64,000 bases of DNA from Janibacter hoylei PVAS-1 (GTDB lineage Bacteria; Actinomycetota; Actinomycetes; Actinomycetales; Dermatophilaceae). The stretch's first letter is position 1. Each line of letters starts with the position of its first letter. The position numbers and the translations under genes are program-made. Of the stretch, positions 1 through 64,000 are shown in pieces. The notes beneath the pieces are model-generated. The model was not told where the DNA came from and searched no databases. It worked only from the letters and a program-made list of their open reading frames with translations. The stretch covers positions 1 through 64,000 of the forward strand of contig NZ_ALWX01000068.1 of the NCBI RefSeq assembly GCF_000297495.1. The letters are read 5' to 3'.

Positions 1-3
1 TCT

Positions 4-816
4 TCACGCCGCGAGCGATAGCCGCCCAGAACGTGACTCGGTCCTGCCGCCACGCGACCGAGGGCCGTCCCGGTGACGGGATCTGTCCTCGATACGCACG
101 GACCCGCTTCTGCCGTGGGGTTGTTCCCATCGCTTCACCTCTCGATCAAGGTGTTGCGACGACCGGTTGAATTCGCCTTGCGAGCCTCGGTCGCTGTGCA
201 CGATGCACCCGGCCACGTCGGCGCCGTCAGCGGCGCGGCGTGCGACGGCTGAGTTCAGCGCGGTGACAGCCAGGTGCGACGTCATGCGTGAGTCGATGCT
301 GTAGCCCACGATCCGCCCGGAGCAGGCGTCCTTGATCGCGCAGAGGTACAGCTTGCCCTCACCGGTCCAGTGCTCAGTAATGTCGGTCAGCCACACCCGA
401 TTCGGTGCCGCCGCGCTGGTGAAGTCATGCGTGACGCGGCCCACCTCGTCCTCGACCGCGAGCCGGCCATCGTGCACCGGTGGTCCGGGCCGCGGACGGG
501 CCGAGCGCTTCTTCCCGAAGATCGACCACCAGGCGTTCGCTGAGCAGATCCGCCACGCCGTGCGAGCCGACATGCCCGTCCCGGCGTCGGCGGCTTCCTC
601 GTGGAGGTATCGGTAACCGAAGGCGGGGTCATCACGGTGAGCGTCGAACAACGCGTTCGCGCGATGCGCCCACGCCAGCTCGGAGGCGGTGACCGGGGAC
701 GTGAGCCACCGGTAGTACTGCGTACGACACAACTTCAGCACCCGGCACGTCACCGACACAGGCACCCGGATCCGGGCTCCCTTGCCAGCCAGCTCGCGGA
801 CGAGCGGGAACATCAT
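4..816 (-). CDS. IS3-family transposase OrfB (DDE integrase core). The C-terminal ~55 aa are atypical, and the third catalytic E is not recognisable.
   Basis: 'VWLTDITEH...GKLYLCAIKDACSGRIVGYSIDSRM...HSDRGSQ' matches the D..D part of the DDE core. The sequence after HSDRGSQ diverges from the expected SMSRKGN..DNA..ESFF pattern. The copy is probably 3'-degenerate or truncated. Confidence 0.7.
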   Translation of the reverse strand: MMFPLVRELAGKGARIRVPVSVTCRVLKLCRTQYYRWLTSPVTASELAWAHRANALFDAHRDDPAFGYRYLHEEAADAGTGMSARTAWRICSANAWWSIFGKKRSARPRPGPPVHDGRLAVEDEVGRVTHDFTSAAAPNRVWLTDITEHWTGEGKLYLCAIKDACSGRIVGYSIDSRMTSHLAVTALNSAVARRAADGADVAGCIVHSDRGSQGEFNRSSQHLDREVKRWEQPHGRSGSVRIEDRSRHRDGPRSRGGRTESRSGRLSLAA

Positions 817-1142
817 TTTGGGGGCAGGTTCGCCTGCGACAAGTACGCCGCCGCGCGCCGCAACACCTCGTTCTCTTGCTCCAGCAATCGGTTACGGCGC
901 TCGAGCTCACGCAGCTCGGCTGCCTGCTCACTCGTCACGGCCGGCGCGGTGCCGTCCTCGACGTCGGCGCGTTTGAGCCAGTTGGTCAGGCACGACTCGC
1001 TGATCCCGAAGTCAGCAGCAATCTGCTTCAACTGCTGACCCGGCTCACGGTTGCGAGCGACCCGCACGACATCGTCACGAAACTCTTTGGGGTAGGGCTT
1101 GGGCACGGTGTCCATCCTTCCAGCAGCGTCCCTCGACGCCAC
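813..1142 (-). CDS. IS3-family transposase OrfA (HTH).
   Basis: 109 aa. Contains '...LKQIAADFGISESCLTNWLKR...' HTH and a coiled-coil 'ELRELERRNRLLEQENEVLRRAAAYL' typical of IS3 OrfA. Its stop overlaps the orfB ATG (CCCCCAAAATGATG). Confidence 0.8.
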   Translation of the reverse strand: MASRDAAGRMDTVPKPYPKEFRDDVVRVARNREPGQQLKQIAADFGISESCLTNWLKRADVEDGTAPAVTSEQAAELRELERRNRLLEQENEVLRRAAAYLSQANLPPK

Positions 1143-1238
1143 AGATCAGATGTCACCTATCCGTGCAGCAGTCCCAGCCCCGGCATTTGGCAGTCCCGCT
1201 AGGTCGACATGGATGAAGCAATCTGGCTTGGTGAGGAG

Positions 1239-3206
1239 TCAGGGTGCCTGGTCCGCGTCGTCGGCTGGGTCATCTACCGTCGGTTCGGACGTTGACGGCC
1301 CTGTGGCTGGCCATCTCTCGGACACGGCCCAGGTCGTGAGTGCAGCGAGTCGCTCCTCGATGGCCTTAGCGGTCCAGCTGGGCCATTTCTCGGCGACCTC
1401 GCGTTCGCTCGCCAAGGCTGCTGTGAAGTAGCACGGGGGCTGCGTCTGACCGGTCTTGCCGCGTTTCTCGACGTACTCCTTGTTGCTGTAGGAGCTGTTG
1501 TCCATCGTCAGAATCAAGTTGCCCAGCGAATGCGTGTGACTCTTTCGCTCATCGTCACTGAAGATGTCCCGCCAAGACCCCGCGTAAGTGGGCGACGCTT
1601 TGTCGATGTCTTTCGGGTTGCGGGGCAGGATGTGCTCGGTGGTCTTCTCAAAGTTCTTCGTGAAGGTCTCGAACGGCTTCAGTACGGCGACCGTCTTCCC
1701 CTTCGACAGTTCGTACTCATAGAGGACATACTTGTGGGAGCTCCGCACATACCAGTTGGTCTCCACCGTGAGGTTGTTTCGCACGAGGCTGTCCGGTGCG
1801 TACTCCCAGGTCAGTGAACCGACTCGCGTGACGGCGTCACCGATTGAGGTCGATCCCTTAAAGACCTGATGCGCCAGACCAGCCAGAGCCTGCCTGCCCG
1901 CGCCGGATCTACGCGCGCAGATGGCAAAAACGCGTGCCGCGAAGGTTTCGCACGCGACGAGTACATCTGCGTAGCCGGCGGCGTTGCCGGGGGACGCCAG
2001 ACGGGTCGCGAACAGTAGGGGGAGGAACTGAGCAACGACCCCGCTGCGGACAAGAGCTTGCGAGTTCCTGGACACGCGAGCGATGTCCGCGGGGTCGGCT
2101 GTCGACGATGCGAATGCTGTTGAGGTCCCCTCCAGATCGCGAAGGAACGCAGAGCATTGCCAGAGCTGGTCGACGTAGTCGGAGACGTCGTCGAACAGCC
2201 GCTGCCGCATTGCTTCTGGGTCGGTCCTGTCGCCTGCATCGTCATCGCGGAGGCGTTGAGAGCCGTGAACGTAGTGCGTACGTGGGAACTTCTTCTTGAT
2301 CGACTCAGACCGCTCCCACAGGCGGATGTTCGGCTCCTGGGTGGCTAGCCAGTGTGAACGGAGGAGTCGGTCCTCGCTGTCGGACGGGAGTCCAGCCAGG
2401 TTCTTGAACACGCCCGACCATCGTTCGTTGATCAGATCCGCGAGCTTCGTTCTGCGAACGTCGTCGAGCTGGGACGCGAGGTAGAGAAGGTAATTCTTGA
2501 TCTTCTCAAGATCGGTGAGGAGGATCCCGCGGTCGTTGAGCGTCTCGAAGATGACGCCCACTTCGGCAGTCGACTTGATCGGATAGACAAGCAACTGGAG
2601 ACCGGACGTGAGGCGGCGCCGGAGGTCCAGCAGGCGCCCTGCGGCGACTTCAGGTGCTGCACCCTCCACGAGTTCCACGAGTCGCTGGTCAAAGAAGGTC
2701 GCGGCACGGAGCAACCTGCGTGCAGACGCGATGGGGTCACTGGGTGCCGGAAGGTCTTCAATGATGTGATCGCGCCAGAAGCCTCGGAGGTCTGTCCCTA
2801 GTTGGAGCCGTGGCTCCTGCGTGCCCAGAAGTTGAATGCGCACGAGGGCGCCGATCTGACGCTTGGCTTCGAGTACGCCATCAGCCAGTCCCTCGTCCGT
2901 GACGCCCTGAATCTGGTCGAGTGCCTTCGCCAGACGAGTCATGAGGATCGTTACGGTCGTGAGACGCTGCTGACCATCGACGACCTCGTACTCCTTCAGA
3001 GTCTCGCCAGCTGACGTGGTCTTCTTATGTCCGGTCTCTCGCAACACCAGCGTGCCGGCGAAATGTTCGCCATCGCCAAGCAGGTCAAGGTCGCCCCACA
3101 GGTCGCCAAGTTGCTTGTCAGTCCAAGCGTACGGCCGCTGGTAGTCCGCAATGACGAAGGTCTTGTCGTCGAGCGCCTTTTTCAGCGACTCGTGTTCCTG
3201 CGGCAT
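1239..3206 (-). CDS. DUF262 (ParB-like, DGQQR) plus DUF1524 (His-Me/HNH-like) nuclease. This is a GmrSD-family type IV restriction-like protein.
   Basis: N-terminal 'IADYQRPYAWTDKQLGDLW...DGQQRLTT' (DUF262). C-terminal '...HILPRNP...HSLGNLILT' (DUF1524). The start was chosen at M58 of the 712-aa ORF (ATG at 3204-3206) because the upstream extension overlaps the macro gene. Confidence 0.75.
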   Translation of the reverse strand: MPQEHESLKKALDDKTFVIADYQRPYAWTDKQLGDLWGDLDLLGDGEHFAGTLVLRETGHKKTTSAGETLKEYEVVDGQQRLTTVTILMTRLAKALDQIQGVTDEGLADGVLEAKRQIGALVRIQLLGTQEPRLQLGTDLRGFWRDHIIEDLPAPSDPIASARRLLRAATFFDQRLVELVEGAAPEVAAGRLLDLRRRLTSGLQLLVYPIKSTAEVGVIFETLNDRGILLTDLEKIKNYLLYLASQLDDVRRTKLADLINERWSGVFKNLAGLPSDSEDRLLRSHWLATQEPNIRLWERSESIKKKFPRTHYVHGSQRLRDDDAGDRTDPEAMRQRLFDDVSDYVDQLWQCSAFLRDLEGTSTAFASSTADPADIARVSRNSQALVRSGVVAQFLPLLFATRLASPGNAAGYADVLVACETFAARVFAICARRSGAGRQALAGLAHQVFKGSTSIGDAVTRVGSLTWEYAPDSLVRNNLTVETNWYVRSSHKYVLYEYELSKGKTVAVLKPFETFTKNFEKTTEHILPRNPKDIDKASPTYAGSWRDIFSDDERKSHTHSLGNLILTMDNSSYSNKEYVEKRGKTGQTQPPCYFTAALASEREVAEKWPSWTAKAIEERLAALTTWAVSERWPATGPSTSEPTVDDPADDADQAP

Positions 3207-3207
3207 G

Positions 3208-3663
3208 TCAGTGAATCCAATCTTCGGCTTGGCTCGCCAGCGAGCGAGCGATCGCGGCATAGGTGGGCTGGCCGAATGCGACCAGGCGGGCTTCATCAAC
3301 AGCACTGGACGCAGCGTTGAGCGCCTCCACCGCCGCGGCGATTGCGTCTTCCTTCGGCCAGCCGTAGGTATCAGCACTGACTAGGGGGAAGGCGACACTG
3401 CGGGCACCGAGCTCGTCCGCGTGCCCCAAGGCACGCGTGTAGCGCGAGGTCAGGTGGTCTCGGTCGGTCTCGCCTGCCATCGTCCATCCGGTGTCGCCGG
3501 CGTCCAGTCCGTTGGGAAAGCGGGTGATGTAGTCCTCGGGGATCGCCGAGCCACCAGCCGTATGGATCGCCCCATCGACGCCTCGTATTCGCCGGTTTGC
3601 CGCGTTGACGACCGCATCCACCTCCTGGGTGGTGATGTCTCCCTCTACGACGGTGATCAACAC
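3208..3663 (-). CDS. Stand-alone macro domain protein (151 aa).
   Basis: 'VVEGDITTQEVDAVVNAANRRIRGVDGAIHTAGG' and '[29 protein letters not shown]' are macro-domain motifs. Its stop (TGA at 3208-3210) overlaps the GmrSD ATG as ATGA, implying translational coupling. Confidence 0.8.
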   Translation of the reverse strand: MLITVVEGDITTQEVDAVVNAANRRIRGVDGAIHTAGGSAIPEDYITRFPNGLDAGDTGWTMAGETDRDHLTSRYTRALGHADELGARSVAFPLVSADTYGWPKEDAIAAAVEALNAASSAVDEARLVAFGQPTYAAIARSLASQAEDWIH

Positions 3664-3860
3664 GCCGGCAATACTAGTGGGAACCGCCGACAGCGCGAGG
3701 ACGAGTTTGCGTTTCCCGAGCCTTCCTTCTTGACCACACCGCGCGTCCTCTTGGGCAGGTCAATCGGTGGCTGGTAGTCGTCGATGCGGTCGTAGACGTC
3801 GTAGTTGAGACTGCGCTCGGCGAGTTCTATATGCCCTTGGGTGGCGGCGACCTTGATCAG
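3664..3860 (-). pseudogene. Start-less ORF fragment immediately upstream of the macro gene, likely a degraded upstream gene.
   Basis: The minus-strand frame reads 'LNLIKVAATQGHIELAERSLNYDVYDRIDDYQPPIDLPKRTRGVVKKEG...' and is preceded by an in-frame stop. There is no ATG or GTG start. It ends at the macro start. Confidence 0.3.
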
Positions 3861-4800
3861 GTTGAGTCAGTTGACCTCGTCCTACGGCGCTGCCTCACAG
3901 GCGATCCCTGAGGCCACCTGGCGGTGTCGAGGTGGGACTGGGCTTGGCTGCGACAGCGACGATGTGGGCGCATGCGCTCGACGATTTCGTGGAGCTGGTT
4001 GCCCTCGGAGAGCCACGCCCACCCGTCCTTGCGGGGGTTGCTGATCGGCTTCCTGGCCACGAGACTGAGCTCGAGCTTCAGGCCGTTGATCCCGTCCGCT
4101 CCGCAAGCTTGGCCTCGGGCTCTCAGGAGGCGGAAGAGAGCTACGTCGACGAGGAGACCGTGCAACGTATAGCCGTTGTCGACAACGTTCTCCGGCGTGT
4201 TCAGGCAGCTTCTCGGTGCATGAGTTCGCCCGTGCGAGGGTCCGCGCCGAACCAGTCCCGGATCGTGCTCAGGTCGGTGCGCTCCCGGGACCGCTTGATG
4301 CCGGACGCCGCGGCGAGGTTGCGGTTGAAGACGCGCTCGGGGTGGAGCGAGAGATCGTCGACGGTGCGCCACGGGCCCGAGGTGCGGGTCGTTTCTCCTG
4401 CGGTTACAACGCCGCGTCTGCGGCTTCCCAGGCACCTGCTCCTTCGGTGTGTGCTCATCCTCGTTTCCAAGGTCACGAGCCTCTATAGGGCCGAGTGCGG
4501 TTCAAAGGTCGACGCGCAGGTCACCATAGCTTCGACGGTGGCGACCGCGCTATCGACATGATCGGCTGAAAGGTCGTCTAGACAGGGTGCGCAGAGTCCC
4601 TGTCCTCGACCGCCCGTGTGACTGCTGCCCCTCGTCGAGTGGCGCTGTACGGCCCTTCCTATTGGGTGGCAGGAGGCACGGTTCATGCCCGAGATGGACC
4701 TACCAGCCGAAGCACCCGTGACCGAGGCTTCACCCCGTCTGGAGACGGACGACGAGTTCGCAGCGGCGTAAGGCGAGTGATGGCGGAGGAGATCGGTGCA
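3857..4800. other. Decayed, lower-GC region carrying only short ORF fragments on both strands, with no intact gene.
   Basis: Fragments such as '...SNPRKDGWAWLSEGNQLHEIVERM...' and '...ERVFNRNLAAASGIKRSRERTDLSTIRDWFGADPRTGELMHREAA' have no recognisable full domain. GC is visibly lower than in the core region. Confidence 0.3.
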
Positions 4801-4821
4801 GTTGTTGTCCGCCGGGCGCAT

Positions 4822-5412
4822 TCAAGCGGAATCGAGGGCTTGCTGAGCAACACTTCGAGATGAGGCCCACGTCTTGTGTGCCATACGAAGGCCGAGCCGC
4901 TGCGACATCCGAGGGTGCTCGCGCTCCATTCGTGTGTAGGCCGACTTTAAGTTGGTCGTGTACAGCAGATCGCGCAGGAGCAGGACCTCGAACGCGGCCG
5001 CCTCGACGAAGTCCACCGTCTTGGTGTACCCGACGACTGCCCTGGCGTTGGTGGCCCGACAGAGGTCTATGAGCTCTTGATCCTTGGCGGCCATCGTCGA
5101 GCACGAGGCGAAGAACAAGACCTTGTCCTCACACCTGCTCCCGAGAATCTCAGCGAACTCCTTGATCGTCACGCCTTCATCGCCGAACCAGAGCTGCCCA
5201 CGAGCGCCGTGACAGACGAAGTAGCCGATGGGCATCGAGGTGAGCCGACGCCATTTCTTTGCATAGAACTCGAGGGCGTCCCTTGTCGCGACGTTGCGGT
5301 GGACGTAGGGGGTCCCTTCGCAGTCCTGGAGAAGGCCGAGCACTGGCTCGACGGTCCGTCGGTCGCGGGCAGGGCCCCATTCACCTTCGAAGCAGTAGAT
5401 CCCTTGTGCCAT
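4822..5412 (-). CDS. Hypothetical protein with a caspase/hemoglobinase-fold-like (clan CD) His...Cys arrangement.
   Basis: 196 aa. A beta-strand then HG ('IGYFVCHGARG') is followed ~35 aa later by a hydrophobic strand plus Cys ('KVLFFASCSTM'). This mirrors the caspase 'SHG ... QACRG' order. It lies in the lower-GC island. Confidence 0.3.
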   Translation of the reverse strand: MAQGIYCFEGEWGPARDRRTVEPVLGLLQDCEGTPYVHRNVATRDALEFYAKKWRRLTSMPIGYFVCHGARGQLWFGDEGVTIKEFAEILGSRCEDKVLFFASCSTMAAKDQELIDLCRATNARAVVGYTKTVDFVEAAAFEVLLLRDLLYTTNLKSAYTRMEREHPRMSQRLGLRMAHKTWASSRSVAQQALDSA

Positions 5413-5516
5413 GTATGAACACTTGTGGTCCCTCGGTGGGGTGTCAAACGCTCAGCCGGATCATTGTCGGTGGTCCCACCTACGCTGTGGAGCAGGTCGA
5501 CGGAGGGGAGTGGCTG

Positions 5517-6386
5517 ATGTTCGATCAGCGGGTCGAGGCAGCGTGGAGGGACTTCCACGAGCGTCTCGTGGTGGCCATCGAACGGTTCGGCGAGGGCGAG
5601 ATCTTCCGGATCTCACTCGACCGCACGAGCGTCTACGAGGCGGGGGACGCTCCCTTCGTCGAGCTCAACGTCGTCCTGCCGCAGGTGCTCGTCGAGGTCG
5701 CCTCCAACATGACCTTGGCTCGTACGTGGCGCATGAGTCGCACCCAGCAGGCGAGGGTCCGCCGGCTGGGCATGGCGTGCCCGACGCGGCAGGAGCCGAC
5801 CTACGGCAAGTACTACGACATCACGCGGCCCGACGAGGCGGCCGCTGCGGTTATCACGGCACTGCGCGAAGGGTTCGGTGTCCTCGACCCGGCGCTCCTC
5901 ACCAGCCCGAGCCCCGTCCTGACTCCACCCACGCGCGAGCCCTGGGAGACCAGCCCGCTGCTCGCCGACGGCGCCCGACCCACCAGCCGGGCAGAGGTCA
6001 ATGCCCTCGTCGCCATCGCCCTTCGCCCGCTCGTGGGTGAGGTGGACACCACGGATGACGGTGACGCCATCGTCCACTTCCCCGGCACGTCGATCCTGGT
6101 GCGGCCGTCGAGGCGCGCACCGCGCATCCGCATGTGCTGCACGCTGCCGCACCACGAGCGTGACCTCGACGAGGCCACCCGGATCGCCCAGCGGCTCAAC
6201 GGGTGCATGCACGCGCTCAAGTTCGTCGTGCTCGACGACGAGGACTTCCTCGTCATGGTCGACATGCTCGCCAGACCCTTCGTGCCCGAGCACGTGCTGG
6301 AGCACGTGGAGCACCTCTTCCGGATCATCGACGGCTGGGAGGACGAGTTCCTCCCCGAGGCGCGCGATCGACAGGAGACGACGTGA
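5517..6386 (+). CDS. Tandem YbjN/T3SS-chaperone-like ('TY-Chap') domain protein.
   Basis: 289 aa from ATG 5517. It has two similar halves with an acidic C-terminus. Its stop overlaps the GTG of the next gene (GTGA), indicating an operon. Confidence 0.4.
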   Translation: MFDQRVEAAWRDFHERLVVAIERFGEGEIFRISLDRTSVYEAGDAPFVELNVVLPQVLVEVASNMTLARTWRMSRTQQARVRRLGMACPTRQEPTYGKYYDITRPDEAAAAVITALREGFGVLDPALLTSPSPVLTPPTREPWETSPLLADGARPTSRAEVNALVAIALRPLVGEVDTTDDGDAIVHFPGTSILVRPSRRAPRIRMCCTLPHHERDLDEATRIAQRLNGCMHALKFVVLDDEDFLVMVDMLARPFVPEHVLEHVEHLFRIIDGWEDEFLPEARDRQETT

Positions 6387-7849
6387 GCGAAGCCACCACC
6401 ACGACGAGACTGCGCTGCGACCGCTGCGGGTCCCACGCCACCCACCAGCGCGTCATGGGGATGCCCACCGCCGAGACGGCAGAGCAGGTCGCGGCCACGC
6501 CGTGGCAGCGGCTCGGTGGGTGTCTGATCGTGCCGGGCATGTGGACGGTCGAGTGCCTGACCTGCGGTCAGCGAGAGGCGGTCGAAGGGGGCCCAGCCGA
6601 CCTCATGCCGGCGCCGCCACCCGACTGCACCGTCGCCCGGGCGATCACCCGGTACGCCGCTCGCTGCCGCGAAAAGCTCGGCCAGGCGACGACCTCCGTC
6701 GTCTCCCACGCCGGGCTGTGGCTGCTTCTCGCCTCCGTCGCTGAGCACGTCACCGGCGACGACCGCGCCGTGCTCGAGGAGATCCTTGGCATGCCGGTCG
6801 GGGAGGCGAGTGCTGCCGCACGTCGGCTGCTCGGCGCACCGCACCCGACCCTCGCTGCTGCGGCTGGAGCCTGGGTTGCGGGGGATGCGGTGACACCCGT
6901 CGGGGTGGAGCGGCCGATCCCTGACCAGGCCCGGCTGGATGCGTGGGCGTCAGAGCGCACACGCGGACTCATCCCGCAGTTCCCACTCGAGGTCACCGAG
7001 CTGACCCGCATCGTGCTGGCGACGGCGCTCGTCCTCGAGCCACAGTGGACCGAGCAGCTCACCACCGGTGGCGGCGGCCAGTGGTTGAGGCTCGGTGGGG
7101 GCCTGCAGACGATCGTCGAGACTGCCGCTGCCGGGGCCGTCCTCGTGGCCAAGCCGCACTCCGAGGACGGCATCGACGTCATCAGCGTGCGCGCTCACCC
7201 GAGGGTCGCTCCGGCGCAGGTCTGGCAGGCCGTCGACGAAGTCGTGGCGCTGCTGGACGACGGCGCGCTGTGGCACGGCGAGCGACCGCACGGGTTGCCG
7301 CGCCGGGGATTCGGCTGGCGGTCCAGGGCAGCGCGGGTGCAGATGACCGACTTGGCGCGCGCAGAGTTGCCGACCGACGCCTGGGGGAGGCCGCAGCAGT
7401 GGCGCAGCCAGGTGCCGTCGTGGTCGGCTCAGGAGACGCTCGACCTCACCGAGGCGCCCGGCGTCGCCGAGGCCGGCCACGCGATCCTGCCCGACGAGCC
7501 TGGCGCGGCGACGAGCTGCGTGCAGTCGGTGCGGGCGGAGTACGACGCCGACGGGTTTCGGGCGGCTGCGCTCACGGCGCTGGACCGGGTTGGGTCCGCG
7601 CCGAGCTTCGAGCAGGTGGACGTGGAGCGGGTCGATCTCGACTTCCGTGCCCCGCACGCCGTCGTAGCCGTCGCTCGCGGGGGAGCGTGGGAGGGCGTGC
7701 CGCTCGTCAGCGCGTGGGTGCCCGGACCCAACTACATGGACTCCGACGGGGAAGCCCTGGAGCTGCTGGCAGAGACCGACCCGGACGAGGCTGCCGCGCT
7801 GTCGGCCTACAAGGAGGCGCGGATGCGGGAGCGTGGCGAGATCGTGTGA
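6383..7849 (+). CDS. Serpin-fold protein with an N-terminal C4 zinc-ribbon.
   Basis: N-terminal 'RCDRCGSH...ECLTCGQ'. The body matches the serpin layout. 'SHAGLWLLLASVAEHVTGDDRAVLEEILG' is helix A. 'ATALVLEPQW' resembles NAIYFKGKW. The hinge-like 'DGFRAAALTAL' is followed by 'FRAPHAVVAVARG...VPLVSAWV', which resembles FxxDHPFLFxI...LFMGRV. Confidence 0.5.
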   Translation: MSEATTTTRLRCDRCGSHATHQRVMGMPTAETAEQVAATPWQRLGGCLIVPGMWTVECLTCGQREAVEGGPADLMPAPPPDCTVARAITRYAARCREKLGQATTSVVSHAGLWLLLASVAEHVTGDDRAVLEEILGMPVGEASAAARRLLGAPHPTLAAAAGAWVAGDAVTPVGVERPIPDQARLDAWASERTRGLIPQFPLEVTELTRIVLATALVLEPQWTEQLTTGGGGQWLRLGGGLQTIVETAAAGAVLVAKPHSEDGIDVISVRAHPRVAPAQVWQAVDEVVALLDDGALWHGERPHGLPRRGFGWRSRAARVQMTDLARAELPTDAWGRPQQWRSQVPSWSAQETLDLTEAPGVAEAGHAILPDEPGAATSCVQSVRAEYDADGFRAAALTALDRVGSAPSFEQVDVERVDLDFRAPHAVVAVARGGAWEGVPLVSAWVPGPNYMDSDGEALELLAETDPDEAAALSAYKEARMRERGEIV

Positions 7850-7882
7850 TGGTCGCTCACCAGCAGCCCAGGCCGGTCGTAG

Positions 7883-8523
7883 ATGTGCGACGTTGAGTCC
7901 ATGGACGTCCTGCCGATGTTCCCCCTCGGGACGGTGCTGTTGCCCGGGCAGCCCCTGCCGCTGCAGGTGTTCGAGCCGCGCTACCTGACGATGCTGCGCG
8001 ATGTCGCGGACGGCGACGGGCGCTTCGGGGTAGTGCTCATCGATCGGGGCTTCGAGGTCGGTGGGGAAATCAGCGCTTCGCTGTCGGGTGCGTCGCGAGC
8101 ATCGAGCAGGTCCGGCCGATGGGCGGAGGTCGGGTCGGTCTCATCGCTCGCGGGCAGGAGCGCATCGAGGTCGCCCGGTGGCTGCCCGACGATCCCTATC
8201 CGCGAGCCGAGATCACGCGCCTGCCGGACCTGACGTGGGCCGACGGCGACGCCCCGCGCCTGGCCGAGACCGAGCGGACCGTGCGACGCGCGCTCACGGT
8301 GATGAGCGAGTACCGCTCGCCGGCCCTGCCCGCGGACATCGAGCTGGCCGACGACCCGGTCACCCGCAGCTGGCAGTTGGCATGGATCGCCCAGCTCGGC
8401 GCCCTGGACCAGCTCACGCTGCTGCGGTCGTCGTCCCTCGGCGAGCTGCTCGAGACCACCGCGCGCCTCACGAGCGAAGCCCTCGAACTGCTGCCGCTCC
8501 AGTCACCCGACAATCCCGACTGA
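7883..8523 (+). CDS. LON N-terminal (substrate-binding) domain protein, interrupted by one frameshift near 8085.
   Basis: 'MFPLGTVLLPGQPLPLQVFEPRYLTMLRD' is the LON-N signature. The protein continues in another frame ('...RVGLIARGQERIEVARWLPDDPYPRAEI...') after a G-run (gtggggaa). Confidence 0.65.
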
Positions 8524-8559
8524 CAGCCCCCCGGGCGGCGTCCGCTGCCGTGCTCGCCC

Positions 8560-10050
8560 TCAGCCAGCGTCGACGAAAAGGGGCCGCGACGCCTCACCCG
8601 AGGCCAGCACCTCACCCATCGTGCGGTACTCACCCCGCGCGAGCACCTCGTCGAGCTTCGCCTGGTCGACGAGGTGCGCCGACTGCAGCTCACCACCGGC
8701 GAACTGCAGCAGCGACCCGACCGGCAGCGCCAGGTAGGGGCCAAAGGTGCGGTCGCACGCCTGCAGCTCGCCCGCGTCGATGTTGCGCAGCGCGCGCTCC
8801 TCGTCGGTCTGGGCCGACGGTGTGACGATCGACCACCCGGACCGCCGCGTGCCGTCGGTGAGGGTGTCCGTGCCGGGATCGAGCTCGTAGCGCTCCATGA
8901 TGAAGGCGCTGGGCTCACCCAGGACGATCGCGTCGAGCGCGGCCGACTGGATCGCGATGGTCTCGGTGGCCCTGACCGGCGCCGCGTCGACGCCTGCCTG
9001 GCGAGCCTTTTGCACCTGCTCGACCTGCCAGATGAGGGCGCCGGTGAGGTCGTCGGTCGTCCTCTCCCGATAGGCCTCGGGAGAGGAGAAGTCCGGCGTC
9101 GTGACGAGGAGGACGCCCCCTTCGTCCGTGGCCTCGAGCGTGTACGGCGCATACGACATCTGCAGCCGGGCGCCCGGCTCCAGCGGACCGGCCGCGCCGG
9201 CGGCGAAGGCCATGAGGACGCTGCCGGCGAGCGGCGCGAGCTGCGGGTGGGTCCGCGCGCGCAGGGTCACGCCGTCGACGACCTCTTCGATCGTCTCGGT
9301 GGTGGGTGCCGCCGGGCTCCTCTCGCCGATGGGAGCGCCCGCGCCGCGACCGTCGGCGTCGAGCAGTTGCCGGTCCGCATCGGTGACGGTGCCATCGGCG
9401 GACCGCGTCGCCCAGGCGCCGACGAAGCGGCCGCCGGCGACCCGCGCCACCGTCCCCGTGGGCAGCGTGAGCAGGGGCACGAGGTAGGGGGCCGACTGCA
9501 CGAGCAGCCCGGCGAGGACCTCAACCTCCTTGTTGCGCAGGAAGGACTTCTCGGCCGTGCGCACCAGCCAGCCGGAGTCGTCCTCCGACGTCGACGGGCG
9601 CCGCACGAGGACGAGCTCGTCGGTCCGGCCCTTTTCGACCACCGTCAGGGCCGCCTTGGTGAAGTGCACCCGCATCGACAGGTCGATCTCCTCGCCGTCG
9701 ACGTCCGCGCGGCTGAGCACGTCCGCCTGGGCGGCCTCGATCCACAGCGCGAGCGTCAGGTCGTCGGTCGTGGCGTCGACGAAGTCTTCCGCCGCGTAGT
9801 CCGGCGCCGTGATCGCGAACTGCGTCTCCCGGTCCTGCCGCAGCTGCCAGAAGGTGAAGCCCACACCGGTCCGCAGCCGGTCGCGGGTCTCGCCGGCCTC
9901 CTGGTAGCGGCGGTAGCGGTCGACGACCGGCCGGGCGAAGGGAGCCACCTCACCCGCGCAGCGCAGCGTCGCCACGGTGCCACCACCGAGGTCGACGGCG
10001 GGCTGGGGCTCGGGCTGGGTCGACGGGAGGGGGAGCGGGAAGGTCGTCAT
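8560..10050 (-). CDS. Hypothetical protein (496 aa) with internal ~150-aa repeats.
   Basis: Repeated motif 'SGW.V.T.....L.N.....L......PYL.LP.G'. No recognisable catalytic motifs. Confidence 0.5.
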   Translation of the reverse strand: MTTFPLPLPSTQPEPQPAVDLGGGTVATLRCAGEVAPFARPVVDRYRRYQEAGETRDRLRTGVGFTFWQLRQDRETQFAITAPDYAAEDFVDATTDDLTLALWIEAAQADVLSRADVDGEEIDLSMRVHFTKAALTVVEKGRTDELVLVRRPSTSEDDSGWLVRTAEKSFLRNKEVEVLAGLLVQSAPYLVPLLTLPTGTVARVAGGRFVGAWATRSADGTVTDADRQLLDADGRGAGAPIGERSPAAPTTETIEEVVDGVTLRARTHPQLAPLAGSVLMAFAAGAAGPLEPGARLQMSYAPYTLEATDEGGVLLVTTPDFSSPEAYRERTTDDLTGALIWQVEQVQKARQAGVDAAPVRATETIAIQSAALDAIVLGEPSAFIMERYELDPGTDTLTDGTRRSGWSIVTPSAQTDEERALRNIDAGELQACDRTFGPYLALPVGSLLQFAGGELQSAHLVDQAKLDEVLARGEYRTMGEVLASGEASRPLFVDAG

Positions 10051-10086
10051 GAGCGACAGCCTTGCGGCCCCGGCGACCCGCGTACA

Positions 10087-10116
10087 GGGGGAGCGCTCCC
10101 CGCATGTTGGCTGAGG
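10087..10116 (-). promoter_or_regulatory. Perfect 14-bp palindrome GGGGAGCGCTCCCC plus a CTGAGG box, 37 bp upstream of the 8560..10050 gene.
   Basis: The same composite motif recurs upstream of the SPFH operon at 22247-22278. Confidence 0.45.
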
Positions 10117-10726
10117 TGCGACGAAGGAGCCTCGAAGCCATTCGACCCCCGAGCGTTGTCGGTGGCCGCACCTGGTGTTGACCTCGTCGGTGGAGGACGA
10201 AGGGGAGTGGCGATGAGTGATCTGACGAAGAGCACGAGCAGCGGCCTCGGTGCGGGCCAGCTGGCCGAACTGACCCTGCGGGGTCTAGAGCAGTGGCGGA
10301 GCGCGCCCGGCAAGAGTCACTGCGCACCGGTGGCTCCGGCCCCGGGTGGCCGGGTCGGAGATCCTGCCCGACGATGCGGTGACCGGCTGGACCGGGGCCC
10401 GCACCCCGAGTGGTGACTCGACGAGCTGCTCTAGGGCGTCAGCCGCGACCTCGTCCCTTGTTGCGCAGCGGCAGGGTGAAGCGGTCGAGGTCCTGCCCGA
10501 TCGTCACCTTGCCGCGGTAGCCCTTCTGCGCATCGCGGCGGCATTGGTTCTTGTCGACCTTGGCCGCGCCGAGCCCGGCCCCCCTTCACGCCGATCGCCT
10601 CGTGCACGAGCAGGTCCGTGCGCTCGGCCATTTCGATGAGGCCCTGGTGATGTGGGGGCAGGACGTGGCTGTCGGAGGGCGACGCGCTGCACCTGATCTG
10701 AACCATGATTCACATATAGTGGACCC

Positions 10727-11035
10727 ATGATCAACGTCGTCGCCCGCATCTCCGCCAAGCCCGAGTCCACCGACGCCGTCGAGGCCGCCGTCGCCGCGGC
10801 CCGCGGCACATTCCTCGCCGACGAGGGGTGTCTGCGCTACGACCTCCAGCGCGTCGCCAAGAGCGAGGGTGACTACATCCTCCTCGAGGCCTACGACTCC
10901 ACGGAGGCGCTGAAGCGGCACGGCGAGATGGACGCCTTCGCTGACTTCAGCCAGGCCGTCGCGCCGCACCTGCTCGCTCAGCCCGAGGTCATCGTGCTCT
11001 CGCCCGTCGGTGACCAGGTCGATCTCGCGGTCTGA
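10727..11035 (+). CDS. Antibiotic biosynthesis monooxygenase (ABM/Dabb) domain protein.
   Basis: 102 aa, 'MINVVARISAKPES...YILLEAYDSTEALKRHGE', the typical ABM fold. Confidence 0.7.
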   Translation: MINVVARISAKPESTDAVEAAVAAARGTFLADEGCLRYDLQRVAKSEGDYILLEAYDSTEALKRHGEMDAFADFSQAVAPHLLAQPEVIVLSPVGDQVDLAV

Positions 11036-11039
11036 GGTC

Positions 11040-11300
11040 AGCCGCGCCTGGCCCGTTCGGCGAAGACGTCGAGCGCCGACGTCACCTGCGGAGCCGCCCA
11101 CCCGACGTCGACGCTGCAGGCCCACCGCCTTGGTGACGACGCCAGCGTCACGCCGGCGCGCGATGACGGCGTCTACGGCCGGCTGTGACAGACCCAACTC
11201 GCGCTGAACCATCGCCGATGTGATCGCTGGCTGCCGAAAGAGCAGCGCCGGCCAGATCGCCACCGTCCGGCGGGCCCAGATCGCCGACACCCAGCCCTCT
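11040..11300 (-). pseudogene. Remnant of a small HTH transcriptional regulator.
   Basis: 'ITSAMVQRELGLSQPAVDAVIARRRDAGVVTK' is a winged-helix HTH. It has no clean start and shifts frame before a stop at ~11038. Confidence 0.3.
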
Positions 11301-11308
11301 GGATCTCG

Positions 11309-11632
11309 ATGAGGTCGCCGTCCCGGTGTGTCATGTACCAGCAGGCGCAGGAGGGCGGCGACTTCGAGTACCTGCCGGGGCTGCGCTCCGGCGACGACGA
11401 GAACCATCCGAGCGTCCAACGAGTGCTGCAGGGAGACCGGACCAGCCTGCAGGTCCTGCCCAGTGCTGCCGGCACCCTGGCCTTCTTCCGCGGCGAGTGG
11501 GCCCTGCACCGGGTGACCCCGATCAGGGGTACGAGGCCACGGATCAACTCTGTCCTCACCTGCGGTGAGCGTCCCGACATGGTGCTCAACGATCTGACCT
11601 CCGAGTTGTTCTACGGCCGCACGTCGACCTGA
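11309..11632 (+). pseudogene. C-terminal fragment of a 2OG-Fe(II) oxygenase-like protein (N-terminus absent).
   Basis: 'GDFEYLPGLR...GTLAFFRGEWALHRVTPIRG' retains the distal His of the jelly-roll. The upstream half would overlap the ABM gene, so this is a gene remnant. Confidence 0.4.
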
Positions 11633-11635
11633 GCG

Positions 11636-12661
11636 TCACGCCCCCCAGCCCACAAGCAGGACCAGCGCCAGCGAGGTGCCTGCGGCGATGATCGTCGAGA
11701 TCGTCGCGAGGGTGAGCACCTGCAGCGGCAGCGGCCACAGGTCACGGGCGCGGATGCCCATGCCGAGGCCGTACATGCCGGCCGCGAGCAGCAGCGTCGT
11801 CAGCACATCGGCGACCGACAGGACCCCCTGCGGCAGCAGGCCGCTCGTGCGGACCGCGACGGCGACGACGAAGGCGACGATGAACCACGGCACAAGGGGG
11901 GTGGTCGCTCCCTTCGCCCCGGGGGTGGTGCGGGCGAGCACGGCCGACAGCGGTGCGAGCAGGGCGACCCGGCCGAGCTTGACCGTCATGGCCAGCGCCA
12001 CGGCGGACGTGCCGATGAGCGAGCCCGCCGCGGCCACCTGCGCGACCTCGTGGATGCTCGCGCCGGCCCAGATCGCCGCCTGCTCATCGCTCAGGCCGAT
12101 GACTCCCGCGAGCCACGGCACGGCGGCGATCATCGCCGAGCCATAGAGGGTGACCATGGCGACGGCCAGGGCCACGTGCTGCTGCCTGGCCCGGACGGTG
12201 TCCTCGACGGCGGCGATCGCCGCGGCGCCGCAGATCGAAAATCCCGTGGCGATGAGCAGGACCAGCCCCTCCTCGAGGCCGAGGCGACGACCGATGTATC
12301 GCGTCCCCGTGAAGGTCGCGAGCACCGTGACCGCGATGACGACGAGCCCGCTCGGGCCGATCGAGACGATGTCGGCGAAGGGGAGGCGCAGCCCGAGCGC
12401 GGCCACGCCCAGCCGGAGGAGGAACTTCGTGGCGGCGTCGTGACCGGCGATGGCCGGGAGGGTGCCCAGGCGGCTGTTGACCACGACCGCGCCGATGGCC
12501 AGGGCGATGAGCAGGGGGCCGAGCAGCGGGACCACCGTGCTCAGGGCCAACGCCGTTGCGGCAGCGGCCAGCGGCGCGACGAGCGTCGCTGCCGACCGTC
12601 GCTCCCTGAGGAGCTTGCGCAGCAAGCGTCTCGAAGGGGGCCGTCCGGTCATCGTCTGCAT
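11636..12661 (-). CDS. yeiH: YeiH/UPF0324 family membrane protein (putative sulfate exporter).
   Basis: Polytopic membrane protein. Divergent from a LysR regulator, the classic yeiE-yeiH arrangement. Start taken at the internal ATG (MQTMTGRPP). Confidence 0.7.
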   Translation of the reverse strand: MQTMTGRPPSRRLLRKLLRERRSAATLVAPLAAAATALALSTVVPLLGPLLIALAIGAVVVNSRLGTLPAIAGHDAATKFLLRLGVAALGLRLPFADIVSIGPSGLVVIAVTVLATFTGTRYIGRRLGLEEGLVLLIATGFSICGAAAIAAVEDTVRARQQHVALAVAMVTLYGSAMIAAVPWLAGVIGLSDEQAAIWAGASIHEVAQVAAAGSLIGTSAVALAMTVKLGRVALLAPLSAVLARTTPGAKGATTPLVPWFIVAFVVAVAVRTSGLLPQGVLSVADVLTTLLLAAGMYGLGMGIRARDLWPLPLQVLTLATISTIIAAGTSLALVLLVGWGA

Positions 12662-12719
12662 GACCACCACGGTGCCCGTCATCGAGGCCGTCCAGTAGAC
12701 CCCGGTTACGCCACAGGTC

Positions 12720-12734
12720 ATAGTCTTTGGCTAT
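12720..12734. promoter_or_regulatory. LysR-type T-N11-A box ATAGTCTTTGGCTAT in the yeiH/lysR divergent intergenic region.
   Basis: Dyad ATAG-N7-CTAT overlapping the lysR start. Confidence 0.45.
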
Positions 12735-13623
12735 GGCTGAGCTGCCCGACCTCGACATCGAGACCCTCCGGCTGGTCGTCGCCGTGGACGACACCGGGAG
12801 CCTGAGTGCGGCCGCTCGGGCGCGCGGGCTGAGCCAGCCGTCGGCGAGCGCCCGGGTGCGGGCCTTCGAGGCGCGCTGGCAGCTGACCCTGCTCGACCGC
12901 ACCCCCCGAGGCTCGAGGCTGACCACCGACGGTCAGGCCGTCGTGGCCTGGGCACGGCAGGTGCTGCGCGAGGCCGACACGATGCGCTCGGGTCTGGCCG
13001 CGCTGCGCGGGGCCAGGCGGGGCGAGGTGAGCGTCGCCGCGAGCCTGACGATCGCCGAGCACATCCTGCCGCGCTGGCTCGGCGAGCTGCGTGAGCGGCT
13101 CGAGGTCCACCCGCAGCTGCACGTCGTCAACAGCGACCGGGTGGCCGACATGGTCCGCAGCCGGCTCGTCGACATCGGCTTCGTCGAGACGACGATGACA
13201 ACCCCGGGTCTCGAGCACCGCGTCGTCGGCACCGACCGGCTCGTCGTCGTGGTGCCACCCGGTCACGCGTGGGCGCGCCGGCGCTCCCCGCTGACCGCGC
13301 CCGCACTCGGCGCGGCCGAGTGGGTGCTGCGCGAGGAGGGCAGCGGGACCCGCAGCACCTTCGAGCGGGCGCTCGGGCGGCGGCCGACGGTCGCGCTGCA
13401 GGCGGGCTCGACCGCCGCGCTCCTCGGCGCCGTCCGTGCCGGCCTCGGGCCGGCGGTCGTGTCGGAGCGGGCCGTCGCCGCCGAGGTGGACACCGGAGCA
13501 CTGGTCGTCGTGCCGACGACCCTCGACCTCGACCGTCCACTGACAGCGGTGTGGCGCAAGGGTGCTCGAATGAGCACCGCGACGGCGACCCTGCTCGCCG
13601 TTGCCACGGACTCGGCGGGCTGA
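12733..13623 (+). CDS. LysR-family transcriptional regulator.
   Basis: N-terminal HTH 'LRLVVAVDDTGSLSAAARARGLSQPSASARVRAFE' plus a substrate-binding domain. Confidence 0.85.
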   Translation: MAELPDLDIETLRLVVAVDDTGSLSAAARARGLSQPSASARVRAFEARWQLTLLDRTPRGSRLTTDGQAVVAWARQVLREADTMRSGLAALRGARRGEVSVAASLTIAEHILPRWLGELRERLEVHPQLHVVNSDRVADMVRSRLVDIGFVETTMTTPGLEHRVVGTDRLVVVVPPGHAWARRRSPLTAPALGAAEWVLREEGSGTRSTFERALGRRPTVALQAGSTAALLGAVRAGLGPAVVSERAVAAEVDTGALVVVPTTLDLDRPLTAVWRKGARMSTATATLLAVATDSAG

Positions 13624-13908
13624 GCCACCCCTCGTCCCCCGGCGACGGGTAGCGGCACCGTGGCGTAGGCGGCGCACCCCGCCCACGGTGGCCGGACCAG
13701 GACAGCACTGCGGTGGGCTGCCCGGATCGCCGGCGGGCTCGTGGCCCTCCTCGTGTTCCTCCACCTCGCGCAGGGAGTCGTCGACACCCCTCAGATCGCT
13801 GGCGCAGGACGACGCCCGCGAGATGGTCACCCGCCTCGAGACTGCGAGCTGCAGCACGTCGACGAAGCGGCCATGCCGTAGCGGTCGACGACCTGCGAGA
13901 CTCGTGCG

Positions 13909-14559
13909 ATGACGACCCCGCCCGACCTCGAGACCCTCATGTCATCGATCCGGCAGGGCCGGGTCCGCGTCGGCCCACGCACGCGCGCGATCGCGCTGCT
14001 CCTGCACGGCGGTCGTGCCGACGCGACCCAGCCCCGGCGCCATCGCGACATCTCCTACCTGCGCATGCTCCCCTTCGTCACCGCGGTGACCCGAGCCGCC
14101 CGCGGCCGGGTCGCCCCCGTACTCGTGCACAACAGCGACGGGGGATGGGTCGCCCCCTCCGGCAGCGGCCTGCTCCAGACCCGCGAGATCGTCCGCCGCC
14201 TCCACGAGGAGCACGGTCGCCCCGTCGTCCTGCTCGGCCACTCCAGCGGTGGCTGGGCGGCGCTGCGCTGCGGCGGGCAGGACGCGGTGATCGGCAGCGT
14301 CGCCCTCGCGCCCTGGGTGGGTGAGGACGAGACCTACGAGCACCTGCACGATCGGGTCGTTCGGGTGATCCACGGCGAGGCCGACGACGTGTGCAGCCCC
14401 CAACGCTCCCGGGAGCTCGTCGAGCGGCTGCGCGCCGAGGGTGCCGACGCGACCTGGGACGGTGTACCCGGTGGCGGCCACGCGCTGATGGACCGCCCGT
14501 GGAGGTGGCACCGGCTTGCTGCCGACGCCGTGCTCGACGTCGTCGAGCGACGCACCTGA
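13909..14559 (+). CDS. Alpha/beta hydrolase.
   Basis: Nucleophile elbow 'LLGHSSGGWAAL', with the acid and His near the C-terminus. Confidence 0.7.
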   Translation: MTTPPDLETLMSSIRQGRVRVGPRTRAIALLLHGGRADATQPRRHRDISYLRMLPFVTAVTRAARGRVAPVLVHNSDGGWVAPSGSGLLQTREIVRRLHEEHGRPVVLLGHSSGGWAALRCGGQDAVIGSVALAPWVGEDETYEHLHDRVVRVIHGEADDVCSPQRSRELVERLRAEGADATWDGVPGGGHALMDRPWRWHRLAADAVLDVVERRT

Positions 14560-14571
14560 GCACCACGACAT

Positions 14572-14618
14572 GACGAAGGGGGCGGACCGGCCGGTCCGGC
14601 CGGTCCGCCCCCTTCGCC
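14572..14618 (+). terminator. Intrinsic terminator-like hairpin with a perfect 20-bp stem.
   Basis: GAAGGGGGCGGACCGGCCGG-t-CCGGCCGGTCCGCCCCCTTC lies 13 bp after the hydrolase stop. It shares GACGAAGGGGG/CCCCCTTCG ends with the hairpins at 19011 and 61849. Confidence 0.6.
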
Positions 14619-14689
14619 CTCGTCGACTACCGGTCGAGGTCGACGTCACGCGTCTCCTTGGTGAGGATCCCGGTCACGACCTGGGCACG

Positions 14690-14983
14690 ATGCGGGCGAT
14701 CGCGTCGGAGGACCGGCCGGATCACTTCGTGCCGTCCTACGTCGACCCGCTGACCCAGCAGGACCTCGTCGTCACCGACGACAGCATCGGTCGGGCGCGG
14801 GACTACTGGCTGGCCGGCACGGGGCTGGAGGGGTGGCAGCAGGTCCAGTACGTGCCGGTGCCGCTCCGGGTCCTCCAGTCCGACGGATCCTTCTCCCCGG
14901 CGCGTCGCACGAGCTGGGGCTATGTCATCGCGCGCAACGGCGACGACGAGCGGTGGCGCCTCGTCGACCAGGGCGTCGGCTGA
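14690..14983 (+). CDS. Hypothetical protein (98 aa).
   Basis: ORF with good codon usage. The first in-frame ATG after the terminator hairpin was used. Confidence 0.3.
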   Translation: MRAIASEDRPDHFVPSYVDPLTQQDLVVTDDSIGRARDYWLAGTGLEGWQQVQYVPVPLRVLQSDGSFSPARRTSWGYVIARNGDDERWRLVDQGVG

Positions 14984-15043
14984 GTCACCGCACCTTTCGT
15001 CGACGCCGACCTCGTGGCAGACTCCGCCTAGACAACAAATTGA

Positions 15044-17080
<2,037 letters not shown>

Positions 17081-17084
17081 TCGC

Positions 17085-17858
17085 ATGACCACGCCACCGC
17101 GGCGCTACGTCGCCATCGGCGACAGTCTGTCCGAGGGCATCGGCGACGAGCCGTGGCCCGACGGCACACCGCGCGGCTGGACCGACCGGCTCGCCGAACT
17201 GCTCGGCGCCCACCACGGCGAAGTCGACTACGCCAACCTCGCCGTGCGTGGGCAGCGTGCCCACGAGGTGCTCGCGACGCAGGTCGAGGCGGCGCTGGCG
17301 ATGGAGCCCGACGTCGTCACGCTCACCGCGGGCATGAACGACCTGCTGCGCCCGCGCTTCGAGCCCGACCGGCTGCGCGCGACGCTCGCCGACGTCGTCG
17401 CCCCCTTCACGGCGAAGGGGGCGCGCCTCGTCGTCGTGCCGATCCCCGACATCCGGTCGGTCTCGCCCGCGGGCCGGCTCCTCGCGCGACGGCGGGTCGT
17501 GCTCAACGAGATCTACACGTGGCTGTCCAGAAAGCACGGCATGGAGCCGCCTGCGGTGACGACGGGGACGATCTTCGAGGACCGGCGGGCGTGGGCCGAC
17601 GACCGGCTGCACCTGTCGCCGCTCGGGCACGAGCGCCTGGCGATGGCCGCCGCGGACGTGCTCGGGGTGCCGGACGTCGATGCGTGGGGCGTTGTGCCGC
17701 AAGGGGATCCGCCGCGTCGCTCACTTCGCTCGGAGGCGGCGTGGGCGCGCCGCCACCTCGGGCCGTGGGTGGGCCGGCGGCTCACCGGACGCTCGTCCGG
17801 CGACGGGGTCGTGGCCAAGCGGCCCGAGCTCACTGGCTGGCAGCAGCCGCCTGCTTGA
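17085..17858 (+). CDS. SGNH/GDSL hydrolase.
   Basis: 'YVAIGDSLSEG' GDSL block near the N-terminus. Confidence 0.7.
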   Translation: MTTPPRRYVAIGDSLSEGIGDEPWPDGTPRGWTDRLAELLGAHHGEVDYANLAVRGQRAHEVLATQVEAALAMEPDVVTLTAGMNDLLRPRFEPDRLRATLADVVAPFTAKGARLVVVPIPDIRSVSPAGRLLARRRVVLNEIYTWLSRKHGMEPPAVTTGTIFEDRRAWADDRLHLSPLGHERLAMAAADVLGVPDVDAWGVVPQGDPPRRSLRSEAAWARRHLGPWVGRRLTGRSSGDGVVAKRPELTGWQQPPA

Positions 17859-18212
17859 TCGCCTCGAAGCGCTCAGCCATCCGGGCGGCGAGGGCCTGCG
17901 AGGCCTTGAGCGGGCGGGTCATGACCATGAACTCGGTGACCTTGCCCTCGTCGTCGAGAGTGAGGAAGTCGCAGCCGGTGATCTCGAGCCCGTCGACCGT
18001 GGCCTCGAGACATAGGCCTCCTCCGACCCGTCACGCAGCTGGCGCACGTAGCGGAAGTCCTCGAAGACCTCCACGACCTCGCGCAGGATCGCGCTCGTGA
18101 TCGCCTTGCCGGGGTAGGGGGTGTGGGCGACCGGGCTGCGGAAGACGACGTCCTCCGCGAGCAGCTCGTCCACCGCGTCGAGGTCCTTGGCTTCCACTGC
18201 GTCTCGGAACAT
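17830..18212 (-). CDS. NTF2/SnoaL-like small protein, with one internal frameshift (~18010).
   Basis: N-terminal part 'MFRDAVEAKDLDAVDELLAEDVVFRSPVAHTPYPGK'. C-terminal part in the other frame is '...LEATVDGLEITGCDFLTLDDEGKVTEFMVMTRPLKA...'. Its 3' end overlaps the GDSL gene 3' end by ~28 bp. Confidence 0.5.
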
Positions 18213-18315
18213 GCAGCCAACCTACTCAACAAAGTGAATAAGAGGAACCTCTCGGTCCCTGAGGAGGGAGGCCGTCCGCGGCCGACTGTCTCGAAGGGAC
18301 GCCTACCATCACCCC

Positions 18316-18876
18316 ATGGCCCTCCAGGACGCGATCCTCACCGCACTCGCCCACGACGAGTCCTCCGGCTACGACCTGGCCAAGGCCTTCGACGTGTCCG
18401 TCGCCAACTACTGGACCGCGAGCCCGCAGCAGCTCTACCGCGAGCTGGACAAGATGGAGGATGCGGGGCTGGTCACCGCGCGCACCGTCGCCCAGCCCAA
18501 GCGGCCGGACAAGCGGGTCTTTCGCCTGACGTCGGCGGGGCGCAAGGCGTTGCGGGCGCACACCCTTCGCTCGCCCAAGCCCTTGGCCGTCCGCGACGAG
18601 CTGCTCGTACAGGTCGCGGCGCTCGAGTCCGGTGACCCCGAGGCGATCCGCGAGCACGTCGTCGAGCGGATGGAGGCCTTCGAGGCGAAGCTCGCGATCT
18701 ACCGCCTCGTCGAGGAGCGGACCCTCGCCGGCCGCACCGAGGAGGAGTTCCTCGCGTCGGGCGAGCCGGTCGGGCAGTACCTCACCCTGCTGCGGGGGAT
18801 CAGCTTCGAGGAGGAAAACCTGCGCTGGGGCCGGCGGGTGCTCGCCGTCCTCGACGCTCGCTCGACCACCGACTGA
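18316..18876 (+). CDS. PadR-family transcriptional regulator.
   Basis: 'ILTALAHDESSGYDLAKAF......WTASPQQLYRELDKMEDAGLV' winged helix. Confidence 0.85.
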   Translation: MALQDAILTALAHDESSGYDLAKAFDVSVANYWTASPQQLYRELDKMEDAGLVTARTVAQPKRPDKRVFRLTSAGRKALRAHTLRSPKPLAVRDELLVQVAALESGDPEAIREHVVERMEAFEAKLAIYRLVEERTLAGRTEEEFLASGEPVGQYLTLLRGISFEEENLRWGRRVLAVLDARSTTD

Positions 18877-18881
18877 CCCCC

Positions 18882-19000
18882 TGCGCATTTCCCTAGGGAA
18901 ATGCGCACGCTTCCCGTATTTCCCTAGGGAAATGCGCACCCCGGCCGTATTTGCCTAGGGAAATGCGCACCCCTGCCGTATTTGCCTAGGGAAATGCGCA
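18882..19000. repeat. Four tandem copies (~31-bp period) of a 24-bp palindromic element (GCGCA)TTTCCCTAGGGAAATGCGCA.
   Basis: Copies at 18882-18907, 18915-18938, 18946-18969 and 18977-19000. The core TTTCCCTAGGGAAA is a perfect palindrome. A fifth copy, CGCATTTACCTAGGGAAATGCG, is at 34249-34270. The array sits in the convergent PadR/SPFH intergenic region. Confidence 0.8.
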
Positions 19001-19010
19001 GGCCCGGGCA

Positions 19011-19055
19011 TGACGAAGGGGGCCGCCCCGGTCTCCCGGCGCGGCCCCCTTCGGT
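19011..19055. terminator. Hairpin GAAGGGGGCCGCCCCGG...CCGGCGCGGCCCCCTTC (GACGAAGGGGG family).
   Basis: Lies between the repeat array and the 3' end of the minus-strand SPFH gene. It can terminate either convergent transcript. Confidence 0.55.
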
Positions 19056-19064
19056 CGGGTGTCG

Positions 19065-20439
19065 TCAGCCCTGCGACTTCTCCTGCACGGCCTGGGCTGC
19101 TCGCTGCGCAGCCTGGTTGACCGCACCGCTCACCTGACGCTGCGCGCTGCGGGGAGCGGAGGCCTCGGACTGCAGCTGCGGCAGCAGCTGGGCCATGAGC
19201 AGCGTCGACAGGGCCGAGCTGTCGCCCGAGCCGGCGTCGGTGTGGACGATGACCGGGCGCGGGGCGTCGTCGGCCAGCGTGGCGCCGACGTCGAGGCGGC
19301 GCCGGGCCAGCTCGTAGCCGAGGACCGCGCGGTTGTCGCGGTAGGCCGTGGCCAGCTGCTCCTGCGCCTTGGCCTCACCCTGGGCCGCGACGAGGTTGGT
19401 CCGCGCGCGGGTCTCGATCTCGTAGCGGATCTTCTGCGCCTCGGTCTCGCGCTCCTCGAGCATCTGCGCGACGTCCTTGCGGGCCTTGTTGAGCGAGGCC
19501 TGGACCTCGACGACCTTGGCGTCGCGGACCTTCTTGGAGCGCTCGATCTCCAGCAGCAGGGTGTCGATGCGGCGCTTGCGGGTCAGCTCCCACTCCTTTT
19601 CGTAGGCCACGAGCTCCTTGGCCACCCGCTCACGCGTGGCGAGGTGCTCCCGGTACTGGTCGGGCAGCTGCACGTCGGGGATGTTGCAGCCCATGATCTG
19701 CACGCCGTAGCGGGTCAGCTGACGGTTGAGCAGGTCCTGCATGTCCTTGACGTCGCTGCCGCGCAGGTCGTAGGCCTGCTCGGTGCGCACCTGCCGGCTG
19801 CGCTGCCGGATCGCGTCCTGCACCGAGTTGCTCAGCACGAGGTCGAAGTTGCCCGCACCGATCGTCTGGACGAAACGGATCGCGTCGACGATGCGGAAGC
19901 GCAGGAAGAACTCGATCGACTTCAGCGGCACGTTTTCGTGCGTCGGCGAGCTGAGCACCGGTGCGGTGTAGGGGATCTCGGTCGTCACGTCGACGACATA
20001 GGCGACCCGGGCCCACGGGTGCCACAGGTAGTGGCGGCCGGGGGGAGAGGCCGGGCCCGGAGATGGCGCCGAACTTCGTCAGCACCCCGACCGTGCCCTC
20101 CTCGATCTCGACGATCGAGGAGCGCCACCACCACAGTGCCGACAGGAGGAAGGCGAGGATCGCGACGAAGATCGCGAGCCCGCCGAGTGCGCCGTGGTCG
20201 GTCGCCGCGAGGAAGATCCCGCTCAGCAGGGCCCACGCGCCGAACCAGATGAGCGAGGTCCAGCGCATGCCGCGCTTGTCCTTGGGGATGACAACCGGCA
20301 CGACCGAGCCGGAGTCACCGCCGCGCAGGTAGCGGGCGACGTCGCCCCACCCGGAGACGACCTCCTTGATCGAGCTCATGCCCTGGCCACGCACTGCGCG
20401 GACCGCCTGCTCCATCATCTGGTCACTCATTGCGCTCAC
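19065..20439 (-). CDS. SPFH/band-7 domain membrane protein, with one G-run frameshift near 20035.
   Basis: N-terminal TM plus 'IVEIEEGTVGVLTKFG'. Continues in the other frame with '...EIPYTAPVLSSPTHENVPLKSIEFFLRFRIVDA...' and a long coiled-coil C-terminus. Confidence 0.7.
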
Positions 20440-22183
20440 CCTCGCTCATGTCGTTGATGGTGACCTGCGGCGCGGGGGTCACCCGCGGCGCCGGCGGTGC
20501 CGGCGGGGTCGGCTCGTCGACCGCCGGCGGGACCGGCGGGTTGGTGCCCGGCGGCGGGGGCGGCGGTTCCTCCCCTTCGCCCGGCAGGTCGATCTCCTCG
20601 GTGACCGACTGACGGATCTCGTCGAGACGCTGCTCGCCGGCCGGGTCGGTCTCCGTCTCGGTGACCGGCAGGATCTCGACCTCGGTCTCCTCCGGAGCCT
20701 GGAGCAGCTCGGCGATCTCGGACTCGCGCTCGGCGACCCGCTCGGCGATGTCGGCCTGACGGGCCCGGATGGCCTCCATGTCGTCGGCGCTGAAGAGCTG
20801 GCTGCTCTGACCGCCGACGAGCTGACGGGCGATCTGCAGGTAGTCGACGCCCTCGGACTCGCCACCCACGCGCACGATCTGGGGGAGCGACCCGGAGACG
20901 CCCTCCATCTTGTCGAGCATGTCCTGCTGATAGCGGTAGTCGAGGATCTCCGGGGCGAGCGCCGCGCTCAGCGCACGGATGTCGAGGGCCTGCGCCTCGA
21001 GGAGCGCCGCGTTGGCGTGGGCCTCGGACTCGGACTCGACGAAGCGCTGGCGGGCCACGGCATTGGCGCGGTTGGTCTCCCGCTCGAGGGCGGTGTCCAT
21101 CTGCGCCTGGTAGCGGGCGATGTCGGCCTGGATCGCCGAGAGGTTTTCGTTGAGCGAGGCGAGGTCCTTGTTGAGGTCACCCTCGTTCTGCTCCTTCTTC
21201 AGCCCCAGCTCGTAGTCGTAGGTGTAGGCCTCCTTGGCCACCCGGATCATCTCCGGCGCCGCGAGATCCATCCGGTACTCCTGCGCGGAGGGCTCGGCGT
21301 GGGTGATGTTGGCCGTCGTCAGCTCGACCGCGGGAGCGAACTGCGCGTTGAGCTGGTCGAGCAGCCGCGCCGTGCTCTCGCCGACGAGGTCGTAGATGCC
21401 CGAGGCCTCCTGCTCGTAGATCAGGGAGCGGGTCGTCTCCGAGATCGCGTTGTTGAGCTTGTCCTGGAAGCCCTGCACGGCACCGAGGACGAAGACGAAC
21501 TCGCGCGCGCTGACGATGCGGAACTGGAGGAAGAGGTCGACCGATGCCTGCACGCCGGACTTCGTGGGGGCCGAGCGGATCGGCGCGTTGAAGGGGTACT
21601 CGCGCGTCGTGTTGACGATGTAGGAGACCCGCTTCCACGGGTTCCACAGGGTCACCCGACCGGGACCGACCTCGGCCTCGACCTTGCCGAAGCGGGAGAT
21701 CAGCGCCGTGCAGCCCTCAGGCACCATGACCATGCCCTGGCGCCACCACAGGAAGGCCGCGGCGACGACCACGAGCAGCCAGTAGTGCGGGCCGAAGACC
21801 GCCAGGCTGATGCCGAAGGGCAGCAGCACGACCCCGCCGGCGACGCCGATGAGCACGAGCAGGATGGCCGGCGCCATCGCCTGCAGCCGGCGCCCCTTGG
21901 GCATGACCATCGGCGTGATGACGTGGACCGGGCCGCTCTGGCCCATCTCGTAGCGGCTGCGGCTGAGCGCCTCGGCCGCGTCGTCGAGGGCGACGTGGTC
22001 GGCATTGATCCGGGTACCGGCGGACCCCCCTTCGCCCCGTGCCGCGGGGAAGTCCCGCGCGTTGAGGTCGAAGCCGGCGCTCTGCTGCACCTGCCCGAGT
22101 GCCTGGTCGACCGCCTGCCCCACGCCGGCCGCGTCCGCGACCTGCCTGGCCCTGTCCATGAACTGCTGTGCTGGGTTGCTCAC
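20423..22183 (-). CDS. SPFH/band-7 (flotillin/YqiK-like) protein, 586 aa, with a Pro-rich C-terminus.
   Basis: 'MVMVPEGCTALISRFGKVEAEVGPGRVTLWNPWKRVSYIVNTTREYPFNAPI...SVDLFLQFRIV' SPFH core plus coiled coil. Overlaps the downstream SPFH gene start by 17 bp. Confidence 0.8.
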   Translation of the reverse strand: MSNPAQQFMDRARQVADAAGVGQAVDQALGQVQQSAGFDLNARDFPAARGEGGSAGTRINADHVALDDAAEALSRSRYEMGQSGPVHVITPMVMPKGRRLQAMAPAILLVLIGVAGGVVLLPFGISLAVFGPHYWLLVVVAAAFLWWRQGMVMVPEGCTALISRFGKVEAEVGPGRVTLWNPWKRVSYIVNTTREYPFNAPIRSAPTKSGVQASVDLFLQFRIVSAREFVFVLGAVQGFQDKLNNAISETTRSLIYEQEASGIYDLVGESTARLLDQLNAQFAPAVELTTANITHAEPSAQEYRMDLAAPEMIRVAKEAYTYDYELGLKKEQNEGDLNKDLASLNENLSAIQADIARYQAQMDTALERETNRANAVARQRFVESESEAHANAALLEAQALDIRALSAALAPEILDYRYQQDMLDKMEGVSGSLPQIVRVGGESEGVDYLQIARQLVGGQSSQLFSADDMEAIRARQADIAERVAERESEIAELLQAPEETEVEILPVTETETDPAGEQRLDEIRQSVTEEIDLPGEGEEPPPPPPGTNPPVPPAVDEPTPPAPPAPRVTPAPQVTINDMSEGERNE

Positions 22184-22246
22184 CCGTGCCCCTTTGCTCG
22201 TTCCCTGAGTTGCGGCGAGTGTCCCACAAGGGGTTTGGCTGCATCA

Positions 22247-22330
22247 GGGGGAGCGCTCCCCATCTTCGCTCTCTGAGGCGGTCGCGCAGCGCTCCCCACC
22301 TTCGCTCCCTGAGGAGGTCGCGCAGCGACC
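22247..22330 (-). promoter_or_regulatory. Two tandem ~40-bp units containing the palindrome GGGGAGCGCTCCCC and CTGAGG boxes, upstream of the SPFH operon.
   Basis: Perfect palindrome at 22247-22261, with CTGAGG at 22273 and 22309. The second unit has a half-site GCGCAGCGCTCCCCA. The same composite occurs at 10087-10116. Confidence 0.45.
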
Positions 22331-22342
22331 GTCTCGAAGGGG

Positions 22343-23486
22343 CTACACCCGCGGCCGCCCCTGCCGCAGCCGCACGAGCGCCAACGGCAGCGTCAGCAGC
22401 GCGAAGGCGCCGGTCACGGCGAGCGCCGTCGGGAAGTCCGCGGCGACCGCGATCGCGCCGACGACCACCGAGCCGATGGCCGAGCCGAGGTCGAAGCCGA
22501 CATTCCAGATCGAGCTGGCCAGCCCGAGGTGGCGTCGGCTCACGGAGGCGAAGGAGATGACGAGGGTGAGGTTTTGCAGCGCCCCGTAGGCGCTGCCGAG
22601 GAGCAACGCGCCGACGATCAGCACGGGCACGGACTGCTCGTGCACGGCCCACGCCATGCCGCCGACGCCGACGACGGTGAGCAGGACGAAGGGGGCGAGG
22701 AACCGCTCCGCCCCGAGCCGGTCCGCGACGCCGCCGATCCACCACCGGAAGATCGCCGCCATGAGCTCCATGAGCGCCAGCGCCGGGATGACGACCGCCG
22801 GGTCGCGCACCATCTGCGGGCCGAAGGTCAGCACCGCTCCGCCGGCGATCGTCACGCCCAGGAGGAGGACCATCGGGCGCAGCAGTGTGATCGTCGCGCG
22901 GGCCGTGCTCGCGCCACCCACGTCCGTGCCGCGGTCGCTGCCGGAGGGGAAGGTCTCGAGGGCCCGCCCGAGCGCCAGGGCCGCCGGCACCCCGAGGAGG
23001 GGGATGGCGCCCGCGACGAAGACGGGGACGAAGCCGACCGTCTCCGCGACCCACGACCCGAGGGGGAGCAGCACGACCTGCGGGCCGGCGATCGCCAGAC
23101 CGTAGGCACCGACCGCCTTGCCCCGCGTCTCCGGGTCGGACAGCTCGGCCACCGCGGCGCTGCCGGCGACCGTGAGGATGCCGAAGCCCACCCCGCGCAC
23201 CGCAGACAGCGCGAGGATCGAATGGAGTGCATCGCTGGCCGCCAGGCCCAGCGACGGGGCGCCGAGCAGGACGAGCCCGGTGGCCAGGGTCGGCCCCCAG
23301 CCGAAGCGACGCAGCAGCGCCGGGACGGTGAACTGCGTGAGGACGGTGACGAGGAGGAGCACGCCGTTGACGAGGCCGGCGCCCCCCTTCGTCGGCGCCA
23401 CCGCGCACCGCCCACAGGGGTGCCACGGGCATGAGGACGGCGAACCCGCTGAAGCCCAGGAAGGTCGCCATCAGCAGCGCGGGCAT
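22343..23486 (-). CDS. MFS transporter, with one C-run frameshift near 23395.
   Basis: 12 predicted TM segments. The N-terminus 'MPALLMATFLGFSGFAVLMPVAPLWAVRGGA' is in a different frame from the body. Confidence 0.6.
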
Positions 23487-23526
23487 GCCCCGCGCGGTCC
23501 ACACACTGCTCACCGGCAGCAGTCTC

Positions 23527-25041
23527 TCACCCCGCGTGCATGCTCCCGGTCTCCAGGAACCGCTCGTGCCAGCTGAGCGCCTCGCCGAGCAGGTGGGGGG
23601 TGTGCACGGCGTCGGGCCGGGCGGCCTGCGCGCGGGCGAAGTAGTCGTGCAGCGCCGGCCGGAAGGAGGGGTCGGCGCAGTGGTCGATGATCCGCGGCGC
23701 CCGCTGGCGCGGGGAGAGTCCGCGCAGGTCGGCCAGCCCGTGCTCGCTGACGATGATCTGCACGTCGTGCTCGGTGTGGTCGACGTGGCTGGCCATCGGG
23801 ACGAAGGCGGAAACCTTGCCCCCCTTCGCCGTGGAGGGGGTGAGGAAGAAGTTGAGGAAGGCATTGCGGGTGAAGTCGCCGCTGCCGCCGATGCCGTTCA
23901 TGATCCGGCTGCCGGCGATGTGCGTCGAGTTGACGTTGCCGTAGATGTCGGCCTCGATCATGCCGTTCATCGCGATGACGCCGAGGCGCCGGACCAGCTC
24001 GGGGTGGTTGGAGATCTCCTCGCTGCGCAGCAGGATCCGGCCCTTGTAGCTGCTGATGTTGGCGAGGAAGCGCTCTACGCCCACGTCGGAGAGGCCGAAG
24101 GAGGTCGCCGACGCGGCCCGCACCGTCCCGCTGTCGAGGAGGTCGAGCAGCCCGTCCTGGAGCACTTCGGTGAAGGCGACGAGGTCGGTGAACTCGCTGC
24201 CGTCCAGCCCCGCGAGCACGGCATTGGCGACGTTGCCGACCCCGGACTGCAGCGGCAGGAGCGAAGGGGGCATCCGCCCGGCCCGCACCTCGTGCCGGAG
24301 GAAGTCGACGACGTGACCCGCGATCGCCCGCGAGGTCTCGTCGGGCGGGGTGAAGGGTGAGTTGCGGTCCGGTCGGTCGGTCTCGACGACGGCCACGACC
24401 TTGGCCGGGTCGACCCGCAGGTAGGGGTCGCCGATCCGCTGCATCGGGTCGGTCAGCTGGATCGGCCGGCGGTGCGGCGGCAGCTGGGTGCCGTAGTAGA
24501 CGTCGTGGAAGCCCTCGAACTCGCGCGGCTGCCAGTGGTTGACCTCGAGGATCACCCGGTCGGCCTGGTCGAGCCAGGTCTTGTTGTTGCCGACCGAGCT
24601 GCTCGGCACGAGCAGGCCGTTGGGCAGCACCGCGGTGACCTCGACGACGGCGACGTCGAGGTTGCCGTAGAAGCCGAACCACATGTGCTGGGCGGAGTGG
24701 CTCAGGTGCGCGTCGACGTAGTCGACCTCGCCGGAGTTGATCAGGCTGCGCATCGTCGGGTCGGAGTTGTACGGCAGGCGGGAGGAGACTCCCTTCGCCT
24801 CCGCGAGGACACCGTCGGCGTCGGGCGCGGTCGAGGCACCCGTCCACAGCCCGATGCGGAAGTCCTCGCCCCGCGCGTGCGCCGCGACCATCCGGTCGTG
24901 CAGGGCGGTCGGCAGCGCCTTGGGGTAGCCGGCCCCGGTGAACCCGCTCATCCCGACGTTGTCGCCGGGGCGGATGTGCTCGACCGCCTTCTCCGCTGTC
25001 GTGACGCGTGTGCTCAGGAGCGGGCAGATGACACGGGACAT
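23527..25041 (-). CDS. Acetyl-CoA hydrolase/transferase family protein (succinyl-CoA:acetate CoA-transferase-like).
   Basis: 504 aa, intact. 'GMSGFTGAGYPKALP' and 'GGSGDF' motifs of the Cat1/ScpC family. Confidence 0.85.
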   Translation of the reverse strand: MSRVICPLLSTRVTTAEKAVEHIRPGDNVGMSGFTGAGYPKALPTALHDRMVAAHARGEDFRIGLWTGASTAPDADGVLAEAKGVSSRLPYNSDPTMRSLINSGEVDYVDAHLSHSAQHMWFGFYGNLDVAVVEVTAVLPNGLLVPSSSVGNNKTWLDQADRVILEVNHWQPREFEGFHDVYYGTQLPPHRRPIQLTDPMQRIGDPYLRVDPAKVVAVVETDRPDRNSPFTPPDETSRAIAGHVVDFLRHEVRAGRMPPSLLPLQSGVGNVANAVLAGLDGSEFTDLVAFTEVLQDGLLDLLDSGTVRAASATSFGLSDVGVERFLANISSYKGRILLRSEEISNHPELVRRLGVIAMNGMIEADIYGNVNSTHIAGSRIMNGIGGSGDFTRNAFLNFFLTPSTAKGGKVSAFVPMASHVDHTEHDVQIIVSEHGLADLRGLSPRQRAPRIIDHCADPSFRPALHDYFARAQAARPDAVHTPHLLGEALSWHERFLETGSMHAG

Positions 25042-25063
25042 GGCGTCATCCTGTCAGGGCCGG

Positions 25064-25840
25064 TCACGACCCCTTCGGCCAGGAGTCGTCGACGGCGCGG
25101 CCGCCCTCGACGACGGGCTCGTCGGTCGGTGCCTCGTGCGACCACGAGTCGCGGGGTCGGTAGCCGAGCTCGAGCATGGTGTTGGTCATCGACCAGCGGC
25201 GATTGAGGTTGTCGGAGACCGCGTAGTAGATGCCGAAGTCGATGTCCGCCTCGATCGCGCAGCGCACGACCTGTGCGGCGTCGTCCTCGCTCAGCCACAT
25301 GGCATGGAGGAGATCGGTGTCGACGAGGGTCGGGTCACCGCAGACCCAGCCGATCCGCAACGCGATGAAGGACAGCCCGTGCTCGTCGAAGTAGTACCGG
25401 CCCAGCGTCTCGCCGAAGACCTTGGACACCCCGTAGAGCGAGTCGGCACGGGGGAGTGTGCCGGGGTAGACCGGCCACTGCTCGAGCCGGTCGTACATGC
25501 CCATCGCGTGATTGGACGAGGCGAAGACGACCCGTGCCACCCCGGCCGCACGAGCGGCTTCCAGGACGTTGCGGGTGCCGACGATGTTGGCGTCGAGCAC
25601 CTGGCCCCACGAGGCTTCTGGCGATGCCGCACCGGCCAGGTGGACGACGGTGTCGATGCCGTCCATGGCTGCCAGGACCGCGTCGTAGTCGACCAGGTCG
25701 GCCCCGCGGACCACCGGGTCGGCGCCCGGGTCGGGTTCGCGTGCGTGCCCGACGAGGTCGTAGTCGTCGTGCAGGCGCTGGGTCAGGATCGTGCCGACCC
25801 CGCCCGTCGAACCGGTGATGAGGACACGTCGCTTCGTCAT
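25064..25840 (-). CDS. NAD(P)-dependent epimerase/dehydratase (SDR) family protein.
   Basis: 'VLITGSTGGVGT' Rossmann motif. 'YGVSK' matches YxxxK. Confidence 0.8.
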   Translation of the reverse strand: MTKRRVLITGSTGGVGTILTQRLHDDYDLVGHAREPDPGADPVVRGADLVDYDAVLAAMDGIDTVVHLAGAASPEASWGQVLDANIVGTRNVLEAARAAGVARVVFASSNHAMGMYDRLEQWPVYPGTLPRADSLYGVSKVFGETLGRYYFDEHGLSFIALRIGWVCGDPTLVDTDLLHAMWLSEDDAAQVVRCAIEADIDFGIYYAVSDNLNRRWSMTNTMLELGYRPRDSWSHEAPTDEPVVEGGRAVDDSWPKGS

Positions 25841-26029
25841 CCCCCCACTCTGCTGCGTCCGGGCGGTTCGTCAACAGGGCAGGCGCCAGGACCCGCAGGG
25901 CGCCGTCCTCGTCGGTGGCGTCCGTCGATGGGCGGGGCGAGCTCACGGGAGGAGTCATGTGCGTGACTGCAGTGCTCGCGAGGAGCAAGGAGTCCGACCC
26001 GACTGGAGCCGCGTGGCTAGCATGTCCCC

Positions 26030-26515
26030 ATGGTCGTCGGCTTGCGGAATGTCGTGCGTCTGGCAGCCTGCGTCGTGCTCCTGATGCTTCTTGCCGCGTG
26101 CGGGAGCATCCCGCAGGACCCTGACGGGACGCTCGACCGGGTGCGTTCATCGGGCGAGCTCCGGGTGGGTGTGTCCCACCACCCGCCGTGGACCGACGTG
26201 ACGACGAGCCCGCCCTCCGGCTCCGAGGTGGAGATCATCACGGGATGGGCCGAATCACTCGGTGCCACGGTCGCCTGGCAGGTCGATGGTGAGGAGGCCC
26301 TCGTGGCCGCACTTGAGCGCGGTGACATCGATGTCCTCATCGGCGGTGTCACAGACCAGAGCGCATGGAGCTCGAAGGTCGGACTCACCCGGCCCTACGT
26401 CGAGGTCCCTGGTCCGGACGGACCACGCGCCCACGTGATGGCGGTCCCGGCCGGCGAGAACGCCGCGCAGTCCTCGCTCGAGCGGTGGCTCGACACCCAC
26501 GGGAGGGCGCCGTGA
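26030..26515 (+). CDS. Lipoprotein, solute-binding-like domain.
   Basis: Signal peptide plus lipobox 'LLAACG'. Confidence 0.5.
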   Translation: MVVGLRNVVRLAACVVLLMLLAACGSIPQDPDGTLDRVRSSGELRVGVSHHPPWTDVTTSPPSGSEVEIITGWAESLGATVAWQVDGEEALVAALERGDIDVLIGGVTDQSAWSSKVGLTRPYVEVPGPDGPRAHVMAVPAGENAAQSSLERWLDTHGRAP

Positions 26516-27489
26516 GCACGCCGGGAGCGCTCTCCTTCGGGCGCACCCGGCTACCGGACGAGCAGGGCACGGCCCTGCGGCGGGCCATCCGGCTCGAGTG
26601 GGTGACCCTGGGGTACATGGCGACCTGCATCGTCGTGGTCTTTTTCGCGATGGGCAGCTCGCAGGCGATGAAGGCGGCCTGGGTGGAGGACATGCTCGCC
26701 CTCATCCCGCCGGTCGCCTTCCTGTTCGCGCAGCGGCGCGCCCGACGCCCGGTGGACGCCGAGCACCCCTACGGTCACCATCGCGCCGTCGGTGGTGGAC
26801 ACCTGGCAGCCGCGGTCGCCCTCCTGGGCATGGGCGTCTACCTCATCGTCGACTCGGCGATGGGTCTGCTGCACGGTGAGCACCCTCCGGTCGGGACCGT
26901 CGACCTCTTCGGACATGCGGTGTGGGCGGGCTGGGTGATGATCGCCGCGATGGCCTACACCGCCATCGGCCCCGTCGTCCTGGGACGGATGAAGCTGCCG
27001 CTCGCAGACACCTTGCACGACCGGGTCCTGTACAACGACGCGGACATGCAGAAGGCGGACTGGCGCACTGCGACCGGGACGATCGTCGGCGTCCTAGGCA
27101 TCGGGGTCGGGCTGTGGTGGGCGGACGCGGTCGTCGCGATCGCGATCTCCATGTCGATCATCCGCGACGGGTGGACCAACGTGCGACACGCCTCGGGCGC
27201 GCTCATGGACGCCCAGGCCCGCACGGTGGACGGGACGCGACGCCACCCCCTGACCGAGCAGGTCGACGAGGCACTCGAGGAGATCGGGTGGGTGCACAGC
27301 AGCCACAGCCGCGTGCGCGACATGGGGCACGTCTTCCATGTGGAGAGCTTCGTCGTGCCGCACGCGGGTCACATCGCCGACATCGACGACCTCGAGCACG
27401 CCGCCCAGGTAGCGCGTGACCTCGACTGGAAGGTCGACGACGTCGTCATCGTCCCCGTTCGGCAGATCCCCGAGACCTTCACCCGCTGA
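26512..27489 (+). CDS. Cation diffusion facilitator (CDF) family transporter.
   Basis: 6 TM plus a C-terminal cytoplasmic domain. 'HGHHRAVGGGH' metal-binding region. Confidence 0.75.
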   Translation: MSTPGALSFGRTRLPDEQGTALRRAIRLEWVTLGYMATCIVVVFFAMGSSQAMKAAWVEDMLALIPPVAFLFAQRRARRPVDAEHPYGHHRAVGGGHLAAAVALLGMGVYLIVDSAMGLLHGEHPPVGTVDLFGHAVWAGWVMIAAMAYTAIGPVVLGRMKLPLADTLHDRVLYNDADMQKADWRTATGTIVGVLGIGVGLWWADAVVAIAISMSIIRDGWTNVRHASGALMDAQARTVDGTRRHPLTEQVDEALEEIGWVHSSHSRVRDMGHVFHVESFVVPHAGHIADIDDLEHAAQVARDLDWKVDDVVIVPVRQIPETFTR

Positions 27490-27599
27490 CGGGCGCGACC
27501 GCCATCGTCCCCGTCGCAGTCCTGCGCGGGACCCAGTGCAGGTGCCCACCGGCCGTGACGTCGGCACCCGGGTCGGCGGGCGGGTGACCTATGCCCCCG

Positions 27600-28018
27600 A
27601 CACCGATCGAGGTCGACGCGTGGCCTGCGCGAGCACGAGGCCGCGACGGCGGTGGGGCTGTCCACGGGCTGGAGCCACGACCTGCCCGTCCCCTTGCCGC
27701 ACGCCGGGTGCGTGGTGCTGGCCGACCAAGCACAGCTCGACCCGATGGAGCTGCTGCACGGTCTTGTCGCGGATCTGCGTGCCGCCGGTGGCCGGGTGGT
27801 CACCGGTCCGCGTCCAGCACGTCTCGGAGATCGGCCGGCCCACGGTGCGCTGGGACGGCGGTCGGATGTCGAGCGACACCATCGTCCTGGCCGAGGACCT
27901 GTCGACCGATGATTTGTCCGGTTTGCTGTGGCCGTTGTACGGCGCCCTCATCGCCAACCTCCAGGTCCTCATCGACGTCGTCGACGACGTGGCCACGGCG
28001 GAGCCGGTGCGCACCTGA
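27600..28018 (+). pseudogene. C-terminal fragment of an FAD-dependent oxidoreductase (DAO-like), frameshifted.
   Basis: '...AAGGRVVTG' followed by 'VRVQHVSEIGRPTVRWDGGRMSSDTIVLAEDL'. There is no room for an N-terminal FAD-binding domain. Confidence 0.3.
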
Positions 28019-28041
28019 GACTGCGAGACCGCGCGTCAGTC

Positions 28042-28461
28042 ATGGCGCAGGGGTCGACCAGCTGCGATCGGCGCTGTGTGAAGGGCCTCGCGTTCGACTT
28101 CGTCCACGCGGACCTTCCGGGCATGGACCCCGGGAGCATCGACGTCAACATGGGTCGCGGCGTCCTGACCTTGACCGCTCACCGCTCCTCCCTGCACGAG
28201 CAAGAGGTCCAGTGGTTGACCAGTGAACGCTTCTCCGGCAGTTACCGGCGGCAGCTCACCTTCGGGGACGACATCGATCCCGATCAGGTGTCGGCCACCT
28301 ACGACAACGGGGTCCTGACCGTCGTCCTGCCGGTGAACAAGCGATCGCTGCCGCGACAGATCTCGGTCGGGACACCTTCCTCCCAGCCGGTCGAAGTGGA
28401 GGCGTCCTCCGACCGGGGCGAGGAGTCGTCCAGCACCCGTGATCGCGAGAGTTCCACGTAG
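28042..28461 (+). CDS. Hsp20/alpha-crystallin family small heat-shock protein.
   Basis: 'GVLTLTA...FSGSYRRQLTFGDDIDPDQVSATYDNGVLTVVLP'. Confidence 0.85.
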   Translation: MAQGSTSCDRRCVKGLAFDFVHADLPGMDPGSIDVNMGRGVLTLTAHRSSLHEQEVQWLTSERFSGSYRRQLTFGDDIDPDQVSATYDNGVLTVVLPVNKRSLPRQISVGTPSSQPVEVEASSDRGEESSSTRDRESST

Positions 28462-28477
28462 TCGACCCGCGATCCAC

Positions 28478-28511
28478 GCGAAGAGCCCTGCACCCGTGCA
28501 GGGCTCTTCGC
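28478..28511. terminator. Bidirectional hairpin GCGAAGAGCCCTGCAC-ccg-GTGCAGGGCTCTTCGC.
   Basis: Lies between the convergent Hsp20 and cinA 3' ends. Confidence 0.6.
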
Positions 28512-28528
28512 GTCGGGCAGGGCGAAGG

Positions 28529-29005
28529 TCACGGGAGGAGTCGGTGGATCTCCTGCAGCGCGGACTCGACGGTGTCCTCGAGGGCCTTCGCCGGGTCGTC
28601 GGAGCACTCCACCAGTCGGCTGCCCTCCTCGAACGCGGTCGACCACCCCAGGTACACCGTCCCCGCAGGGTGGCCGTCCTGGTCCTGCGGACCCCCGACA
28701 CCCGTAGCGGAGACGGCGATGGTGGCGTCCGTCAGCTCACGCACCCCGCGCGCGAGTTCTTGGGCCGCGGCGCTCGATACGGGATCGAGTCCACGCGTCA
28801 TGCCCAGGACGGTTGTCTTGACGTCGACGCTGTACGCGACGACGGCGCCCGCGAACCATTGACTGGCGTTCTGCCCCCGTCCCAAGCGCGCGGCGATGTT
28901 CCCGCTGGTCAGGGACTCGGCGACCGCGATCCGGGCGTCGGCGACCGCGGCGGCACGAGCGATCTCGTCGACGAGTTTGCCTGCGGAGGCGGAGGTCACG
29001 ACCAA
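28529..29005 (-). CDS. CinA-family protein (C-terminal PncC-like nicotinamide-nucleotide amidohydrolase domain).
   Basis: 158 aa. 'IAVAESLTSG' and 'SATGVGGP' motifs. Confidence 0.8.
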   Translation of the reverse strand: MVVTSASAGKLVDEIARAAAVADARIAVAESLTSGNIAARLGRGQNASQWFAGAVVAYSVDVKTTVLGMTRGLDPVSSAAAQELARGVRELTDATIAVSATGVGGPQDQDGHPAGTVYLGWSTAFEEGSRLVECSDDPAKALEDTVESALQEIHRLLP

Positions 29006-29616
29006 AACGCTAGTACGTCGATGGTGCTGGGGCGAGTGCTGCCGCGCAGTTCGCCAGAGACGGCTCAGATGTAGGAGTGCATCGGGCGGCCATTATCGGT
29101 ACTGGGAGCTTTTGACCAACTCCGGTCTGCCTGCGCGAGGATGATCGCAGTCCGGGCTCGCCACCCTCACCCGATACGCGCACGCGGCGAGGACGAGCAA
29201 CGGGTGACAATTTGAGAACGGCAGCAGGGCACATGGAGTTCTGCCGCCTCGTGCAGTGCCAGATCTCCCAGTACCCGGGGCTGATGCCGACAGGTGGCGA
29301 GAGGGGCTGACCGCTGCTTGCAGGTGACTTTCGGAACGAGATCTGTCGGTCGGCGCTCATCTCGGCCCGGCTCAGGTCCTGCTCCTTTGTCGTGCCCTCC
29401 TCGGCGCGCGGCGCGGCTGCCACCGCTGCCCCTTCGTCGTGGTCTCCTTGGGTGGCTCGGGTGCCGGGACTTCCGTTCATGACCTGCGGCATGACGTCGC
29501 CTCCATTGAAGACGACGGTGACACGACGCGCACGCCGGTTTTTACCGCTGTAGCAACGGGCTCGCTCTCTGAGTGGGTAGCCATGTTTACCCTGTCTGCA
29601 CCGGAGCACAAACTGA

Positions 29617-29652
29617 GGGCCAGGATCCCCGATATTCCGGGGATCCTGGCCC
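29617..29652 (-). terminator. Perfect 14-bp-stem hairpin GGGCCAGGATCCCC-gatattcc-GGGGATCCTGGCCC, 19 bp downstream of the glnA stop.
   Basis: On the minus strand it is followed by TCAGTTTGTGC (a U-tract). Confidence 0.6.
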
Positions 29653-29670
29653 TTGTCATGCCTCCGAAGA

Positions 29671-31096
<1,426 letters not shown>

Positions 31097-31304
31097 ACCA
31101 TCCTCCTGGGGTGGGGCGGCAGGCCGCTCTGACCTGCCGCTTCAACTGTTGGTCAAACCCTAGGCGGGGCCGATTACCCGGCCATGACCCAAATGTTTCA
31201 CCCGTGTTACACGAGACCGAGATCCCATGTGGTGAGACCGATCCTAGCCAGCGGCCGGTCCGGGCGGCGGGAGCGTCCACGGCTGGTCCACATAGGCTGC
31301 CCCG

Positions 31305-31721
31305 GTGAGCAGCACCACGCCCCGCCCCCAGCCCGCCCCGGACGACGAAGGGAGCACCGCCCCCTTCGGCCGTCGCGTCGTCGCCCTCGTCGTCGACTGG
31401 GTGGCCTGCCTGCTGATCACCAACGGCCTCATCGGCCGCCTCGTCGAGCTGAGCCCCGAGGCCTTCTCCTTCGTCCCGCTCGGCCTGCTCTTCGTGCTCA
31501 ACCTCGTCGGCGTCACCCTCGGCGGGGCGACCTTCGGCCACCGCCTGCTCGGGCTTCGCGTCGCCGCCCTGCACGGCGGGTGGGTGACCCCCCTTCGCTC
31601 GGCGGTGCGGGCCGCGCTGCTGTGCCTCTTCATCCCCCCGCTCGTGACGGCGAAGGGGGACGGCCGCGGCCTCCACGACCTCGCCGCCGGCACCCGGGTG
31701 GTGCGCGCCACCGCTCCCTGA
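31305..31721 (+). CDS. RDD family membrane protein.
   Basis: Small 3-TM protein. It follows glnA as in mycobacteria. Confidence 0.6.
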   Translation: MSSTTPRPQPAPDDEGSTAPFGRRVVALVVDWVACLLITNGLIGRLVELSPEAFSFVPLGLLFVLNLVGVTLGGATFGHRLLGLRVAALHGGWVTPLRSAVRAALLCLFIPPLVTAKGDGRGLHDLAAGTRVVRATAP

Positions 31722-31788
31722 CCGTCGGGGCGGAGCATGAGGGCTTCCTCATCTTCACTTCACGTTCACCTCACAGCGGCCCTGCACG

Positions 31789-33031
31789 GTGGTGCCCGTG
31801 ACCACGACACCACGGCGCCGCATCGCCTTCTACTCCCACGACACCCAGGGGCTAGGCCACATCCGCCGCAACCTCGCCCTCGCCGGGGCGATCGTCGCGG
31901 CCGACCCGCGCACCGACGTCCTCGTGCTCACCGGCGCACCGCAGGCGACCTCGCTGCCGCTGCCGCCCCACACCGAGGTCATCACCGTGCCGACGGTGGC
32001 CAAGGACAGCGACGGGGGATACGCCGCCGCCACCTTCGCCATGGACCTCGACGCGCTGCTCACCCTGCGCTCCAACGTCATCACCACGGCACTCACGAGC
32101 TTCGCCCCCGATGTCGTCGTCGTGGACAAGGTCGCCCGCGGTCTCGACGGTGAGCTCGAGCAGGCGCTCGAGGCGCTGCACGCCGTCCGAGGGCACACCA
32201 CCGGCGCCCGCCCCCCGCGTCGTCCTCGGCCTGCGCGACATCCTTGACGACCCGCTGACCGCGGCCCGCGAGTGGCGCTCGTCCCGCACGACGCAGGCGA
32301 TCCGCGACCACTACGACGAGGTCTGGGTCTACGGCGACAGTGACGTCGTCGACGTCGTCGCCGACTACGAGCTGCCGCCCACCGTCGCCCGCCGGGTCCG
32401 CTACACCGGCTACCTCGTTGACGGGCGGTCCGAGGGGCTCATCCCGCCCCGCGACGAACCACCCGCCGGCCCCGTGCCGCGCCCCTACGTCCTGTGCATG
32501 GTCGGCGGCGGGCAGGACGGCTACGACACCGCCCTCGCCTTCGCCCACGCGACCTACCCGACCGGTCGGACCGGCGTCATCATCACCGGCCCGTACATGC
32601 AGCCCTCCCTGCGCCTGCGGCTGCAGGAGATCGCCGACGGCTGTGACGACCTCGTCGTGCGCGAGTTCGTCACCGACGCCGTCGAGCTCGTCGCCGGCGC
32701 CGACGCGGTCGTCTCCATGGGCGGCTACAACACTGTGTGCGAGGTGCTCACGGGCAACGTGCCCGCGCTCATCGTCCCGAGGGTGCGCCCCCGCCAGGAG
32801 CAGCTCGTGCGCGCCGACCGGCTGAGCGGTCTCGGCCTCGTCGACGCGCTGCACCCCGAACTCGTCACGCCGCACGCGCTCGCCGGCTGGCTCGAGCAGG
32901 CGACGGGGGCCCCCTTCGTCCGGGACCGGCAGACCATCGCGCTCGGCGGGCTGCGCCGGGTGCCCCACCTGCTCACCCGGCTCCACCGCACCGCCGCGAC
33001 CCACGCCGCCGACCTCGAGGAGGCCAGCTGA
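31789..33031 (+). CDS. GT-B glycosyltransferase (COG4671-like), with a C-run frameshift near 32205.
   Basis: N-terminal 'RIAFYSHDTQGLGHIRRNLALAGAI'. C-terminal half 'VVSMGGYNTVCEVL'. Confidence 0.6.
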
Positions 33032-34299
33032 TGTCCACGCCCACCCCGCGCGTCGGGTACGTGCTGAAGATGTACCCGCGCTTCTCCGAGACCTTCATCG
33101 TCCACGAGATCCTCCAGCAGGAGGCCCTCGGCACCCACGTCGAGATCTTCTCGCTGCGGCTGCCGATCGACGGGCGCTTCCACGAGCTGCTCGCCCGGGT
33201 GCAGGCGCCCGTCACCTACCTCTCCCGCGAGCACAAGGCCAGCCTCTTCTGGTCCGGGCTGCGGGCCGCAGCAGCCGAGGTGCCGCAGGTCGCCGACCAC
33301 CTCGACGAGCTGCTCGCCGCACCCGAGGACGTCGCCCTGGCCGCCGTCGAGCTTGCCGGCGCGGTGCGCCGCTCGGGGCTGGAGCACCTGCACGCGCACT
33401 TCGGCTCGATCGCCGCCGACGTCGCCCGGATCGCCGCGCGCCTCACGGGCATCACGTGGTCCTTCACGGCGCACGCCAAGGACATCTTCCACGAGGAGGT
33501 CGTGCCCGCCGAGCTGGCCACCAAGCTGCGCGAGGCGCACACGACCGTGACCGTGAGCGAGTACAACCGGCGCCACCTGCAGCGCGAGTTCGGCGCCGCC
33601 GCCGACCGGGTCACCCGGCTGTACAACAGCGTCGACCTGCAGGCCTTCCCCTTCGCGACGAAGGGGGAGACCGCCGGCCCCGACCGCATCGCCGCCGTCG
33701 GACGGCTCGTGGAGAAGAAGGGCTTCGGTGACCTGCTCACCGCCGTCGCCGAGCTCGTCGGCGCCGGCAGGGACGTGCACGTCGACCTCGTCGGCACCGG
33801 CCCCCTCGAGGCGACGCTGCGCGAGCGCATCGGCGAGCTCGGGCTGGGCGACGTCGTGACGATGCACGGCGCGCTCCCGCAGTCCCGGGTCCGTGAGATC
33901 GTCGCTGCCGCGGACGTCTTCGCCGCCCCGTGCGTCGTCGGCGCCGACGGCAACCGTGACGGCCTGCCCACCGTGCTCCTCGAGGCCCTGGCGCTCGGCA
34001 CGCCGTGCGTCTCGACCCCCGTCACCGGCATCCCCGAGATCGTGCGCCACGAGGAGACCGGGCTGCTCGCCCCCGAGAGCGACCCCGCGGCGCTCGGGCA
34101 GGCCATCGCCCGCGTCCTCGACGACCCCGAGACCGCGGCCGGGTGGGCTCGGGCCGCGCGCCGCCTGCTCGAGGCGGACTTCGACTTCCGCGACCACGCC
34201 CGGGAGCTGCAGGGGATCTTCGCCGCCGCCATCGCCTCCCAGGACGACCGCATTTACCTAGGGAAATGCGCATCCGAGGGCGGGAGCGCGGTCGCATGA
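33031..34299 (+). CDS. Glycosyltransferase family 1 (GT4-like).
   Basis: 'RLVEKKGF', 'LVGTGP', 'EGLPTVLLEALALGTPCVSTPVTGIPEIV' (the EX7E region). Start and stop overlap the neighbouring genes. The C-terminal 8 codons include the palindromic element. Confidence 0.8.
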   Translation: MSTPTPRVGYVLKMYPRFSETFIVHEILQQEALGTHVEIFSLRLPIDGRFHELLARVQAPVTYLSREHKASLFWSGLRAAAAEVPQVADHLDELLAAPEDVALAAVELAGAVRRSGLEHLHAHFGSIAADVARIAARLTGITWSFTAHAKDIFHEEVVPAELATKLREAHTTVTVSEYNRRHLQREFGAAADRVTRLYNSVDLQAFPFATKGETAGPDRIAAVGRLVEKKGFGDLLTAVAELVGAGRDVHVDLVGTGPLEATLRERIGELGLGDVVTMHGALPQSRVREIVAAADVFAAPCVVGADGNRDGLPTVLLEALALGTPCVSTPVTGIPEIVRHEETGLLAPESDPAALGQAIARVLDDPETAAGWARAARRLLEADFDFRDHARELQGIFAAAIASQDDRIYLGKCASEGGSAVA

Positions 34300-35498
34300 G
34301 GCGCGTCGCCTACGTGTGCGCCGACCCCGGCGTCCCCGTCTTCGGGCACAAGGGAGCCTCCGTCCACGTGCAGGCCGTCGTGCGCGAGCTCCTCCGCCGC
34401 GGCGGCGAGGTGCACCTCATCGCCGCCCGCGTCGGGGGCGACCTGCCCCGCGGCCTCGATGGTGTCGTCCTGCACGAGCTGCCCCGCACCACCGGGGAGC
34501 CTGGCGCCGAGCGTGAGGCGTCGGCGCGGCGGTCCGCGTACGCGGCGGCCGACCTGCTCGAGCAGCTGCACCGGGAGGACCCGCTCGATCTCGTCTACGA
34601 GCGCTACTCGCTGTGGTCGCCGGCGGCCATGGCCTGGGCCCGGCAGCGGGCCGTCGCCAGCGTGCTCGAGGTCAACGCGCCGCTCGTCGACGAGCAGGCC
34701 GAGCACCGGGTGCTCGCCGACCGCGATGGCGCCGTAGGCATCGCGACGGCCGCCTTCGACGCCGCAGGGTCGGTCGTCACCGTCTCCGCGCCCGTCGCCC
34801 GCTGGGTCACCGAGCGCACCGACAACACCGCCGTGCACGTCGTGCCCAACGGCGTGGACACGCGCTTCATCCGACCTGCAGCCCACAGCGGGCGAAGGGG
34901 GGAGCAGCCCCCCTTCGTCATCGGCTTCGTCGGCACGCTCAAGCCCTGGCACGGGGTGGAGGTGCTCGTCGAGGCCTTCGCCCGGGTGGCGCGTACCGAC
35001 CCGCACGCACGCCTGCGGCTCGTCGGCGACGGCCCGCGGCGCACGGGGCTGGCCGAGTTGGCTCGCGAGCTGGGCGTCGTCGACCGCGTCGACCTCGTCG
35101 GCGCGGTGGCCCCCGAGGACATGCCCGCCGAGCTCGCCGCGATGGACATCGCCGTGGCGCCCTACCCGCGGCTGCCCGACTTCTACTTCTCGCCGCTCAA
35201 GCTCTACGAGTACCTCGCCGCCGGGCTCCCCGTCGTCGCCAGCGACATCGGTCCTTGCCCCGGCATCCTCGACGACGGTGGCCTCGGCGTCCTCGTGCGG
35301 CCCGGTGACCCGGCCGAGCTGGCCGCCGCTCTCGCCGGCCTGCGCCGGGACCCGACGATGCGCGCCGAGCTCGGCCGGGCCGGGCGCCGGGCCGCGGAGG
35401 ACCGGCACGACTGGAGCCTGGTCGTCGCGCGCATCCTCGACACGGTCCCCGCCCCGCGCACCTCGCTCGCCGACGACCTGTGGGGGCAGACCGCGTGA
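34296..35498 (+). CDS. Glycosyltransferase family 1 (GT4-like).
   Basis: 'FVGTLKPWHGVEVLVEAF', 'LVGDGP', 'PLKLYEYLAAGLPVVASDIG'. ATGA overlap with the upstream GT. Confidence 0.8.
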   Translation: MRRVAYVCADPGVPVFGHKGASVHVQAVVRELLRRGGEVHLIAARVGGDLPRGLDGVVLHELPRTTGEPGAEREASARRSAYAAADLLEQLHREDPLDLVYERYSLWSPAAMAWARQRAVASVLEVNAPLVDEQAEHRVLADRDGAVGIATAAFDAAGSVVTVSAPVARWVTERTDNTAVHVVPNGVDTRFIRPAAHSGRRGEQPPFVIGFVGTLKPWHGVEVLVEAFARVARTDPHARLRLVGDGPRRTGLAELARELGVVDRVDLVGAVAPEDMPAELAAMDIAVAPYPRLPDFYFSPLKLYEYLAAGLPVVASDIGPCPGILDDGGLGVLVRPGDPAELAAALAGLRRDPTMRAELGRAGRRAAEDRHDWSLVVARILDTVPAPRTSLADDLWGQTA

Positions 35499-37354
35499 GC
35501 GACTCACCCCTGCGCAAGGTGCGCCGGCCCGAGGGTCTGCGCGAGGCGCTGCCCGGGCTGCGGCGTCTCGTGCCGCACGTGCGACCGCACCTGCGCCGGC
35601 AGCGGACCCTCATCGCCGGCGGCGGCGCCGCGATGGCACTCGAGGTCGTCATGCGCCTGCTCGAGCCGTGGCCGCTGAAGTTCGTCATCGACGGCGTCAT
35701 CGGCCACCTCGGCGCCGACCTGCACCAGGGCCAGCCCGACGACCTGCAGCAGGTCCTCGTGCTCGCCTGCCTCGGCCTGCTCGTCGTCGTCCTGCTCCGG
35801 GCCGCAGCCAGCTACGGCATGACCGTCTGCTTCGCGCTCGCGGGCAACCGGCTGCTCACGGCCGTGCGCGCCGATGCCTTCGCGCACCTGCAGCGCCTGT
35901 CGCTGTCCTTCCACGACCGGGCCCGCACGGGTGACCTCGTCCAGCGCATCACGAGCGACGTCGGCCGGCTCAAGGAGGTGGCCGTGACCGCCGCGCTCCC
36001 GCTCGCCGGCAACGTCCTCACCCTCGTCGCGATGCTCGTCGTCGTCTTCGTGCTCGACTGGCAGCTCGCGCTGTGCATGCTCGTCGTCTTCCCCGTCTTC
36101 GTCCTCACCGGACGCAGCGCCACCCGCCGCATCCACACCGTCTCGCGCAAGCAGCGCAAGGCCGAGGGCCACCTCGCGACCCTCGCCACCGAGACCCTCG
36201 GGTCGATGAAGGTCGTGCAGGCCTACACGCTCGAGAGCGAGATGCAGAGCCGCTTCGCGTCGGACAACGTCAAGACGCTCAAGGACGGGGTCAAGGCGAA
36301 GAAGCTCTCCGCCGGGCTCGAGCGGTCCACCGACGTGCTCGTCGGCCTGGCGACGGCCCTCGTCCTCTACGTCGGGGCCCAGCGCGTGCTCGCCGGCGCG
36401 CTCACTCCCGGTGAGCTCGTCGTCTTCATCACCTATCTCAAGGCGGCCTTCAAGCCGATGCGCGATCTCGCGAAGTACACCGGGCGCATCGCCCAGGCCG
36501 CGGCCTCCGCAGAGCGCGTCGTCGACCTGCTCGACACCGAGCCCACCGTGCGCGACGCCTCGTGGGCCACACCCGGCCGGCGGGTCGCCGGCCACGTCGA
36601 GCTCGAGGACGTCTGGCTCTCGTACGTGCCGGGTCACCCGGTGCTGCGTGGCGTGAGCCTGCGGATCCACCCGGGGGAGCGGGTCGCCGTCGTCGGCCCC
36701 TCCGGCGCGGGCAAGTCCTCGCTCGCCGGGCTGCTGCTGCGCATGCACGACCCGGACTCCGGGACGGTGCGCCTCGACGGGTGGGACCTGCAGGACCTCA
36801 CGGTCCACGGCGTGCGCAGCCAGGTCGCGGTGGTGCTCCAGGAGAGCCTGCTCTTCGCCACGACGATCCGCGACAACATCGCGATGGGCGCTCCCGAGGG
36901 GGCGGCCGAGGTCACCGAGGAGCGGGTCGTCGCCGCCGCTCGTGCCGCCGGTGCCCACGACTTCATCACTGCCCTGCCACAGGGCTACGACACGGTCGTC
37001 TCCGAGCGGGGGAGCACGCTCTCGGGAGGGCAGCGGCAACGCATCGCGATCGCTCGGGCGGTCGTCCGCGACGCGCCCGTCGTCATCCTCGACGAGGCGA
37101 CAGTCGGCCTCGACGGCGAGACCGAGGTCGAGGTCACCGCGGCGCTCGACCGGCTGACGGCCGGTCGCACGACGATCGTCATCACCCACGACCTCGACGC
37201 GGCCCGGTCCGCCGACCGCATCGTCTGGGTCGACGCCGGTCGCGTCACCGACGTCGGCCGCCCCGACGAGGTGCTGGCCCGTCATGCCGGCGAGCTCGAC
37301 GACGCCCTCCGGCCACGCCACGAAGGGGGTGTCGCCAGTGCTGTCGGCAGCTGA
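35495..37354 (+). CDS. ABC transporter permease/ATP-binding fusion (MsbA-like exporter).
   Basis: 6 TM. Walker A 'GPSGAGKSS', signature 'LSGGQRQRIAIARA', Walker B 'VVILDEAT'. Confidence 0.85.
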   Translation: MSDSPLRKVRRPEGLREALPGLRRLVPHVRPHLRRQRTLIAGGGAAMALEVVMRLLEPWPLKFVIDGVIGHLGADLHQGQPDDLQQVLVLACLGLLVVVLLRAAASYGMTVCFALAGNRLLTAVRADAFAHLQRLSLSFHDRARTGDLVQRITSDVGRLKEVAVTAALPLAGNVLTLVAMLVVVFVLDWQLALCMLVVFPVFVLTGRSATRRIHTVSRKQRKAEGHLATLATETLGSMKVVQAYTLESEMQSRFASDNVKTLKDGVKAKKLSAGLERSTDVLVGLATALVLYVGAQRVLAGALTPGELVVFITYLKAAFKPMRDLAKYTGRIAQAAASAERVVDLLDTEPTVRDASWATPGRRVAGHVELEDVWLSYVPGHPVLRGVSLRIHPGERVAVVGPSGAGKSSLAGLLLRMHDPDSGTVRLDGWDLQDLTVHGVRSQVAVVLQESLLFATTIRDNIAMGAPEGAAEVTEERVVAAARAAGAHDFITALPQGYDTVVSERGSTLSGGQRQRIAIARAVVRDAPVVILDEATVGLDGETEVEVTAALDRLTAGRTTIVITHDLDAARSADRIVWVDAGRVTDVGRPDEVLARHAGELDDALRPRHEGGVASAVGS

Positions 37355-38561
37355 GGCCCACGAGCGGTTGGTCGTCGCCGACCTCGGCCTGCCGGGTCTG
37401 CCCGGGCTGCTCGAGCCCGCCGTGCTCGCTGAGCAGCTGGGCGGCCCGACGACGAGGTCGTACCTGCGCTACAAGCCCGGTACGAGCGCCGTCGCCCTGC
37501 TCGACGTCGCCGGCCGGCCCGTGATCGCGCACGCCTGGGGCAACGCCGCGCCCGACAAACGGGGCAAGGCCCTGCGCCACGTGACTCCGGGCGAGGTGCT
37601 GCTCGATGCCCCCGAGGTGGGGCTGCTCGTCGTCGACGCACGCACCGATCGCCGCCTGCCCGCGCTCCGTCGCCTCGTCCGCACGGGTGACCTCGCCGAC
37701 TGGCTCTCCGGGGCCGGGCATCCGGTCGCCACCGACGCGAGCCCGCAGACCCTGGCCCACAAGCCGGCCCGGCGATGGGTCGGTCGGCTGCCGCGAGCCG
37801 AGGGAGCGGGCCACGTGGTGCTGCGCGCGTACGCCCGCCGCGGGTACGACGACGCGCTCGCCGCCCACGCACGCGTCCGGCCGGACCATGCGCCCTCCCT
37901 GCGACTGCCGCGCGTGCTCGCCACCCACCGGCGCGGCCTCATCGCCCTCGAGCACCTGCCCGGTCGCACCCTTGACAGCGACGTCTCCGTCGCGGCCGTA
38001 CGGCGCCTGGGAGCCTGCCTCGGCGAGCTGCACGCCACCGGACGTGCCGACGTCGCCCCGGAGCGGGCCATGGACGGCCCCGGTGTCGACGCCCTCGCGC
38101 CGGTGCTCGGCGCGCACGTCGACCTCGTACACCACGTGGCCGAGGTGGCGCGGGGCTCCCTTCGTACCGGGCCGGGAGCCCTGCTGCACGGCGACCTCTC
38201 GCTCGACCAGGTCGTCGCGGACGGCCACGACCTCGGGCTCATCGACCTCGACCGGGTCCGTCTCGGCAACCCGCTCGACGACGTGGCGAGCCTGCTCGCG
38301 GCCGCTGCCCTGACCCGGCTCGCCACGCCCGGCGCCGAGGGCGCTGCCGGACTCGTGGCCCGCCTCCGCGAGCCCCTGCTCGCCGGCCACGCCAGCACCT
38401 GGTCGGGGCCGGCCACCGACGACCTGGGCCCACGCACCGCACTCGCCCTGCTGTCGAGGGCAGCGGAGCCCTTCAGGTCCGGCCACCCCCGCTGGCCCGA
38501 CCTGACGGCCGATCTCATCGCGCTCGCTGCGGAGCAGGCCGGTCTGCAGGTGGCGGCATGA
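37338..38561 (+). CDS. Aminoglycoside-phosphotransferase (APH)-fold kinase family protein.
   Basis: 'LLHGDLSLDQVV...GLIDLD' matches the HGD...D catalytic/Mg motifs. The substrate is unknown. Confidence 0.6.
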   Translation: MLSAAEAHERLVVADLGLPGLPGLLEPAVLAEQLGGPTTRSYLRYKPGTSAVALLDVAGRPVIAHAWGNAAPDKRGKALRHVTPGEVLLDAPEVGLLVVDARTDRRLPALRRLVRTGDLADWLSGAGHPVATDASPQTLAHKPARRWVGRLPRAEGAGHVVLRAYARRGYDDALAAHARVRPDHAPSLRLPRVLATHRRGLIALEHLPGRTLDSDVSVAAVRRLGACLGELHATGRADVAPERAMDGPGVDALAPVLGAHVDLVHHVAEVARGSLRTGPGALLHGDLSLDQVVADGHDLGLIDLDRVRLGNPLDDVASLLAAAALTRLATPGAEGAAGLVARLREPLLAGHASTWSGPATDDLGPRTALALLSRAAEPFRSGHPRWPDLTADLIALAAEQAGLQVAA

Positions 38562-39634
38562 CCCCCTTCGACGAGGTCCGGCGCACGGTGACCGGCCACG
38601 GTCTCGAGCTCGTCCGGGCTCACCCGCGCCGTGATCGCCTGCACCTCGACCTACGGGGCCCCGACCGGCAGCGGGTCATCGGTCAGTGGATCGACGATGC
38701 CACCGAGGCCACGCGGGTCGCCGACGCCACCCCCGGCCGCGTCGAGCGCCTCGGGTCCCGCCTGGTGCTCCAGCACGACGGGGCCGACCGGCGACTGCCT
38801 GCTCTGGCCGACCTCGTCGCAGGCGGGGCCGAGCTCGTCGTGCACCGCCCCGAGCGGCGCGCGGTCGTGCGGTACCAGCGCGGCGATGGGTACGTCTACA
38901 CCAAGGTCGTGCGCCCAAGCCGCACCGCCGAGCTCGTCCGCCGGGTGCGCGCAGCCGCCGCCGTCCCCGGCCTCTCGGCCCCCGAGGTCACCCAGTGGGA
39001 CGAGGCCGGCGGCACGATCGTGCTGACCACCCTGCCCGGGCAGACCCTGCACGACCTGCTGACAGGGGTTGTCCCTGCGGTCGTGGCCACGGAGGTGGGA
39101 CGAGCTGTGCGCACCCTGCACTCGGCGGCGACCGCGCCGGACGGGACGACCACCCACGACCTCGCAGCCGAGGTGGACGCCACGCGTGCGCTGCTCGATC
39201 TCGCGCGCACGCATCGCGCCCTGCAGCCCCGAGAGGCGCTCGTGGTGGACCGGCGGATCGCCGCGGCCGCGGCCACGATCGCCGCCCTCGCCCGACCGGC
39301 TGCACCGTCGCTGCTGCACCGCGACCTCCACGACAAGCAGCTGCTCGTCGACGGCGCATCGATCGGGATGCTCGACGTCGACACCCTGGGTCTCGGGGAC
39401 CCGGCCCTCGACCTCGGCAACCTCCTGGCCCACCTCGACCTGCGGGTGCGCCAGGGCTGGACGCAGCGGGAGACCGCGGCTGCGGTTGAGCAGGGGGTGC
39501 TCGACGGGTACGTGCCCGACGACCGGACCCGCGCCGCGACCGCCGGCTACCGCGCCCTCGCGGCGGCGCGGCTGGAGGCGCTCTACGCCTTCCGTCCGGG
39601 GGACCTGCCGGGCGGGGGTCAGCCCGCGAAGTAG
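38558..39634 (+). CDS. APH-fold kinase family protein (second paralog).
   Basis: 'LLHRDLHDKQLLVD...GMLDVD'. ATGA overlap with the upstream kinase. Confidence 0.6.
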   Translation: MTPFDEVRRTVTGHGLELVRAHPRRDRLHLDLRGPDRQRVIGQWIDDATEATRVADATPGRVERLGSRLVLQHDGADRRLPALADLVAGGAELVVHRPERRAVVRYQRGDGYVYTKVVRPSRTAELVRRVRAAAAVPGLSAPEVTQWDEAGGTIVLTTLPGQTLHDLLTGVVPAVVATEVGRAVRTLHSAATAPDGTTTHDLAAEVDATRALLDLARTHRALQPREALVVDRRIAAAAATIAALARPAAPSLLHRDLHDKQLLVDGASIGMLDVDTLGLGDPALDLGNLLAHLDLRVRQGWTQRETAAAVEQGVLDGYVPDDRTRAATAGYRALAAARLEALYAFRPGDLPGGGQPAK

Positions 39635-40896
39635 GTGCGCGCCACGCGCGCCAGGTCGAGCAGGTCGCTCGTGCCGGCGAGCTCGCGCGCCGAGTGCATC
39701 GACAGGATCGGGATGCCGACGTCGACGGTGCGGATCCCCAGGCGGGTCGCGGTGATCGGGCCGATCGTCGACCCGCACGGCACGGTGTTGTTGGAGACGA
39801 AGTCCTGGCTGTGCACACCGGACGCCTCGCACCAGCCGCGCCAGGCCGCCGCGCCGACACCATCGCTCGCGTAGCGCTGGTTGGCGTTGAGCTTGAGGAT
39901 CGGGCCGGACCCGAGCACGGGCCGCACGTGCGGGTCGTGCTTGCCGGGGTAGTTGGGGTGCACCGAGTGCCCGACGTCGCTCGAGATGCACCACGACGAC
40001 GCGAGCGCCCGCAGCCGGTCGCCGCGGTCGGCGCCGAGGGAGATGCCGATGCGCTCGAGCACCTCCTCGAGGAAGGGGCCGCCCGCGCCGGTGCGCGAGG
40101 CCGAGCCGACCTCCTCGTGGTCGAAGACGGCGAGCATCGGGATGTGGTCGGCGCCCAGGTCGTCGCCGACCTCGGCCAGCGCCACCGTGCCCGCGTGCGC
40201 GCTCGCGAGGTCGTCGAGACGACCCGCGGCGAAGAAGACGTCGTCCCGGCCGAAGACGGCACCACGGGCGGAGTCGGCCGTCACGAGGTCGTATCCGCGC
40301 ACCCGGGCCGCGTCGACACCGACGCGGTCGGCGAGCTCGGCGATCAGGTCCGCTGACTCGGCGGCACCCACGCCCCACACGGGCTGGGTGTGGACCTGTC
40401 GGTCGAGGGTGAGGCGCTCGTTGACCTCGCGGTCGAGGTGGATCGCCAGCTGGGGCAGCCGCAGCAGCGGGCCGGAGTCGGCGAGCACCTCGGTGCCGTC
40501 CTCGAGGACGAGTCGACCGGCCAGCCGCAGTTCACGGTCCAGCCAGGAGTTGACCAGCGGCCCGCCGTAGACCTCGACGCCGGCCTGCAGCCAGCCGAGG
40601 TGGCCGGTGGTCGGCTGGGGCTTGAGCTTGAAGCCGGGGGAGTCGCTGTGGGCGCCGAAGACGCGCACCGGGGTCGTCGGGCCGGCGCTCGTCGGCACGG
40701 CCCACGCGATGACCGCGCCCTCGCGCACGACGACGTAGCGACCCGGCTCCTGCGGCCAGGCGTCGCTCTCGTGGAGGGAGGTGAAGCCGGCGTCGAGCAG
40801 CCGGCGGGCCACCTCGGCGGCCGCGTGATAGCTCGAGGGGGAGGCGTCGACGAAGTCGGCGAGGTCCTCGGCGTGGGTGGTCGTGGCTGCGGGCAC
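39619..40896 (-). CDS. M18 family aminopeptidase.
   Basis: 'FGAHSDSPGFKLKP', 'VGHSVHPNYP'. 425 aa, intact. Confidence 0.85.
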   Translation of the reverse strand: MPAATTTHAEDLADFVDASPSSYHAAAEVARRLLDAGFTSLHESDAWPQEPGRYVVVREGAVIAWAVPTSAGPTTPVRVFGAHSDSPGFKLKPQPTTGHLGWLQAGVEVYGGPLVNSWLDRELRLAGRLVLEDGTEVLADSGPLLRLPQLAIHLDREVNERLTLDRQVHTQPVWGVGAAESADLIAELADRVGVDAARVRGYDLVTADSARGAVFGRDDVFFAAGRLDDLASAHAGTVALAEVGDDLGADHIPMLAVFDHEEVGSASRTGAGGPFLEEVLERIGISLGADRGDRLRALASSWCISSDVGHSVHPNYPGKHDPHVRPVLGSGPILKLNANQRYASDGVGAAAWRGWCEASGVHSQDFVSNNTVPCGSTIGPITATRLGIRTVDVGIPILSMHSARELAGTSDLLDLARVARTYFAG

Positions 40897-40953
40897 GGGT
40901 GCTCTCCCGGGGGGTCGGCGGTGGTGGCGCCGCGGGCCGGCGCCGCGGGTGGG

Positions 40954-41677
40954 TCAGCGGCCGCGCAGGGCGCTGCGGTTCATCCGGGCGCGCGACGGGT
41001 CAACCCCGGCGGGGACACCCTGACGGATCCCGGGGAGGGACTTCAGCCGCTTGTTGACGACCGACATCTCCTCCTTCGACAGCTCCGGGCGCAGCTTGGT
41101 GAGGGTCATGCGGATCTTGCGGGGGGCCAGCTCGCCCTCGCCGCTGCCGACGATGAAGGTGTGGACCGGGACGCCGGGGGGCGACGCGGGCGACCTTCTT
41201 GGTCTCCTTGGCGAAGAGCTTGTCGACGCGGTGCTTGGGGCCCTCGCCGAGCAGGACGATGCCCGGGCGGCCGAGGGCGCGGAAGACGACGGCGGCCGTG
41301 GCGATCTCGCTCGGCTTGGTGGCGTCGGCGGCGACCGGCTCCTGGTCGTAGTACCAGCCGCGGCGCAGCGCGGACAGGCCGCCGATGGAGGCACCGCGCT
41401 GGCCCTCCATCTGGGCGAAGGCGGCCCGCTCACCCCGTCGCGACAGCACGATCATCGCGGCGAGCGCGGCGAAGGGGAGCGCGACGAGCAGCGAGGCGAT
41501 GACGTGCCCGAAGATCAGGCCGATGAGCGCACCGACCGCCAGCACGACGACGAAGCCGAGCAGCATCCACAGGCCGACCTGCGGGTCGAGCTGCTTGACC
41601 GTCCGGTAGACGGAGGCGATGCGCTTGAAGGGGTTCTCGCGCTTCGGCTTGGAGGGGGTGTCGCTCTTGCTGGCCAT
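40954..41677 (-). CDS. DUF4191 membrane protein, with a G-run frameshift near 41185.
   Basis: N-terminal 'MASKSDTPSKPKRENPFKRI...' plus 2 TM. The C-terminal half is in another frame. It is a conserved neighbour of lipA in actinomycetes. Confidence 0.5.
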
Positions 41678-41713
41678 GGGGGGAGAGTCTAGTTCCTCGC
41701 GAAGGGGGTGGCG

Positions 41714-42770
41714 TCAGCCGTCGGTGCCGGTGGCCGGCTGGTCGAGGATCGCCTGGGCTCGGCTCTTGGCGACGAGCGTCGCCGCCTCCTGGCGGGCCGG
41801 CTCGTCGATGGCCGCCTCGAGGTGCGACAGGTGCTCCGGGACCGCGCGGCCCCACTTGCGCATCGCCGTCGCGTAGAGGCGACCGGCCCGGTAGCTCGAG
41901 CGCACGAGCGGCCCGGCCATGACGCCCTTGAAGCCGATCGCCTCGGCGAGCTCGCTCCAGTGGACGAACTCCTCGGGCTTGACCCACCGGTCGATCGGGT
42001 GGTGCAGCTTGGAGGGGCGCAGGTACTGGGTGATCGTGAGGATGTCGCAGCCCGCCTCGTGCAGGTCGCGGATCGCCTCCTCGATCTCGTGGTCCTCCTC
42101 ACCCATCCCGAGGATGAGGTTGGACTTGGTGACCAGCTCGGCCTCGCGGGCCATGGAGAGCACCTTGAGGGACTTCTCGTAGGTGAAGGCCGGGCGGATC
42201 TTGCGGAAGATGCGCGGCACGGTCTCGAGGTTGTGGGCGAAGACCTCGGGGCGGGCGTCGAAGACCTGGCCGACGAGCTCGGGCTTGGCCCCGAAGTCGG
42301 GCGGGAGGATCTCGACACCGGTCGTGGGGTTGAGCTCGTGGATCGCGCGGATCGTCTCCGCGTAGAGCGCGGCGGCACCGTCGGGCTGGTCGTCGCGGGC
42401 GACGCCGGTGACGGTGGAGTAGCGCAGGCCCATCTCGCGGACGGACTCGGCGACGCGGCGCGGCTCGTCCATGTCGAGCGAGGTGGGGCGGGCCGGTCGC
42501 GATGTCGCAGAAGTCGCAGCGCCGGGTGCACACGTCACCGCCGATGAGGAAGGTCGCCTCGCGGTCCTCCCAGCACTCGAAGATGTTGGGGCAGCCCGCC
42601 TCCTGGCAGACCGTGTGCAGGCCAGCGCCACTGACGCGGCCACGCATCTGGTTGTACTCGGGGCCCATCTTGGCGGTGGTCCGGATCCACTCCGGCTTGC
42701 GCTCGATGGGGGTCTCGGCGTTGCGCGCCTCGACGCGCAGCAGACGACGTCCTTCGGGTGCGACGGTCAC
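41714..42770 (-). CDS. lipA: Lipoyl synthase, with a homopolymer frameshift near 42490.
   Basis: Radical-SAM '[13 protein letters not shown]' plus 'CPNIFECW'. Removing one C from 'accggcccgcccc' restores '...[11 protein letters not shown]...'. Confidence 0.9.
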
Positions 42771-42823
42771 GCAGCTCTCCTGGCAGTGTCGGTGGTCCGG
42801 AGGGTGTCCGGAGTCACTCCAGA

Positions 42824-43504
42824 CTACGCCTCGGCGGGGACGGCTCCTGCAGCCCCCTTCGTCAGCGGCAGGTCCTGCGTCATGACCTCGAGCAGGTGTG
42901 CCTTGGCCGAAGGGAGGATGTCGGCGACGGTGATGTCACGACCGGTCTCGAGGGCGAGGGTCGAGACGTCGGCATCGGGGATCCCGCACGGGACGATCGT
43001 CTGCGTCCACGACAGGTCGCAGTCGACGTTGAGGCTGAAGCCGTGCATCGCCACGTCGCGGGAGACGCGGATGCCGATCTGGCCGAGCTTGCGGTCGCGG
43101 GTCTCGTCGGTGCCGGGGACCCAGATGCCCGAGCGGCCCGGGACGCGGGTGGCGGTGACGCCGACGTCGGCGGCCACGCGGATCATCATCTCCTCGAGCC
43201 GGCGCACGTGGGCGATGACGTCGCGGCGACCCGGGAGGTGCGCGATGGGGTAGCCGACGAGCTGGCCGGGGCCGTGCCAGGTGATCTTGCCGCCCCGGTC
43301 GACGTCGATGACGGGGGTGCCGTCCATCGGTCGCTCGTGGGGCTCGGTGCGCTTGCCGGCGGTGTAGACGGCGGTGTGCTCGAGCAGCAGGGTCGTGTCC
43401 TCGAGCTCACCGGCGACGACCGCGGCGTGCACCTGCTTCTGGTGCTCCCAGGCGGTCAGGTAGTCGACGGTGTCGGGGGCGAAGCCCAGCTCCTCGAAAC
43501 GCAT
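42824..43504 (-). CDS. lipB: Octanoyltransferase (lipoyl(octanoyl) transferase).
   Basis: '[14 protein letters not shown]'. The catalytic Cys region is '[14 protein letters not shown]'. Confidence 0.9.
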
Positions 43505-43578
43505 CCGGCCAGCCTACGCCGCGCCCCCTGTGGAGAACTCCGCGGACGGATCGGCGATCTGCGCCATGGTGACGGCAT

Positions 43579-45241
43579 GGACGAGATCCCGCCGCAGGTG
43601 CCCGGCTACCGGCTGACCCGGGTGATCGGGGTCGGCTCGAGCGCCACCGTGTGGCGAGGGCGTCGGGTCGACGACGACGAGCTCGTCGCGGTCAAGGTGC
43701 TGGCTGCGGGCAGCGAGGACGAGGTGGTGCGGGAGTACGCGCTGCTGCAGCAGACCGCCGCCGAGCACGTGGTCGCCCTGCACGAGACCGTCGACGTCGA
43801 GACCGAGCACGGCCCGAGCACCGCCCTCGTCCTCGAGTACCTCGCCGGCGGCAGCCTCGGTCGGGTCGTCGCCGAGCGCGGTCACCTCACCGTCGGCGAG
43901 ACGGTCACGGTCATCGCGCCGGTCGCGCAGGCCCTCGCCGGCCTGCACGACCTCGGTGTCGTCCACGGGGACCTCAGCCCGGGCAACGTGCTGCTCGACT
44001 CGACGGGTCGCCCGGCCATCGGTGACCTCGGCTGCTCCCGGCTCACCGGCGAGGCGCCCGGCGACGTGCACGGCACCGACGGTCACGTCGCCCCGGAGGT
44101 GCTCGAAGGGAGCGACCCCACCCGGGCGAGCGATGTCCACGCCCTCGGGGCGCTCGCCTGGCTGTGCCTCGTCGGGGAGCCGCCGGGGCACATCGCCGAG
44201 CGGGCCGAGCTGGGTGACCTCGTGCCGGACGCCCCGGAGCTCGTCGCGGTCGTGGAGTCGTGCCTGTCGACCGACCCTGATGCGCGGCCCGAGGCCGACG
44301 AGGTGGCCCGTGGCGTCTTCGACGCCGCGCCTGCCGAGCCGTTGCGGATGACGTCGACGGGCGACGTGGCGAGCAGCCTGACCCGTCGGCTGCGCGAGTC
44401 GGCGGCCGACGACGAGGTGCACGTACCGCAGTGGCAGGAGGAGCTCGTCGCCGCGCCGGAGGCACCACCGAGCCGCCGGTGGTGGCAGCGACGGGAGCGG
44501 GAGGGTCAGGAGGACGAGCGACCCCGGTCCACGGGAGGGCGCCACGCCGCGCCCCGTCGTCGGCGGGACGAGCCGATCGACCTGACCCGGGACGTGGAGC
44601 CCACGACCGAAGGGAGTGAACCCCGGGCCATCGCCCGGCTTGCCGCGGGTGCGGGCGCCGGCTCGCGCCGCCCGGCCGTCGTCGTGGCCTGCGGGTTGGC
44701 GCTCGCCCTCGTCGTGCTCGTGCCGTGGCGTCAGCTCGCCACTGCCGAAGGGGGGAGCGGGCCGGGCCACCCGGCCAACGCCGTGAGCACCCGGTCGCAG
44801 CCGTCGGAGACTCCCGGTGGGCCCCGCGCGGGTGTGCAGACCGACCGGGCGGCGACCCGCGAGTCGCCGGTGCTGCTCGCGCAGGAGCTGACCTCGCTGC
44901 GCCGGCAGGTGGTCGTCGAGCGTGACCGGGCTGCCGTCGAGCGGCTCGACGTGCCGGGCTCGCCTGCTCGGGAGGCGGACCTCGCCCTGCTGGACGAGCT
45001 GCAGCGGACGGGCGAGCGCTACCGCGGGGTGACGATGACGGTGCGATCGGCTCGGCTGCAGCGCACCTCGGGGGTCAGGGCCGTCCTGCGGGTCGTCGTC
45101 GACGAGTCCGCCTATGAGGTGGTCTCGGCCGAGGGGGAGCGCACGCCCCGCCCGGGGCGGCGTGGGCAGCGGGTCGACCTCGTGCTCGCCTGGCACGACG
45201 ACGCGTGGCGGGTGCGAGATGTCCGGGCTGTGGCGGACTGA
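43579..45241 (+). CDS. Membrane-anchored Ser/Thr protein kinase-like protein with an HGD catalytic loop and a C-terminal extracytoplasmic domain.
   Basis: 'VAVKV', 'VVHGDLSPGNVLL', 'DLGCS', '...APEV'. A single TM 'AVVVACGLALALVVLV' follows. Confidence 0.7.
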
Positions 45242-45265
45242 GGGGTCCGCGGCACCCAGCGGCGG

Positions 45266-46165
45266 TCAGAGCAGGTGGTCGAGGGCGTCGTCGAGGTGCG
45301 GGTGGGCGAAGTCGTGGCCGACCTCGAGGAGCCGCAGGGGAAGCACCCGGGCGGAGGCGAGGACCTCGTCGGCGAACTCGCCGAGCGCCACGCGCAGGGC
45401 AGGGCGGGGCGCGGGGAGGACGGCGGGGCGGTGGAGGTGGCGACCCAGCGCGCTCGCCAGATCGCGCTGGCGCTCTGGGTGCGGCGCGGTGGCATTGACC
45501 GCTCCGGTGACCGACGCGTCCTCGACCAGCCTCGTGTAGACGCCGACGACGTCGTCGAGGCTGATCCACGGCATCCACTGGCGCCCACTCGCGAGGGGGC
45601 CACCGAGACCGAGTCGGGCGAGCCGCAGCATCGGGCTGAGGGCGCCGCCGTGTGCTGCCAGGACGATACCGGTGCGCGCGTGGGCCACCGGGACGCCCGC
45701 CTGCACTGCCGGTGCGGCCGCGGCCTCCCAGTCGCGGACGACACCGGCGAGGTAGCCGCGGCCCGGGGCCGAGGTCTCCGTGAGGACCTCGTCGCCACGG
45801 TCGCCGTAGTACCCGACCGCAGAGGCCGTGACGAGCCGGGTCGGTCCGGCACCCTCGGCGACGCGGCGGGCCACGAGGTCCGTGCCGTGGACCCGTGAGG
45901 TGCGGATGAGCATCTTGTAGGTCGGGGTCCAGCGCCGATCACCCACGCCCGCACCCGCCAGGTGCACGACGGTGTCGACGTCCGAGAGGACCCCGGGGTC
46001 GAGCTCGCGGGTGGCCGGGTCCCACGGACGCTCGTGGTCTCCCTTCGGCTCGTGACGCACGAGCTGCACGACCTCGTGACCGTCCGCGCGCAGGGACGAC
46101 GACAGCGCGCCGCCGATCAGTCCGGAGGCTCCGGTGATGGCGATGCGCTGTCGTCGTGTGCTCAT
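45266..46165 (-). CDS. TIGR01777 (YfcH-like) epimerase family protein with a DUF1731 C-terminus.
   Basis: 'IAITGASGLIGGAL' Rossmann N-terminus. Confidence 0.75.
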   Translation of the reverse strand: MSTRRQRIAITGASGLIGGALSSSLRADGHEVVQLVRHEPKGDHERPWDPATRELDPGVLSDVDTVVHLAGAGVGDRRWTPTYKMLIRTSRVHGTDLVARRVAEGAGPTRLVTASAVGYYGDRGDEVLTETSAPGRGYLAGVVRDWEAAAAPAVQAGVPVAHARTGIVLAAHGGALSPMLRLARLGLGGPLASGRQWMPWISLDDVVGVYTRLVEDASVTGAVNATAPHPERQRDLASALGRHLHRPAVLPAPRPALRVALGEFADEVLASARVLPLRLLEVGHDFAHPHLDDALDHLL

Positions 46166-46166
46166 G

Positions 46167-48017
46167 TCAGGCCTCGAAGCGACCTTCCTCGAGACGGGCC
46201 TTGACCGTCCCGAGGAAGCGGGCCGCGTCGGCGCCGTCGACCACGCGGTGGTCGTAGGTGAGCGCGAGGTACATCATCGACCGGATCGCCAGCGTCTCGC
46301 CGCCGTCGTCTGTCGTGATGACGACCGGGCGACGCACGATGGCGCCGGTGCCGAGCATCGCGACCTGCGGCTGGTTGAGGATCGGGGTGTCGAAGAGTGC
46401 ACCCCGGCTGCCGGTGTTGGTGATGGTGAAGGTCCCACCCGACAGGTCGTCCGGCGTGATCTTGTTGTTGCGCGTGCGGTCGGCGACGTCCGCGATGGCC
46501 CGGGCGAGGCCGGCGACGTTGAGGTCACCGGCGTTCTTCACGACCGGCGTGAGCAGGCCGCGCTCGGTGTCGACCGCGATCGAGAGGTTTTCCTGACTGT
46601 GGTAGACGATCTCGTCGCCCTCGACGCTGGCGTTGACGCCCGGGTGCGCCTTCAGGGCCTCGGCCGTGGCCTGGGCGATGAAGGGCAGGAAGGAGAGCTT
46701 CGTGCCCTCGCGCTGGGCGAACTCGGCCTTCGCGGCGTCGCGCACGCGAGCCACCTTGGTCATGTCGACCTCGACGACCGTCGTCAGCTGGGCGGAGACC
46801 CGCAGCGACTCGACCATCCGCTCGGCGATGACCTTGCGCAGGCGGGTCATCTTCTCGCGGGTGCCGCGCTTGGACTGCGGGACGTTGGACTCCAGACCGG
46901 CCGGGACGCCCGCGGGGGCCGCAGCAGCGGGGGCGCCAGCCGGAGCGGCGGCCGGAGCAGCAGCCTCCTGCGGCTGGTTCTTCGCCTTGGCCGCCTGGAG
47001 GACGTCCTGCTTGCGGATGCGGCCACCGATGCCGGTGCCCGTCACCTGGGCGAGGTCGATGCCGTTGTCGGCAGCGAGCTTGCGCACGAGCGGGGTGACG
47101 TAGGCGGCGGCGTCACCACCGGAGGCGGCGGGCACCTCCTGCTTCGGCTCGGCCTTGGGCTCCTCGGCCTTCGGCTCCTCCTTGGGGGCTTCCTGCTTCG
47201 GCTCCTCCTTGGGGGCTTCCTGCTTCGGCTCCTCCTTGGGGGCCTCCTGCTTCGGCTCCTCCTTGGGCTCCTCGGCCTTCGGCTCCTCCTTGGGCTCCTC
47301 GGCCTTCGGCTCCTCCGTGGGCGCCTCCTGCTTCGGCTCTTCGGCCGGGGCGGACTCGGTCGAGCCGCCACCGGAGCCACCGACGATCGCGAGGTCGGCG
47401 CCGACCTCGACCGTCTCGTCCTCCTGGACGAGGATCTTGGTCAGGGTGCCCGCGACGGGGGAAGGGATCTCGGTGTCGACCTTGTCGGTCGAGACCTCGA
47501 GCAGCGGCTCGTCGACCTCGACGGTGTCGCCCTCGGCCTTGAGCCACCGCGAGACGGTGCCCTCGGTCACGGACTCGCCGAGAGCCGGCATCGCCACGGT
47601 CGTGCCGTCGCCGTCACCGGAGGAGGACTCGGCGGCCGGGGCCTCCTCGGCCTGCGGCTCCTCGGCGGGAGCCTCCTCGGCCTCGGCGGCGGGCTCGTCG
47701 GCCTGCGGCTCCTCGGCGGGGGTCTCCTCCGCAGGAGCCTCCTGCGCGTCGTCGCCGGAGTCGGAGGAGGCCGGTGCGTCACCGTCACCGATGACGGCGA
47801 GGTCGGCGCCGACCTCGACGGTCTCGTCCTCCTCGACGAGGATCTCCTGGATCGTGCCCGCGACGGGCGAAGGGATCTCAGTGTCGACCTTGTCGGTCGA
47901 GACCTCGAGCAGCGGCTCGTCGACCTCGACCGTGTCGCCAACATTCTTGAGCCATCGCGTCACGGTGCCCTCGGTCACGGACTCGCCCAGTGCCGGCATG
48001 GTCACCCGCTCAGACAT
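46167..48017 (-). CDS. sucB: Dihydrolipoamide acyltransferase (E2 component) with two lipoyl domains.
   Basis: Two '[13 protein letters not shown]' lipoyl-lysine boxes, a PSBD, and catalytic '[14 protein letters not shown]'. A long PKEEPKQEA-type linker repeat is present. Confidence 0.9.
47155..47340 (-). repeat. Coding tandem repeat (27-bp unit, ~6 copies) encoding the (PKEEPKQEA)n linker of E2.
   Basis: cttcggctcctccttgggggcttcctg repeated. Confidence 0.8.
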
Positions 48018-48147
48018 GCGCCTCTGCTCCTTCTATCGAGATGGGATACGTCACAGACTCTCACGAGTCGGTGGGCTGGTGTCCACAGGGCCCACGCTCG
48101 CGCGTGGCACGGATCGGCGTCCGGCCGGGCCCGTCGGCCGAGCGGTC

Positions 48148-49536
48148 TCAGGCATGGGCGTGCAGCGGTCGGCCGGCGGCCAGCATGGCGGCCTCGCCGA
48201 AGGCCTCACCCTGGCTCGGGTGCGCGTGCACGAGCGGGGCGATGTCCTCGGGGTGCGCCTCCCACCCGACGGCCAGCTGGGCCTCGCTGATGAGCTCGCT
48301 CACGCCGAGACCGATCATGTGCACGCCGAGGACCGGGCCGTCCTTCTCGCGCACGAGGGTCACGGATCCGGTCGTCCCGCGGATGATGCTGCGGCCGTTG
48401 CCGCCCAAGGGATAGGTGGCCGTCTCGACGTCGCGGCCGGCCCCCTTCGCGGCGTCCGCCGACAGGCCCACGGAGGCGATCTCCGGGTCGCAGTAGGTGA
48501 CCTTGGGGATCGTCACGTCGTCGACCGGTGCGGGGTCGAGCCCGGCGAGGTCCTCGGCGACGAAGATGCCGTGCGCAAATCCGCGGTGGGCCAGCTGCAG
48601 GCCGGGGACGAGGTCGCCGACGGCGCGCACGCCCTCGACATTGGTCCGCAGCCGCTCGTCCGTCGGGACGAAGCCGCGCTCGACGGCGACTCCGGCCTCC
48701 ACGAGGCCGATGCCCTCGCTGCGGGGTCCGCGGCCGACGGCCACGAGCACGAGGTCGACCTCAAGTGCGTCGCCGCCCTCCAGGTGCACGACCGCGCGGT
48801 GCTCGTCGGCCTCGACGGATGCGACCCGGGTGGACGTCTTCGCGGTGATGCCGCGCTTCTTGAACTCGCGCGTCAGGTGCTTGGAGATCGACGGCTCCTC
48901 GGCCGCGACGATCCGGTCGAGGGCCTCGACGACCGTCACCTCGGCGCCGAAGCTGCGCAGCATGGACGCGAACTCCACGCCGATGACGCCACCGCCGAGG
49001 ACCGCGACCCGCTGCGGGATCGTCTCGAGGTCCATCGCCTGGTCGCTCGTCATCACGCGCGGCCCGAGCTCGACGCCGGGGATGGTGCGTGCGTACGAAC
49101 CGGTCGCCAGCACAACGGTCTTGGCGCTGACCGTCCGGACGCCCTCGGCGGTGTCGACCGAGACCGTGCCGGCGTCGACGAGGCGACCGCGTCCACGGAC
49201 GACCTCGATGCCAGCCTGCCCGATGAGCCCCGTCAGGCCCTTGTGCAGCTGCCCGATGACCTTGTCCTTGCGGGCGTGCAGCGCTGCGGTGTCGACCCCG
49301 TCGAAGGTCGTGAGGATCCCGTGGGCCGCCCCCGCGCGGGCTCCGTCGGCGAGCTCCGCCGCGTGGAGGAGCGCCTTGGTCGGGATGCACCCGCGGTGCA
49401 GGCAGGTCCCGCCGATCTTGTCCTCCTCGACGAGCGCGACCTTCATCCCGAGCTGCGCGGCCCGCAGGGCGCAGGCGTAGCCGCCGCTGCCGGCTCCGAG
49501 GATGACGAGGTCGAAGGGGGTCGCGGGGTCTGCCAC
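48148..49536 (-). CDS. lpd: Dihydrolipoyl dehydrogenase.
   Basis: 'GGTCLHRGCIPTK' redox-active disulfide. FAD and NAD GxGxxG motifs. Confidence 0.9.
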   Translation of the reverse strand: MADPATPFDLVILGAGSGGYACALRAAQLGMKVALVEEDKIGGTCLHRGCIPTKALLHAAELADGARAGAAHGILTTFDGVDTAALHARKDKVIGQLHKGLTGLIGQAGIEVVRGRGRLVDAGTVSVDTAEGVRTVSAKTVVLATGSYARTIPGVELGPRVMTSDQAMDLETIPQRVAVLGGGVIGVEFASMLRSFGAEVTVVEALDRIVAAEEPSISKHLTREFKKRGITAKTSTRVASVEADEHRAVVHLEGGDALEVDLVLVAVGRGPRSEGIGLVEAGVAVERGFVPTDERLRTNVEGVRAVGDLVPGLQLAHRGFAHGIFVAEDLAGLDPAPVDDVTIPKVTYCDPEIASVGLSADAAKGAGRDVETATYPLGGNGRSIIRGTTGSVTLVREKDGPVLGVHMIGLGVSELISEAQLAVGWEAHPEDIAPLVHAHPSQGEAFGEAAMLAAGRPLHAHA

Positions 49537-49839
49537 GAGATGCTCCTTTGCACGGGGGTGTGTCCGGGGTCACGGACCGGCCCCAGCGTAGGGCCTGAGC
49601 GCGCGAGCGTCGTTCGCTGGGCAGGGCTGCGGCCCGCGGGGCAGGGCTGGGGGTGGCCCTAAGGAAAAGTCCCGACCCCTGATGCAGGCACGGCACCGTG
49701 CGTGCCCAGAGTCGGGACTTTTCCATGAGTCGGGCCGACCCCCACCCTGCCGCCGCTGACGCTGCCGTGACTGCGCACTCGAAGAAGAAGCGCCCAGTCG
49801 ACCGGGCGCTTCTTCTTCGAACCGTTCTCGGGGAGCGGG

Positions 49840-51327
49840 TCAGGCCAGGTTGGCGAGGTGCTCGAGGAGGGTGCCGACGGCGACGCCGGTGCCCCCCTTC
49901 GGCAGGTGGCCGGTGGCGCCGCCCTCGTTGAAGGAGGGGCCGGCGATGTCGAGGTGGGCCCACGGGATCTGCTCGCCGTCGGAGTCCTTGGCGAACTCCT
50001 GCAGGAAGAGGCCCGCGGTCAGGGCGCCGCCCCAGCGGTCGCCCTTGTGGGCGAGGTCCGCGACGGCGGAGTCGAGGCCCGAGCGCAGGTCGGTCGGCAG
50101 CGGCAGCGGCCAGCTCGGCTCGTCGGCGCGGTCGGCGGCCTCGGTGATCGCGGTGCGCAGCTCCTCGTCGTTGCCCATGACGCCGAAGATCTGCGGGCCG
50201 AGGGCCACGACGCACGCGCCGGTGAGGGTCGCGACGTCGAGGATCTGGTCCGGGTACGACTCGGCGGCCAGGGCCATGCCGTCGGCGAGGACCATGCGGC
50301 CCTCGGCGTCGGTGTCGATGATCTCGACGGTCGACCCGTTGCGCATCGTGACGACGTCGCCGGGGCGCTGCGCGTTGCCGCCCGGCATGTTTTCCGCGAG
50401 GCAGAGGTAGCCGGTCACGGCGACGTCCAGCTCGAGCTCGGCGGCGGCGACGACGGTCGCGGCCACGGCGGCGGCGCCGGCCATGTCGGACTTCATCGTC
50501 AGCATGCCCGCGGAGGGCTTGATGCACACGCCACCGGTGTCGAAGGTGATGCCCTTGCCGACGAGCGCCACGTGGGGGACCTTCTTGCTGCGGGGCGCGT
50601 AGGAGAGGACGACGATGCGCGGCGGGCGGCTGCTGCCCTGGCCGACGCCGACGATGCCGCCGAAGCCACCCTCGAGGAGGGCCGTGTCGTCGAGCACCTC
50701 GACCTTGAGCTTGCCCGACGACGCCTTGGCCGTCTGCTGGACCTGCTCGGCGAAGGACTGCGGGAAGAGCAGGTTGGGCGCGGTGTTGACGAGGTCGCGG
50801 GCCCAGGCGACGTTGCGCGAGATCGTCGCGGCGGTCTCGAGCACGGAGGCCGGGTCCTCCTTGCGGTCGAGCGTGGAAAAGACGGTGATCTCGCGGTCCT
50901 CGCCCTCGCCGGGGGCGGACTTGTGCGCGGTGAAGCGGTAGTCCCCGGAGAGGGCGCCCTCCGCGATGGCGGCCAGGTCGGCGTCGTCCTCGTGGGGGAG
51001 GGCGAGCGCGACCGATCCCTTGCCCGCGGCGCGCACCGCGGCACCGGCAGCCCGACGCAGTGCGTCGGTACCCCCTTCGCCCTCCTCGCCCAGCCCGACG
51101 AGCACGACCTTGTCGGCCTTGAGGCCCGGAACGGCGGGAAGGGTGGTCGTCGCCCCGACCTTGGTGCCGACCTCGAGGACCGGCAGGGCGGCGTCGAGGT
51201 GGGTCACGGTGGACTTCGGGAGGTCGACGCCGGCGGCGAGAGCCGGCTCGGCGCCGGTGACTCCGACGACGAGGGTCCGGCCGGACCACGCGGCGAGCGA
51301 ACGGGAACCGAGGATCAGCGAGGGCAC
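49840..51327 (-). CDS. pepA: Leucyl aminopeptidase (M17).
   Basis: '[11 protein letters not shown]', 'DTDAEGRM'. Confidence 0.9.
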
Positions 51328-51410
51328 GAGACGGGCACCTTTCGGTGGGGGAGTGGTGGGTGTACCACTGGGAGGCTATCCCGGATGGCGAGACGGTAGC
51401 GTCTGGCGCA

Positions 51411-52519
51411 TGACCGACAGTGACGTCCTGCGCACCTCCCCGATCCACGAGCGCCATGTGGCCCTCGCCGCGAAGATGGCCGACTTCGGCGGCTGGGAGA
51501 TGCCCATCGAGTACCCGGGCGGCGGGGTCGTCGCCGAGCACACCGCAGTCCGCGAGCGCGTGGGCCTCTTCGACGTGAGCCACCTCGGCAAGGCGCGGGT
51601 CGCCGGCCCCGGCGCCGCCGAGCTGGTCAACGCCACGCTCACCAACGACCTCGGTCGGATCTCGGCCGGCAAGGCGCAGTACACGTTGTGCTGCAACGAC
51701 TCCGGTGGCGTCGTCGACGACCTCATCGCCTACCTGCGCAGCGAGGACGACGTCTTCCTCATCCCCAACGCCGCCAACACCGCGACCGTCGTCCGGATGC
51801 TGCAGGAGGCCGCGCCCGAGGGCGTCGAGGTCACCGACCTGCACGAGGACTACGTCGTGCTCGCCGTGCAGGGCCCCCGCAGCGACGAGGTCCTCACCGC
51901 CATGGGCCTGCCCGTCGACCACGAGTACATGTCCTTCGACGAGGCGCAGTGGGAGGGGCACGACATCACGGTGTGCCGCACCGGCTACACCGGCGAGCGC
52001 GGCTACGAGCTCGTCGCGCCGGCCGCCGCCGGCACCCGGCTGTGGGACGCGATCGTCGAGGCGATGGCCCCGTACGACGGCCTGCCGTGCGGCCTGGGTG
52101 CCCGCGACACCCTGCGCACCGAGATGGGCTACCCGCTCCACGGCAACGACCTCTCGCCCGAGATCACCCCCGTCATGGCGCGCTCCGCGTGGGCGGTCGG
52201 CTGGGACAAGAAGACCTTCTGGGGCAAGGACGCGCTCGTCGCCCAGCGCGTCGCGAAGTCCTCGCGGCTGCTGCGCGGCCTGCTCGTCACGGGCCGCGGG
52301 ATCCCGCGCAGCCACTGCGCCGTCAAGGTCGACGGGGCCGCGGTCGGGGAGGTCACCTCGGGCACCTTCAGCCCCACGCTCAAGCAGGGCATCGCGCTCG
52401 CGCTGCTCGATCGCTCGGTCGCCGACGGCGACGAGGTCGTCATCGACGTGCGCGGACGTGAGGTCGCGGCGACGGTGACCAAGCCGCCCTTCGTCGAGGT
52501 GCAGGTGAGGGAGGCATGA
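51411..52519 (+). CDS. gcvT: Glycine cleavage system T protein (aminomethyltransferase).
   Basis: '[26 protein letters not shown]...LFDVSHLGK'. Confidence 0.9.
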
Positions 52520-52593
52520 GCGAGGCCGGCGCCGAGCACGCGAGCGAGGGACGAGCGAGGCGCGCAGAGGGCGAAGCATCGCGAGGAGGAAAC

Positions 52594-52800
52594 ATGAGCG
52601 AGTCATACCGCTGGCGGTTCGAGGACGCGGCCGGGCAGCCGCTCCCGAGCGGCCACTCCGTCTCCTTCCCGACGCAGGCCGACGCCGAGGCATGGTTCGC
52701 GGAGTCCTGGGAGGACCTCGCGGGCGCCGGCGTCGTCCAGGTGACGCTCATGCACGAGGGTGTCGAGGTCTACGGCCCGATGCCGTTGTCTGCGGGCTGA
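52594..52800 (+). CDS. Small hypothetical protein (68 aa) with a perfect Shine-Dalgarno sequence.
   Basis: GAGGAGGAAACATG. The sequence is 'MSESYRWRFEDAAGQPLPSGHSV...'. Confidence 0.45.
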   Translation: MSESYRWRFEDAAGQPLPSGHSVSFPTQADAEAWFAESWEDLAGAGVVQVTLMHEGVEVYGPMPLSAG

Positions 52801-52877
52801 CCGCGTCAGCACCCACCGCCGCGAGCACGAACGGGGCCTGCCACCAGCTGGTGGCAGGCCCCCTTCGTGTGTCCGGG

Positions 52878-53456
52878 TCAGCGCGGGGCGTCGCCCCGCT
52901 CGACCATCGGCTTGGGCATGCGGGTGCGGCGGATCTGGAAGCAGCGCATGACGGTGTACATCGCCAGGCCACGCGTCGGGGTGTCCTCGCCGAAGCGGAC
53001 GAGGATCTTCTTGCGAGTGCGGCGCCACAGCAGCACCGCGTCGACGATCGCGGCGATGATGAGCAGGTAGACACCGAGGAAGACGTAGGTGGCCCACTCG
53101 GCGGCGAAGAGGCTGAGGGCCAGCACGGCGAGCATGAGCGGCAGCAGCCACTCACCGAGGTTGAAGCGCGCGTCCACGCTGTCACGGACGAAGCGGCGCA
53201 CCGGCCCCTTGTCGCGGGGCGGCAGGTGGCGCTCGTCGCCGGTCATCATCGCCTCGCGCATCTTCTGTGCGTTTTCGCGCCGGGCGGCGCGGTCGGCGGC
53301 CTTCGCGCTCTTGCGGTCGGCCTGCACGAGGGGTCGCTTGCGGGCCGCCTCCTGGTCGCGCCGCTTGGGCGTCGGGCGGTTCTTCGCACCCTCGCGCTGC
53401 GGGCGCTCCTGCACCGGGGAGGGGGTCTCGTCCTGCTGCTTCTTCCGTCCGAACAC
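52878..53456 (-). CDS. DUF3043 family membrane protein.
   Basis: Basic N-terminus, 2 TM, and the conserved actinobacterial family signature 'RFVRD.VD.RFNLGE'. Confidence 0.7.
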   Translation of the reverse strand: MFGRKKQQDETPSPVQERPQREGAKNRPTPKRRDQEAARKRPLVQADRKSAKAADRAARRENAQKMREAMMTGDERHLPPRDKGPVRRFVRDSVDARFNLGEWLLPLMLAVLALSLFAAEWATYVFLGVYLLIIAAIVDAVLLWRRTRKKILVRFGEDTPTRGLAMYTVMRCFQIRRTRMPKPMVERGDAPR

Positions 53457-53521
53457 GAGGAGAACTCTAGGTGCACGCCGCCGGTGGGTCCGAGCGGGTC
53501 GTCCGCGATAGCGTCTGGCCC

Positions 53522-54889
53522 GTGACCGACACCACTCTCACTGCAGACCAGATCGAGGCCCTGCGCGCCCGTGTGCGCGAGCTCATGCCGCAGGTGCGCG
53601 CCGACCTCGAGGACCTCACCCGGATCCCGAGCGTCAGCCTCGACTCCTTCGACCAGGCCCACGTCCAGGCCTCCGCCGAGCGCACGGCCGAGCTGCTGCG
53701 CGCGGAGGGCCTCGACGTCGAGATCGTCAGCGAAGGGGGCCGCCCCGCCGTCATCGGCCACGTCGACGGCCCCGAGGGCGCGCCGACCGTCCTGCTCTAC
53801 GCCCACCATGACGTTCAGCCGCCCGGCGACCTCGCCGACTGGGACTCCGACCCCTTCGAGCCGGTCGAGCGCGGCGGCCGCCTCTACGGTCGTGGCGCCG
53901 CCGACGACAAGGCTGGCGTCATGGCGCATGTCGCCGCGCTGCGGGCCCACGCGGGCAACCTGCCCGTCGGCGTGACGGTCTTCGTCGAGGGCGAGGAGGA
54001 GATCGCCAGCGAGTCGCTGCCGCGCATCCTCGAGCGCCACGGCGACAAGCTGACCTCCGACGCGATCGTCCTCGCCGACTCGCTCAACTGGGCCATCGGG
54101 ACGCCCGCGCTCACGACGACCCTGCGCGGCTCCCTCCGTGCGGTCGTCACCGTCCGCACGCTCGACCACGGCGTGCACTCGGGCATGTTCGGCGGGGCCT
54201 GTCCCGACGCGATCACCGCGCTGTGCCGGCTCATGGCGACCCTCCACGACGACCAGGGCGATGTCGCGATCGAGGGGCTCGTCCACACCGACGCCCCCGA
54301 GATCGACTACGACGAGGCGCGCCTGCGCGAGGAGTCCGGGCTGCTCGACGCCACGGAGCTCATCGGCACCGGCTCGATCCCCTCGCGGCTGTGGACCAAG
54401 CCGGCCGCCGTCGTCATCGGCATCGACGCCCCCGCCGTCGACGAGGCCGGCAACGTCCTCGCCGCGAGCGCGCGGGCCAAGATCAACCTGCGGCTCAACC
54501 CGACGCAGGACCCGGCGCAGGCGTGGGAGGCGCTGCAGCGTCACCTGCAGGACTACGCGCCGTGGGGCGCGACCGTCGAGGTCGAGCTCGACGAGCAGGG
54601 CTGGGGCTTCGCCGCCGACGCGCAGGGGCCGGTCTACGACCAGGCCCGCGCGGCCTTCGCCGACGCCTGGGGCACCGACCCGGTCGACGTCGGCATCGGC
54701 GGCTCGATCCCCTTTGTCCAGGCCTTCGCCGAGAAGTTCCCGGACGCAGCGATCCTCGTCACCGGGGTCGAGGACCCCGACACCCGGGCGCACGGGGCCA
54801 ACGAGTCGCTGCATCTGGGTGAGTTCGAGCGGGTGTGCACCGCCGAGGCGCTGTTGCTCGCGCGGCTCGGTGCCATGCCCAAGGGCTGA
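53522..54889 (+). CDS. M20 family dipeptidase/peptidase.
   Basis: 'LLYAHHDVQP', 'GRGAADDKAG', 'FVEGEEE'. Confidence 0.85.
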   Translation: MTDTTLTADQIEALRARVRELMPQVRADLEDLTRIPSVSLDSFDQAHVQASAERTAELLRAEGLDVEIVSEGGRPAVIGHVDGPEGAPTVLLYAHHDVQPPGDLADWDSDPFEPVERGGRLYGRGAADDKAGVMAHVAALRAHAGNLPVGVTVFVEGEEEIASESLPRILERHGDKLTSDAIVLADSLNWAIGTPALTTTLRGSLRAVVTVRTLDHGVHSGMFGGACPDAITALCRLMATLHDDQGDVAIEGLVHTDAPEIDYDEARLREESGLLDATELIGTGSIPSRLWTKPAAVVIGIDAPAVDEAGNVLAASARAKINLRLNPTQDPAQAWEALQRHLQDYAPWGATVEVELDEQGWGFAADAQGPVYDQARAAFADAWGTDPVDVGIGGSIPFVQAFAEKFPDAAILVTGVEDPDTRAHGANESLHLGEFERVCTAEALLLARLGAMPKG

Positions 54890-54901
54890 CGAGGAGCCGA
54901 C

Positions 54902-55492
54902 GTGCCGCAGAGCGCCGAGGAGATCTTCGAGCTGGCGAGGGCGCGCACCGACGCGCCCTCGCTGGACTTCGTCGAGTGGCCCGCCTTCCCCTGGGCGGCC
55001 GAGGGTGGCCGCGTGGTCGCCAAGGAGCTGCTCCCACCAGTGGAGGCGGACCGCGTCCGTGACGGCGAAGGGGGGCGCGCGTGCTGGCGGTGCGAGCACC
55101 CCGATGAGGGGGTCGTCTGGAGCAATGAGCGGTGGGTGCTCTCGGCCGACCGTGAAGGGCGCGGCGGTCTGCTGTCGCTGTGGTTGCAGACCCGCGCGCA
55201 CATGGACTTCGGCGACATGGACGAGGAGCTCGCGGGGGAGTGGGGTCGGCTGGTGCACCGCCTGCACAACGCGCTGCTCGCCCTGCCCAACGCGGGCCGG
55301 GTCCATCTCGGCAAGTGGGGCGACGGCAGCGCGCACCTGCACACCCTGGCCATGGTGCGGCCGGCCCGGTTGCCCCAGGTCATCGGCTCCTTCGCCGTCG
55401 AGTGGGACGACCTCCTGCCCGAGGTTCCCGAGGAGGTCTGGCAGCGCGAGGTCGACGGGGTCGTCGCGGTGATGGCGACACGTGAGGGGTAA
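54902..55492 (+). CDS. Hypothetical protein, possibly a HIT-like fold.
   Basis: '[15 protein letters not shown]' resembles a degenerate HIT His-triad. Earlier in the protein is '[10 protein letters not shown]'. Confidence 0.3.
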
Positions 55493-55614
55493 CCGCAGCA
55501 GGCGACGGCGTGTCGGACTGCAGTTCATGCGGCGACGTGACCGACAGGCCCCGGTTTCCGGGGCCTGTCGTCGTCCACGGGGATGAACTGCAGTCCGACA
55601 CGCCGCCGGGCAGC

Positions 55615-56129
55615 ATGGTGCCCATGCCACAGCTCACCGCAGTCCGGGGCGACATCACGACCCAGCAGGTCGACGCGATCGTCAACGCCGCCAACTCCGC
55701 CATGCGTGGTGGTGGGGGAGTCGACGGGGGCGATCCACCGCGCGGGTGGCCCGGCCGTGCTCGAGGACTGCATCGCCCGCTTCCCCCGCGGCCTGGCCAC
55801 GGGTGATGCGGGGTGGACGACGGCAGGGGACCTCCCTTCGCGCTGGGTGATCCACACGGTCGGGCCCAACCACGCTGCGGGACAACGCGATCGCTCGCTG
55901 CTCGTCTCGTGCTACCGCCGCTGCCTCGAGGTGGCCGACGAGCTGGGGGGCGCGCTCGGTCGCCTTCCCGCTCGTCAGCGCCGGCATCTACGGCTGGCCC
56001 AAGGACGACGCGATCGCCGCAGCGGTGGAGACGATCCGGTCGGCACCGACGGCCGTCGAGGAGGCGCGCATCGTCGCCTTCGACGCGGCCACCTTCGCAC
56101 AGGTGGAAAAAAGTGCAAGGTTCAACTAA
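55615..56129 (+). CDS. Macro domain protein (MacroD/YmdB-like), with two G-run frameshifts (~55720, ~55945).
   Basis: '[29 protein letters not shown]' then '[14 protein letters not shown]...WVIHTVGPN...' then '[27 protein letters not shown]' read in three frames. It is a paralog of the island macro gene at 3208..3663. Confidence 0.75.
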
Positions 56130-56139
56130 AGTGGTGGAC

Positions 56140-57180
56140 ATGGCACAGCGCAGCTACGTCGAGAAGGACTACACCCGCGACACCGCGTACATCGAGGACC
56201 GGATCACCTCGGACGGGTCGAGCGACTGGCCGGTCGAGCCGGGGCGCTACCGCCTCGTCGTCTCCCGGGCCTGCCCGTGGGCCAACCGCGCGATCATCGT
56301 GCGCCGGCTCCTCGGCCTCGAGGACGTCATCTCGATGGGCATCACCGGCCCGACGCACGACGCCGACAGCTGGACCTTCGACCTCGACCCGGACCACCTC
56401 GACCCGGTCCTGCAGATCCCGCGCATCAAGGACGCCTACCTCGCCCGCTTCCCCGACTACCCGAAGGGGATCACCGTCCCTGCGATGGTCGACGTGCCGA
56501 GCGGCCAGGTCGTGACCAACAACTTCCCGCAGATCACCGAGGACTTCTCGACCCAGTGGCGCGAGCACCACCGCGAGGGGGCTCCCGACCTGTGGCCCGA
56601 GCACCTGCGCGAGGAGATGGCGGTCGTCAACAAGCGGGTCTACACCGAGGTCAACAACGGCGTCTACCGCTGCGGCTTCTCCGGCGACCAGGCCGCCTAC
56701 GAGGCCGCCTACGACCGGCTGTGGACCGCGATGGACTGGCTCGAGGAGCGGCTGTCGACCCGTCGCTACCTCATGGGTGAGCACATCACCGAGGCCGACG
56801 TGCGCCTCTTCACGACCTTGGCGCGCTTCGACCCCGTGTACCACGGGCACTTCAAGGCCAACCGGTCGAAGCTGGCGGAGATGCCGGTCCTGTGGGCCTA
56901 CGCGCGCGACCTCTTCACGACGCCCGGCTTCGGTGACACGACCGACTTCGTCCACATCAAGAGCCACTACTACGAGGTCCACCGCGACATCAACCCGACC
57001 GGCATCGTGCCTGCCGGGCCCGACCTGTCGAACTGGCTGGAGCCGCACGGTCGTGAGCAGCTGGGCGGGTCCCCCTTCGCCTCGGGTGCCACGCCTCCCG
57101 GCCCGCCGAGCGAAGGGGAGCGCGTCCCCGTCGCGCACAACCCCCTGCTCGACGAGACCGGGATGGTCCGCTCCGCCTGA
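56140..57180 (+). CDS. Glutathionyl-hydroquinone reductase (Xi-class GST, YqjG/ECM4-like).
   Basis: 'RYRLVVSRACPWANRAIIV' with the CPWA active-site motif. Confidence 0.85.
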   Translation: MAQRSYVEKDYTRDTAYIEDRITSDGSSDWPVEPGRYRLVVSRACPWANRAIIVRRLLGLEDVISMGITGPTHDADSWTFDLDPDHLDPVLQIPRIKDAYLARFPDYPKGITVPAMVDVPSGQVVTNNFPQITEDFSTQWREHHREGAPDLWPEHLREEMAVVNKRVYTEVNNGVYRCGFSGDQAAYEAAYDRLWTAMDWLEERLSTRRYLMGEHITEADVRLFTTLARFDPVYHGHFKANRSKLAEMPVLWAYARDLFTTPGFGDTTDFVHIKSHYYEVHRDINPTGIVPAGPDLSNWLEPHGREQLGGSPFASGATPPGPPSEGERVPVAHNPLLDETGMVRSA

Positions 57181-57257
57181 CCGCTGGAGACGCGGCGTTG
57201 GTCGGTGGTTCACCGCCCGGGCGGCTGGTGGACACCCCGGCTCGCGAGGGTGGGGCC

Positions 57258-58100
57258 ATGATCGCCACCTCCCGCGCCCTGGCCGTCACGGCCGCCGCCC
57301 TCGCCCTCGCCCTGCCTGCCGGCACGGCGCTCGCCGCACCTGCACCCGTCGAGCTGGGCACGCCGCTGCCGCAGGCCCACGCGCACAACGACTACGAGCA
57401 CGAGCGCCCGCTGCTCGACGCGCTCGAGCAGGGCTTCACCTCGATTGAGGCCGACGTCTGGCTCGTCGACGGCGAGCTGCGCGTCGCTCACGACTCGTGG
57501 GAGGTCGCCGACGCGCCGACGCTCGAGGAGGCCTACCTCGACCCGCTGACCGAGATCGCCTCGCCGAACGGCAAGGAGATCTACCCGGGCTACGGCGGCG
57601 ACGTCCAGCTGCTCATCGACATCAAGAGCGAGGGACCGGCGACGTGGCGGGCCGTCGAGGCCGAGCTCGCCGAGCACTCGCGGATCTTCACCCGCGTCCA
57701 CCGTGGCAAGGTCAAGGACCGCGCCGTCGAGGCCGTCATCAGCGGCAACCGCCCCCGGGCCGAGATGGAGGCGGCGACGACGCGCTACTCCTTCTACGAC
57801 GGGCGCTCAACCGACCTCGACTCGGGCACAGACGCCGCCCTCATGCCGCTCGTCAGCGACAACTGGACGAAGCTGTTCACCTGGCAGGGCGTCGGCGAGA
57901 TGCCCGCGGCCGAGCGCGAGCGGCTGCACGACTACGTCGCCGGGGCGCACCGCGACGGCTACCGGGTGCGCTTCTGGGCGACCAATGACATCGCCGGCGA
58001 GGCCCGCACCAACCTGTGGCGTGAGCTGCGCGACGCCGGCGTCGACCACATCAACACCGACGACCTCGAGGGCCTGCAGGACTTCCTCGCGCAGGAGTGA
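57258..58100 (+). CDS. Secreted PI-PLC X-domain-like / GDPD-like phosphodiesterase.
   Basis: Signal peptide plus 'HAHNDYEHE' catalytic motif. Confidence 0.6.
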   Translation: MIATSRALAVTAAALALALPAGTALAAPAPVELGTPLPQAHAHNDYEHERPLLDALEQGFTSIEADVWLVDGELRVAHDSWEVADAPTLEEAYLDPLTEIASPNGKEIYPGYGGDVQLLIDIKSEGPATWRAVEAELAEHSRIFTRVHRGKVKDRAVEAVISGNRPRAEMEAATTRYSFYDGRSTDLDSGTDAALMPLVSDNWTKLFTWQGVGEMPAAERERLHDYVAGAHRDGYRVRFWATNDIAGEARTNLWRELRDAGVDHINTDDLEGLQDFLAQE

Positions 58101-58124
58101 CGGCCGGCGCGGGCGAAGGGGAGG

Positions 58125-58787
58125 TCAGCCGCCCAGGCGCTCGCGTACCGTCGCGGCTCCGTCCCCGCCGATCCGGTCGAGGTAGGCCGGCCGGCCGCTC
58201 ATGACCATGGCGAGCGTCTCGGAGGTGCCGCTGACCGTGGGGCCGGGGTCGCCCCCTTCGTCCGTGGGGTCGTGGACCCAGTCGGTGTCGGTGGCCTCCC
58301 ACCGCAGGCCGTCGAGGAGCCCCGGCGTCGGGACGAAGGACTCGCGGCCGCGCGGGGAGACGATGATCCCCAGAGCCGCCTGCCAGTGCTCCAGGGGGAC
58401 GGTGGCGTCCAGACCCTGCGGCTCGGCGAGGTCACGCAGGTGGATGCACGAGTCGGTGAAGGGGCCGGCCCAGCCGATGTACCAAGGCTTCGACCCGGTG
58501 CGGGCGGGGTGCCGCAGCTCGGCCGCGATCTGCGCGAGCGGACGGTCACCCAGCCGGGCCGCGTGCACGTCGCAGGCGCGGGCCATCGACCGGTGCCGGG
58601 CGGCCGTCAGCAGGAAGCGCCACGACGGCACGTGCACCGGCTGCAGCATGTGCCCGGCGAGGGTGCGCACGTTCCAGTCGTTGCACAGCGTGGCGTCGCG
58701 AGCGTGGCCCTCACCGAGTGAGTCGAGGACATCGGCGAAGAGCCGCCGGTTGTCGGCGGTCAGGGCGAGGAGCTGGGCGTCGTCCAC
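58125..58787 (-). CDS. Maleylpyruvate-isomerase-N-terminal/DinB-like (TIGR03083-type, mycothiol-dependent) family protein.
   Basis: N-terminal 'LFADVLDSLGEGHARDATLCNDWNVRTLAGHM'. Confidence 0.55.
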   Translation of the reverse strand: MDDAQLLALTADNRRLFADVLDSLGEGHARDATLCNDWNVRTLAGHMLQPVHVPSWRFLLTAARHRSMARACDVHAARLGDRPLAQIAAELRHPARTGSKPWYIGWAGPFTDSCIHLRDLAEPQGLDATVPLEHWQAALGIIVSPRGRESFVPTPGLLDGLRWEATDTDWVHDPTDEGGDPGPTVSGTSETLAMVMSGRPAYLDRIGGDGAATVRERLGG

Positions 58788-58804
58788 CGGCCCAGCCTGT
58801 CAGG

Positions 58805-58875
58805 GGCACTCGACAAGAGAAACCCTCCCTTCGCAAGGGTTTGGAACTCCTGCGAAGAGAGGGTTTCTCGGGTGA
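58805..58875. other. Imperfect ~22-bp-arm inverted repeat GAGAAACCCTCCCTTCGCAAGG...CCTGCGAAGAGAGGGTTTCTC.
   Basis: Lies between the nadA stop and the start of the 58125..58787 gene. It is a candidate terminator or operator. Confidence 0.4.
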
Positions 58876-58913
58876 CCCGGAAATCGTGGGGCCGATGTGA
58901 CGCCTGAGCCGCC

Positions 58914-60125
58914 TCAGTCCTTCGACGTCTCGCCGGGCAGCGCGAGCATCTGGTCGAGCGCGACCTTCGCCCAATGGGCGACGTCGGCATCGACGCTGAT
59001 CTGGTTGACCACGCGCCCCTCGGCGAGCGACTCGAGAGCCCAGACGAGGTGGGGCAGGTCGATGCGGTTCATCGTCGAGCAGTAGCAGACGTTCTTTTCC
59101 AGGAAGCTGATCTCCTGGTCGGGGAACATCTGCCCGAGACGCTGCACGAGGTTGAGCTCCGTGCCGACGACCCACTTCGTGCCGGCCGGCGCCGCGGCGA
59201 CGGTCTTGATGATGCTCTCGGTCGAGCCGACCTCGTCGGCGAGCTCGACGACCTCGTGGCGGCACTCGGGGTGGACGATGACCTTGACACCCGGGATCTC
59301 CCGCCGGGCGGTCTCGACGGCGTCGACGGTGAAGCGGCCGTGGACCGAGCAGTGCCCGCGCCACAGGATCATCCGGGCGTCGCGGATCTGCTCGACCGTC
59401 AGCCCGCCGCGGGGCTGGTGCGGGTCCCACACGACGCAGTCGTCGAGGTCGCGTCCGAGGTCGCGCGCCCACGTGTTGCGGCCGAGGTGCTGGTCGGGCA
59501 GGAAGAGGACCTTGCCCTCGCCGTCGAGGCCACCGGTCTGCTCGAAGGCCCAGGTCAGCGCCGTCCGCGCATTGCTCGAGGTGCAGATCGTGCCGCCGTT
59601 GCGGCCGGTGAAGGCCTTGATCGCGGCGCTGGAGTTCATGTACGTCACCGGGACGGTCGTCTCGGCCAGGCCGAGCTCGACGAGCTCGTCCCAGCAGTCC
59701 TCGACCTGGTGCGATGCAGCCATGTCGGCCATCGAGCAGCCGGCGGCGAGGTCGGGCAGCACGACGGTCTGCCCGTCGCTCGTGAGGATGTCCGCCGACT
59801 CCGCCATGAAGTGGACGCCGCAGAAGACGATGTACGGCGCGTCGGGTCGCGCGGCCGCCTCCTTGGCGAGCTTGAAGGAGTCGCCGGTCGTGTCCGCGAA
59901 CTCGATGACCTCGTCGCGCTGGTAGTGGTGACCGAGGACGAAGACGCGGTCGCCGAGCGCCTCCTTGGCGGCACGGGCGCGCGCGACGAGCCCCGGGTCG
60001 GAGGGCGCCGGCAGGTCGCCGGGGCACTCGACACCGCGCTCGGAGTGCGGGTCGGTGCCCTGCCCGAGGACGAGCAGGCTAAGGGGCTTCGGCGAGGACT
60101 GCGTCGTGGCGCTCACGGCAGGCAT
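58914..60125 (-). CDS. nadA: Quinolinate synthase.
   Basis: 'CSTMNRID', 'IVHPECRHEV', 'YIVFCGVHFMAESA'. Confidence 0.9.
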   Translation of the reverse strand: MPAVSATTQSSPKPLSLLVLGQGTDPHSERGVECPGDLPAPSDPGLVARARAAKEALGDRVFVLGHHYQRDEVIEFADTTGDSFKLAKEAAARPDAPYIVFCGVHFMAESADILTSDGQTVVLPDLAAGCSMADMAASHQVEDCWDELVELGLAETTVPVTYMNSSAAIKAFTGRNGGTICTSSNARTALTWAFEQTGGLDGEGKVLFLPDQHLGRNTWARDLGRDLDDCVVWDPHQPRGGLTVEQIRDARMILWRGHCSVHGRFTVDAVETARREIPGVKVIVHPECRHEVVELADEVGSTESIIKTVAAAPAGTKWVVGTELNLVQRLGQMFPDQEISFLEKNVCYCSTMNRIDLPHLVWALESLAEGRVVNQISVDADVAHWAKVALDQMLALPGETSKD

Positions 60126-60165
60126 GATCCCACAGCGGTGAGCCGGTGCTCGGTACAGTCCACGG

Positions 60166-61332
60166 GTGCACGTGATCATCGCCCCGGACTGCTTCACCGG
60201 CACCCTCACCGCCACGCAGGCGGCCGAGGCGCTCGCCGCCGGGTGGCGCCGCCGGGCACCCGATGACCTCCTGACGCTCGTGCCCCTGTCGGACGGCGGG
60301 CCCGGCTTCCTCGACGTGCTGACGGCGAACGTGCCGGGCGAGTCCTCGATCGTCACCACCACGGACCCGCGGGGCCGGGCCGTGCCGGCAGCCCTGCACA
60401 TCACGACGGACGAAGGGGGTCGACGGCACCGCCTGGGTGGAGTCGGCCCAGGCGATCGGCCTGCACCTGCTCGAGGTGCCCGAGCGCGATCCCGGGGTGA
60501 CGACGACGTGGGGTCTCGGCGAGCTGCTCGCCGCCGCCCTCGACCAGGGCGTCGACCGGGTGGTCGTCGGCTTGGGCGGCTCGGCGACCAATGACGCCGG
60601 AGCCGGGATGCTCGCCGCCCTCGGCGCCGGCCCGCGCGAGGCCCTCGCAGGTGGCGGCGCGGGGCTCATCGCCGTGCGCGAGGCCGACCTCGCGGGGCTG
60701 GCGGCCACCCGCGAGCGCTTCGCCGGGGTCGAGCTCGTCGCGGCGACCGATGTCGCCTCGCCGCTCCTCGGCCTGCAGGGCGCGAGCGCCGTCTTCGCCG
60801 CGCAGAAGGGCGCCGACCCCGAGCAGTCCCAGCTGCTCGAGGGCGCGCTCGGTCACTTCGTCGACCAGGTCCGCCGGGTCCTGCCCGCCGGTACGGACCT
60901 GCTGAGCGGCCGCGAGCGGCGCCTCGACCGCGAGCCGGGGGCGGGTGCTGCCGGCGGCGTCGGCTACGCCTGATGCTCCTCGGGGCGCGACGGGCCAGCG
61001 GTGTGGAGATGGTCCTCGACGCCGTCGGCATGGACGGGCTCGTCGCCGCGGCGGACCTCGTCGTCACGGGGGAGGGGCGGCTCGACTGGCAGAGCCTGCA
61101 GGGCAAGGTCGTCGCGGGGGTCGCCGAGCTCGCCCAGCGCCACGCGACGCCCGCCATCGCCGTTGCCGGCCAGGTGCTCATCGGGCGTCGCGAGTCGATG
61201 GCCCTCGGCCTGAGCGGCACGTACGCCGTCGCCGAGCGCGAGGAGGACGTCGAGCGGGCCATGGCCGACTCGGTCGGGACCCTGCGCTCGCGCACCGAGC
61301 GGATCGCGGCGACGTGGTCACCGCGCCGGTGA
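60166..61332 (+). CDS. glxK: Glycerate kinase, with two single-base frameshifts (~60415, ~60968).
   Basis: 'MHVIIAPDCFTGTLTATQAAEA', 'GLGGSATNDAGAGMLAALG', 'VVTGEGRLDWQSLQGKVVAGV' read in three frames. Confidence 0.8.
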
Positions 61333-61449
61333 CCCCCCTTCGCCCCTGACGTATGGTGGAGGAGCGGGAACAACCCGCGCACAGCGCGTGTTGACCCCGT
61401 CGTGGCGGACCCCGTCACCCACAGTTTCCCCGAGTCGTGAGGACATCGC

Positions 61450-61833
61450 ATGAGCGTCCAGGACACCCAGGCCACCACCACCGAGGCCGTCGAGACGGCT
61501 GCCGACAGCCACGGCGTCATCCTCACCGACGTCGCCGCCGGCAAGGTCAAGTCGTTGCTCGAGCAGGAGGGCCGTGACGACCTGCGCCTGCGCATCGGCG
61601 TCCAGCCCGGTGGCTGCTCCGGCCTGATCTACCAGCTGTACTTCGACGAGCGCTCGCTCGACGGTGACCTCGTGCGCGACTTCGACGGTGTCGAGGTCGT
61701 CGTCGACCGGATGAGCGCCCCGTACCTCGGCGGCGCGACGATCGACTTCGCCGACACCATCGAGAAGCAGGGCTTCACCATCGACAACCCCAACGCGGGC
61801 AGCTCCTGCGCCTGCGGCGACAGCTTCAGCTGA
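61450..61833 (+). CDS. erpA: HesB/IscA-family iron-sulfur cluster insertion protein.
   Basis: 'CSGLIYQLYF' plus the C-terminal 'SCACGDSF'. Confidence 0.9.
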   Translation: MSVQDTQATTTEAVETAADSHGVILTDVAAGKVKSLLEQEGRDDLRLRIGVQPGGCSGLIYQLYFDERSLDGDLVRDFDGVEVVVDRMSAPYLGGATIDFADTIEKQGFTIDNPNAGSSCACGDSFS

Positions 61834-61848
61834 TCTGCCCGGCCCCGT

Positions 61849-61892
61849 GACGAAGGGGGGTGCCCACCGCGAGGTGGGCACCCCCCTTCGTC
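61849..61892 (+). terminator. Perfect 20-bp-stem hairpin GACGAAGGGGGGTGCCCACC-gcga-GGTGGGCACCCCCCTTCGTC after erpA.
   Basis: Starts 15 bp after the stop. Member of the GACGAAGGGGG hairpin family. Confidence 0.65.
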
Positions 61893-61929
61893 GTGCCGGG
61901 GCGCAGCCGCACGTCTGTAGGGTGGCCCG

Positions 61930-62919
61930 GTGCCCATCGCCATCGCCGGATCCATCGCCACCGACCACCTGATGACCTTCTCGGGTCGCTTCGCCGACTC
62001 GCTCGTCGTCGACCAGCTCGACAAGATCTCCGTGAGCTTCCTGGCCCACAAGCTCGAGATCCGCCGCGGGGGTGTGGCGGCCAACATCTCCTTCGGCATG
62101 GCCAACCTCGGGCAGCGCCCCGTGCTCGTCGGCTCGGTGGGCGAGGACTTCGCCGACTACCGCAGCTGGCTCGAGCGCCACGGCGTCGACTGCGCCTCCG
62201 TGCGGGTCTCGGAGACGCAGCACACCGCCCGCTTCGTCTGCACGACCGACGACGACATGGCCCAGATCGCGACCTTCTACGCCGGGGCGATGACCGAGGC
62301 CCGCGAGATCGAGCTCGGCCCGATCGCCGCGCGCGTCGGCGGTCTCGACCTCGTCCTCGTCGGCCCGGACGACCCCGAGGCCATGCGCCGGCACACCCGC
62401 GAGTGCCGCACGCGCGGCATCCCCTTCGTCGCCGACCCGAGCCAGCAGCTGGCCTTCGGCGACGGCGAGCTGATCCGCGAGCTCATCGACGGTGCCGAGT
62501 ACCTCATCACCAACGAGTACGAGTCGCACCTCACGGAGCAGAAGACCGGCTGGACGCAGGCGGAGATCGACGAGCGCGTCCGCTACCGGGTGACGACGCT
62601 CGGCAAGGACGGCGTGCGCATCACCGGGCGAGACCTCGAGGAGCCGATCGTCGTGGGTGTCGCCCGCGAGGTCACCAAGGCGGACCCGACGGGCGTGGGC
62701 GACGCCTTCCGCGCCGGCTTCCTCACCGGTGTCAGCGAAGGGCTGCCGCTGCGCGAGTCCGCCGAGCTCGGCTCGATGCTCGCGACCTATGTCATCGAGA
62801 CCGTCGGCACGCAGGAGTACGAGCTCGGCACCGCCCGCTTCCTCGAGCGGCTCGCGGAGGCCTACGGGCAGGAGAGCGCCGACCTCATCGCCGGCCACAT
62901 CACCTGCCCGCGCCCCTGA
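61930..62919 (+). CDS. adoK: PfkB-family carbohydrate/adenosine kinase.
   Basis: 'DPTGVGDAFRAGFL', 'GSVGEDFADY'. Resembles mycobacterial AdoK. Confidence 0.75.
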   Translation: MPIAIAGSIATDHLMTFSGRFADSLVVDQLDKISVSFLAHKLEIRRGGVAANISFGMANLGQRPVLVGSVGEDFADYRSWLERHGVDCASVRVSETQHTARFVCTTDDDMAQIATFYAGAMTEAREIELGPIAARVGGLDLVLVGPDDPEAMRRHTRECRTRGIPFVADPSQQLAFGDGELIRELIDGAEYLITNEYESHLTEQKTGWTQAEIDERVRYRVTTLGKDGVRITGRDLEEPIVVGVAREVTKADPTGVGDAFRAGFLTGVSEGLPLRESAELGSMLATYVIETVGTQEYELGTARFLERLAEAYGQESADLIAGHITCPRP

Positions 62920-63089
62920 CCGGGCCCCACCCCCGCCGATGAGCCGACCCCCCCTTCCCACCCGTCGAGCCGGCGGGCGGCACGGCGCTGTGGGCGGGCT
63001 ACCTGCGGGCGGGCCTGTCGTCGGCGGAGCTGGCCCCCTCCGACGTCGGTGACGTCGTCGGGGTCGGCGGCACGCTCGACCCGGCGTCC

Positions 63090-63671
63090 GTGCTCACCGC
63101 CTACCGTCTCGGGGTCTTCCCCATGGGTCTGGGCGAAGGGGGGACCCCGCCGATGGGGTGGTGGTGCCCCACGTGGCGCGGGGTGCTGCGACCCGGCCAC
63201 GTGCACGTCAGCCGGTCGCTGCGCCGGTCCCTGCGAAGCTTCGAGGTGACCGTCGACGAGGACTTCGCCGCCGTGGTCGCGGCGTGCGCCGACCCCGACC
63301 GTGACGGGCACTGGATCACGCCTGACGTCGTCGCGGCCTACACCGAGCTGCACGCCCTCGGCTGGGCGCACAGCGTCGAGGTGCGCGATGGTGACGGGAC
63401 CCTCGTCGGTGGCCTCTACGGCATCGCCGTCGGTGGGCTCTTCGCCGGTGAGTCGATGTTTCACCACGCCACCGACGCCTCCAAGGCGGCGCTCGTGCAC
63501 CTCGACCGGATGATCGCCGCCGACGGCGACCCACGGCGGATCATCGACGTCCAGTGGCGCACACCGCACCTGGGCAGCCTCGGCATCGAGGAGATCCACC
63601 GGCAGGAGTACCTCGCCCGGCTGCGGCTGGCCCTCGAGGCGCCGACCCCCGACCTCGCGAGCCTCGTCTAG
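63090..63671 (+). CDS. aat: Leucyl/phenylalanyl-tRNA--protein transferase. The N-terminus may be longer, because no in-frame ATG lies upstream.
   Basis: 'AYRLGVFPM', 'GGLFAGESMFH'. Confidence 0.8.
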   Translation: MLTAYRLGVFPMGLGEGGTPPMGWWCPTWRGVLRPGHVHVSRSLRRSLRSFEVTVDEDFAAVVAACADPDRDGHWITPDVVAAYTELHALGWAHSVEVRDGDGTLVGGLYGIAVGGLFAGESMFHHATDASKAALVHLDRMIAADGDPRRIIDVQWRTPHLGSLGIEEIHRQEYLARLRLALEAPTPDLASLV

Positions 63672-64000
63672 AGGCCGAGCCGGGCCCGGCACGTCGCGAC
63701 GACGTCGGGCAGCTGCTCGACGAGGGCGGCGACGGCGGCCTCGCGCTCGGGTGCCACCGCGGCGAGCGGCAGCGTGATGCGGACATTGCCCTGGGTGAGG
63801 GCGCCCATCGCCGCGAGCACGTGGCTGGGCTCGAGGGTGTCCGACGTGCAGGCCGACCCCGACCCGACCGCGAGCCCGCGCCGGGCCAGCTCGTCGACGA
63901 TCGTCTCCCCGTCGACGTAGAGCACCGAAAAGGTGCACACGTGGGGCAGCCGGTCGTCCGGGTCGCCGACGACGTCGACCTCCTCGACGGCCGCGGCCGC
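63668..64000 (-). CDS. Cysteine desulfurase (class V aminotransferase), C-terminal part. The gene continues beyond the window.
   Basis: 'SGSACTSDTLEPSHVLAAMG' active-site Cys loop. Confidence 0.8.
   Translation of the reverse strand, partial: AAAAVEEVDVVGDPDDRLPHVCTFSVLYVDGETIVDELARRGLAVGSGSACTSDTLEPSHVLAAMGALTQGNVRITLPLAAVAPEREAAVAALVEQLPDVVATCRARLGL

What the first reader, a model, noticed from the sequence alone, without database searches (positions are those of the whole stretch)
18882..19055. Array of four 24-bp palindromic elements (TTTCCCTAGGGAAATGCGCA) plus a fifth copy embedded in a glycosyltransferase 3' end
Four near-identical palindromes with ~31-bp periodicity lie between the convergent padR and SPFH genes, followed by a GC hairpin. 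A fifth copy (CGCATTTACCTAGGGAAATGCG, 34249-34270) lies inside the last codons of the GT1 gene, where it encodes '...RIYLGKCA...' just before the ATGA-overlapping next gene. The CTAG-containing core is atypical for high-GC actinobacteria. This looks like a REP/BIME-like or MITE-like mobile palindrome family, or a multimerised operator.
Basis: seen in the sequence. Interest (0 to 1): 0.55.

Follow-up and report, generated by a model that had tools for sequence, protein, structure and literature searches.

The report
Dispersed palindromic repeat arrays in Janibacter
The four palindromes are real and belong to an undescribed family of short hairpin-forming repeats, found just after genes at dozens of sites in Janibacter genomes and varying in copy number between strains, much like the REP/BIME repeats of E. 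coli.

Summary
Window 18882-19000 holds four head-to-tail 31-bp units, each with the 16-bp core ATTT(C/G)CCTAGGGAAAT. A fifth copy lies at 34249-34272, in the last codons of a GT4 glycosyltransferase gene. The organism is Janibacter hoylei.

The array is not a one-off local duplication.
- A truncated metagenome scan returned about 50 high-GC contigs with arrays of 1-5 units, spaced 31-32 bp, at about 36 different loci. One low-coverage sample alone had at least 10 loci.
- Arrays lie mostly 10-35 nt after stop codons, between convergent or same-direction genes, and often next to GC terminator-like hairpins.
- Copy number differs between strains: 4 versus 2 units in two J. hoylei assemblies.
- The glycosyltransferase site is empty in more distant Janibacter species.
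- In J. indicus and strain YB324 both orthologous sites carry one variant, ATTGCCCTACGGCAAT. It keeps the palindrome through matched changes in both arms.

Best reading: a REP/BIME-like dispersed palindromic repeat family that behaves like a variable-number tandem repeat and is probably transcribed as 3' hairpins. A PadR operator and a MITE are not supported. A REP-associated transposase (RAYT) could not be tested. It is a new member of a known kind, of moderate interest.

The parts
18316..18876 (+). PadR-family regulator gene (context). Its stop codon lies 5 nt before the first palindrome.
   Evidence: Pfam PadR + Vir_act_alpha_C; ORF listed.
18878..19002 (.). The whole array: four 31-bp head-to-tail units, bounded by the inverted ends CCCCTGCGC ... 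GCGCAGG.
   Evidence: TRF period 31, 4.0 copies, score 190; the repeat finder families D1/D8.
18882..18907 (.). Unit 1: perfect 26-bp palindrome TGCGCATTTCCCTAGGGAAATGCGCA (core 18887-18902).
   Evidence: Inverted repeat I8, 13-nt arms, 100% complementary. RNA hairpin -18.5 kcal/mol, z -5.2.
18914..18938 (.). Unit 2: CCGT-ATTTCCCTAGGGAAAT-GCGCA (core 18918-18933).
   Evidence: RNA hairpin -11.5 kcal/mol, z -4.1.
18945..18969 (.). Unit 3: CCGT-ATTTGCCTAGGGAAAT-GCGCA (core 18949-18964, with one G/G mismatch).
   Evidence: The hairpin on its own is weak: -8.3 kcal/mol, z -0.6.
18976..19002 (.). Unit 4: CCGT-ATTTGCCTAGGGAAAT-GCGCAGG (core 18980-18995).
   Evidence: (I2: pairs with the unit 1 region at 92%).
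19014..19053 (.). GC-rich hairpin made of an inverted pair of the over-represented 9-mer CGAAGGGGG. It is a likely bidirectional terminator shared with the Band_7 operon and is not part of the repeat family.
   Evidence: Inverted repeat I7, 18-nt arms, 94% complementary. 9-mer hits at 19014 (+) and 19045 (-). No T-tract, so the consensus terminator scan did not call it.
19065..20439 (-). Convergent SPFH/Band_7 gene (context). It is split by a single-base indel in the window's assembly.
   Evidence: An intact 454-aa gene in GCA_004025845.1. The window differs from that assembly only by 5 indels in 20 kb.
34249..34272 (+). Fifth, solitary copy CGCATTTACCTAGGGAAATGCGCA, inside the C-terminal tail of the GT4 gene 33031-34299 and 24 nt before the next GT4 gene's ATG.
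   Evidence: The orthologous position in YB324 and L012 carries the variant palindrome. The site is empty in Ca. J. merdipullorum and others.

Best explanation
This is one locus of a Janibacter-specific family of short interspersed palindromic repeats of the REP/BIME kind.

Anatomy (shown). The basic unit is a hairpin-forming palindrome with consensus CCCTGCGC-ATTTCCCTAGGGAAAT-GCGCACCC. Units occur singly or as head-to-tail arrays of 2-5 with a 31-32-bp period.

Placement (shown). Units and arrays lie in the first 10-35 nt after stop codons, between convergent or co-directional genes, often beside or inside GC terminator hairpins. Occasionally they lie in the dispensable 3' tail of a gene.

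Behaviour (shown).
- Family membership at many loci.
- The bias for 3' ends.
- Copy-number polymorphism between strains.
- Presence or absence between species.
- Retention of the palindrome through matched changes in both arms.

How it works (inferred).
- Arrays expand and contract by slipped-strand mispairing or unequal recombination between units.
- New loci arise by a copying process that needs a sequence-specific factor or gene conversion. This would explain why copies at unlinked loci stay nearly identical, and why two loci carry the same sequence variant.
- Lying between the stop codon and the terminator, the arrays are probably transcribed into the 3' untranslated end of the upstream mRNA. 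There they would fold into very stable stem-loops that block 3' exonucleases and reinforce termination. Because the first stem begins about 5 nt after the stop codon, they could also interfere with the terminating ribosome, as described for E. coli REPs.
For: Family and dispersal.
- The genome scan found further tandem pairs at non-orthologous convergent spacers in J. indicus (hutI-like/rmuC-like) and Ca. J. merdipullorum (rluD-like/XRE).
- The metagenome scan, truncated at 120 rows, gave about 50 contigs of 68-75% GC with 1-5 units. Spacings were 31 bp (37 times) and 32 bp (49 times).
- Flank clustering gave about 36 loci. There were 10 distinct loci in sample ERZ941706 alone.
- The consensus of 142 units has 12 of 16 core positions at 97% or more.

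Position.
- Flanks classed as gene ends 59, gene starts 23. About 10 loci were convergent, about 9 co-directional and 0 divergent.
- Stop codons are mostly 10-35 nt from the outer core.
- This matches what Di Nocera et al. report for REPs (PMC3733652) and the REP criteria in PMC12306157.

Copy-number variation.
- J. hoylei GCA_004025845.1 has 4 units and GCA_025150145.1 has 2.
- Metagenome orthologues differ likewise: 2/2/4, 3/2, 1/2, 4/3/4.

Presence or absence.
- The element-encoded GT tail exists only in hoylei- and YB324-like proteins.
- All other Janibacter orthologues have unrelated tails, and their DNA lacks the palindrome.

Structure.
- The array region folds at -128 kcal/mol as RNA (z -11) and -74 kcal/mol as DNA (z -10).
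- Across three subfamilies at orthologous sites, 80% of cells pair against 70% in shuffles. There are 18 double-sided changes against 9.3 expected, reached by 0 of 500 shuffles.
- The protein sequence changes (DRIYLGKCA versus DRIALRQCG) while the palindrome is kept.

Other.
- An IS5-family element sits exactly in the CTAG centre of a core with CTAG duplicated. This recalls IS insertion into REPs.
- No Rfam family matches.
Against: - No RAYT or other dedicated transposase was seen, though only about 0.5 Mb could be searched, with queries recalled from memory.
- The GTAG and CGTC tags of classical REP superfamilies are absent.
- Copy number appears modest. The strict pattern hit only one locus in each of the J. 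indicus and Ca. J. merdipullorum reference genomes. None was found in 21-kb samples of J. melonis, J. cremeus and strain GS2.
- Inside the main subfamily, the two variable core positions (3/14 and 5/12) are not compensated. Structure is therefore not the only thing keeping the sequence.
- The very high sequence conservation of the core, and spacings of about 31, 42 and 51 bp (multiples of a helical turn), would fit a DNA-binding protein equally well.
- There is no expression data. Transcription of the arrays and any effect on mRNA are inferred.
- The gene-context classifier is crude: it relies on GC3 and GC1>GC2 and makes some clear errors.
Confidence: 0.6

Rival explanations
1. The cores are double-stranded binding sites for a sequence-specific dimeric DNA-binding protein, for example a ParB/Noc-like or other helix-turn-helix nucleoid protein. 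The arrays, phased about three helical turns apart, would load several dimers on one face of the DNA. The family would then mark chromosome positions rather than act in RNA.
For: - The half-sites ATTTCCC/GGGAAAT are identical to those of the Bacillus subtilis Noc-binding site ATTTCCCGGGAAAT (string confirmed in PMC7383237 and others).
- The core sequence is far more conserved than the flanks: 97-100% at 12 of 16 positions.
- Variable core positions are not compensated, so pairing alone does not explain the conservation.
- Spacings cluster at 30-32, 41-42 and 51 bp, roughly 3, 4 and 5 helical turns.
- The same three substitutions appear at two unlinked loci in the indicus/YB324 lineage. This is what co-evolution with one trans-acting protein would give.
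Against: - The two half-sites are 2 bp further apart than in the Noc site. Noc is a Firmicutes protein (my own knowledge).
- No ParB/Noc-like gene was seen near any array.
- The strict preference for the first nucleotides after stop codons, the C-rich/G-rich extended palindromic flanks, decayed units at array edges and strain-level copy-number change are typical of REP-like repeats, not of regulatory or architectural sites.
- J. indicus carries both core variants, which argues against a simple switch of specificity.
- The conservation figures are inflated by ascertainment, because units were collected by similarity to the core.
Confidence: 0.2
2. The array is a multimerised operator for the adjacent PadR regulator. 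The core reads ATTT-N8-AAAT, close to the ATGT-N8-ACAT architecture recalled for PadR operators.
For: - The array is adjacent to padR in J. hoylei. A palindrome with the same centre sits after padR in J. indicus, G349 and G368.
- The 4-8-4 layout resembles PadR operators (from memory, not tested).
Against: - The site is downstream of padR, between convergent genes.
- The padR promoter region (18213-18315) has no such motif.
- About 36 other loci have unrelated neighbours such as hutI, rluD and glycosyltransferases.
- In Ca. J. merdipullorum the region downstream of padR lacks the element, while an unrelated locus has it.
- The G349/G368 palindrome lacks the ATTT/AAAT arms.
Confidence: 0.03
3. 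The units are miniature inverted-repeat transposable elements (MITEs), or remnants of one, moved by a DDE transposase encoded elsewhere in the genome.
For: - Dispersed, short, palindromic, and differing in presence between species.
- An IS5-family element is physically associated with one array.
Against: - The IS in L042 interrupts a core and has unrelated terminal repeats (GGCGTGTCTGNCAAA). It is a guest, not the parent.
- Units have no internal sequence between terminal repeats and no target-site duplication.
- Units multiply head to tail with a fixed 31-32-bp period. Cut-and-paste or copy-in transposition does not produce this pattern.
Confidence: 0.05
4. A purely local tandem duplication plus a chance match in the glycosyltransferase gene, with no family.
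For: Inside the 64-kb window there are only these two loci.
Against: - 5 hits against 0.01 expected in the window.
- Dozens of further loci in other Janibacter genomes and metagenomes share the same consensus, flanks and period.
Confidence: 0.01

Closest known systems
REP elements and their clusters (BIMEs) of Escherichia coli and other Proteobacteria, including REPIN doublets
   Same: - Short (16-34 bp) palindromes with a family consensus.
- Extragenic, concentrated downstream of genes between convergent or co-directional ORFs.
- Often clustered with short conserved linkers, and able to fold into larger hairpins with their neighbours.
- Occasional copies inside genes, and abundance that varies between species.
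- Used as IS insertion targets.
Sources.
   Different: - No GTAG or CGTC tag at one end.
- The core is a perfect palindrome centred on CTAG, so unit orientation is ambiguous.
- Clusters are regular head-to-tail arrays with a strict 31-32-bp period, not alternating Y/Z units.
- At least 10 loci are shown for one population, but not hundreds.
- The host is an actinobacterium (Janibacter, 71% GC).
- No RAYT has been identified.
MIRU-VNTR loci of Mycobacterium tuberculosis (mycobacterial interspersed repetitive units; from memory)
   Same: - An interspersed family of tandem direct repeats in intergenic regions of an actinobacterial genome.
- Dozens of loci.
- The number of units per locus differs between strains: 4 versus 2 in J. 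hoylei, with similar differences in metagenomes.
   Different: - MIRUs are 40-100 bp, are not palindromic, and mostly lie inside operons, where they overlap stop and start codons.
- The units here are 31-32 bp, are built around a hairpin, and favour convergent gene ends.
Noc-binding site (NBS) of Bacillus subtilis, ATTTCCCGGGAAAT, and ParB parS sites; also the F plasmid sopC array (from memory)
   Same: - Half-sites ATTTCCC/GGGAAAT are identical to the NBS.
- Sites are dispersed around the chromosome.
- sopC is likewise a tandem array of direct repeats, each holding a 16-bp palindrome bound by a ParB-family protein.
   Different: - A TA dinucleotide is inserted at the centre, so half-sites are 2 bp further apart.
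- Noc is not known outside Firmicutes.
- Neither NBS nor parS sites show the stop-codon-proximal placement, the extended GC flanks or the copy-number instability seen here.
Rickettsia palindromic elements and intragenic REPs (PMC3733652)
   Same: The fifth copy is inside a coding region. It is read in frame as part of a protein tail (DDRIYLGKCA), without destroying the gene.
   Different: There is only one intragenic case in the window, and it lies in a hypervariable C-terminal tail outside the catalytic domain. RPEs are longer (about 100-150 bp).

Membership tests
REP (general definition, PMC12306157) | Located outside coding regions | tested here: met
   Arrays lie between stop codons and neighbouring genes at nearly all loci. 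One window copy (34249-34272) and perhaps one metagenome locus are intragenic; the REP literature also reports such cases.
REP (general definition, PMC12306157) | Palindromic, able to form a stem-loop | tested here: met
   Perfect 16-26-bp palindromes. Unit hairpins fold at -11.5 to -18.5 kcal/mol, and the array z-score is -11.
REP (general definition, PMC12306157) | Short (about 14-40 nt) with a common consensus | tested here: met
   Consensus CCCTGCGCATTTCCCTAGGGAAATGCGCACCC from 142 units.
REP (general definition, PMC12306157) | Many copies per genome | tested here: inconclusive
   5 units at 2 loci in 64 kb of J. hoylei. At least 10 loci in one low-coverage metagenome population from a truncated scan. 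Only 1 locus per reference genome with a strict 18-base pattern. No whole genome could be scanned with a degenerate pattern.
GTAG- or CGTC-tagged REP superfamilies (PMC3733652) | Conserved GTAG or CGTC tetranucleotide at one end of the palindrome | tested here: not met
   Unit ends are (G/C)CG(C/T) and (G/A)CG(C/G). The only conserved tetranucleotide is CTAG, at the centre.
RAYT-mobilised REP/REPIN | A RAYT (Y1/HUH transposase) gene in the genome, typically flanked by the REPs | not testable with these tools
   tblastn with IS200 TnpA and E. coli RayT sequences, recalled from memory, found nothing in any DNA held (about 0.5 Mb of Janibacter-like sequence).
RAYT-mobilised REP/REPIN | Units occur as inverted doublets that pair with each other | tested here: inconclusive
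   Neighbouring units are predicted to pair (24-bp stem). Asymmetric variants occur as inverted neighbours 7 times but as direct neighbours 12 times. The symmetric core hides the orientation.
BIME | Clusters of REPs separated by conserved linker motifs | tested here: met
   Arrays of 2-5 units with 15-16-nt linkers of the shared form GCGCA-(C or G run)-CCGT/TGCGC.
MITE | Terminal inverted repeats around an internal segment, flanked by a target-site duplication | tested here: not met
   No internal segment and no duplicated flank. The only TIR+TSD structure seen is an IS5-family element inserted into a core.
MIRU-type VNTR | Tandem direct repeats at dispersed intergenic loci, with strain-to-strain differences in unit number | tested here: met
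   4 versus 2 units in two J. hoylei assemblies. Orthologous metagenome loci differ in unit number. The unit length (31-32 bp) and the palindromic core differ from MIRUs.
Noc NBS / ParB parS site | 14-16-bp palindrome of two abutting half-sites, bound by a ParB-family protein encoded in the genome | tested here: not met
   The half-site sequence matches the NBS, but the half-sites are separated by an extra TA. No ParB-family gene was seen in any locus annotation. Binding is not testable here.
PadR operator | Inverted repeat in the promoter of the regulated gene or of padR itself | tested here: not met
   The array is downstream of padR. There is no related motif at 18190-18330. Most loci have no padR neighbour.
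Canonical intrinsic terminator | GC-rich stem-loop followed by a T/U tract | tested here: not met
   The consensus scan found none in 18500-19400. Units are followed by GCGCA and C/G runs, not by T runs.
Any curated RNA family (Rfam 15) | Score at or above the family's gathering threshold | tested here: not met
   No hit in the whole window. Only far sub-threshold matches appear at 18700-19200.

The most novel reading that the evidence does not exclude
The cores are not passive REP-like hairpins. They would be phased landing pads for a sequence-specific protein that recognises the same half-site as Noc (ATTTCCC) at a different spacing. This would be an actinobacterial ParB/Noc-like or unrelated nucleoid-organising system that marks convergent gene ends. 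The concerted switch to ATTGCCCTACGGCAAT at two unlinked loci would record co-evolution of the protein and its sites.
Probability: 0.1. Interest if true: 0.7.

Novelty: new member of a known kind. Interest (0 to 1): 0.38.

Why it matters
- REP-type repeats are well studied in Proteobacteria but hardly described in high-GC Actinobacteria. I found no paper describing this motif or any REP family in Janibacter.
- The family offers ready-made VNTR markers for typing Janibacter hoylei and J. indicus, which occur in air, clean rooms and clinical samples.
- It shows a case where a gene's C-terminal tail is written by a repeat element.
- The same three-base variant at two unlinked loci points to a trans-acting factor or to gene conversion, and either could be looked for.
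- For genome annotators, these arrays explain spurious short ORFs and assembly breaks at gene ends.
- It does not change any general principle.

Tried and rejected
- Rfam, at gathering threshold on the whole window and at E-value threshold on 18700-19200: nothing meaningful.
- Consensus promoter and terminator scan of 18500-19400: nothing.
- Literature search for the motif strings: only unrelated eukaryotic or viral primer matches. Searches for Janibacter plus REP, and for REPIN/RAYT plus Actinobacteria: nothing relevant.
- Viral contig scan for the 16-mer: 25 single hits. The one high-GC case (L027) lacks the family's flanks and has no tandem partner; the others are in contigs below 62% GC, so I take them as chance. 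The same holds for the Trinickia and Parabacteroides hits of the genome scan and for four solitary hits in high-GC metagenome contigs.
- tblastn with IS200 TnpA and E. coli RayT, recalled from memory, against all DNA held: only noise.
- Peptide trick: I searched the protein database with the peptides the array encodes (RISLGKCA, FPREMR) to find ORFs that read through arrays. 201 word-sharing candidates, none with E of 10 or less.
- PadR operator idea: rejected on position and on the lack of a site in the padR promoter.
- CRISPR-like reading (22-bp repeat plus 9-bp spacer): rejected. The spacers are too short and resemble each other.
- Contig L112 joins the padR end to the inverted glycosyltransferase end through one core. 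That would mean a 15-kb inversion between the two window copies. However, the rest of this 1.2x-coverage contig matches neither region, so I treat it as a probable assembly chimera.
- Test for strand-specific G-U wobble or for compensation inside units: no signal.
- Orientation of neighbouring asymmetric units: mixed.
Full report
**1. What is in the window**

The padR-family gene (18316-18876, + strand; Pfam PadR + Vir_act_alpha_C) ends with TGA at 18874-18876. Five bases later begins TGCGCATTTCCCTAGGGAAATGCGCA, a perfect 26-bp palindrome (I8). Three more units follow at exactly 31-bp steps, with cores at 18918, 18949 and 18980.

- Units 2-4 read CCGT-core-GCGCA. Cores 3 and 4 carry a G at position 5 (ATTTGCC...), which breaks the palindrome at one pair.
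- Tandem Repeats Finder scores the array 190: period 31, 4.0 copies.
- The 14-mer with up to 2 mismatches occurs 5 times in the window against 0.01 expected.
- Thirteen bases after the array comes a separate GC hairpin (19014-19053). Eleven bases further on is the stop codon of the convergent SPFH/Band_7 gene.
- The fifth copy (34249-34272, core ATTTACCTAGGGAAAT) lies in the last codons of a GT4 glycosyltransferase gene (33031-34299). It falls after the end of the Pfam domains and encodes ...DDRIYLGKCA.... It sits 24 nt before the ATG of the next GT4 gene, which overlaps the stop codon as ATGA.
- No other copy with up to 4 substitutions exists in the 64 kb.

The refinement is that the object is a 31-bp direct tandem repeat that contains a palindrome.

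**2. Source organism**

The PadR protein is encoded, identically, on contig PIPF01000007.1 of GCA_004025845.1. Band_7 homologues name the species as Janibacter hoylei. Over 20 kb the window differs from that assembly only by five single-base indels. One of them splits the Band_7 gene in the window.

**3. It is a family, not a local accident**

Genome collection. An exact-pattern scan of one genome per species returned two Janibacter loci and two chance hits.
- In J. indicus, two units 32 bp apart lie between the stop codon of a hutI-like gene and a convergent rmuC-like gene.
- In Ca. J. merdipullorum, two units 30 bp apart lie between an rluD-like stop codon and a convergent XRE-type gene.

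Metagenome collection. About 50 of the contigs are 68-75% GC and carry 1-5 units each.
- Unit spacings are 31 bp (37 times) and 32 bp (49 times), with a few at 30, 41-42, 51 and 61.
- Clustering the flanks gives about 36 different loci.
- Single samples hold many distinct loci at similar coverage: 10 in ERZ941706, 8 in ERZ1023261 and 7 in ERZ1023359.
- Where the contigs overlap reference loci they are 74-97% identical to Janibacter DNA, so several species are involved.
- Solitary hits in low-GC or unrelated contigs lack the family's flanks and are chance matches.

**4. Anatomy of the family**

The consensus of 142 units, oriented so that the linkers are C-rich, is CCCTGCGC-ATTTCCCTAGGGAAAT-GCGCACCC.
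- Twelve of the sixteen core positions are conserved at 97% or more. Collecting units by similarity to the core inflates this figure.
- Positions 3/14 and 5/12 vary and are not compensated within a unit.
- Two kinds of flank occur: GCGC-core-GCGC and CCGT-core-ACGG.
- Whole arrays are bounded by the inverted ends CCCC..GCGC and GCGC..GGGG, often directly abutting TGA stop codons on both sides (tgaCCCC...GGGGtca).
- Array edges often show decayed units.
- As single strands the arrays are extremely structured. The window region folds at -128 kcal/mol as RNA (z -11) and -74 kcal/mol as DNA (z -10), with neighbouring units pairing into 24-bp stems.
- Single units range from -18.5 kcal/mol (unit 1) to -8 kcal/mol (unit 3 and the glycosyltransferase copy).

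**5. Where the arrays sit**

I used a crude coding-strand classifier (GC3 high, GC1>GC2).
- Array flanks are gene ends 59 times and gene starts 23 times.
- Among loci with both sides classified, about 10 are convergent, about 9 co-directional and none divergent.
- Stop codons are mostly 10-35 nt from the outer core.

This is the distribution reported for REPs. They lie predominantly between convergent and unidirectional ORFs and downstream of coding regions, are plausibly transcribed, and include some intragenic copies (PMC3733652).

Arrays also co-occur with GC hairpins built from the 9-mer CGAAGGGGG. The 9-mer is present within 45 nt of 32% of array flanks, against 5.8% of random 45-nt windows.

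**6. Dynamics**

(a) Copy number varies between strains. J. hoylei GCA_025150145.1 has 2 units where GCA_004025845.1 and the window have 4. Orthologous metagenome loci differ likewise: 2/2/4, 3/2, 1/2, 4/3/4.

(b) Presence varies between species. Among glycosyltransferase orthologues, only the hoylei-type (RIYLGKCA) and YB324-type (RIALRQCG) proteins have an element-encoded tail. All others have unrelated, hypervariable tails. The DNA of Ca. J. merdipullorum and of another Janibacter contig has no palindrome there.

(c) Two loci changed in concert. In J. indicus (padR spacer) and in YB324/L012 (glycosyltransferase tail) the orthologous copies read ATTGCCCTACGGCAAT.
- This differs from the hoylei core by the same three substitutions at both loci. 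Two of them are a matched pair that keeps the stem.
- The protein changes while the palindrome is preserved.
- J. indicus still has the canonical core at the hutI locus, so these are subfamilies rather than a wholesale switch.

(d) A third form exists. In strains G349 and G368 the same position after padR holds CTCTGCA(A/G)AACCCTAGGGTCTTGCAGAG, with the same centre and different arms that are again complementary.

(e) A formal pair count on 13 units of the three forms gives 80% paired cells against 70% in shuffles. There are 18 double-sided changes against 9.3 expected, reached by 0 of 500 shuffles, and slid registers fall to 28-49%. The sequences are related, so this count is not a probability. 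Symmetric protein sites would behave the same way.

(f) At the hutI locus the two-unit array is kept between genomes whose flanking DNA is only 87% identical.

(g) An IS5-family element (DUF4096 + DDE_Tnp_1) is inserted exactly in the CTAG centre of a core, with CTAG duplicated.

**7. Interpretation**

The features under points 3-6 fit the general definition of REP elements and their clusters (PMC12306157; PMC3733652).

Copies at unlinked loci are nearly identical, and the same variant occurs at two loci. A hairpin evolving independently at each site cannot explain this. Either copying between loci (transposition or gene conversion) or a sequence-specific trans-acting factor is implied.

The proposed mechanism is inferred, in three parts.
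- Arrays grow and shrink by slippage.
- They lie between the stop codon and the terminator, so they are transcribed into mRNA 3' ends. There they form stable stem-loops that protect against 3' exonucleases and help termination.
- The first stem starts about 5 nt after the padR stop codon, so it could impede the terminating ribosome. This was reported for E. coli REPs within 15 nt of a stop codon (my recollection of Liang, Rudd and Deutscher 2015, not checked here).

**8. What does not fit, and the rivals**

- There is no GTAG or CGTC tag.
- No RAYT was seen, but the test was weak.
- Copy number may be only tens.
- The main rival is a double-stranded binding site for a dimeric protein. The half-site equals that of the B. 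subtilis Noc-binding site ATTTCCCGGGAAAT. The core sequence, not only its pairing, is conserved, and the spacings are near multiples of a helical turn. Against it stand the extra central TA, the 3'-end placement, the decayed edge units, the strain-level copy-number change and the coexistence of two core variants in J. indicus. I give it about 0.2.
- A PadR operator (0.03), a MITE (0.05) and a purely local duplication (0.01) are not supported, for the reasons given under each rival.

**9. Novelty and score**

I found no description of this motif or of any REP family in Janibacter. It is a new member of a known kind. The regular head-to-tail 31-32-bp arrays, the perfect CTAG-centred core and the concerted variant are unusual details, but not a new principle. 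Interest 0.38.

**10. Seen in passing**

The most striking side observation is the 9-mer CGAAGGGGG.
- It has 40 copies in the window (20 on each strand) against 1 expected, and is the most frequent 9-mer of the window.
- It is present in all six frame and orientation classes inside genes.
- It forms inverted pairs at gene ends.
- It is equally dense in other Janibacter DNA.

Statistically it behaves like a DNA uptake sequence. I found no literature on it.

Noticed in passing
window, 40 sites, e.g. 14574/14608, 19014/19045, 34893/34909, 61851/61882; also L002 and L005-L013, and L159-L162: The 9-mer CGAAGGGGG (reverse complement CCCCCTTCG) occurs 40 times in 64 kb, 20 on each strand, against 1.04 expected. 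It is the most frequent 9-mer of the window; same-composition permutations have a median of 1 copy. The extended consensus is (g)(a/g)CGAAGGGGG(c/g). It lies inside genes in all six frame and orientation classes, and inverted pairs form the GC hairpins after genes. Density is 0.5-0.9 per kb in most other Janibacter loci (range 0.19-1.29). This is the statistical behaviour of a DNA uptake sequence (Neisseria DUS, Haemophilus USS). I know of none described in Actinobacteria, and a literature search for the string found nothing relevant.
   Followed up: partly
window 12580-12639, 18250-18298, 22252-22342; L008 downstream of Band_7; L162: A second dispersed repeat, CGCTCCCTGAGGAG-(N)-GCGCAGC-(N)-CGTCTCGAAGGGG. 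It has three loci in the window, one of them a 36-bp tandem duplication (TRF score 131), and it recurs in other Janibacter species' spacers. Here it lies near gene starts and in divergent regions, unlike the palindrome family.
   Followed up: partly
L042:175-1200 (metagenome contig ERZ1023324 NODE_4751): An IS5-family insertion sequence (DUF4096 + DDE_Tnp_1 ORFs, terminal repeats GGCGTGTCTGNCAAA) is inserted exactly in the CTAG centre of a palindrome core, with CTAG duplicated on both sides. In a genome poor in CTAG, the repeat family supplies target sites for this IS.
   Followed up: yes
window 1-6000: A lower-GC island (62-65% against 71%) carries a truncated IS3-type integrase (rve, 4-816 -), a GmrSD-type restriction endonuclease (1239-3377 -), a Macro-domain protein (3208-3663 -) and a DUF6642 protein (4822-5412 -). 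It is probably a horizontally acquired defence island.
   Followed up: partly
window 8315-28878, e.g. Band_7 gene 19065-20439: The window differs from GCA_004025845.1 by 5 single-base indels and no substitutions over 20.5 kb. One indel splits the 454-aa Band_7 gene into two frames. These are most likely sequencing or assembly errors in one of the two assemblies.
   Followed up: yes
L006:11369-11681 and L159:11366-11675 (Janibacter sp. G349, G368): A tandem duplication of about 152-156 bp copies the last ~40 bp of padR, the palindrome and the GC hairpin. The spacer therefore holds two copies of the padR 3' end.
   Followed up: no
L007:11378-11560 (J. indicus padR/Band_7 spacer): A further, unrelated 36-bp tandem repeat (GGTCGAGGTG(T/C)GAGGCCGCCCGCCAACCGTCACGTT, about 2.5 copies) lies between the palindromes and the Band_7 stop codon. 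Janibacter spacers seem generally prone to minisatellite formation.
   Followed up: no
C-terminal tails of GT4 orthologues P0121-P0159; L013:2870-3000: The last 15-25 residues of this glycosyltransferase are hypervariable across Janibacter species, between a conserved ...IFREAIAS... and a conserved ...EREVA end. One species has an 18-bp tandem duplication there. The gene junction appears to be a hot spot for repeats and slippage.
   Followed up: partly
L112 (ERZ1023242 NODE_10032, 1524 bp): This contig joins the padR 3' end (window 18524-18905) to the inverted glycosyltransferase 3' end (window 34272-34115) through a single core. That would correspond to inversion of the 15-kb segment between the two window copies. 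Coverage is 1.2x and the rest of the contig matches neither region, so it is probably an assembly chimera.
   Followed up: partly
window 47130-47339 and 47633-47751: In-frame 27-bp (7.8 copies, TRF score 273) and 15/30/51-bp tandem repeats lie inside the 616-aa minus-strand ORF 46167-48017, together with a 220-bp internal duplication (47378-47597 / 47786-48005, 88% identical). This looks like a repetitive linker region of a multidomain protein.
   Followed up: no

Follow-up and report, generated by a model that had tools for sequence, protein, structure and literature searches.

A conserved six-gene cassette of glycosyltransferases, an ABCB-type exporter and APH-fold kinases in Janibacter hoylei, with a predicted role in glycoconjugate assembly and export

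Introduction

The Escherichia coli O8/O9a polymannose system (WbdA/B/C, WbdD) combines GT4 glycosyltransferases (GTs) and a kinase-fold enzyme with ABC export. Its kinase, WbdD, phosphorylates the glycan and is a single kinase–methyltransferase with a coiled-coil ruler; the TMD and NBD of its exporter are separate proteins (Wzm/Wzt), and its acceptor is undecaprenyl-PP, primed by WecA. In Bacillus subtilis, the tua (teichuronic acid) operon links GT4-type GTs to a UDP-glucose dehydrogenase and depends on an OmpR/PhoB-family regulator that binds to phased direct repeats, but contains neither kinases nor an ABCB exporter, and its polymerase and flippase belong to other families. In Sinorhizobium meliloti, the ChvI-activated msbA2 operon (SMb21188–SMb21191) encodes an acyltransferase, two GTs and MsbA2, and is thought to make and export a polysaccharide of unknown identity (PMC3687685).

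Here we describe a six-gene cassette in a 64,000-nucleotide window of Janibacter hoylei PVAS-1 that shares features with each of these systems. Like O8/O9a, it joins GT4s and kinase-fold enzymes to ABC export, but its exporter is an MsbA-like fused protein and it has no priming enzyme. As in tua, the GT4s can be linked to a UDP-glucose dehydrogenase, and an OmpR-family regulator and phased repeats are associated with them. Like the msbA2 operon, it is small, pairs GTs with an MsbA-like exporter, has an unknown product and appears to be under two-component control. Homology between the two operons is nevertheless lacking: apart from the ABC protein, which matches at 29% identity, the msbA2 region of pSymB contains nothing similar to GTA, GT4a, GT4b or the kinases.

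Results

Six coupled genes occupy an otherwise conserved site

GC3 frame analysis and ORF lists revealed an uninterrupted coding run on the + strand from about 31790 to 39634. Its Pfam domains matched the gene content given in an earlier note on this DNA, namely three GTs, an ABC exporter and two APH-fold kinases, and, as that note had stated, no PKS/NRPS was present. The cluster (31798–39634; Table 1) was said to be 9 kb long, but spans 7.85 kb. ATGA or GTGA overlaps had been claimed for every junction, and three conform: GT4a/GT4b and KinF/KinG (both ATGA) and GT4b/ABC (GTGA). GTA and GT4a instead overlap by 1 nt (TGATG), and the ABC/KinF overlap is 17 nt with the RefSeq start of KinF (37338) or 71 nt with the ATG at 37284.

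Table 1. Features of the cassette and its flanks, numbered along the window
Feature	Position	Strand	Description
glnA	29477-31141	-	left flank
RDD-family membrane protein	31305..31721	+	Pfam RDD; left flank of site, outside cassette
Promoter/operator (predicted)	31737..31790	+	palindrome, TCAY half-sites, -10-like hexamer
GTA	31798..33031	+	GT-B, GT1/GT28-like ('COG4671-like' in the earlier note); true product 410 aa
GT4a	33031..34299	+	GT4, retaining, 422 aa, WcaL/EpsE-like
GT4b	34296..35498	+	second GT4, 400 aa
ABC exporter	35495..37354 (ORF start also 35480)	+	ABCB-type half-transporter, 619 aa
KinF	37338..38561	+	APH-fold kinase, 407 aa from RefSeq start; 425 aa from ATG 37284
KinG	38558..39634	+	APH-fold kinase, 358 aa
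M18 aminopeptidase	39619..40896	-	Pfam Peptidase_M18; right flank of site, outside cassette
DUF4191	41000-41677	-	right flank
lipA	41714-42643	-	right flank
lipB	42824-43504	-	right flank

In the window, GTA is split into two ORFs (31789–32247 and 32111–33031) because the run 32211–32216 contains one C too many. An Illumina draft of the same strain (PIPF01000007.1) had no mismatches to the window over 21 kb, but the window carried five +1 insertions relative to it, all in G/C homopolymers. Four of these break genes, glnA and lipA among them, and the fifth lies in the M18–DUF4191 spacer. Since the draft encodes an intact GTA of 410 aa, we rejected pseudogenisation and consider the split a sequencing artefact. 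The apparent pseudogene had been overlooked in the earlier note.

The cluster had been described as an insertion into glnA-RDD / DUF4191-lipA-lipB synteny. The flanks were as described, and two Janibacter-like metagenome contigs supported the insertion: both read lipB-lipA-DUF4191-M18-RDD-glnA, with RDD adjoining M18 and all six genes absent from between them. Both come from close relatives, and the GlnA encoded by one of them was 100% identical. In J. limosus the cassette is inverted, such that RDD adjoins KinG instead of GTA. The M18 aminopeptidase (NCBIfam NF002759, 562 bits; cut-off 356) is indeed an opposite-strand neighbour that converges on KinG with a 16-nt overlap, but it is present in both empty sites and missing from one cassette-bearing contig (L035) and from all loci outside Janibacter. 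Judged by this synteny, it is a gene of the ancestral site and lies outside the cluster.

The cassette is collinear across phyla

Treating the cluster as a local feature proved wrong, as a strictly collinear cassette was found in many phyla, hundreds of bacterial species and unrelated genomic contexts. Of 80 loci, 52 had all six genes in collinear order, and roughly 14 others were consistent with this order but cut by contig ends. Start/stop overlaps were usual, with median gaps of -4 to -23 nt in 35 loci with strict coverage of all six genes. The hosts include Micrococcales, Propionibacteriales, Acidimicrobiia, Kineosporia, Allonocardiopsis, Geodermatophilaceae, Phycisphaerales and Chloroflexota. 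The Paracoccus aestuarii plasmid p296221 carries a full cassette with a transposase gene alongside, and here KinF and KinG are fused into one 740-aa protein. Consistent with further KinF–KinG fusions, many metagenomic proteins of 720–880 aa in a library of 1.84 billion had two matches to the KinG profile, the better one in the C-terminal half.

The copy in Terrabacter, a member of the same family as Janibacter, was more distant than those in Nocardioides and Occultella (54% versus 70% identity for the ABC protein), and the genes upstream of the cassette were unrelated between loci. Together with the empty sites and the inverted J. limosus copy, these comparisons show that the cassette is mobile, and we regard it as a self-contained, horizontally exchanged operon. 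A UDP-glucose dehydrogenase gene (ugd) adjoined the cassette in 17 loci, about a quarter, directly 3' of KinG in 14 and divergently upstream in 3.

A portable operator is linked to a two-component system

The 76-nt spacer between RDD and GTA is occupied by a predicted operator. It combines a 7-2-7 palindrome, ATGAGGGCTTCCTCAT, at 31737–31752, TCAY half-sites at 31749, 31760 and 31771 in an 11-bp phase, and a -10-like hexamer, CACGGT, at 31785–31790. As this hexamer ends 7 nt 5' of the GTG start of GTA, a leaderless mRNA is predicted. The consensus between loci was ATGAGRG-N2-CYCTCAT with two TCAY repeats in 11-bp phase, followed by a -10-like hexamer. It occurred once in the window, where 0 matches are expected by chance, and the operator also accompanied the inverted cassette of J. 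limosus. The full pattern had 38 matches in 2 x 1.27 Mb, of which 34 lay just 5' of GTA. Three of the other four were 5' of a linked histidine kinase/response regulator operon (L033, L037 and L062), and the last was 5' of a lone KinG homologue.

The cassette-linked response regulators are OmpR-family orthologues with 61–78% identity across orders. The best-scoring family for the regulator was CopR/CusR/CzcR (TIGR01387; 211.8 bits, cut-off 279.2) and that for the histidine kinase was TIGR01386 (201.9 bits, cut-off 292.6), so that neither can be assigned as a member. We propose that transcription would depend on an OmpR-family response regulator bound to four phased TCAY half-sites that replace the -35 region. 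The comparative data firmly support both the conservation of the operator and its link to the two-component system. The cluster had been thought to have no regulator. This is correct for the genes of the window, none of which encodes a response regulator, but it misses the predicted operator and the two-component system in other taxa; for the same reason, our view of how J. hoylei controls the cassette is an extrapolation from those taxa.

Domains and structural relatives of the glycosyltransferases and exporter

The larger GTA fragment (32111–33031) contains the Pfam domain Glyco_tran_28_C. The closest structural neighbours of GTA were GT1 enzymes with small or lipophilic acceptors, followed by MurG and MGD1, but none of GTA, KinF and KinG had a close relative among solved structures in the PDB. 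Many GTA homologues are named 'predicted glycosyltransferase' by JGI and one is an 'Mlr3248 protein' in another source, names that would both agree with COG4671; we found no mention of COG4671 or mlr3248 in the searchable literature. Both other GTs are GT4 members, with N- and C-terminal Pfam domains above the gathering score. GT4a matched Glycos_transf_1 (1e-35, 123.3 bits) and Glyco_transf_4 (33.3 bits), its score against NCBIfam EpsE (188 bits) was below the cut-off of 400, and its nearest solved structures were PimB', BshA and PimA. GT4b matched Glyco_trans_1_4 (2e-31), Glycos_transf_1 (98.7 bits) and Glyco_transf_4 (2e-13, 51.2 bits), and was nearest to MshA and PimA.

The exporter is a fused TMD-NBD half-transporter of the ABCB / type IV (MsbA/Sav1866-like) class (ABC_membrane 2e-50, ABC_tran 9e-33). 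Its matches in the PDB were halves of ABCB1/4, Sav1866, TmrAB and MsbA, the last three at about 1e-84 to 1e-93. MsbA was the best-scoring NCBIfam family, but assignment as the lipid A flippase was rejected, as the scores for both equivalogs were below their cut-offs (TIGR02203, 416 versus 602 bits; NF008381, 338.8 versus 867). By family and structural matches it is best regarded as a generic ABCB-type exporter. A known anti-phage defence system was likewise rejected: PADLOC gave only generic ABC-ATPase matches for the exporter (mad3, mad8) and zero matches for the GTs and kinases.

The two kinases are distant relatives with invariant catalytic motifs

Both KinF and KinG have the Pfam APH match, HxD loop, metal site and bilobal fold of APH / choline-kinase-like proteins, and in both the catalytic motifs are invariant. 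They had been called paralogous, which holds only distantly, as their similarity is confined to the catalytic loop (BLASTP E 6e-07). KinF (Pfam APH 1.7e-10) retains HGD[FL]SxDQ and D[LW]D motifs in all 59 orthologues. However, its beta3 lysine position is Arg in 42 of these and Lys in 17, and KinF may therefore not be a conventional kinase. KinG has an additional conserved N-terminal domain of about 90 aa. Many of its Arg, His and Lys residues are invariant, as might be expected if its substrate were anionic.

Assignment of the kinases as maltokinase (Mak/Pep2) was rejected on the N-terminal cap domain and closest structure, and assignment as WaaP/Kdo-kinase LPS kinases on PF06293 and structural similarity to WaaP. 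The KinG family comprises about 1,500 representatives at 50% identity, and 333 relatives were confirmed in our genome scan by tblastn. Among APH-fold kinases generally, small molecules or the anomeric position of free sugars are commoner substrates than assembled glycans.

Discussion

Gene content, gene order, translational coupling and conservation of catalytic motifs are firmly established for this cassette. Every match of its proteins to a functional family in NCBIfam fell under the curated cut-off, and neither NCBIfam, the PDB nor the searchable literature gave an assigned or characterised product. The earlier interpretation is thus upheld in part: content and position stand, whereas the place of M18, the local nature of the cluster and the absence of regulation do not. 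Its suggestion that a small glycoconjugate is made, phosphorylated and exported is still the best fit, with the product itself a prediction. We give an about even chance to a model whereby the cassette, under regulation, builds a small anionic glycoconjugate in the cytoplasm, phosphorylates it twice and exports it through the ABC protein. GTA (GT1/GT28-like, inverting) would glycosylate an acceptor, lipophilic or small, on the cytoplasmic side of the membrane, and the retaining enzymes GT4a and GT4b would add two further sugars, one of them probably glucuronic acid in the many lineages with a co-encoded UDP-glucose dehydrogenase. KinF and KinG would then act as an ATP-dependent pair, adding one phosphate each, and the MsbA/PglK-like half-transporter would flip or export the anionic product to the cell envelope. 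We infer the order of reactions, nature of the acceptor, action of the kinases on the glycan and direction of transport. A lipid acceptor is only a guess, because the cassette contains no priming phosphoglycosyl transferase, acyltransferase or lipid-synthesis gene.

Alternatively, the kinases could act before the GTs, making a phosphorylated acceptor or sugar-1-phosphate, to give a soluble glycoside or oligosaccharide (an osmolyte, thiol-like cofactor or periplasmic glucan-like compound) that is then exported. Models for such a route are the MshA/MshA2, GpgS/GpgP, sucrose-phosphate-synthase and maltokinase/GlgE pathways. It would agree with the solved relatives of the GT4s, which include MshA, BshA and sucrose-phosphate synthase, enzymes with phosphorylated or small acceptors, and with a variant locus in Ruegeria TM1040 (see below) whose order parallels GlcNAc-Ins-P to GlcN-Ins chemistry. 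We nevertheless consider it unlikely. The actinobacterial cassette has no nucleotidyltransferase or phosphatase, an ABCB-type exporter is not normally needed for soluble cytoplasmic solutes, and the kinases, which are recurrently fused, are encoded 3' of the exporter and strictly conserved together with it, which better fits late tailoring.

It is also possible, but rather improbable, that the product is a teichuronic-acid-like or other anionic cell-wall or extracellular polysaccharide, induced by phosphate limitation or metal stress, whose chains are capped or terminated by the kinases (cf. WbdD, E. coli O9a). Linkage to Ugd in 17 loci would fit, as would the weak similarity of GT4a and GT4b to the NCBIfam models TuaC and TuaH, although these scores (83 and 51 bits) are far under the cut-off of 550. 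The linked two-component system is nearest to the CopR/CusR/CzcR subfamily, and the 11-bp-phased (G/C)TTCAC-like repeats of the operator resemble actinobacterial PHO boxes. Furthermore, both Phycisphaerales loci whose upstream sequence is available have an OprO/P-family porin gene immediately 5' of the cassette, and another locus (L060) has a PhoD-like phosphatase gene directly 3' of it. However, each phosphate hint comes from one or two loci, and a phosphate-containing product would be odd in a phosphate-starvation response. The cassette has no polymerase, chain-length regulator, LCP ligase, Wzx/Wzy or Wzm/Wzt component, and three single-domain GTs with an MsbA-type exporter are in keeping with a glycan that is short and defined.

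There is a slim chance that the cassette serves detoxification or self-resistance, with a xenobiotic or antibiotic being glycosylated (cf. Mgt/OleD), phosphorylated (cf. APH, Mph) and pumped out by a multidrug-type ABC protein. GTA matches the macrolide-GT subfamily TIGR01426 (E 5e-10, under cut-off) and is structurally nearest to GT1s acting on antibiotics or small molecules; the best structural matches of KinG include APH(3'), viomycin kinase, amicoumacin kinase and macrolide phosphotransferases; and the exporter resembles Sav1866, TmrAB and ABCB1. Yet neither kinase reaches any resistance-family cut-off, and fixed six-gene collinear sets across phyla are rare among resistance determinants. 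Two GT4s with linked Ugd favour glycan building over drug tagging, and a dedicated, autoregulated two-component system with a periplasmic sensor better suits envelope physiology. Finally, RiPP tailoring and export, with LxmK/TvaE-like kinases phosphorylating peptide Ser/Thr and the GTs glycosylating the peptide, is very improbable: bacteriocin exporters do belong to the exporter family and the class V lanthipeptide kinase LxmK (NF038156) is the best or sole NCBIfam match of both kinases, but at 48.3 (KinG) and 30.1 bits (KinF) against a cut-off of 315, with no LxmY lyase partner or precursor gene at the locus, no peptidase domain, no space for a precursor gene between the operator-filled spacer and the overlapping internal junctions, and no conserved small ORF evident, systematic clustering having covered ORFs of 90 aa or more.

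Identification of the product would annotate thousands of genes labelled just 'glycosyltransferase' or 'phosphotransferase', and give the APH kinase superfamily, often mis-annotated as aminoglycoside resistance, another substrate class. It could also bring to light a regulated glycoconjugate of the cell envelope in Actinomycetota, among them the opportunistic pathogen J. hoylei. A testable regulatory model of operator, response regulator and autoregulation already follows from the comparative data, and Janibacter offers a natural plus/minus strain pair.

The nearest homologous arrangements, on two alphaproteobacterial chromids (the Ruegeria TM1040 megaplasmid and Rhizobium jaguaris pRCCGE525c), are also uncharacterised. 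They have homologues of GTA (38–40%) and GT4a (34–36%) in the same order but, unlike the cassette, no kinases. Ruegeria keeps GTA-GT4-GT4, with exporter and kinases replaced by a histidine phosphatase, a second GTA-like GT, a deacetylase and a methyltransferase, whereas R. jaguaris has an ABC exporter (a 904-aa ABC protein), a second GTA-like GT and a cNMP-binding protein. In its logic the cassette resembles the LPS inner core (WaaG, WaaP/WaaY, MsbA), with cytoplasmic-face GT-Bs, two dedicated kinase-fold enzymes that might phosphorylate the glycan and an ABCB half-transporter. However, it has no heptosyl or Kdo transferases, its exporter does not reach the MsbA cut-off and most of its hosts are monoderm Actinomycetota without lipid A. 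A doubtful extension of our model is an undescribed monoderm envelope pathway that parallels LPS-core logic, in which a short inner-leaflet glycolipid would receive two phosphates from the kinase pair and be flipped by the MsbA-like protein under its own CopR/CusR-like two-component switch. If so, the surface would become more negatively charged when the cell senses a signal from the envelope, metals or phosphate, and the module, equipped with its own operator, would function as a plug-in once transferred to another phylum. Clusters that pair GTs with an exporter are common; the present combination of three GTs, an MsbA-type exporter and a co-evolving, often fused pair of APH-fold kinases is fixed and widespread, and comes with a portable response-regulator operator.

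Gene content and sequence errors

Since the window is about 72% G+C, genes were called from third-position GC bias together with ORF lists, which gave uninterrupted coding on the forward strand from about 31790 to 39634. Six genes fill this run (see table) and are joined, in order, by TGATG, ATGA, GTGA, a 17-nt overlap (71 nt from an alternative ATG) and ATGA. On one side lie glnA (reverse strand) and the RDD gene (forward), and on the other the M18 aminopeptidase gene, DUF4191, lipA and lipB, all on the reverse strand. The coding run, the domains and the flanks bear out the gene content and placement proposed in the earlier note, which had described a 9-kb glycoconjugate-type cluster inserted into this conserved neighbourhood; its actual size is 7.85 kb.

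The six genes of the cassette, with assignments from Pfam and NCBIfam domains
Gene	Position in window	Strand	Assignment
GTA	GTG start 31798	+	Glyco_tran_28_C glycosyltransferase
GT4a	33031-34299	+	GT4 glycosyltransferase
GT4b	34296-35498	+	GT4 glycosyltransferase
ABC exporter	35495-37354	+	fused ABC_membrane/ABC_tran
KinF	37338-38561	+	APH-family kinase
KinG	38558-39634	+	APH-family kinase

As assembled in the window, the GTA reading frame breaks at a six-C run (32211-32216) and continues in a second frame. A draft assembly of the same strain, PIPF01000007.1, agrees with the window over 21 kb with 0 mismatches, and relative to it the window carries five single-base insertions, all in G/C homopolymers (29711, 32216, 40914, 41181 and 42492). 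These fall in glnA, GTA, an intergenic spacer, DUF4191 and lipA, and the four resulting frameshifts look like long-read homopolymer error. GTA is intact, at 410 aa, both in the draft and in at least 30 other J. hoylei sequences. This rules out a pseudogene; the GTA frameshift is a long-read error. Further genes in the window may have been hit by similar insertions. The two assemblies also differ by 27 nt (9 aa), at about 47240-47270, in the E2 acyltransferase gene (46167-48032, reverse strand), owing to the copy number of a PKEEPKQEA-type linker repeat in this 2-oxoacid dehydrogenase subunit.

The cassette and its insertion site in Janibacter

The glnA-RDD ... M18-DUF4191-lipA context was limited to Janibacter loci (L002-L005, L035 and L089). 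Scanning metagenomes for DUF4191 yielded two contigs of close relatives, L087 (GlnA 100%, LipB 95%) and L091, which carry lipB-lipA-DUF4191-M18-RDD-glnA without the cassette, in support of the insertion claimed in the earlier note; these empty sites may represent either the ancestral state or deletions. In L087 the M18 and RDD genes are convergent and 82 nt apart, with a hairpin between them. More distant relatives have the order lipA-DUF4191-glnA. J. limosus and a related MAG (L002 and L003; 3139-11085) also carry the cassette between M18 and RDD, but there it is turned round as a whole, 5' control region and operator included. From the empty sites and the inverted copies it follows that M18 belongs to the ancestral site and that the moving unit is the operator plus the six genes. 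Membership of M18 in the cassette is ruled out by the empty sites and by L035, which has the cassette without M18. In both orientations (L002 and L003 versus J. hoylei), the non-conserved C-terminal tail of KinG extends into the 3' end of its convergent neighbour.

Distribution and mobility

One genome per species was scanned with a profile built from KinG homologues, and tblastn confirmed 333 candidate stretches as KinG relatives. Retrieval of 79 loci with 10-kb flanks, followed by tblastn with all cluster and flank proteins, showed that the order GTA-GT4a-GT4b-ABC-KinF-KinG is kept in 52 of 80 loci; about 14 more end at contig edges yet fit the same order. The exporter gene is absent from its usual slot in two loci, being found downstream of KinG in L022 and having no recorded match in L023. 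Where strict coverage criteria were satisfied by all six genes (35 loci), overlaps of a few bases are usual. The upstream neighbours vary between loci (for instance tRNA synthetase, AlkZ, MFS, FtsK and GH43 genes).

The hosts include Micrococcales, Propionibacteriales, Acidimicrobiia, Kineosporia, Allonocardiopsis and Geodermatophilaceae, as well as Phycisphaerales (Planctomycetota) and Anaerolineae/Chloroflexota, and a partial locus, ABC-KinF-KinG, occurs in a 'Deltaproteobacteria' MAG. The Terrabacter copy, although from Janibacter's own family, resembles the Janibacter one less (ABC 54%, KinG 39%) than do the copies of Nocardioides and Occultella (ABC 70%, KinG 47%), and the phylogeny of the cassette therefore departs from that of the species. 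A full cassette is also present on the Paracoccus aestuarii plasmid p296221, beside a transposase gene, with KinF and KinG fused into one 740-aa protein. No KinG was detected on plasmids by tblastn at E <= 1e-8, a threshold for which the Paracoccus fusion is too divergent, so plasmid carriage is rare.

Among 1.84 billion representative proteins, a profile search assigned 1,491 representatives to the KinG family at E <= 1e-30. Of these, many have a length of 720-880 aa and two matches to the profile, the best one in the C-terminal half, as expected for KinF-KinG fusions. An Acidimicrobiia MAG (L062:11203-12249) has KinG followed directly by a tandem paralogue of it (37% identity).

A conserved operator upstream of GTA

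The 76-nt spacer between RDD and GTA holds the palindrome ATGAGGGCTTCCTCAT and, beyond it, another two half-sites, both TCAC, in exact 11-bp steps (31749, 31760 and 31771). The sequence CACGGT (31785-31790) stands 7 nt ahead of the GTG start; the predicted GTA promoter has no -35 element and should yield a leaderless mRNA. A sigma-70 promoter scan gave no match with a consensus ill-suited to high-GC actinomycetes, and Rfam (E <= 0.1) gave no riboswitch or other RNA leader in 28-46 kb.

The operator pattern is unique within the 64-kb window, where 0 matches are expected by chance. Across loci its consensus is ATGAGaG..tCTCAT-N7-TCAY-N7-TCAY-N10-cAnnnT, and judged by the palindrome alone it lies 5' of GTA in 37 of 55 loci. 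The full pattern has 38 matches in 2 x 1.27 Mb: 34 just 5' of GTA, three 5' of a histidine-kinase/response-regulator operon adjoining the cassette (L033, L037 and L062), and one 5' of a lone KinG homologue (L032:9799-11107) without glycosyltransferases or exporter. The response regulator linked to the cassette has an orthologue about 6 kb upstream of this last gene.

In six loci (from Brachybacterium, Galactobacter, Cellulomonas, a Propionibacteriaceae MAG and an Acidimicrobiia MAG), the gene next to the cassette or to a KinG homologue encodes an OmpR-family response regulator with 61-78% identity between these hosts. In Paracoccus a 40% identical regulator/kinase pair lies divergently upstream, and the interval between it and GTA (L081:8850-8875) holds TTCTAAT-N4-TTCTAAT direct repeats, which share the 11-bp spacing of the actinobacterial operator but have a different half-site. 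Half-sites phased across the -35 position, together with an operator 5' of the linked two-component genes (autoregulation), make up the classical picture of a promoter that a response regulator activates. Among NCBIfam families, those of CopR/CusR/CzcR type come closest to this two-component system, with scores below cut-off. Like the operator palindrome, the CusR box has a 7-2-7 form (ATGACAA-N2-TTGTCAT), a likeness that may serve as a lead.

The earlier note had reported no regulator. Indeed, the 64-kb window contains no response-regulator gene, so that response-regulator control of the J. hoylei cassette would be an extrapolation; however, the statement overlooked the conserved operator and the two-component system linked to it elsewhere. 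Three loci (L020, L031 and L046) lack the TCAY operator and share another upstream motif, GGTAC...GACCATYGGACRRCTKYCGG, with a NarL-type regulator gene immediately upstream in L020 and, in L046, about 1.6 kb downstream, which suggests that the regulatory input has been swapped in this subgroup.

Proteins and a possible pathway

KinF carries HGD[FL]SxDQ and D[LW]D in 59/59 orthologues; at the beta3 lysine position, 42 of them have Arg and 17 have Lys. KinF and KinG resemble each other only remotely but always lie side by side, often as a fusion, and therefore very likely share a substrate or form a complex. Their nearest folds are neither WaaP nor maltokinase. The GTA model (pLDDT 92.8) is closest to the GT1 enzymes CalG1 (27.2), YojK (26.2), GtfA (26.0) and sterol glucosyltransferase (24.9), followed by MurG (22.7) and MGDG synthase (21.8); these GT1 relatives glycosylate small or lipophilic acceptors. 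A PDB sequence search found no informative relatives for KinF, KinG or GTA. GT4a and GT4b are nearest to PimB', PimA, MshA and BshA, and the exporter is an ABCB-type half-transporter for which MsbA models score best, below cut-off. A UDP-glucose 6-dehydrogenase gene lies directly 3' of KinG in 14 loci and divergently 5' of GTA in three, an indication that UDP-glucuronic acid is one of the donors in these lineages.

The anatomy, conservation, mobility and regulatory element of the cassette are direct observations; for its acceptor, the order of steps and the kinase substrates, we infer the following. Synthesis would begin with GTA, acting on a lipophilic or small acceptor; GT4a and GT4b would then extend the product, KinF and KinG phosphorylate it, and the exporter flip or secrete the result. 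This regulated synthesis of a short anionic glycoconjugate is the likeliest reading, at about an even chance. Against it count the absence of any primer or lipid-synthesis gene from the cassette, the fact that small molecules are the more usual substrates of APH kinases, and family scores that all lie below cut-off (among curated NCBIfam models, MsbA, TuaC/H, LxmK, a macrolide glycosyltransferase subfamily and CopR).

The kinases might instead act first, supplying a phosphorylated acceptor or a sugar-1-phosphate for a soluble product. We regard this as unlikely. A kinase-free locus on the Ruegeria TM1040 megaplasmid (L082: GTA, GT4, GT4, histidine phosphatase, GTA-like glycosyltransferase, deacetylase, methyltransferase) favours it, having a phosphatase and a deacetylase in place of kinases and exporter. 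Somewhat less probable still is a teichuronic-acid-like polymer capped by the kinases and possibly responsive to phosphate or metal. The indications for it are anecdotal: a porin O/P-family gene (Pfam 37 bits) directly 5' of GTA on the same strand in both Phycisphaerales loci with upstream sequence (L036:1748-3304 and L080:1096-2400); a PhoD-like phosphatase gene with a DUF7800 N-terminal domain, 55 nt past KinG on the same strand, in a single Acidimicrobiales MAG (L060:11087-12781); and operator repeats that resemble PHO boxes. A module for drug glycosylation, phosphorylation and efflux seems improbable, and RiPP tailoring by the cassette even more so. A defence system, prompted by a weak Pfam GT4-conflict match, was discarded when PADLOC gave nothing specific.

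Comparison with known systems

The cassette is real and was correctly placed by the earlier note. A literature search by family names and by phosphoglycolipid or genus returned nothing relevant to the cassette family. In its logic the cassette resembles LPS core assembly (WaaG, WaaP/WaaY, MsbA), O9a polymannose synthesis (WbdABC, the WbdD kinase, ABC export) and the S. meliloti msbA2 operon, which makes an unknown glycan for export and is controlled by ChvI (PMC3687685), but tests of membership in each of the three came out negative. In pSymB 930-952 kb (L083) the sole match was the ABC protein, at 29% identity, and this operon is thus rejected as a homologue and best seen as an analogy. A further kinase-free arrangement occurs on a Rhizobium jaguaris chromid (L085: GTA, GT4, GTA-like glycosyltransferase, 904-aa ABC protein, cNMP-binding protein), and GTA homologues are found on 275 plasmid or chromid records, mostly from Rhizobium and Sinorhizobium. 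More than a strain-specific insertion, the cassette is an operon both portable and widespread, with a response-regulator operator of its own and two kinases that evolve together, while still belonging to a familiar kind, that of glycosyltransferase clusters with an exporter.
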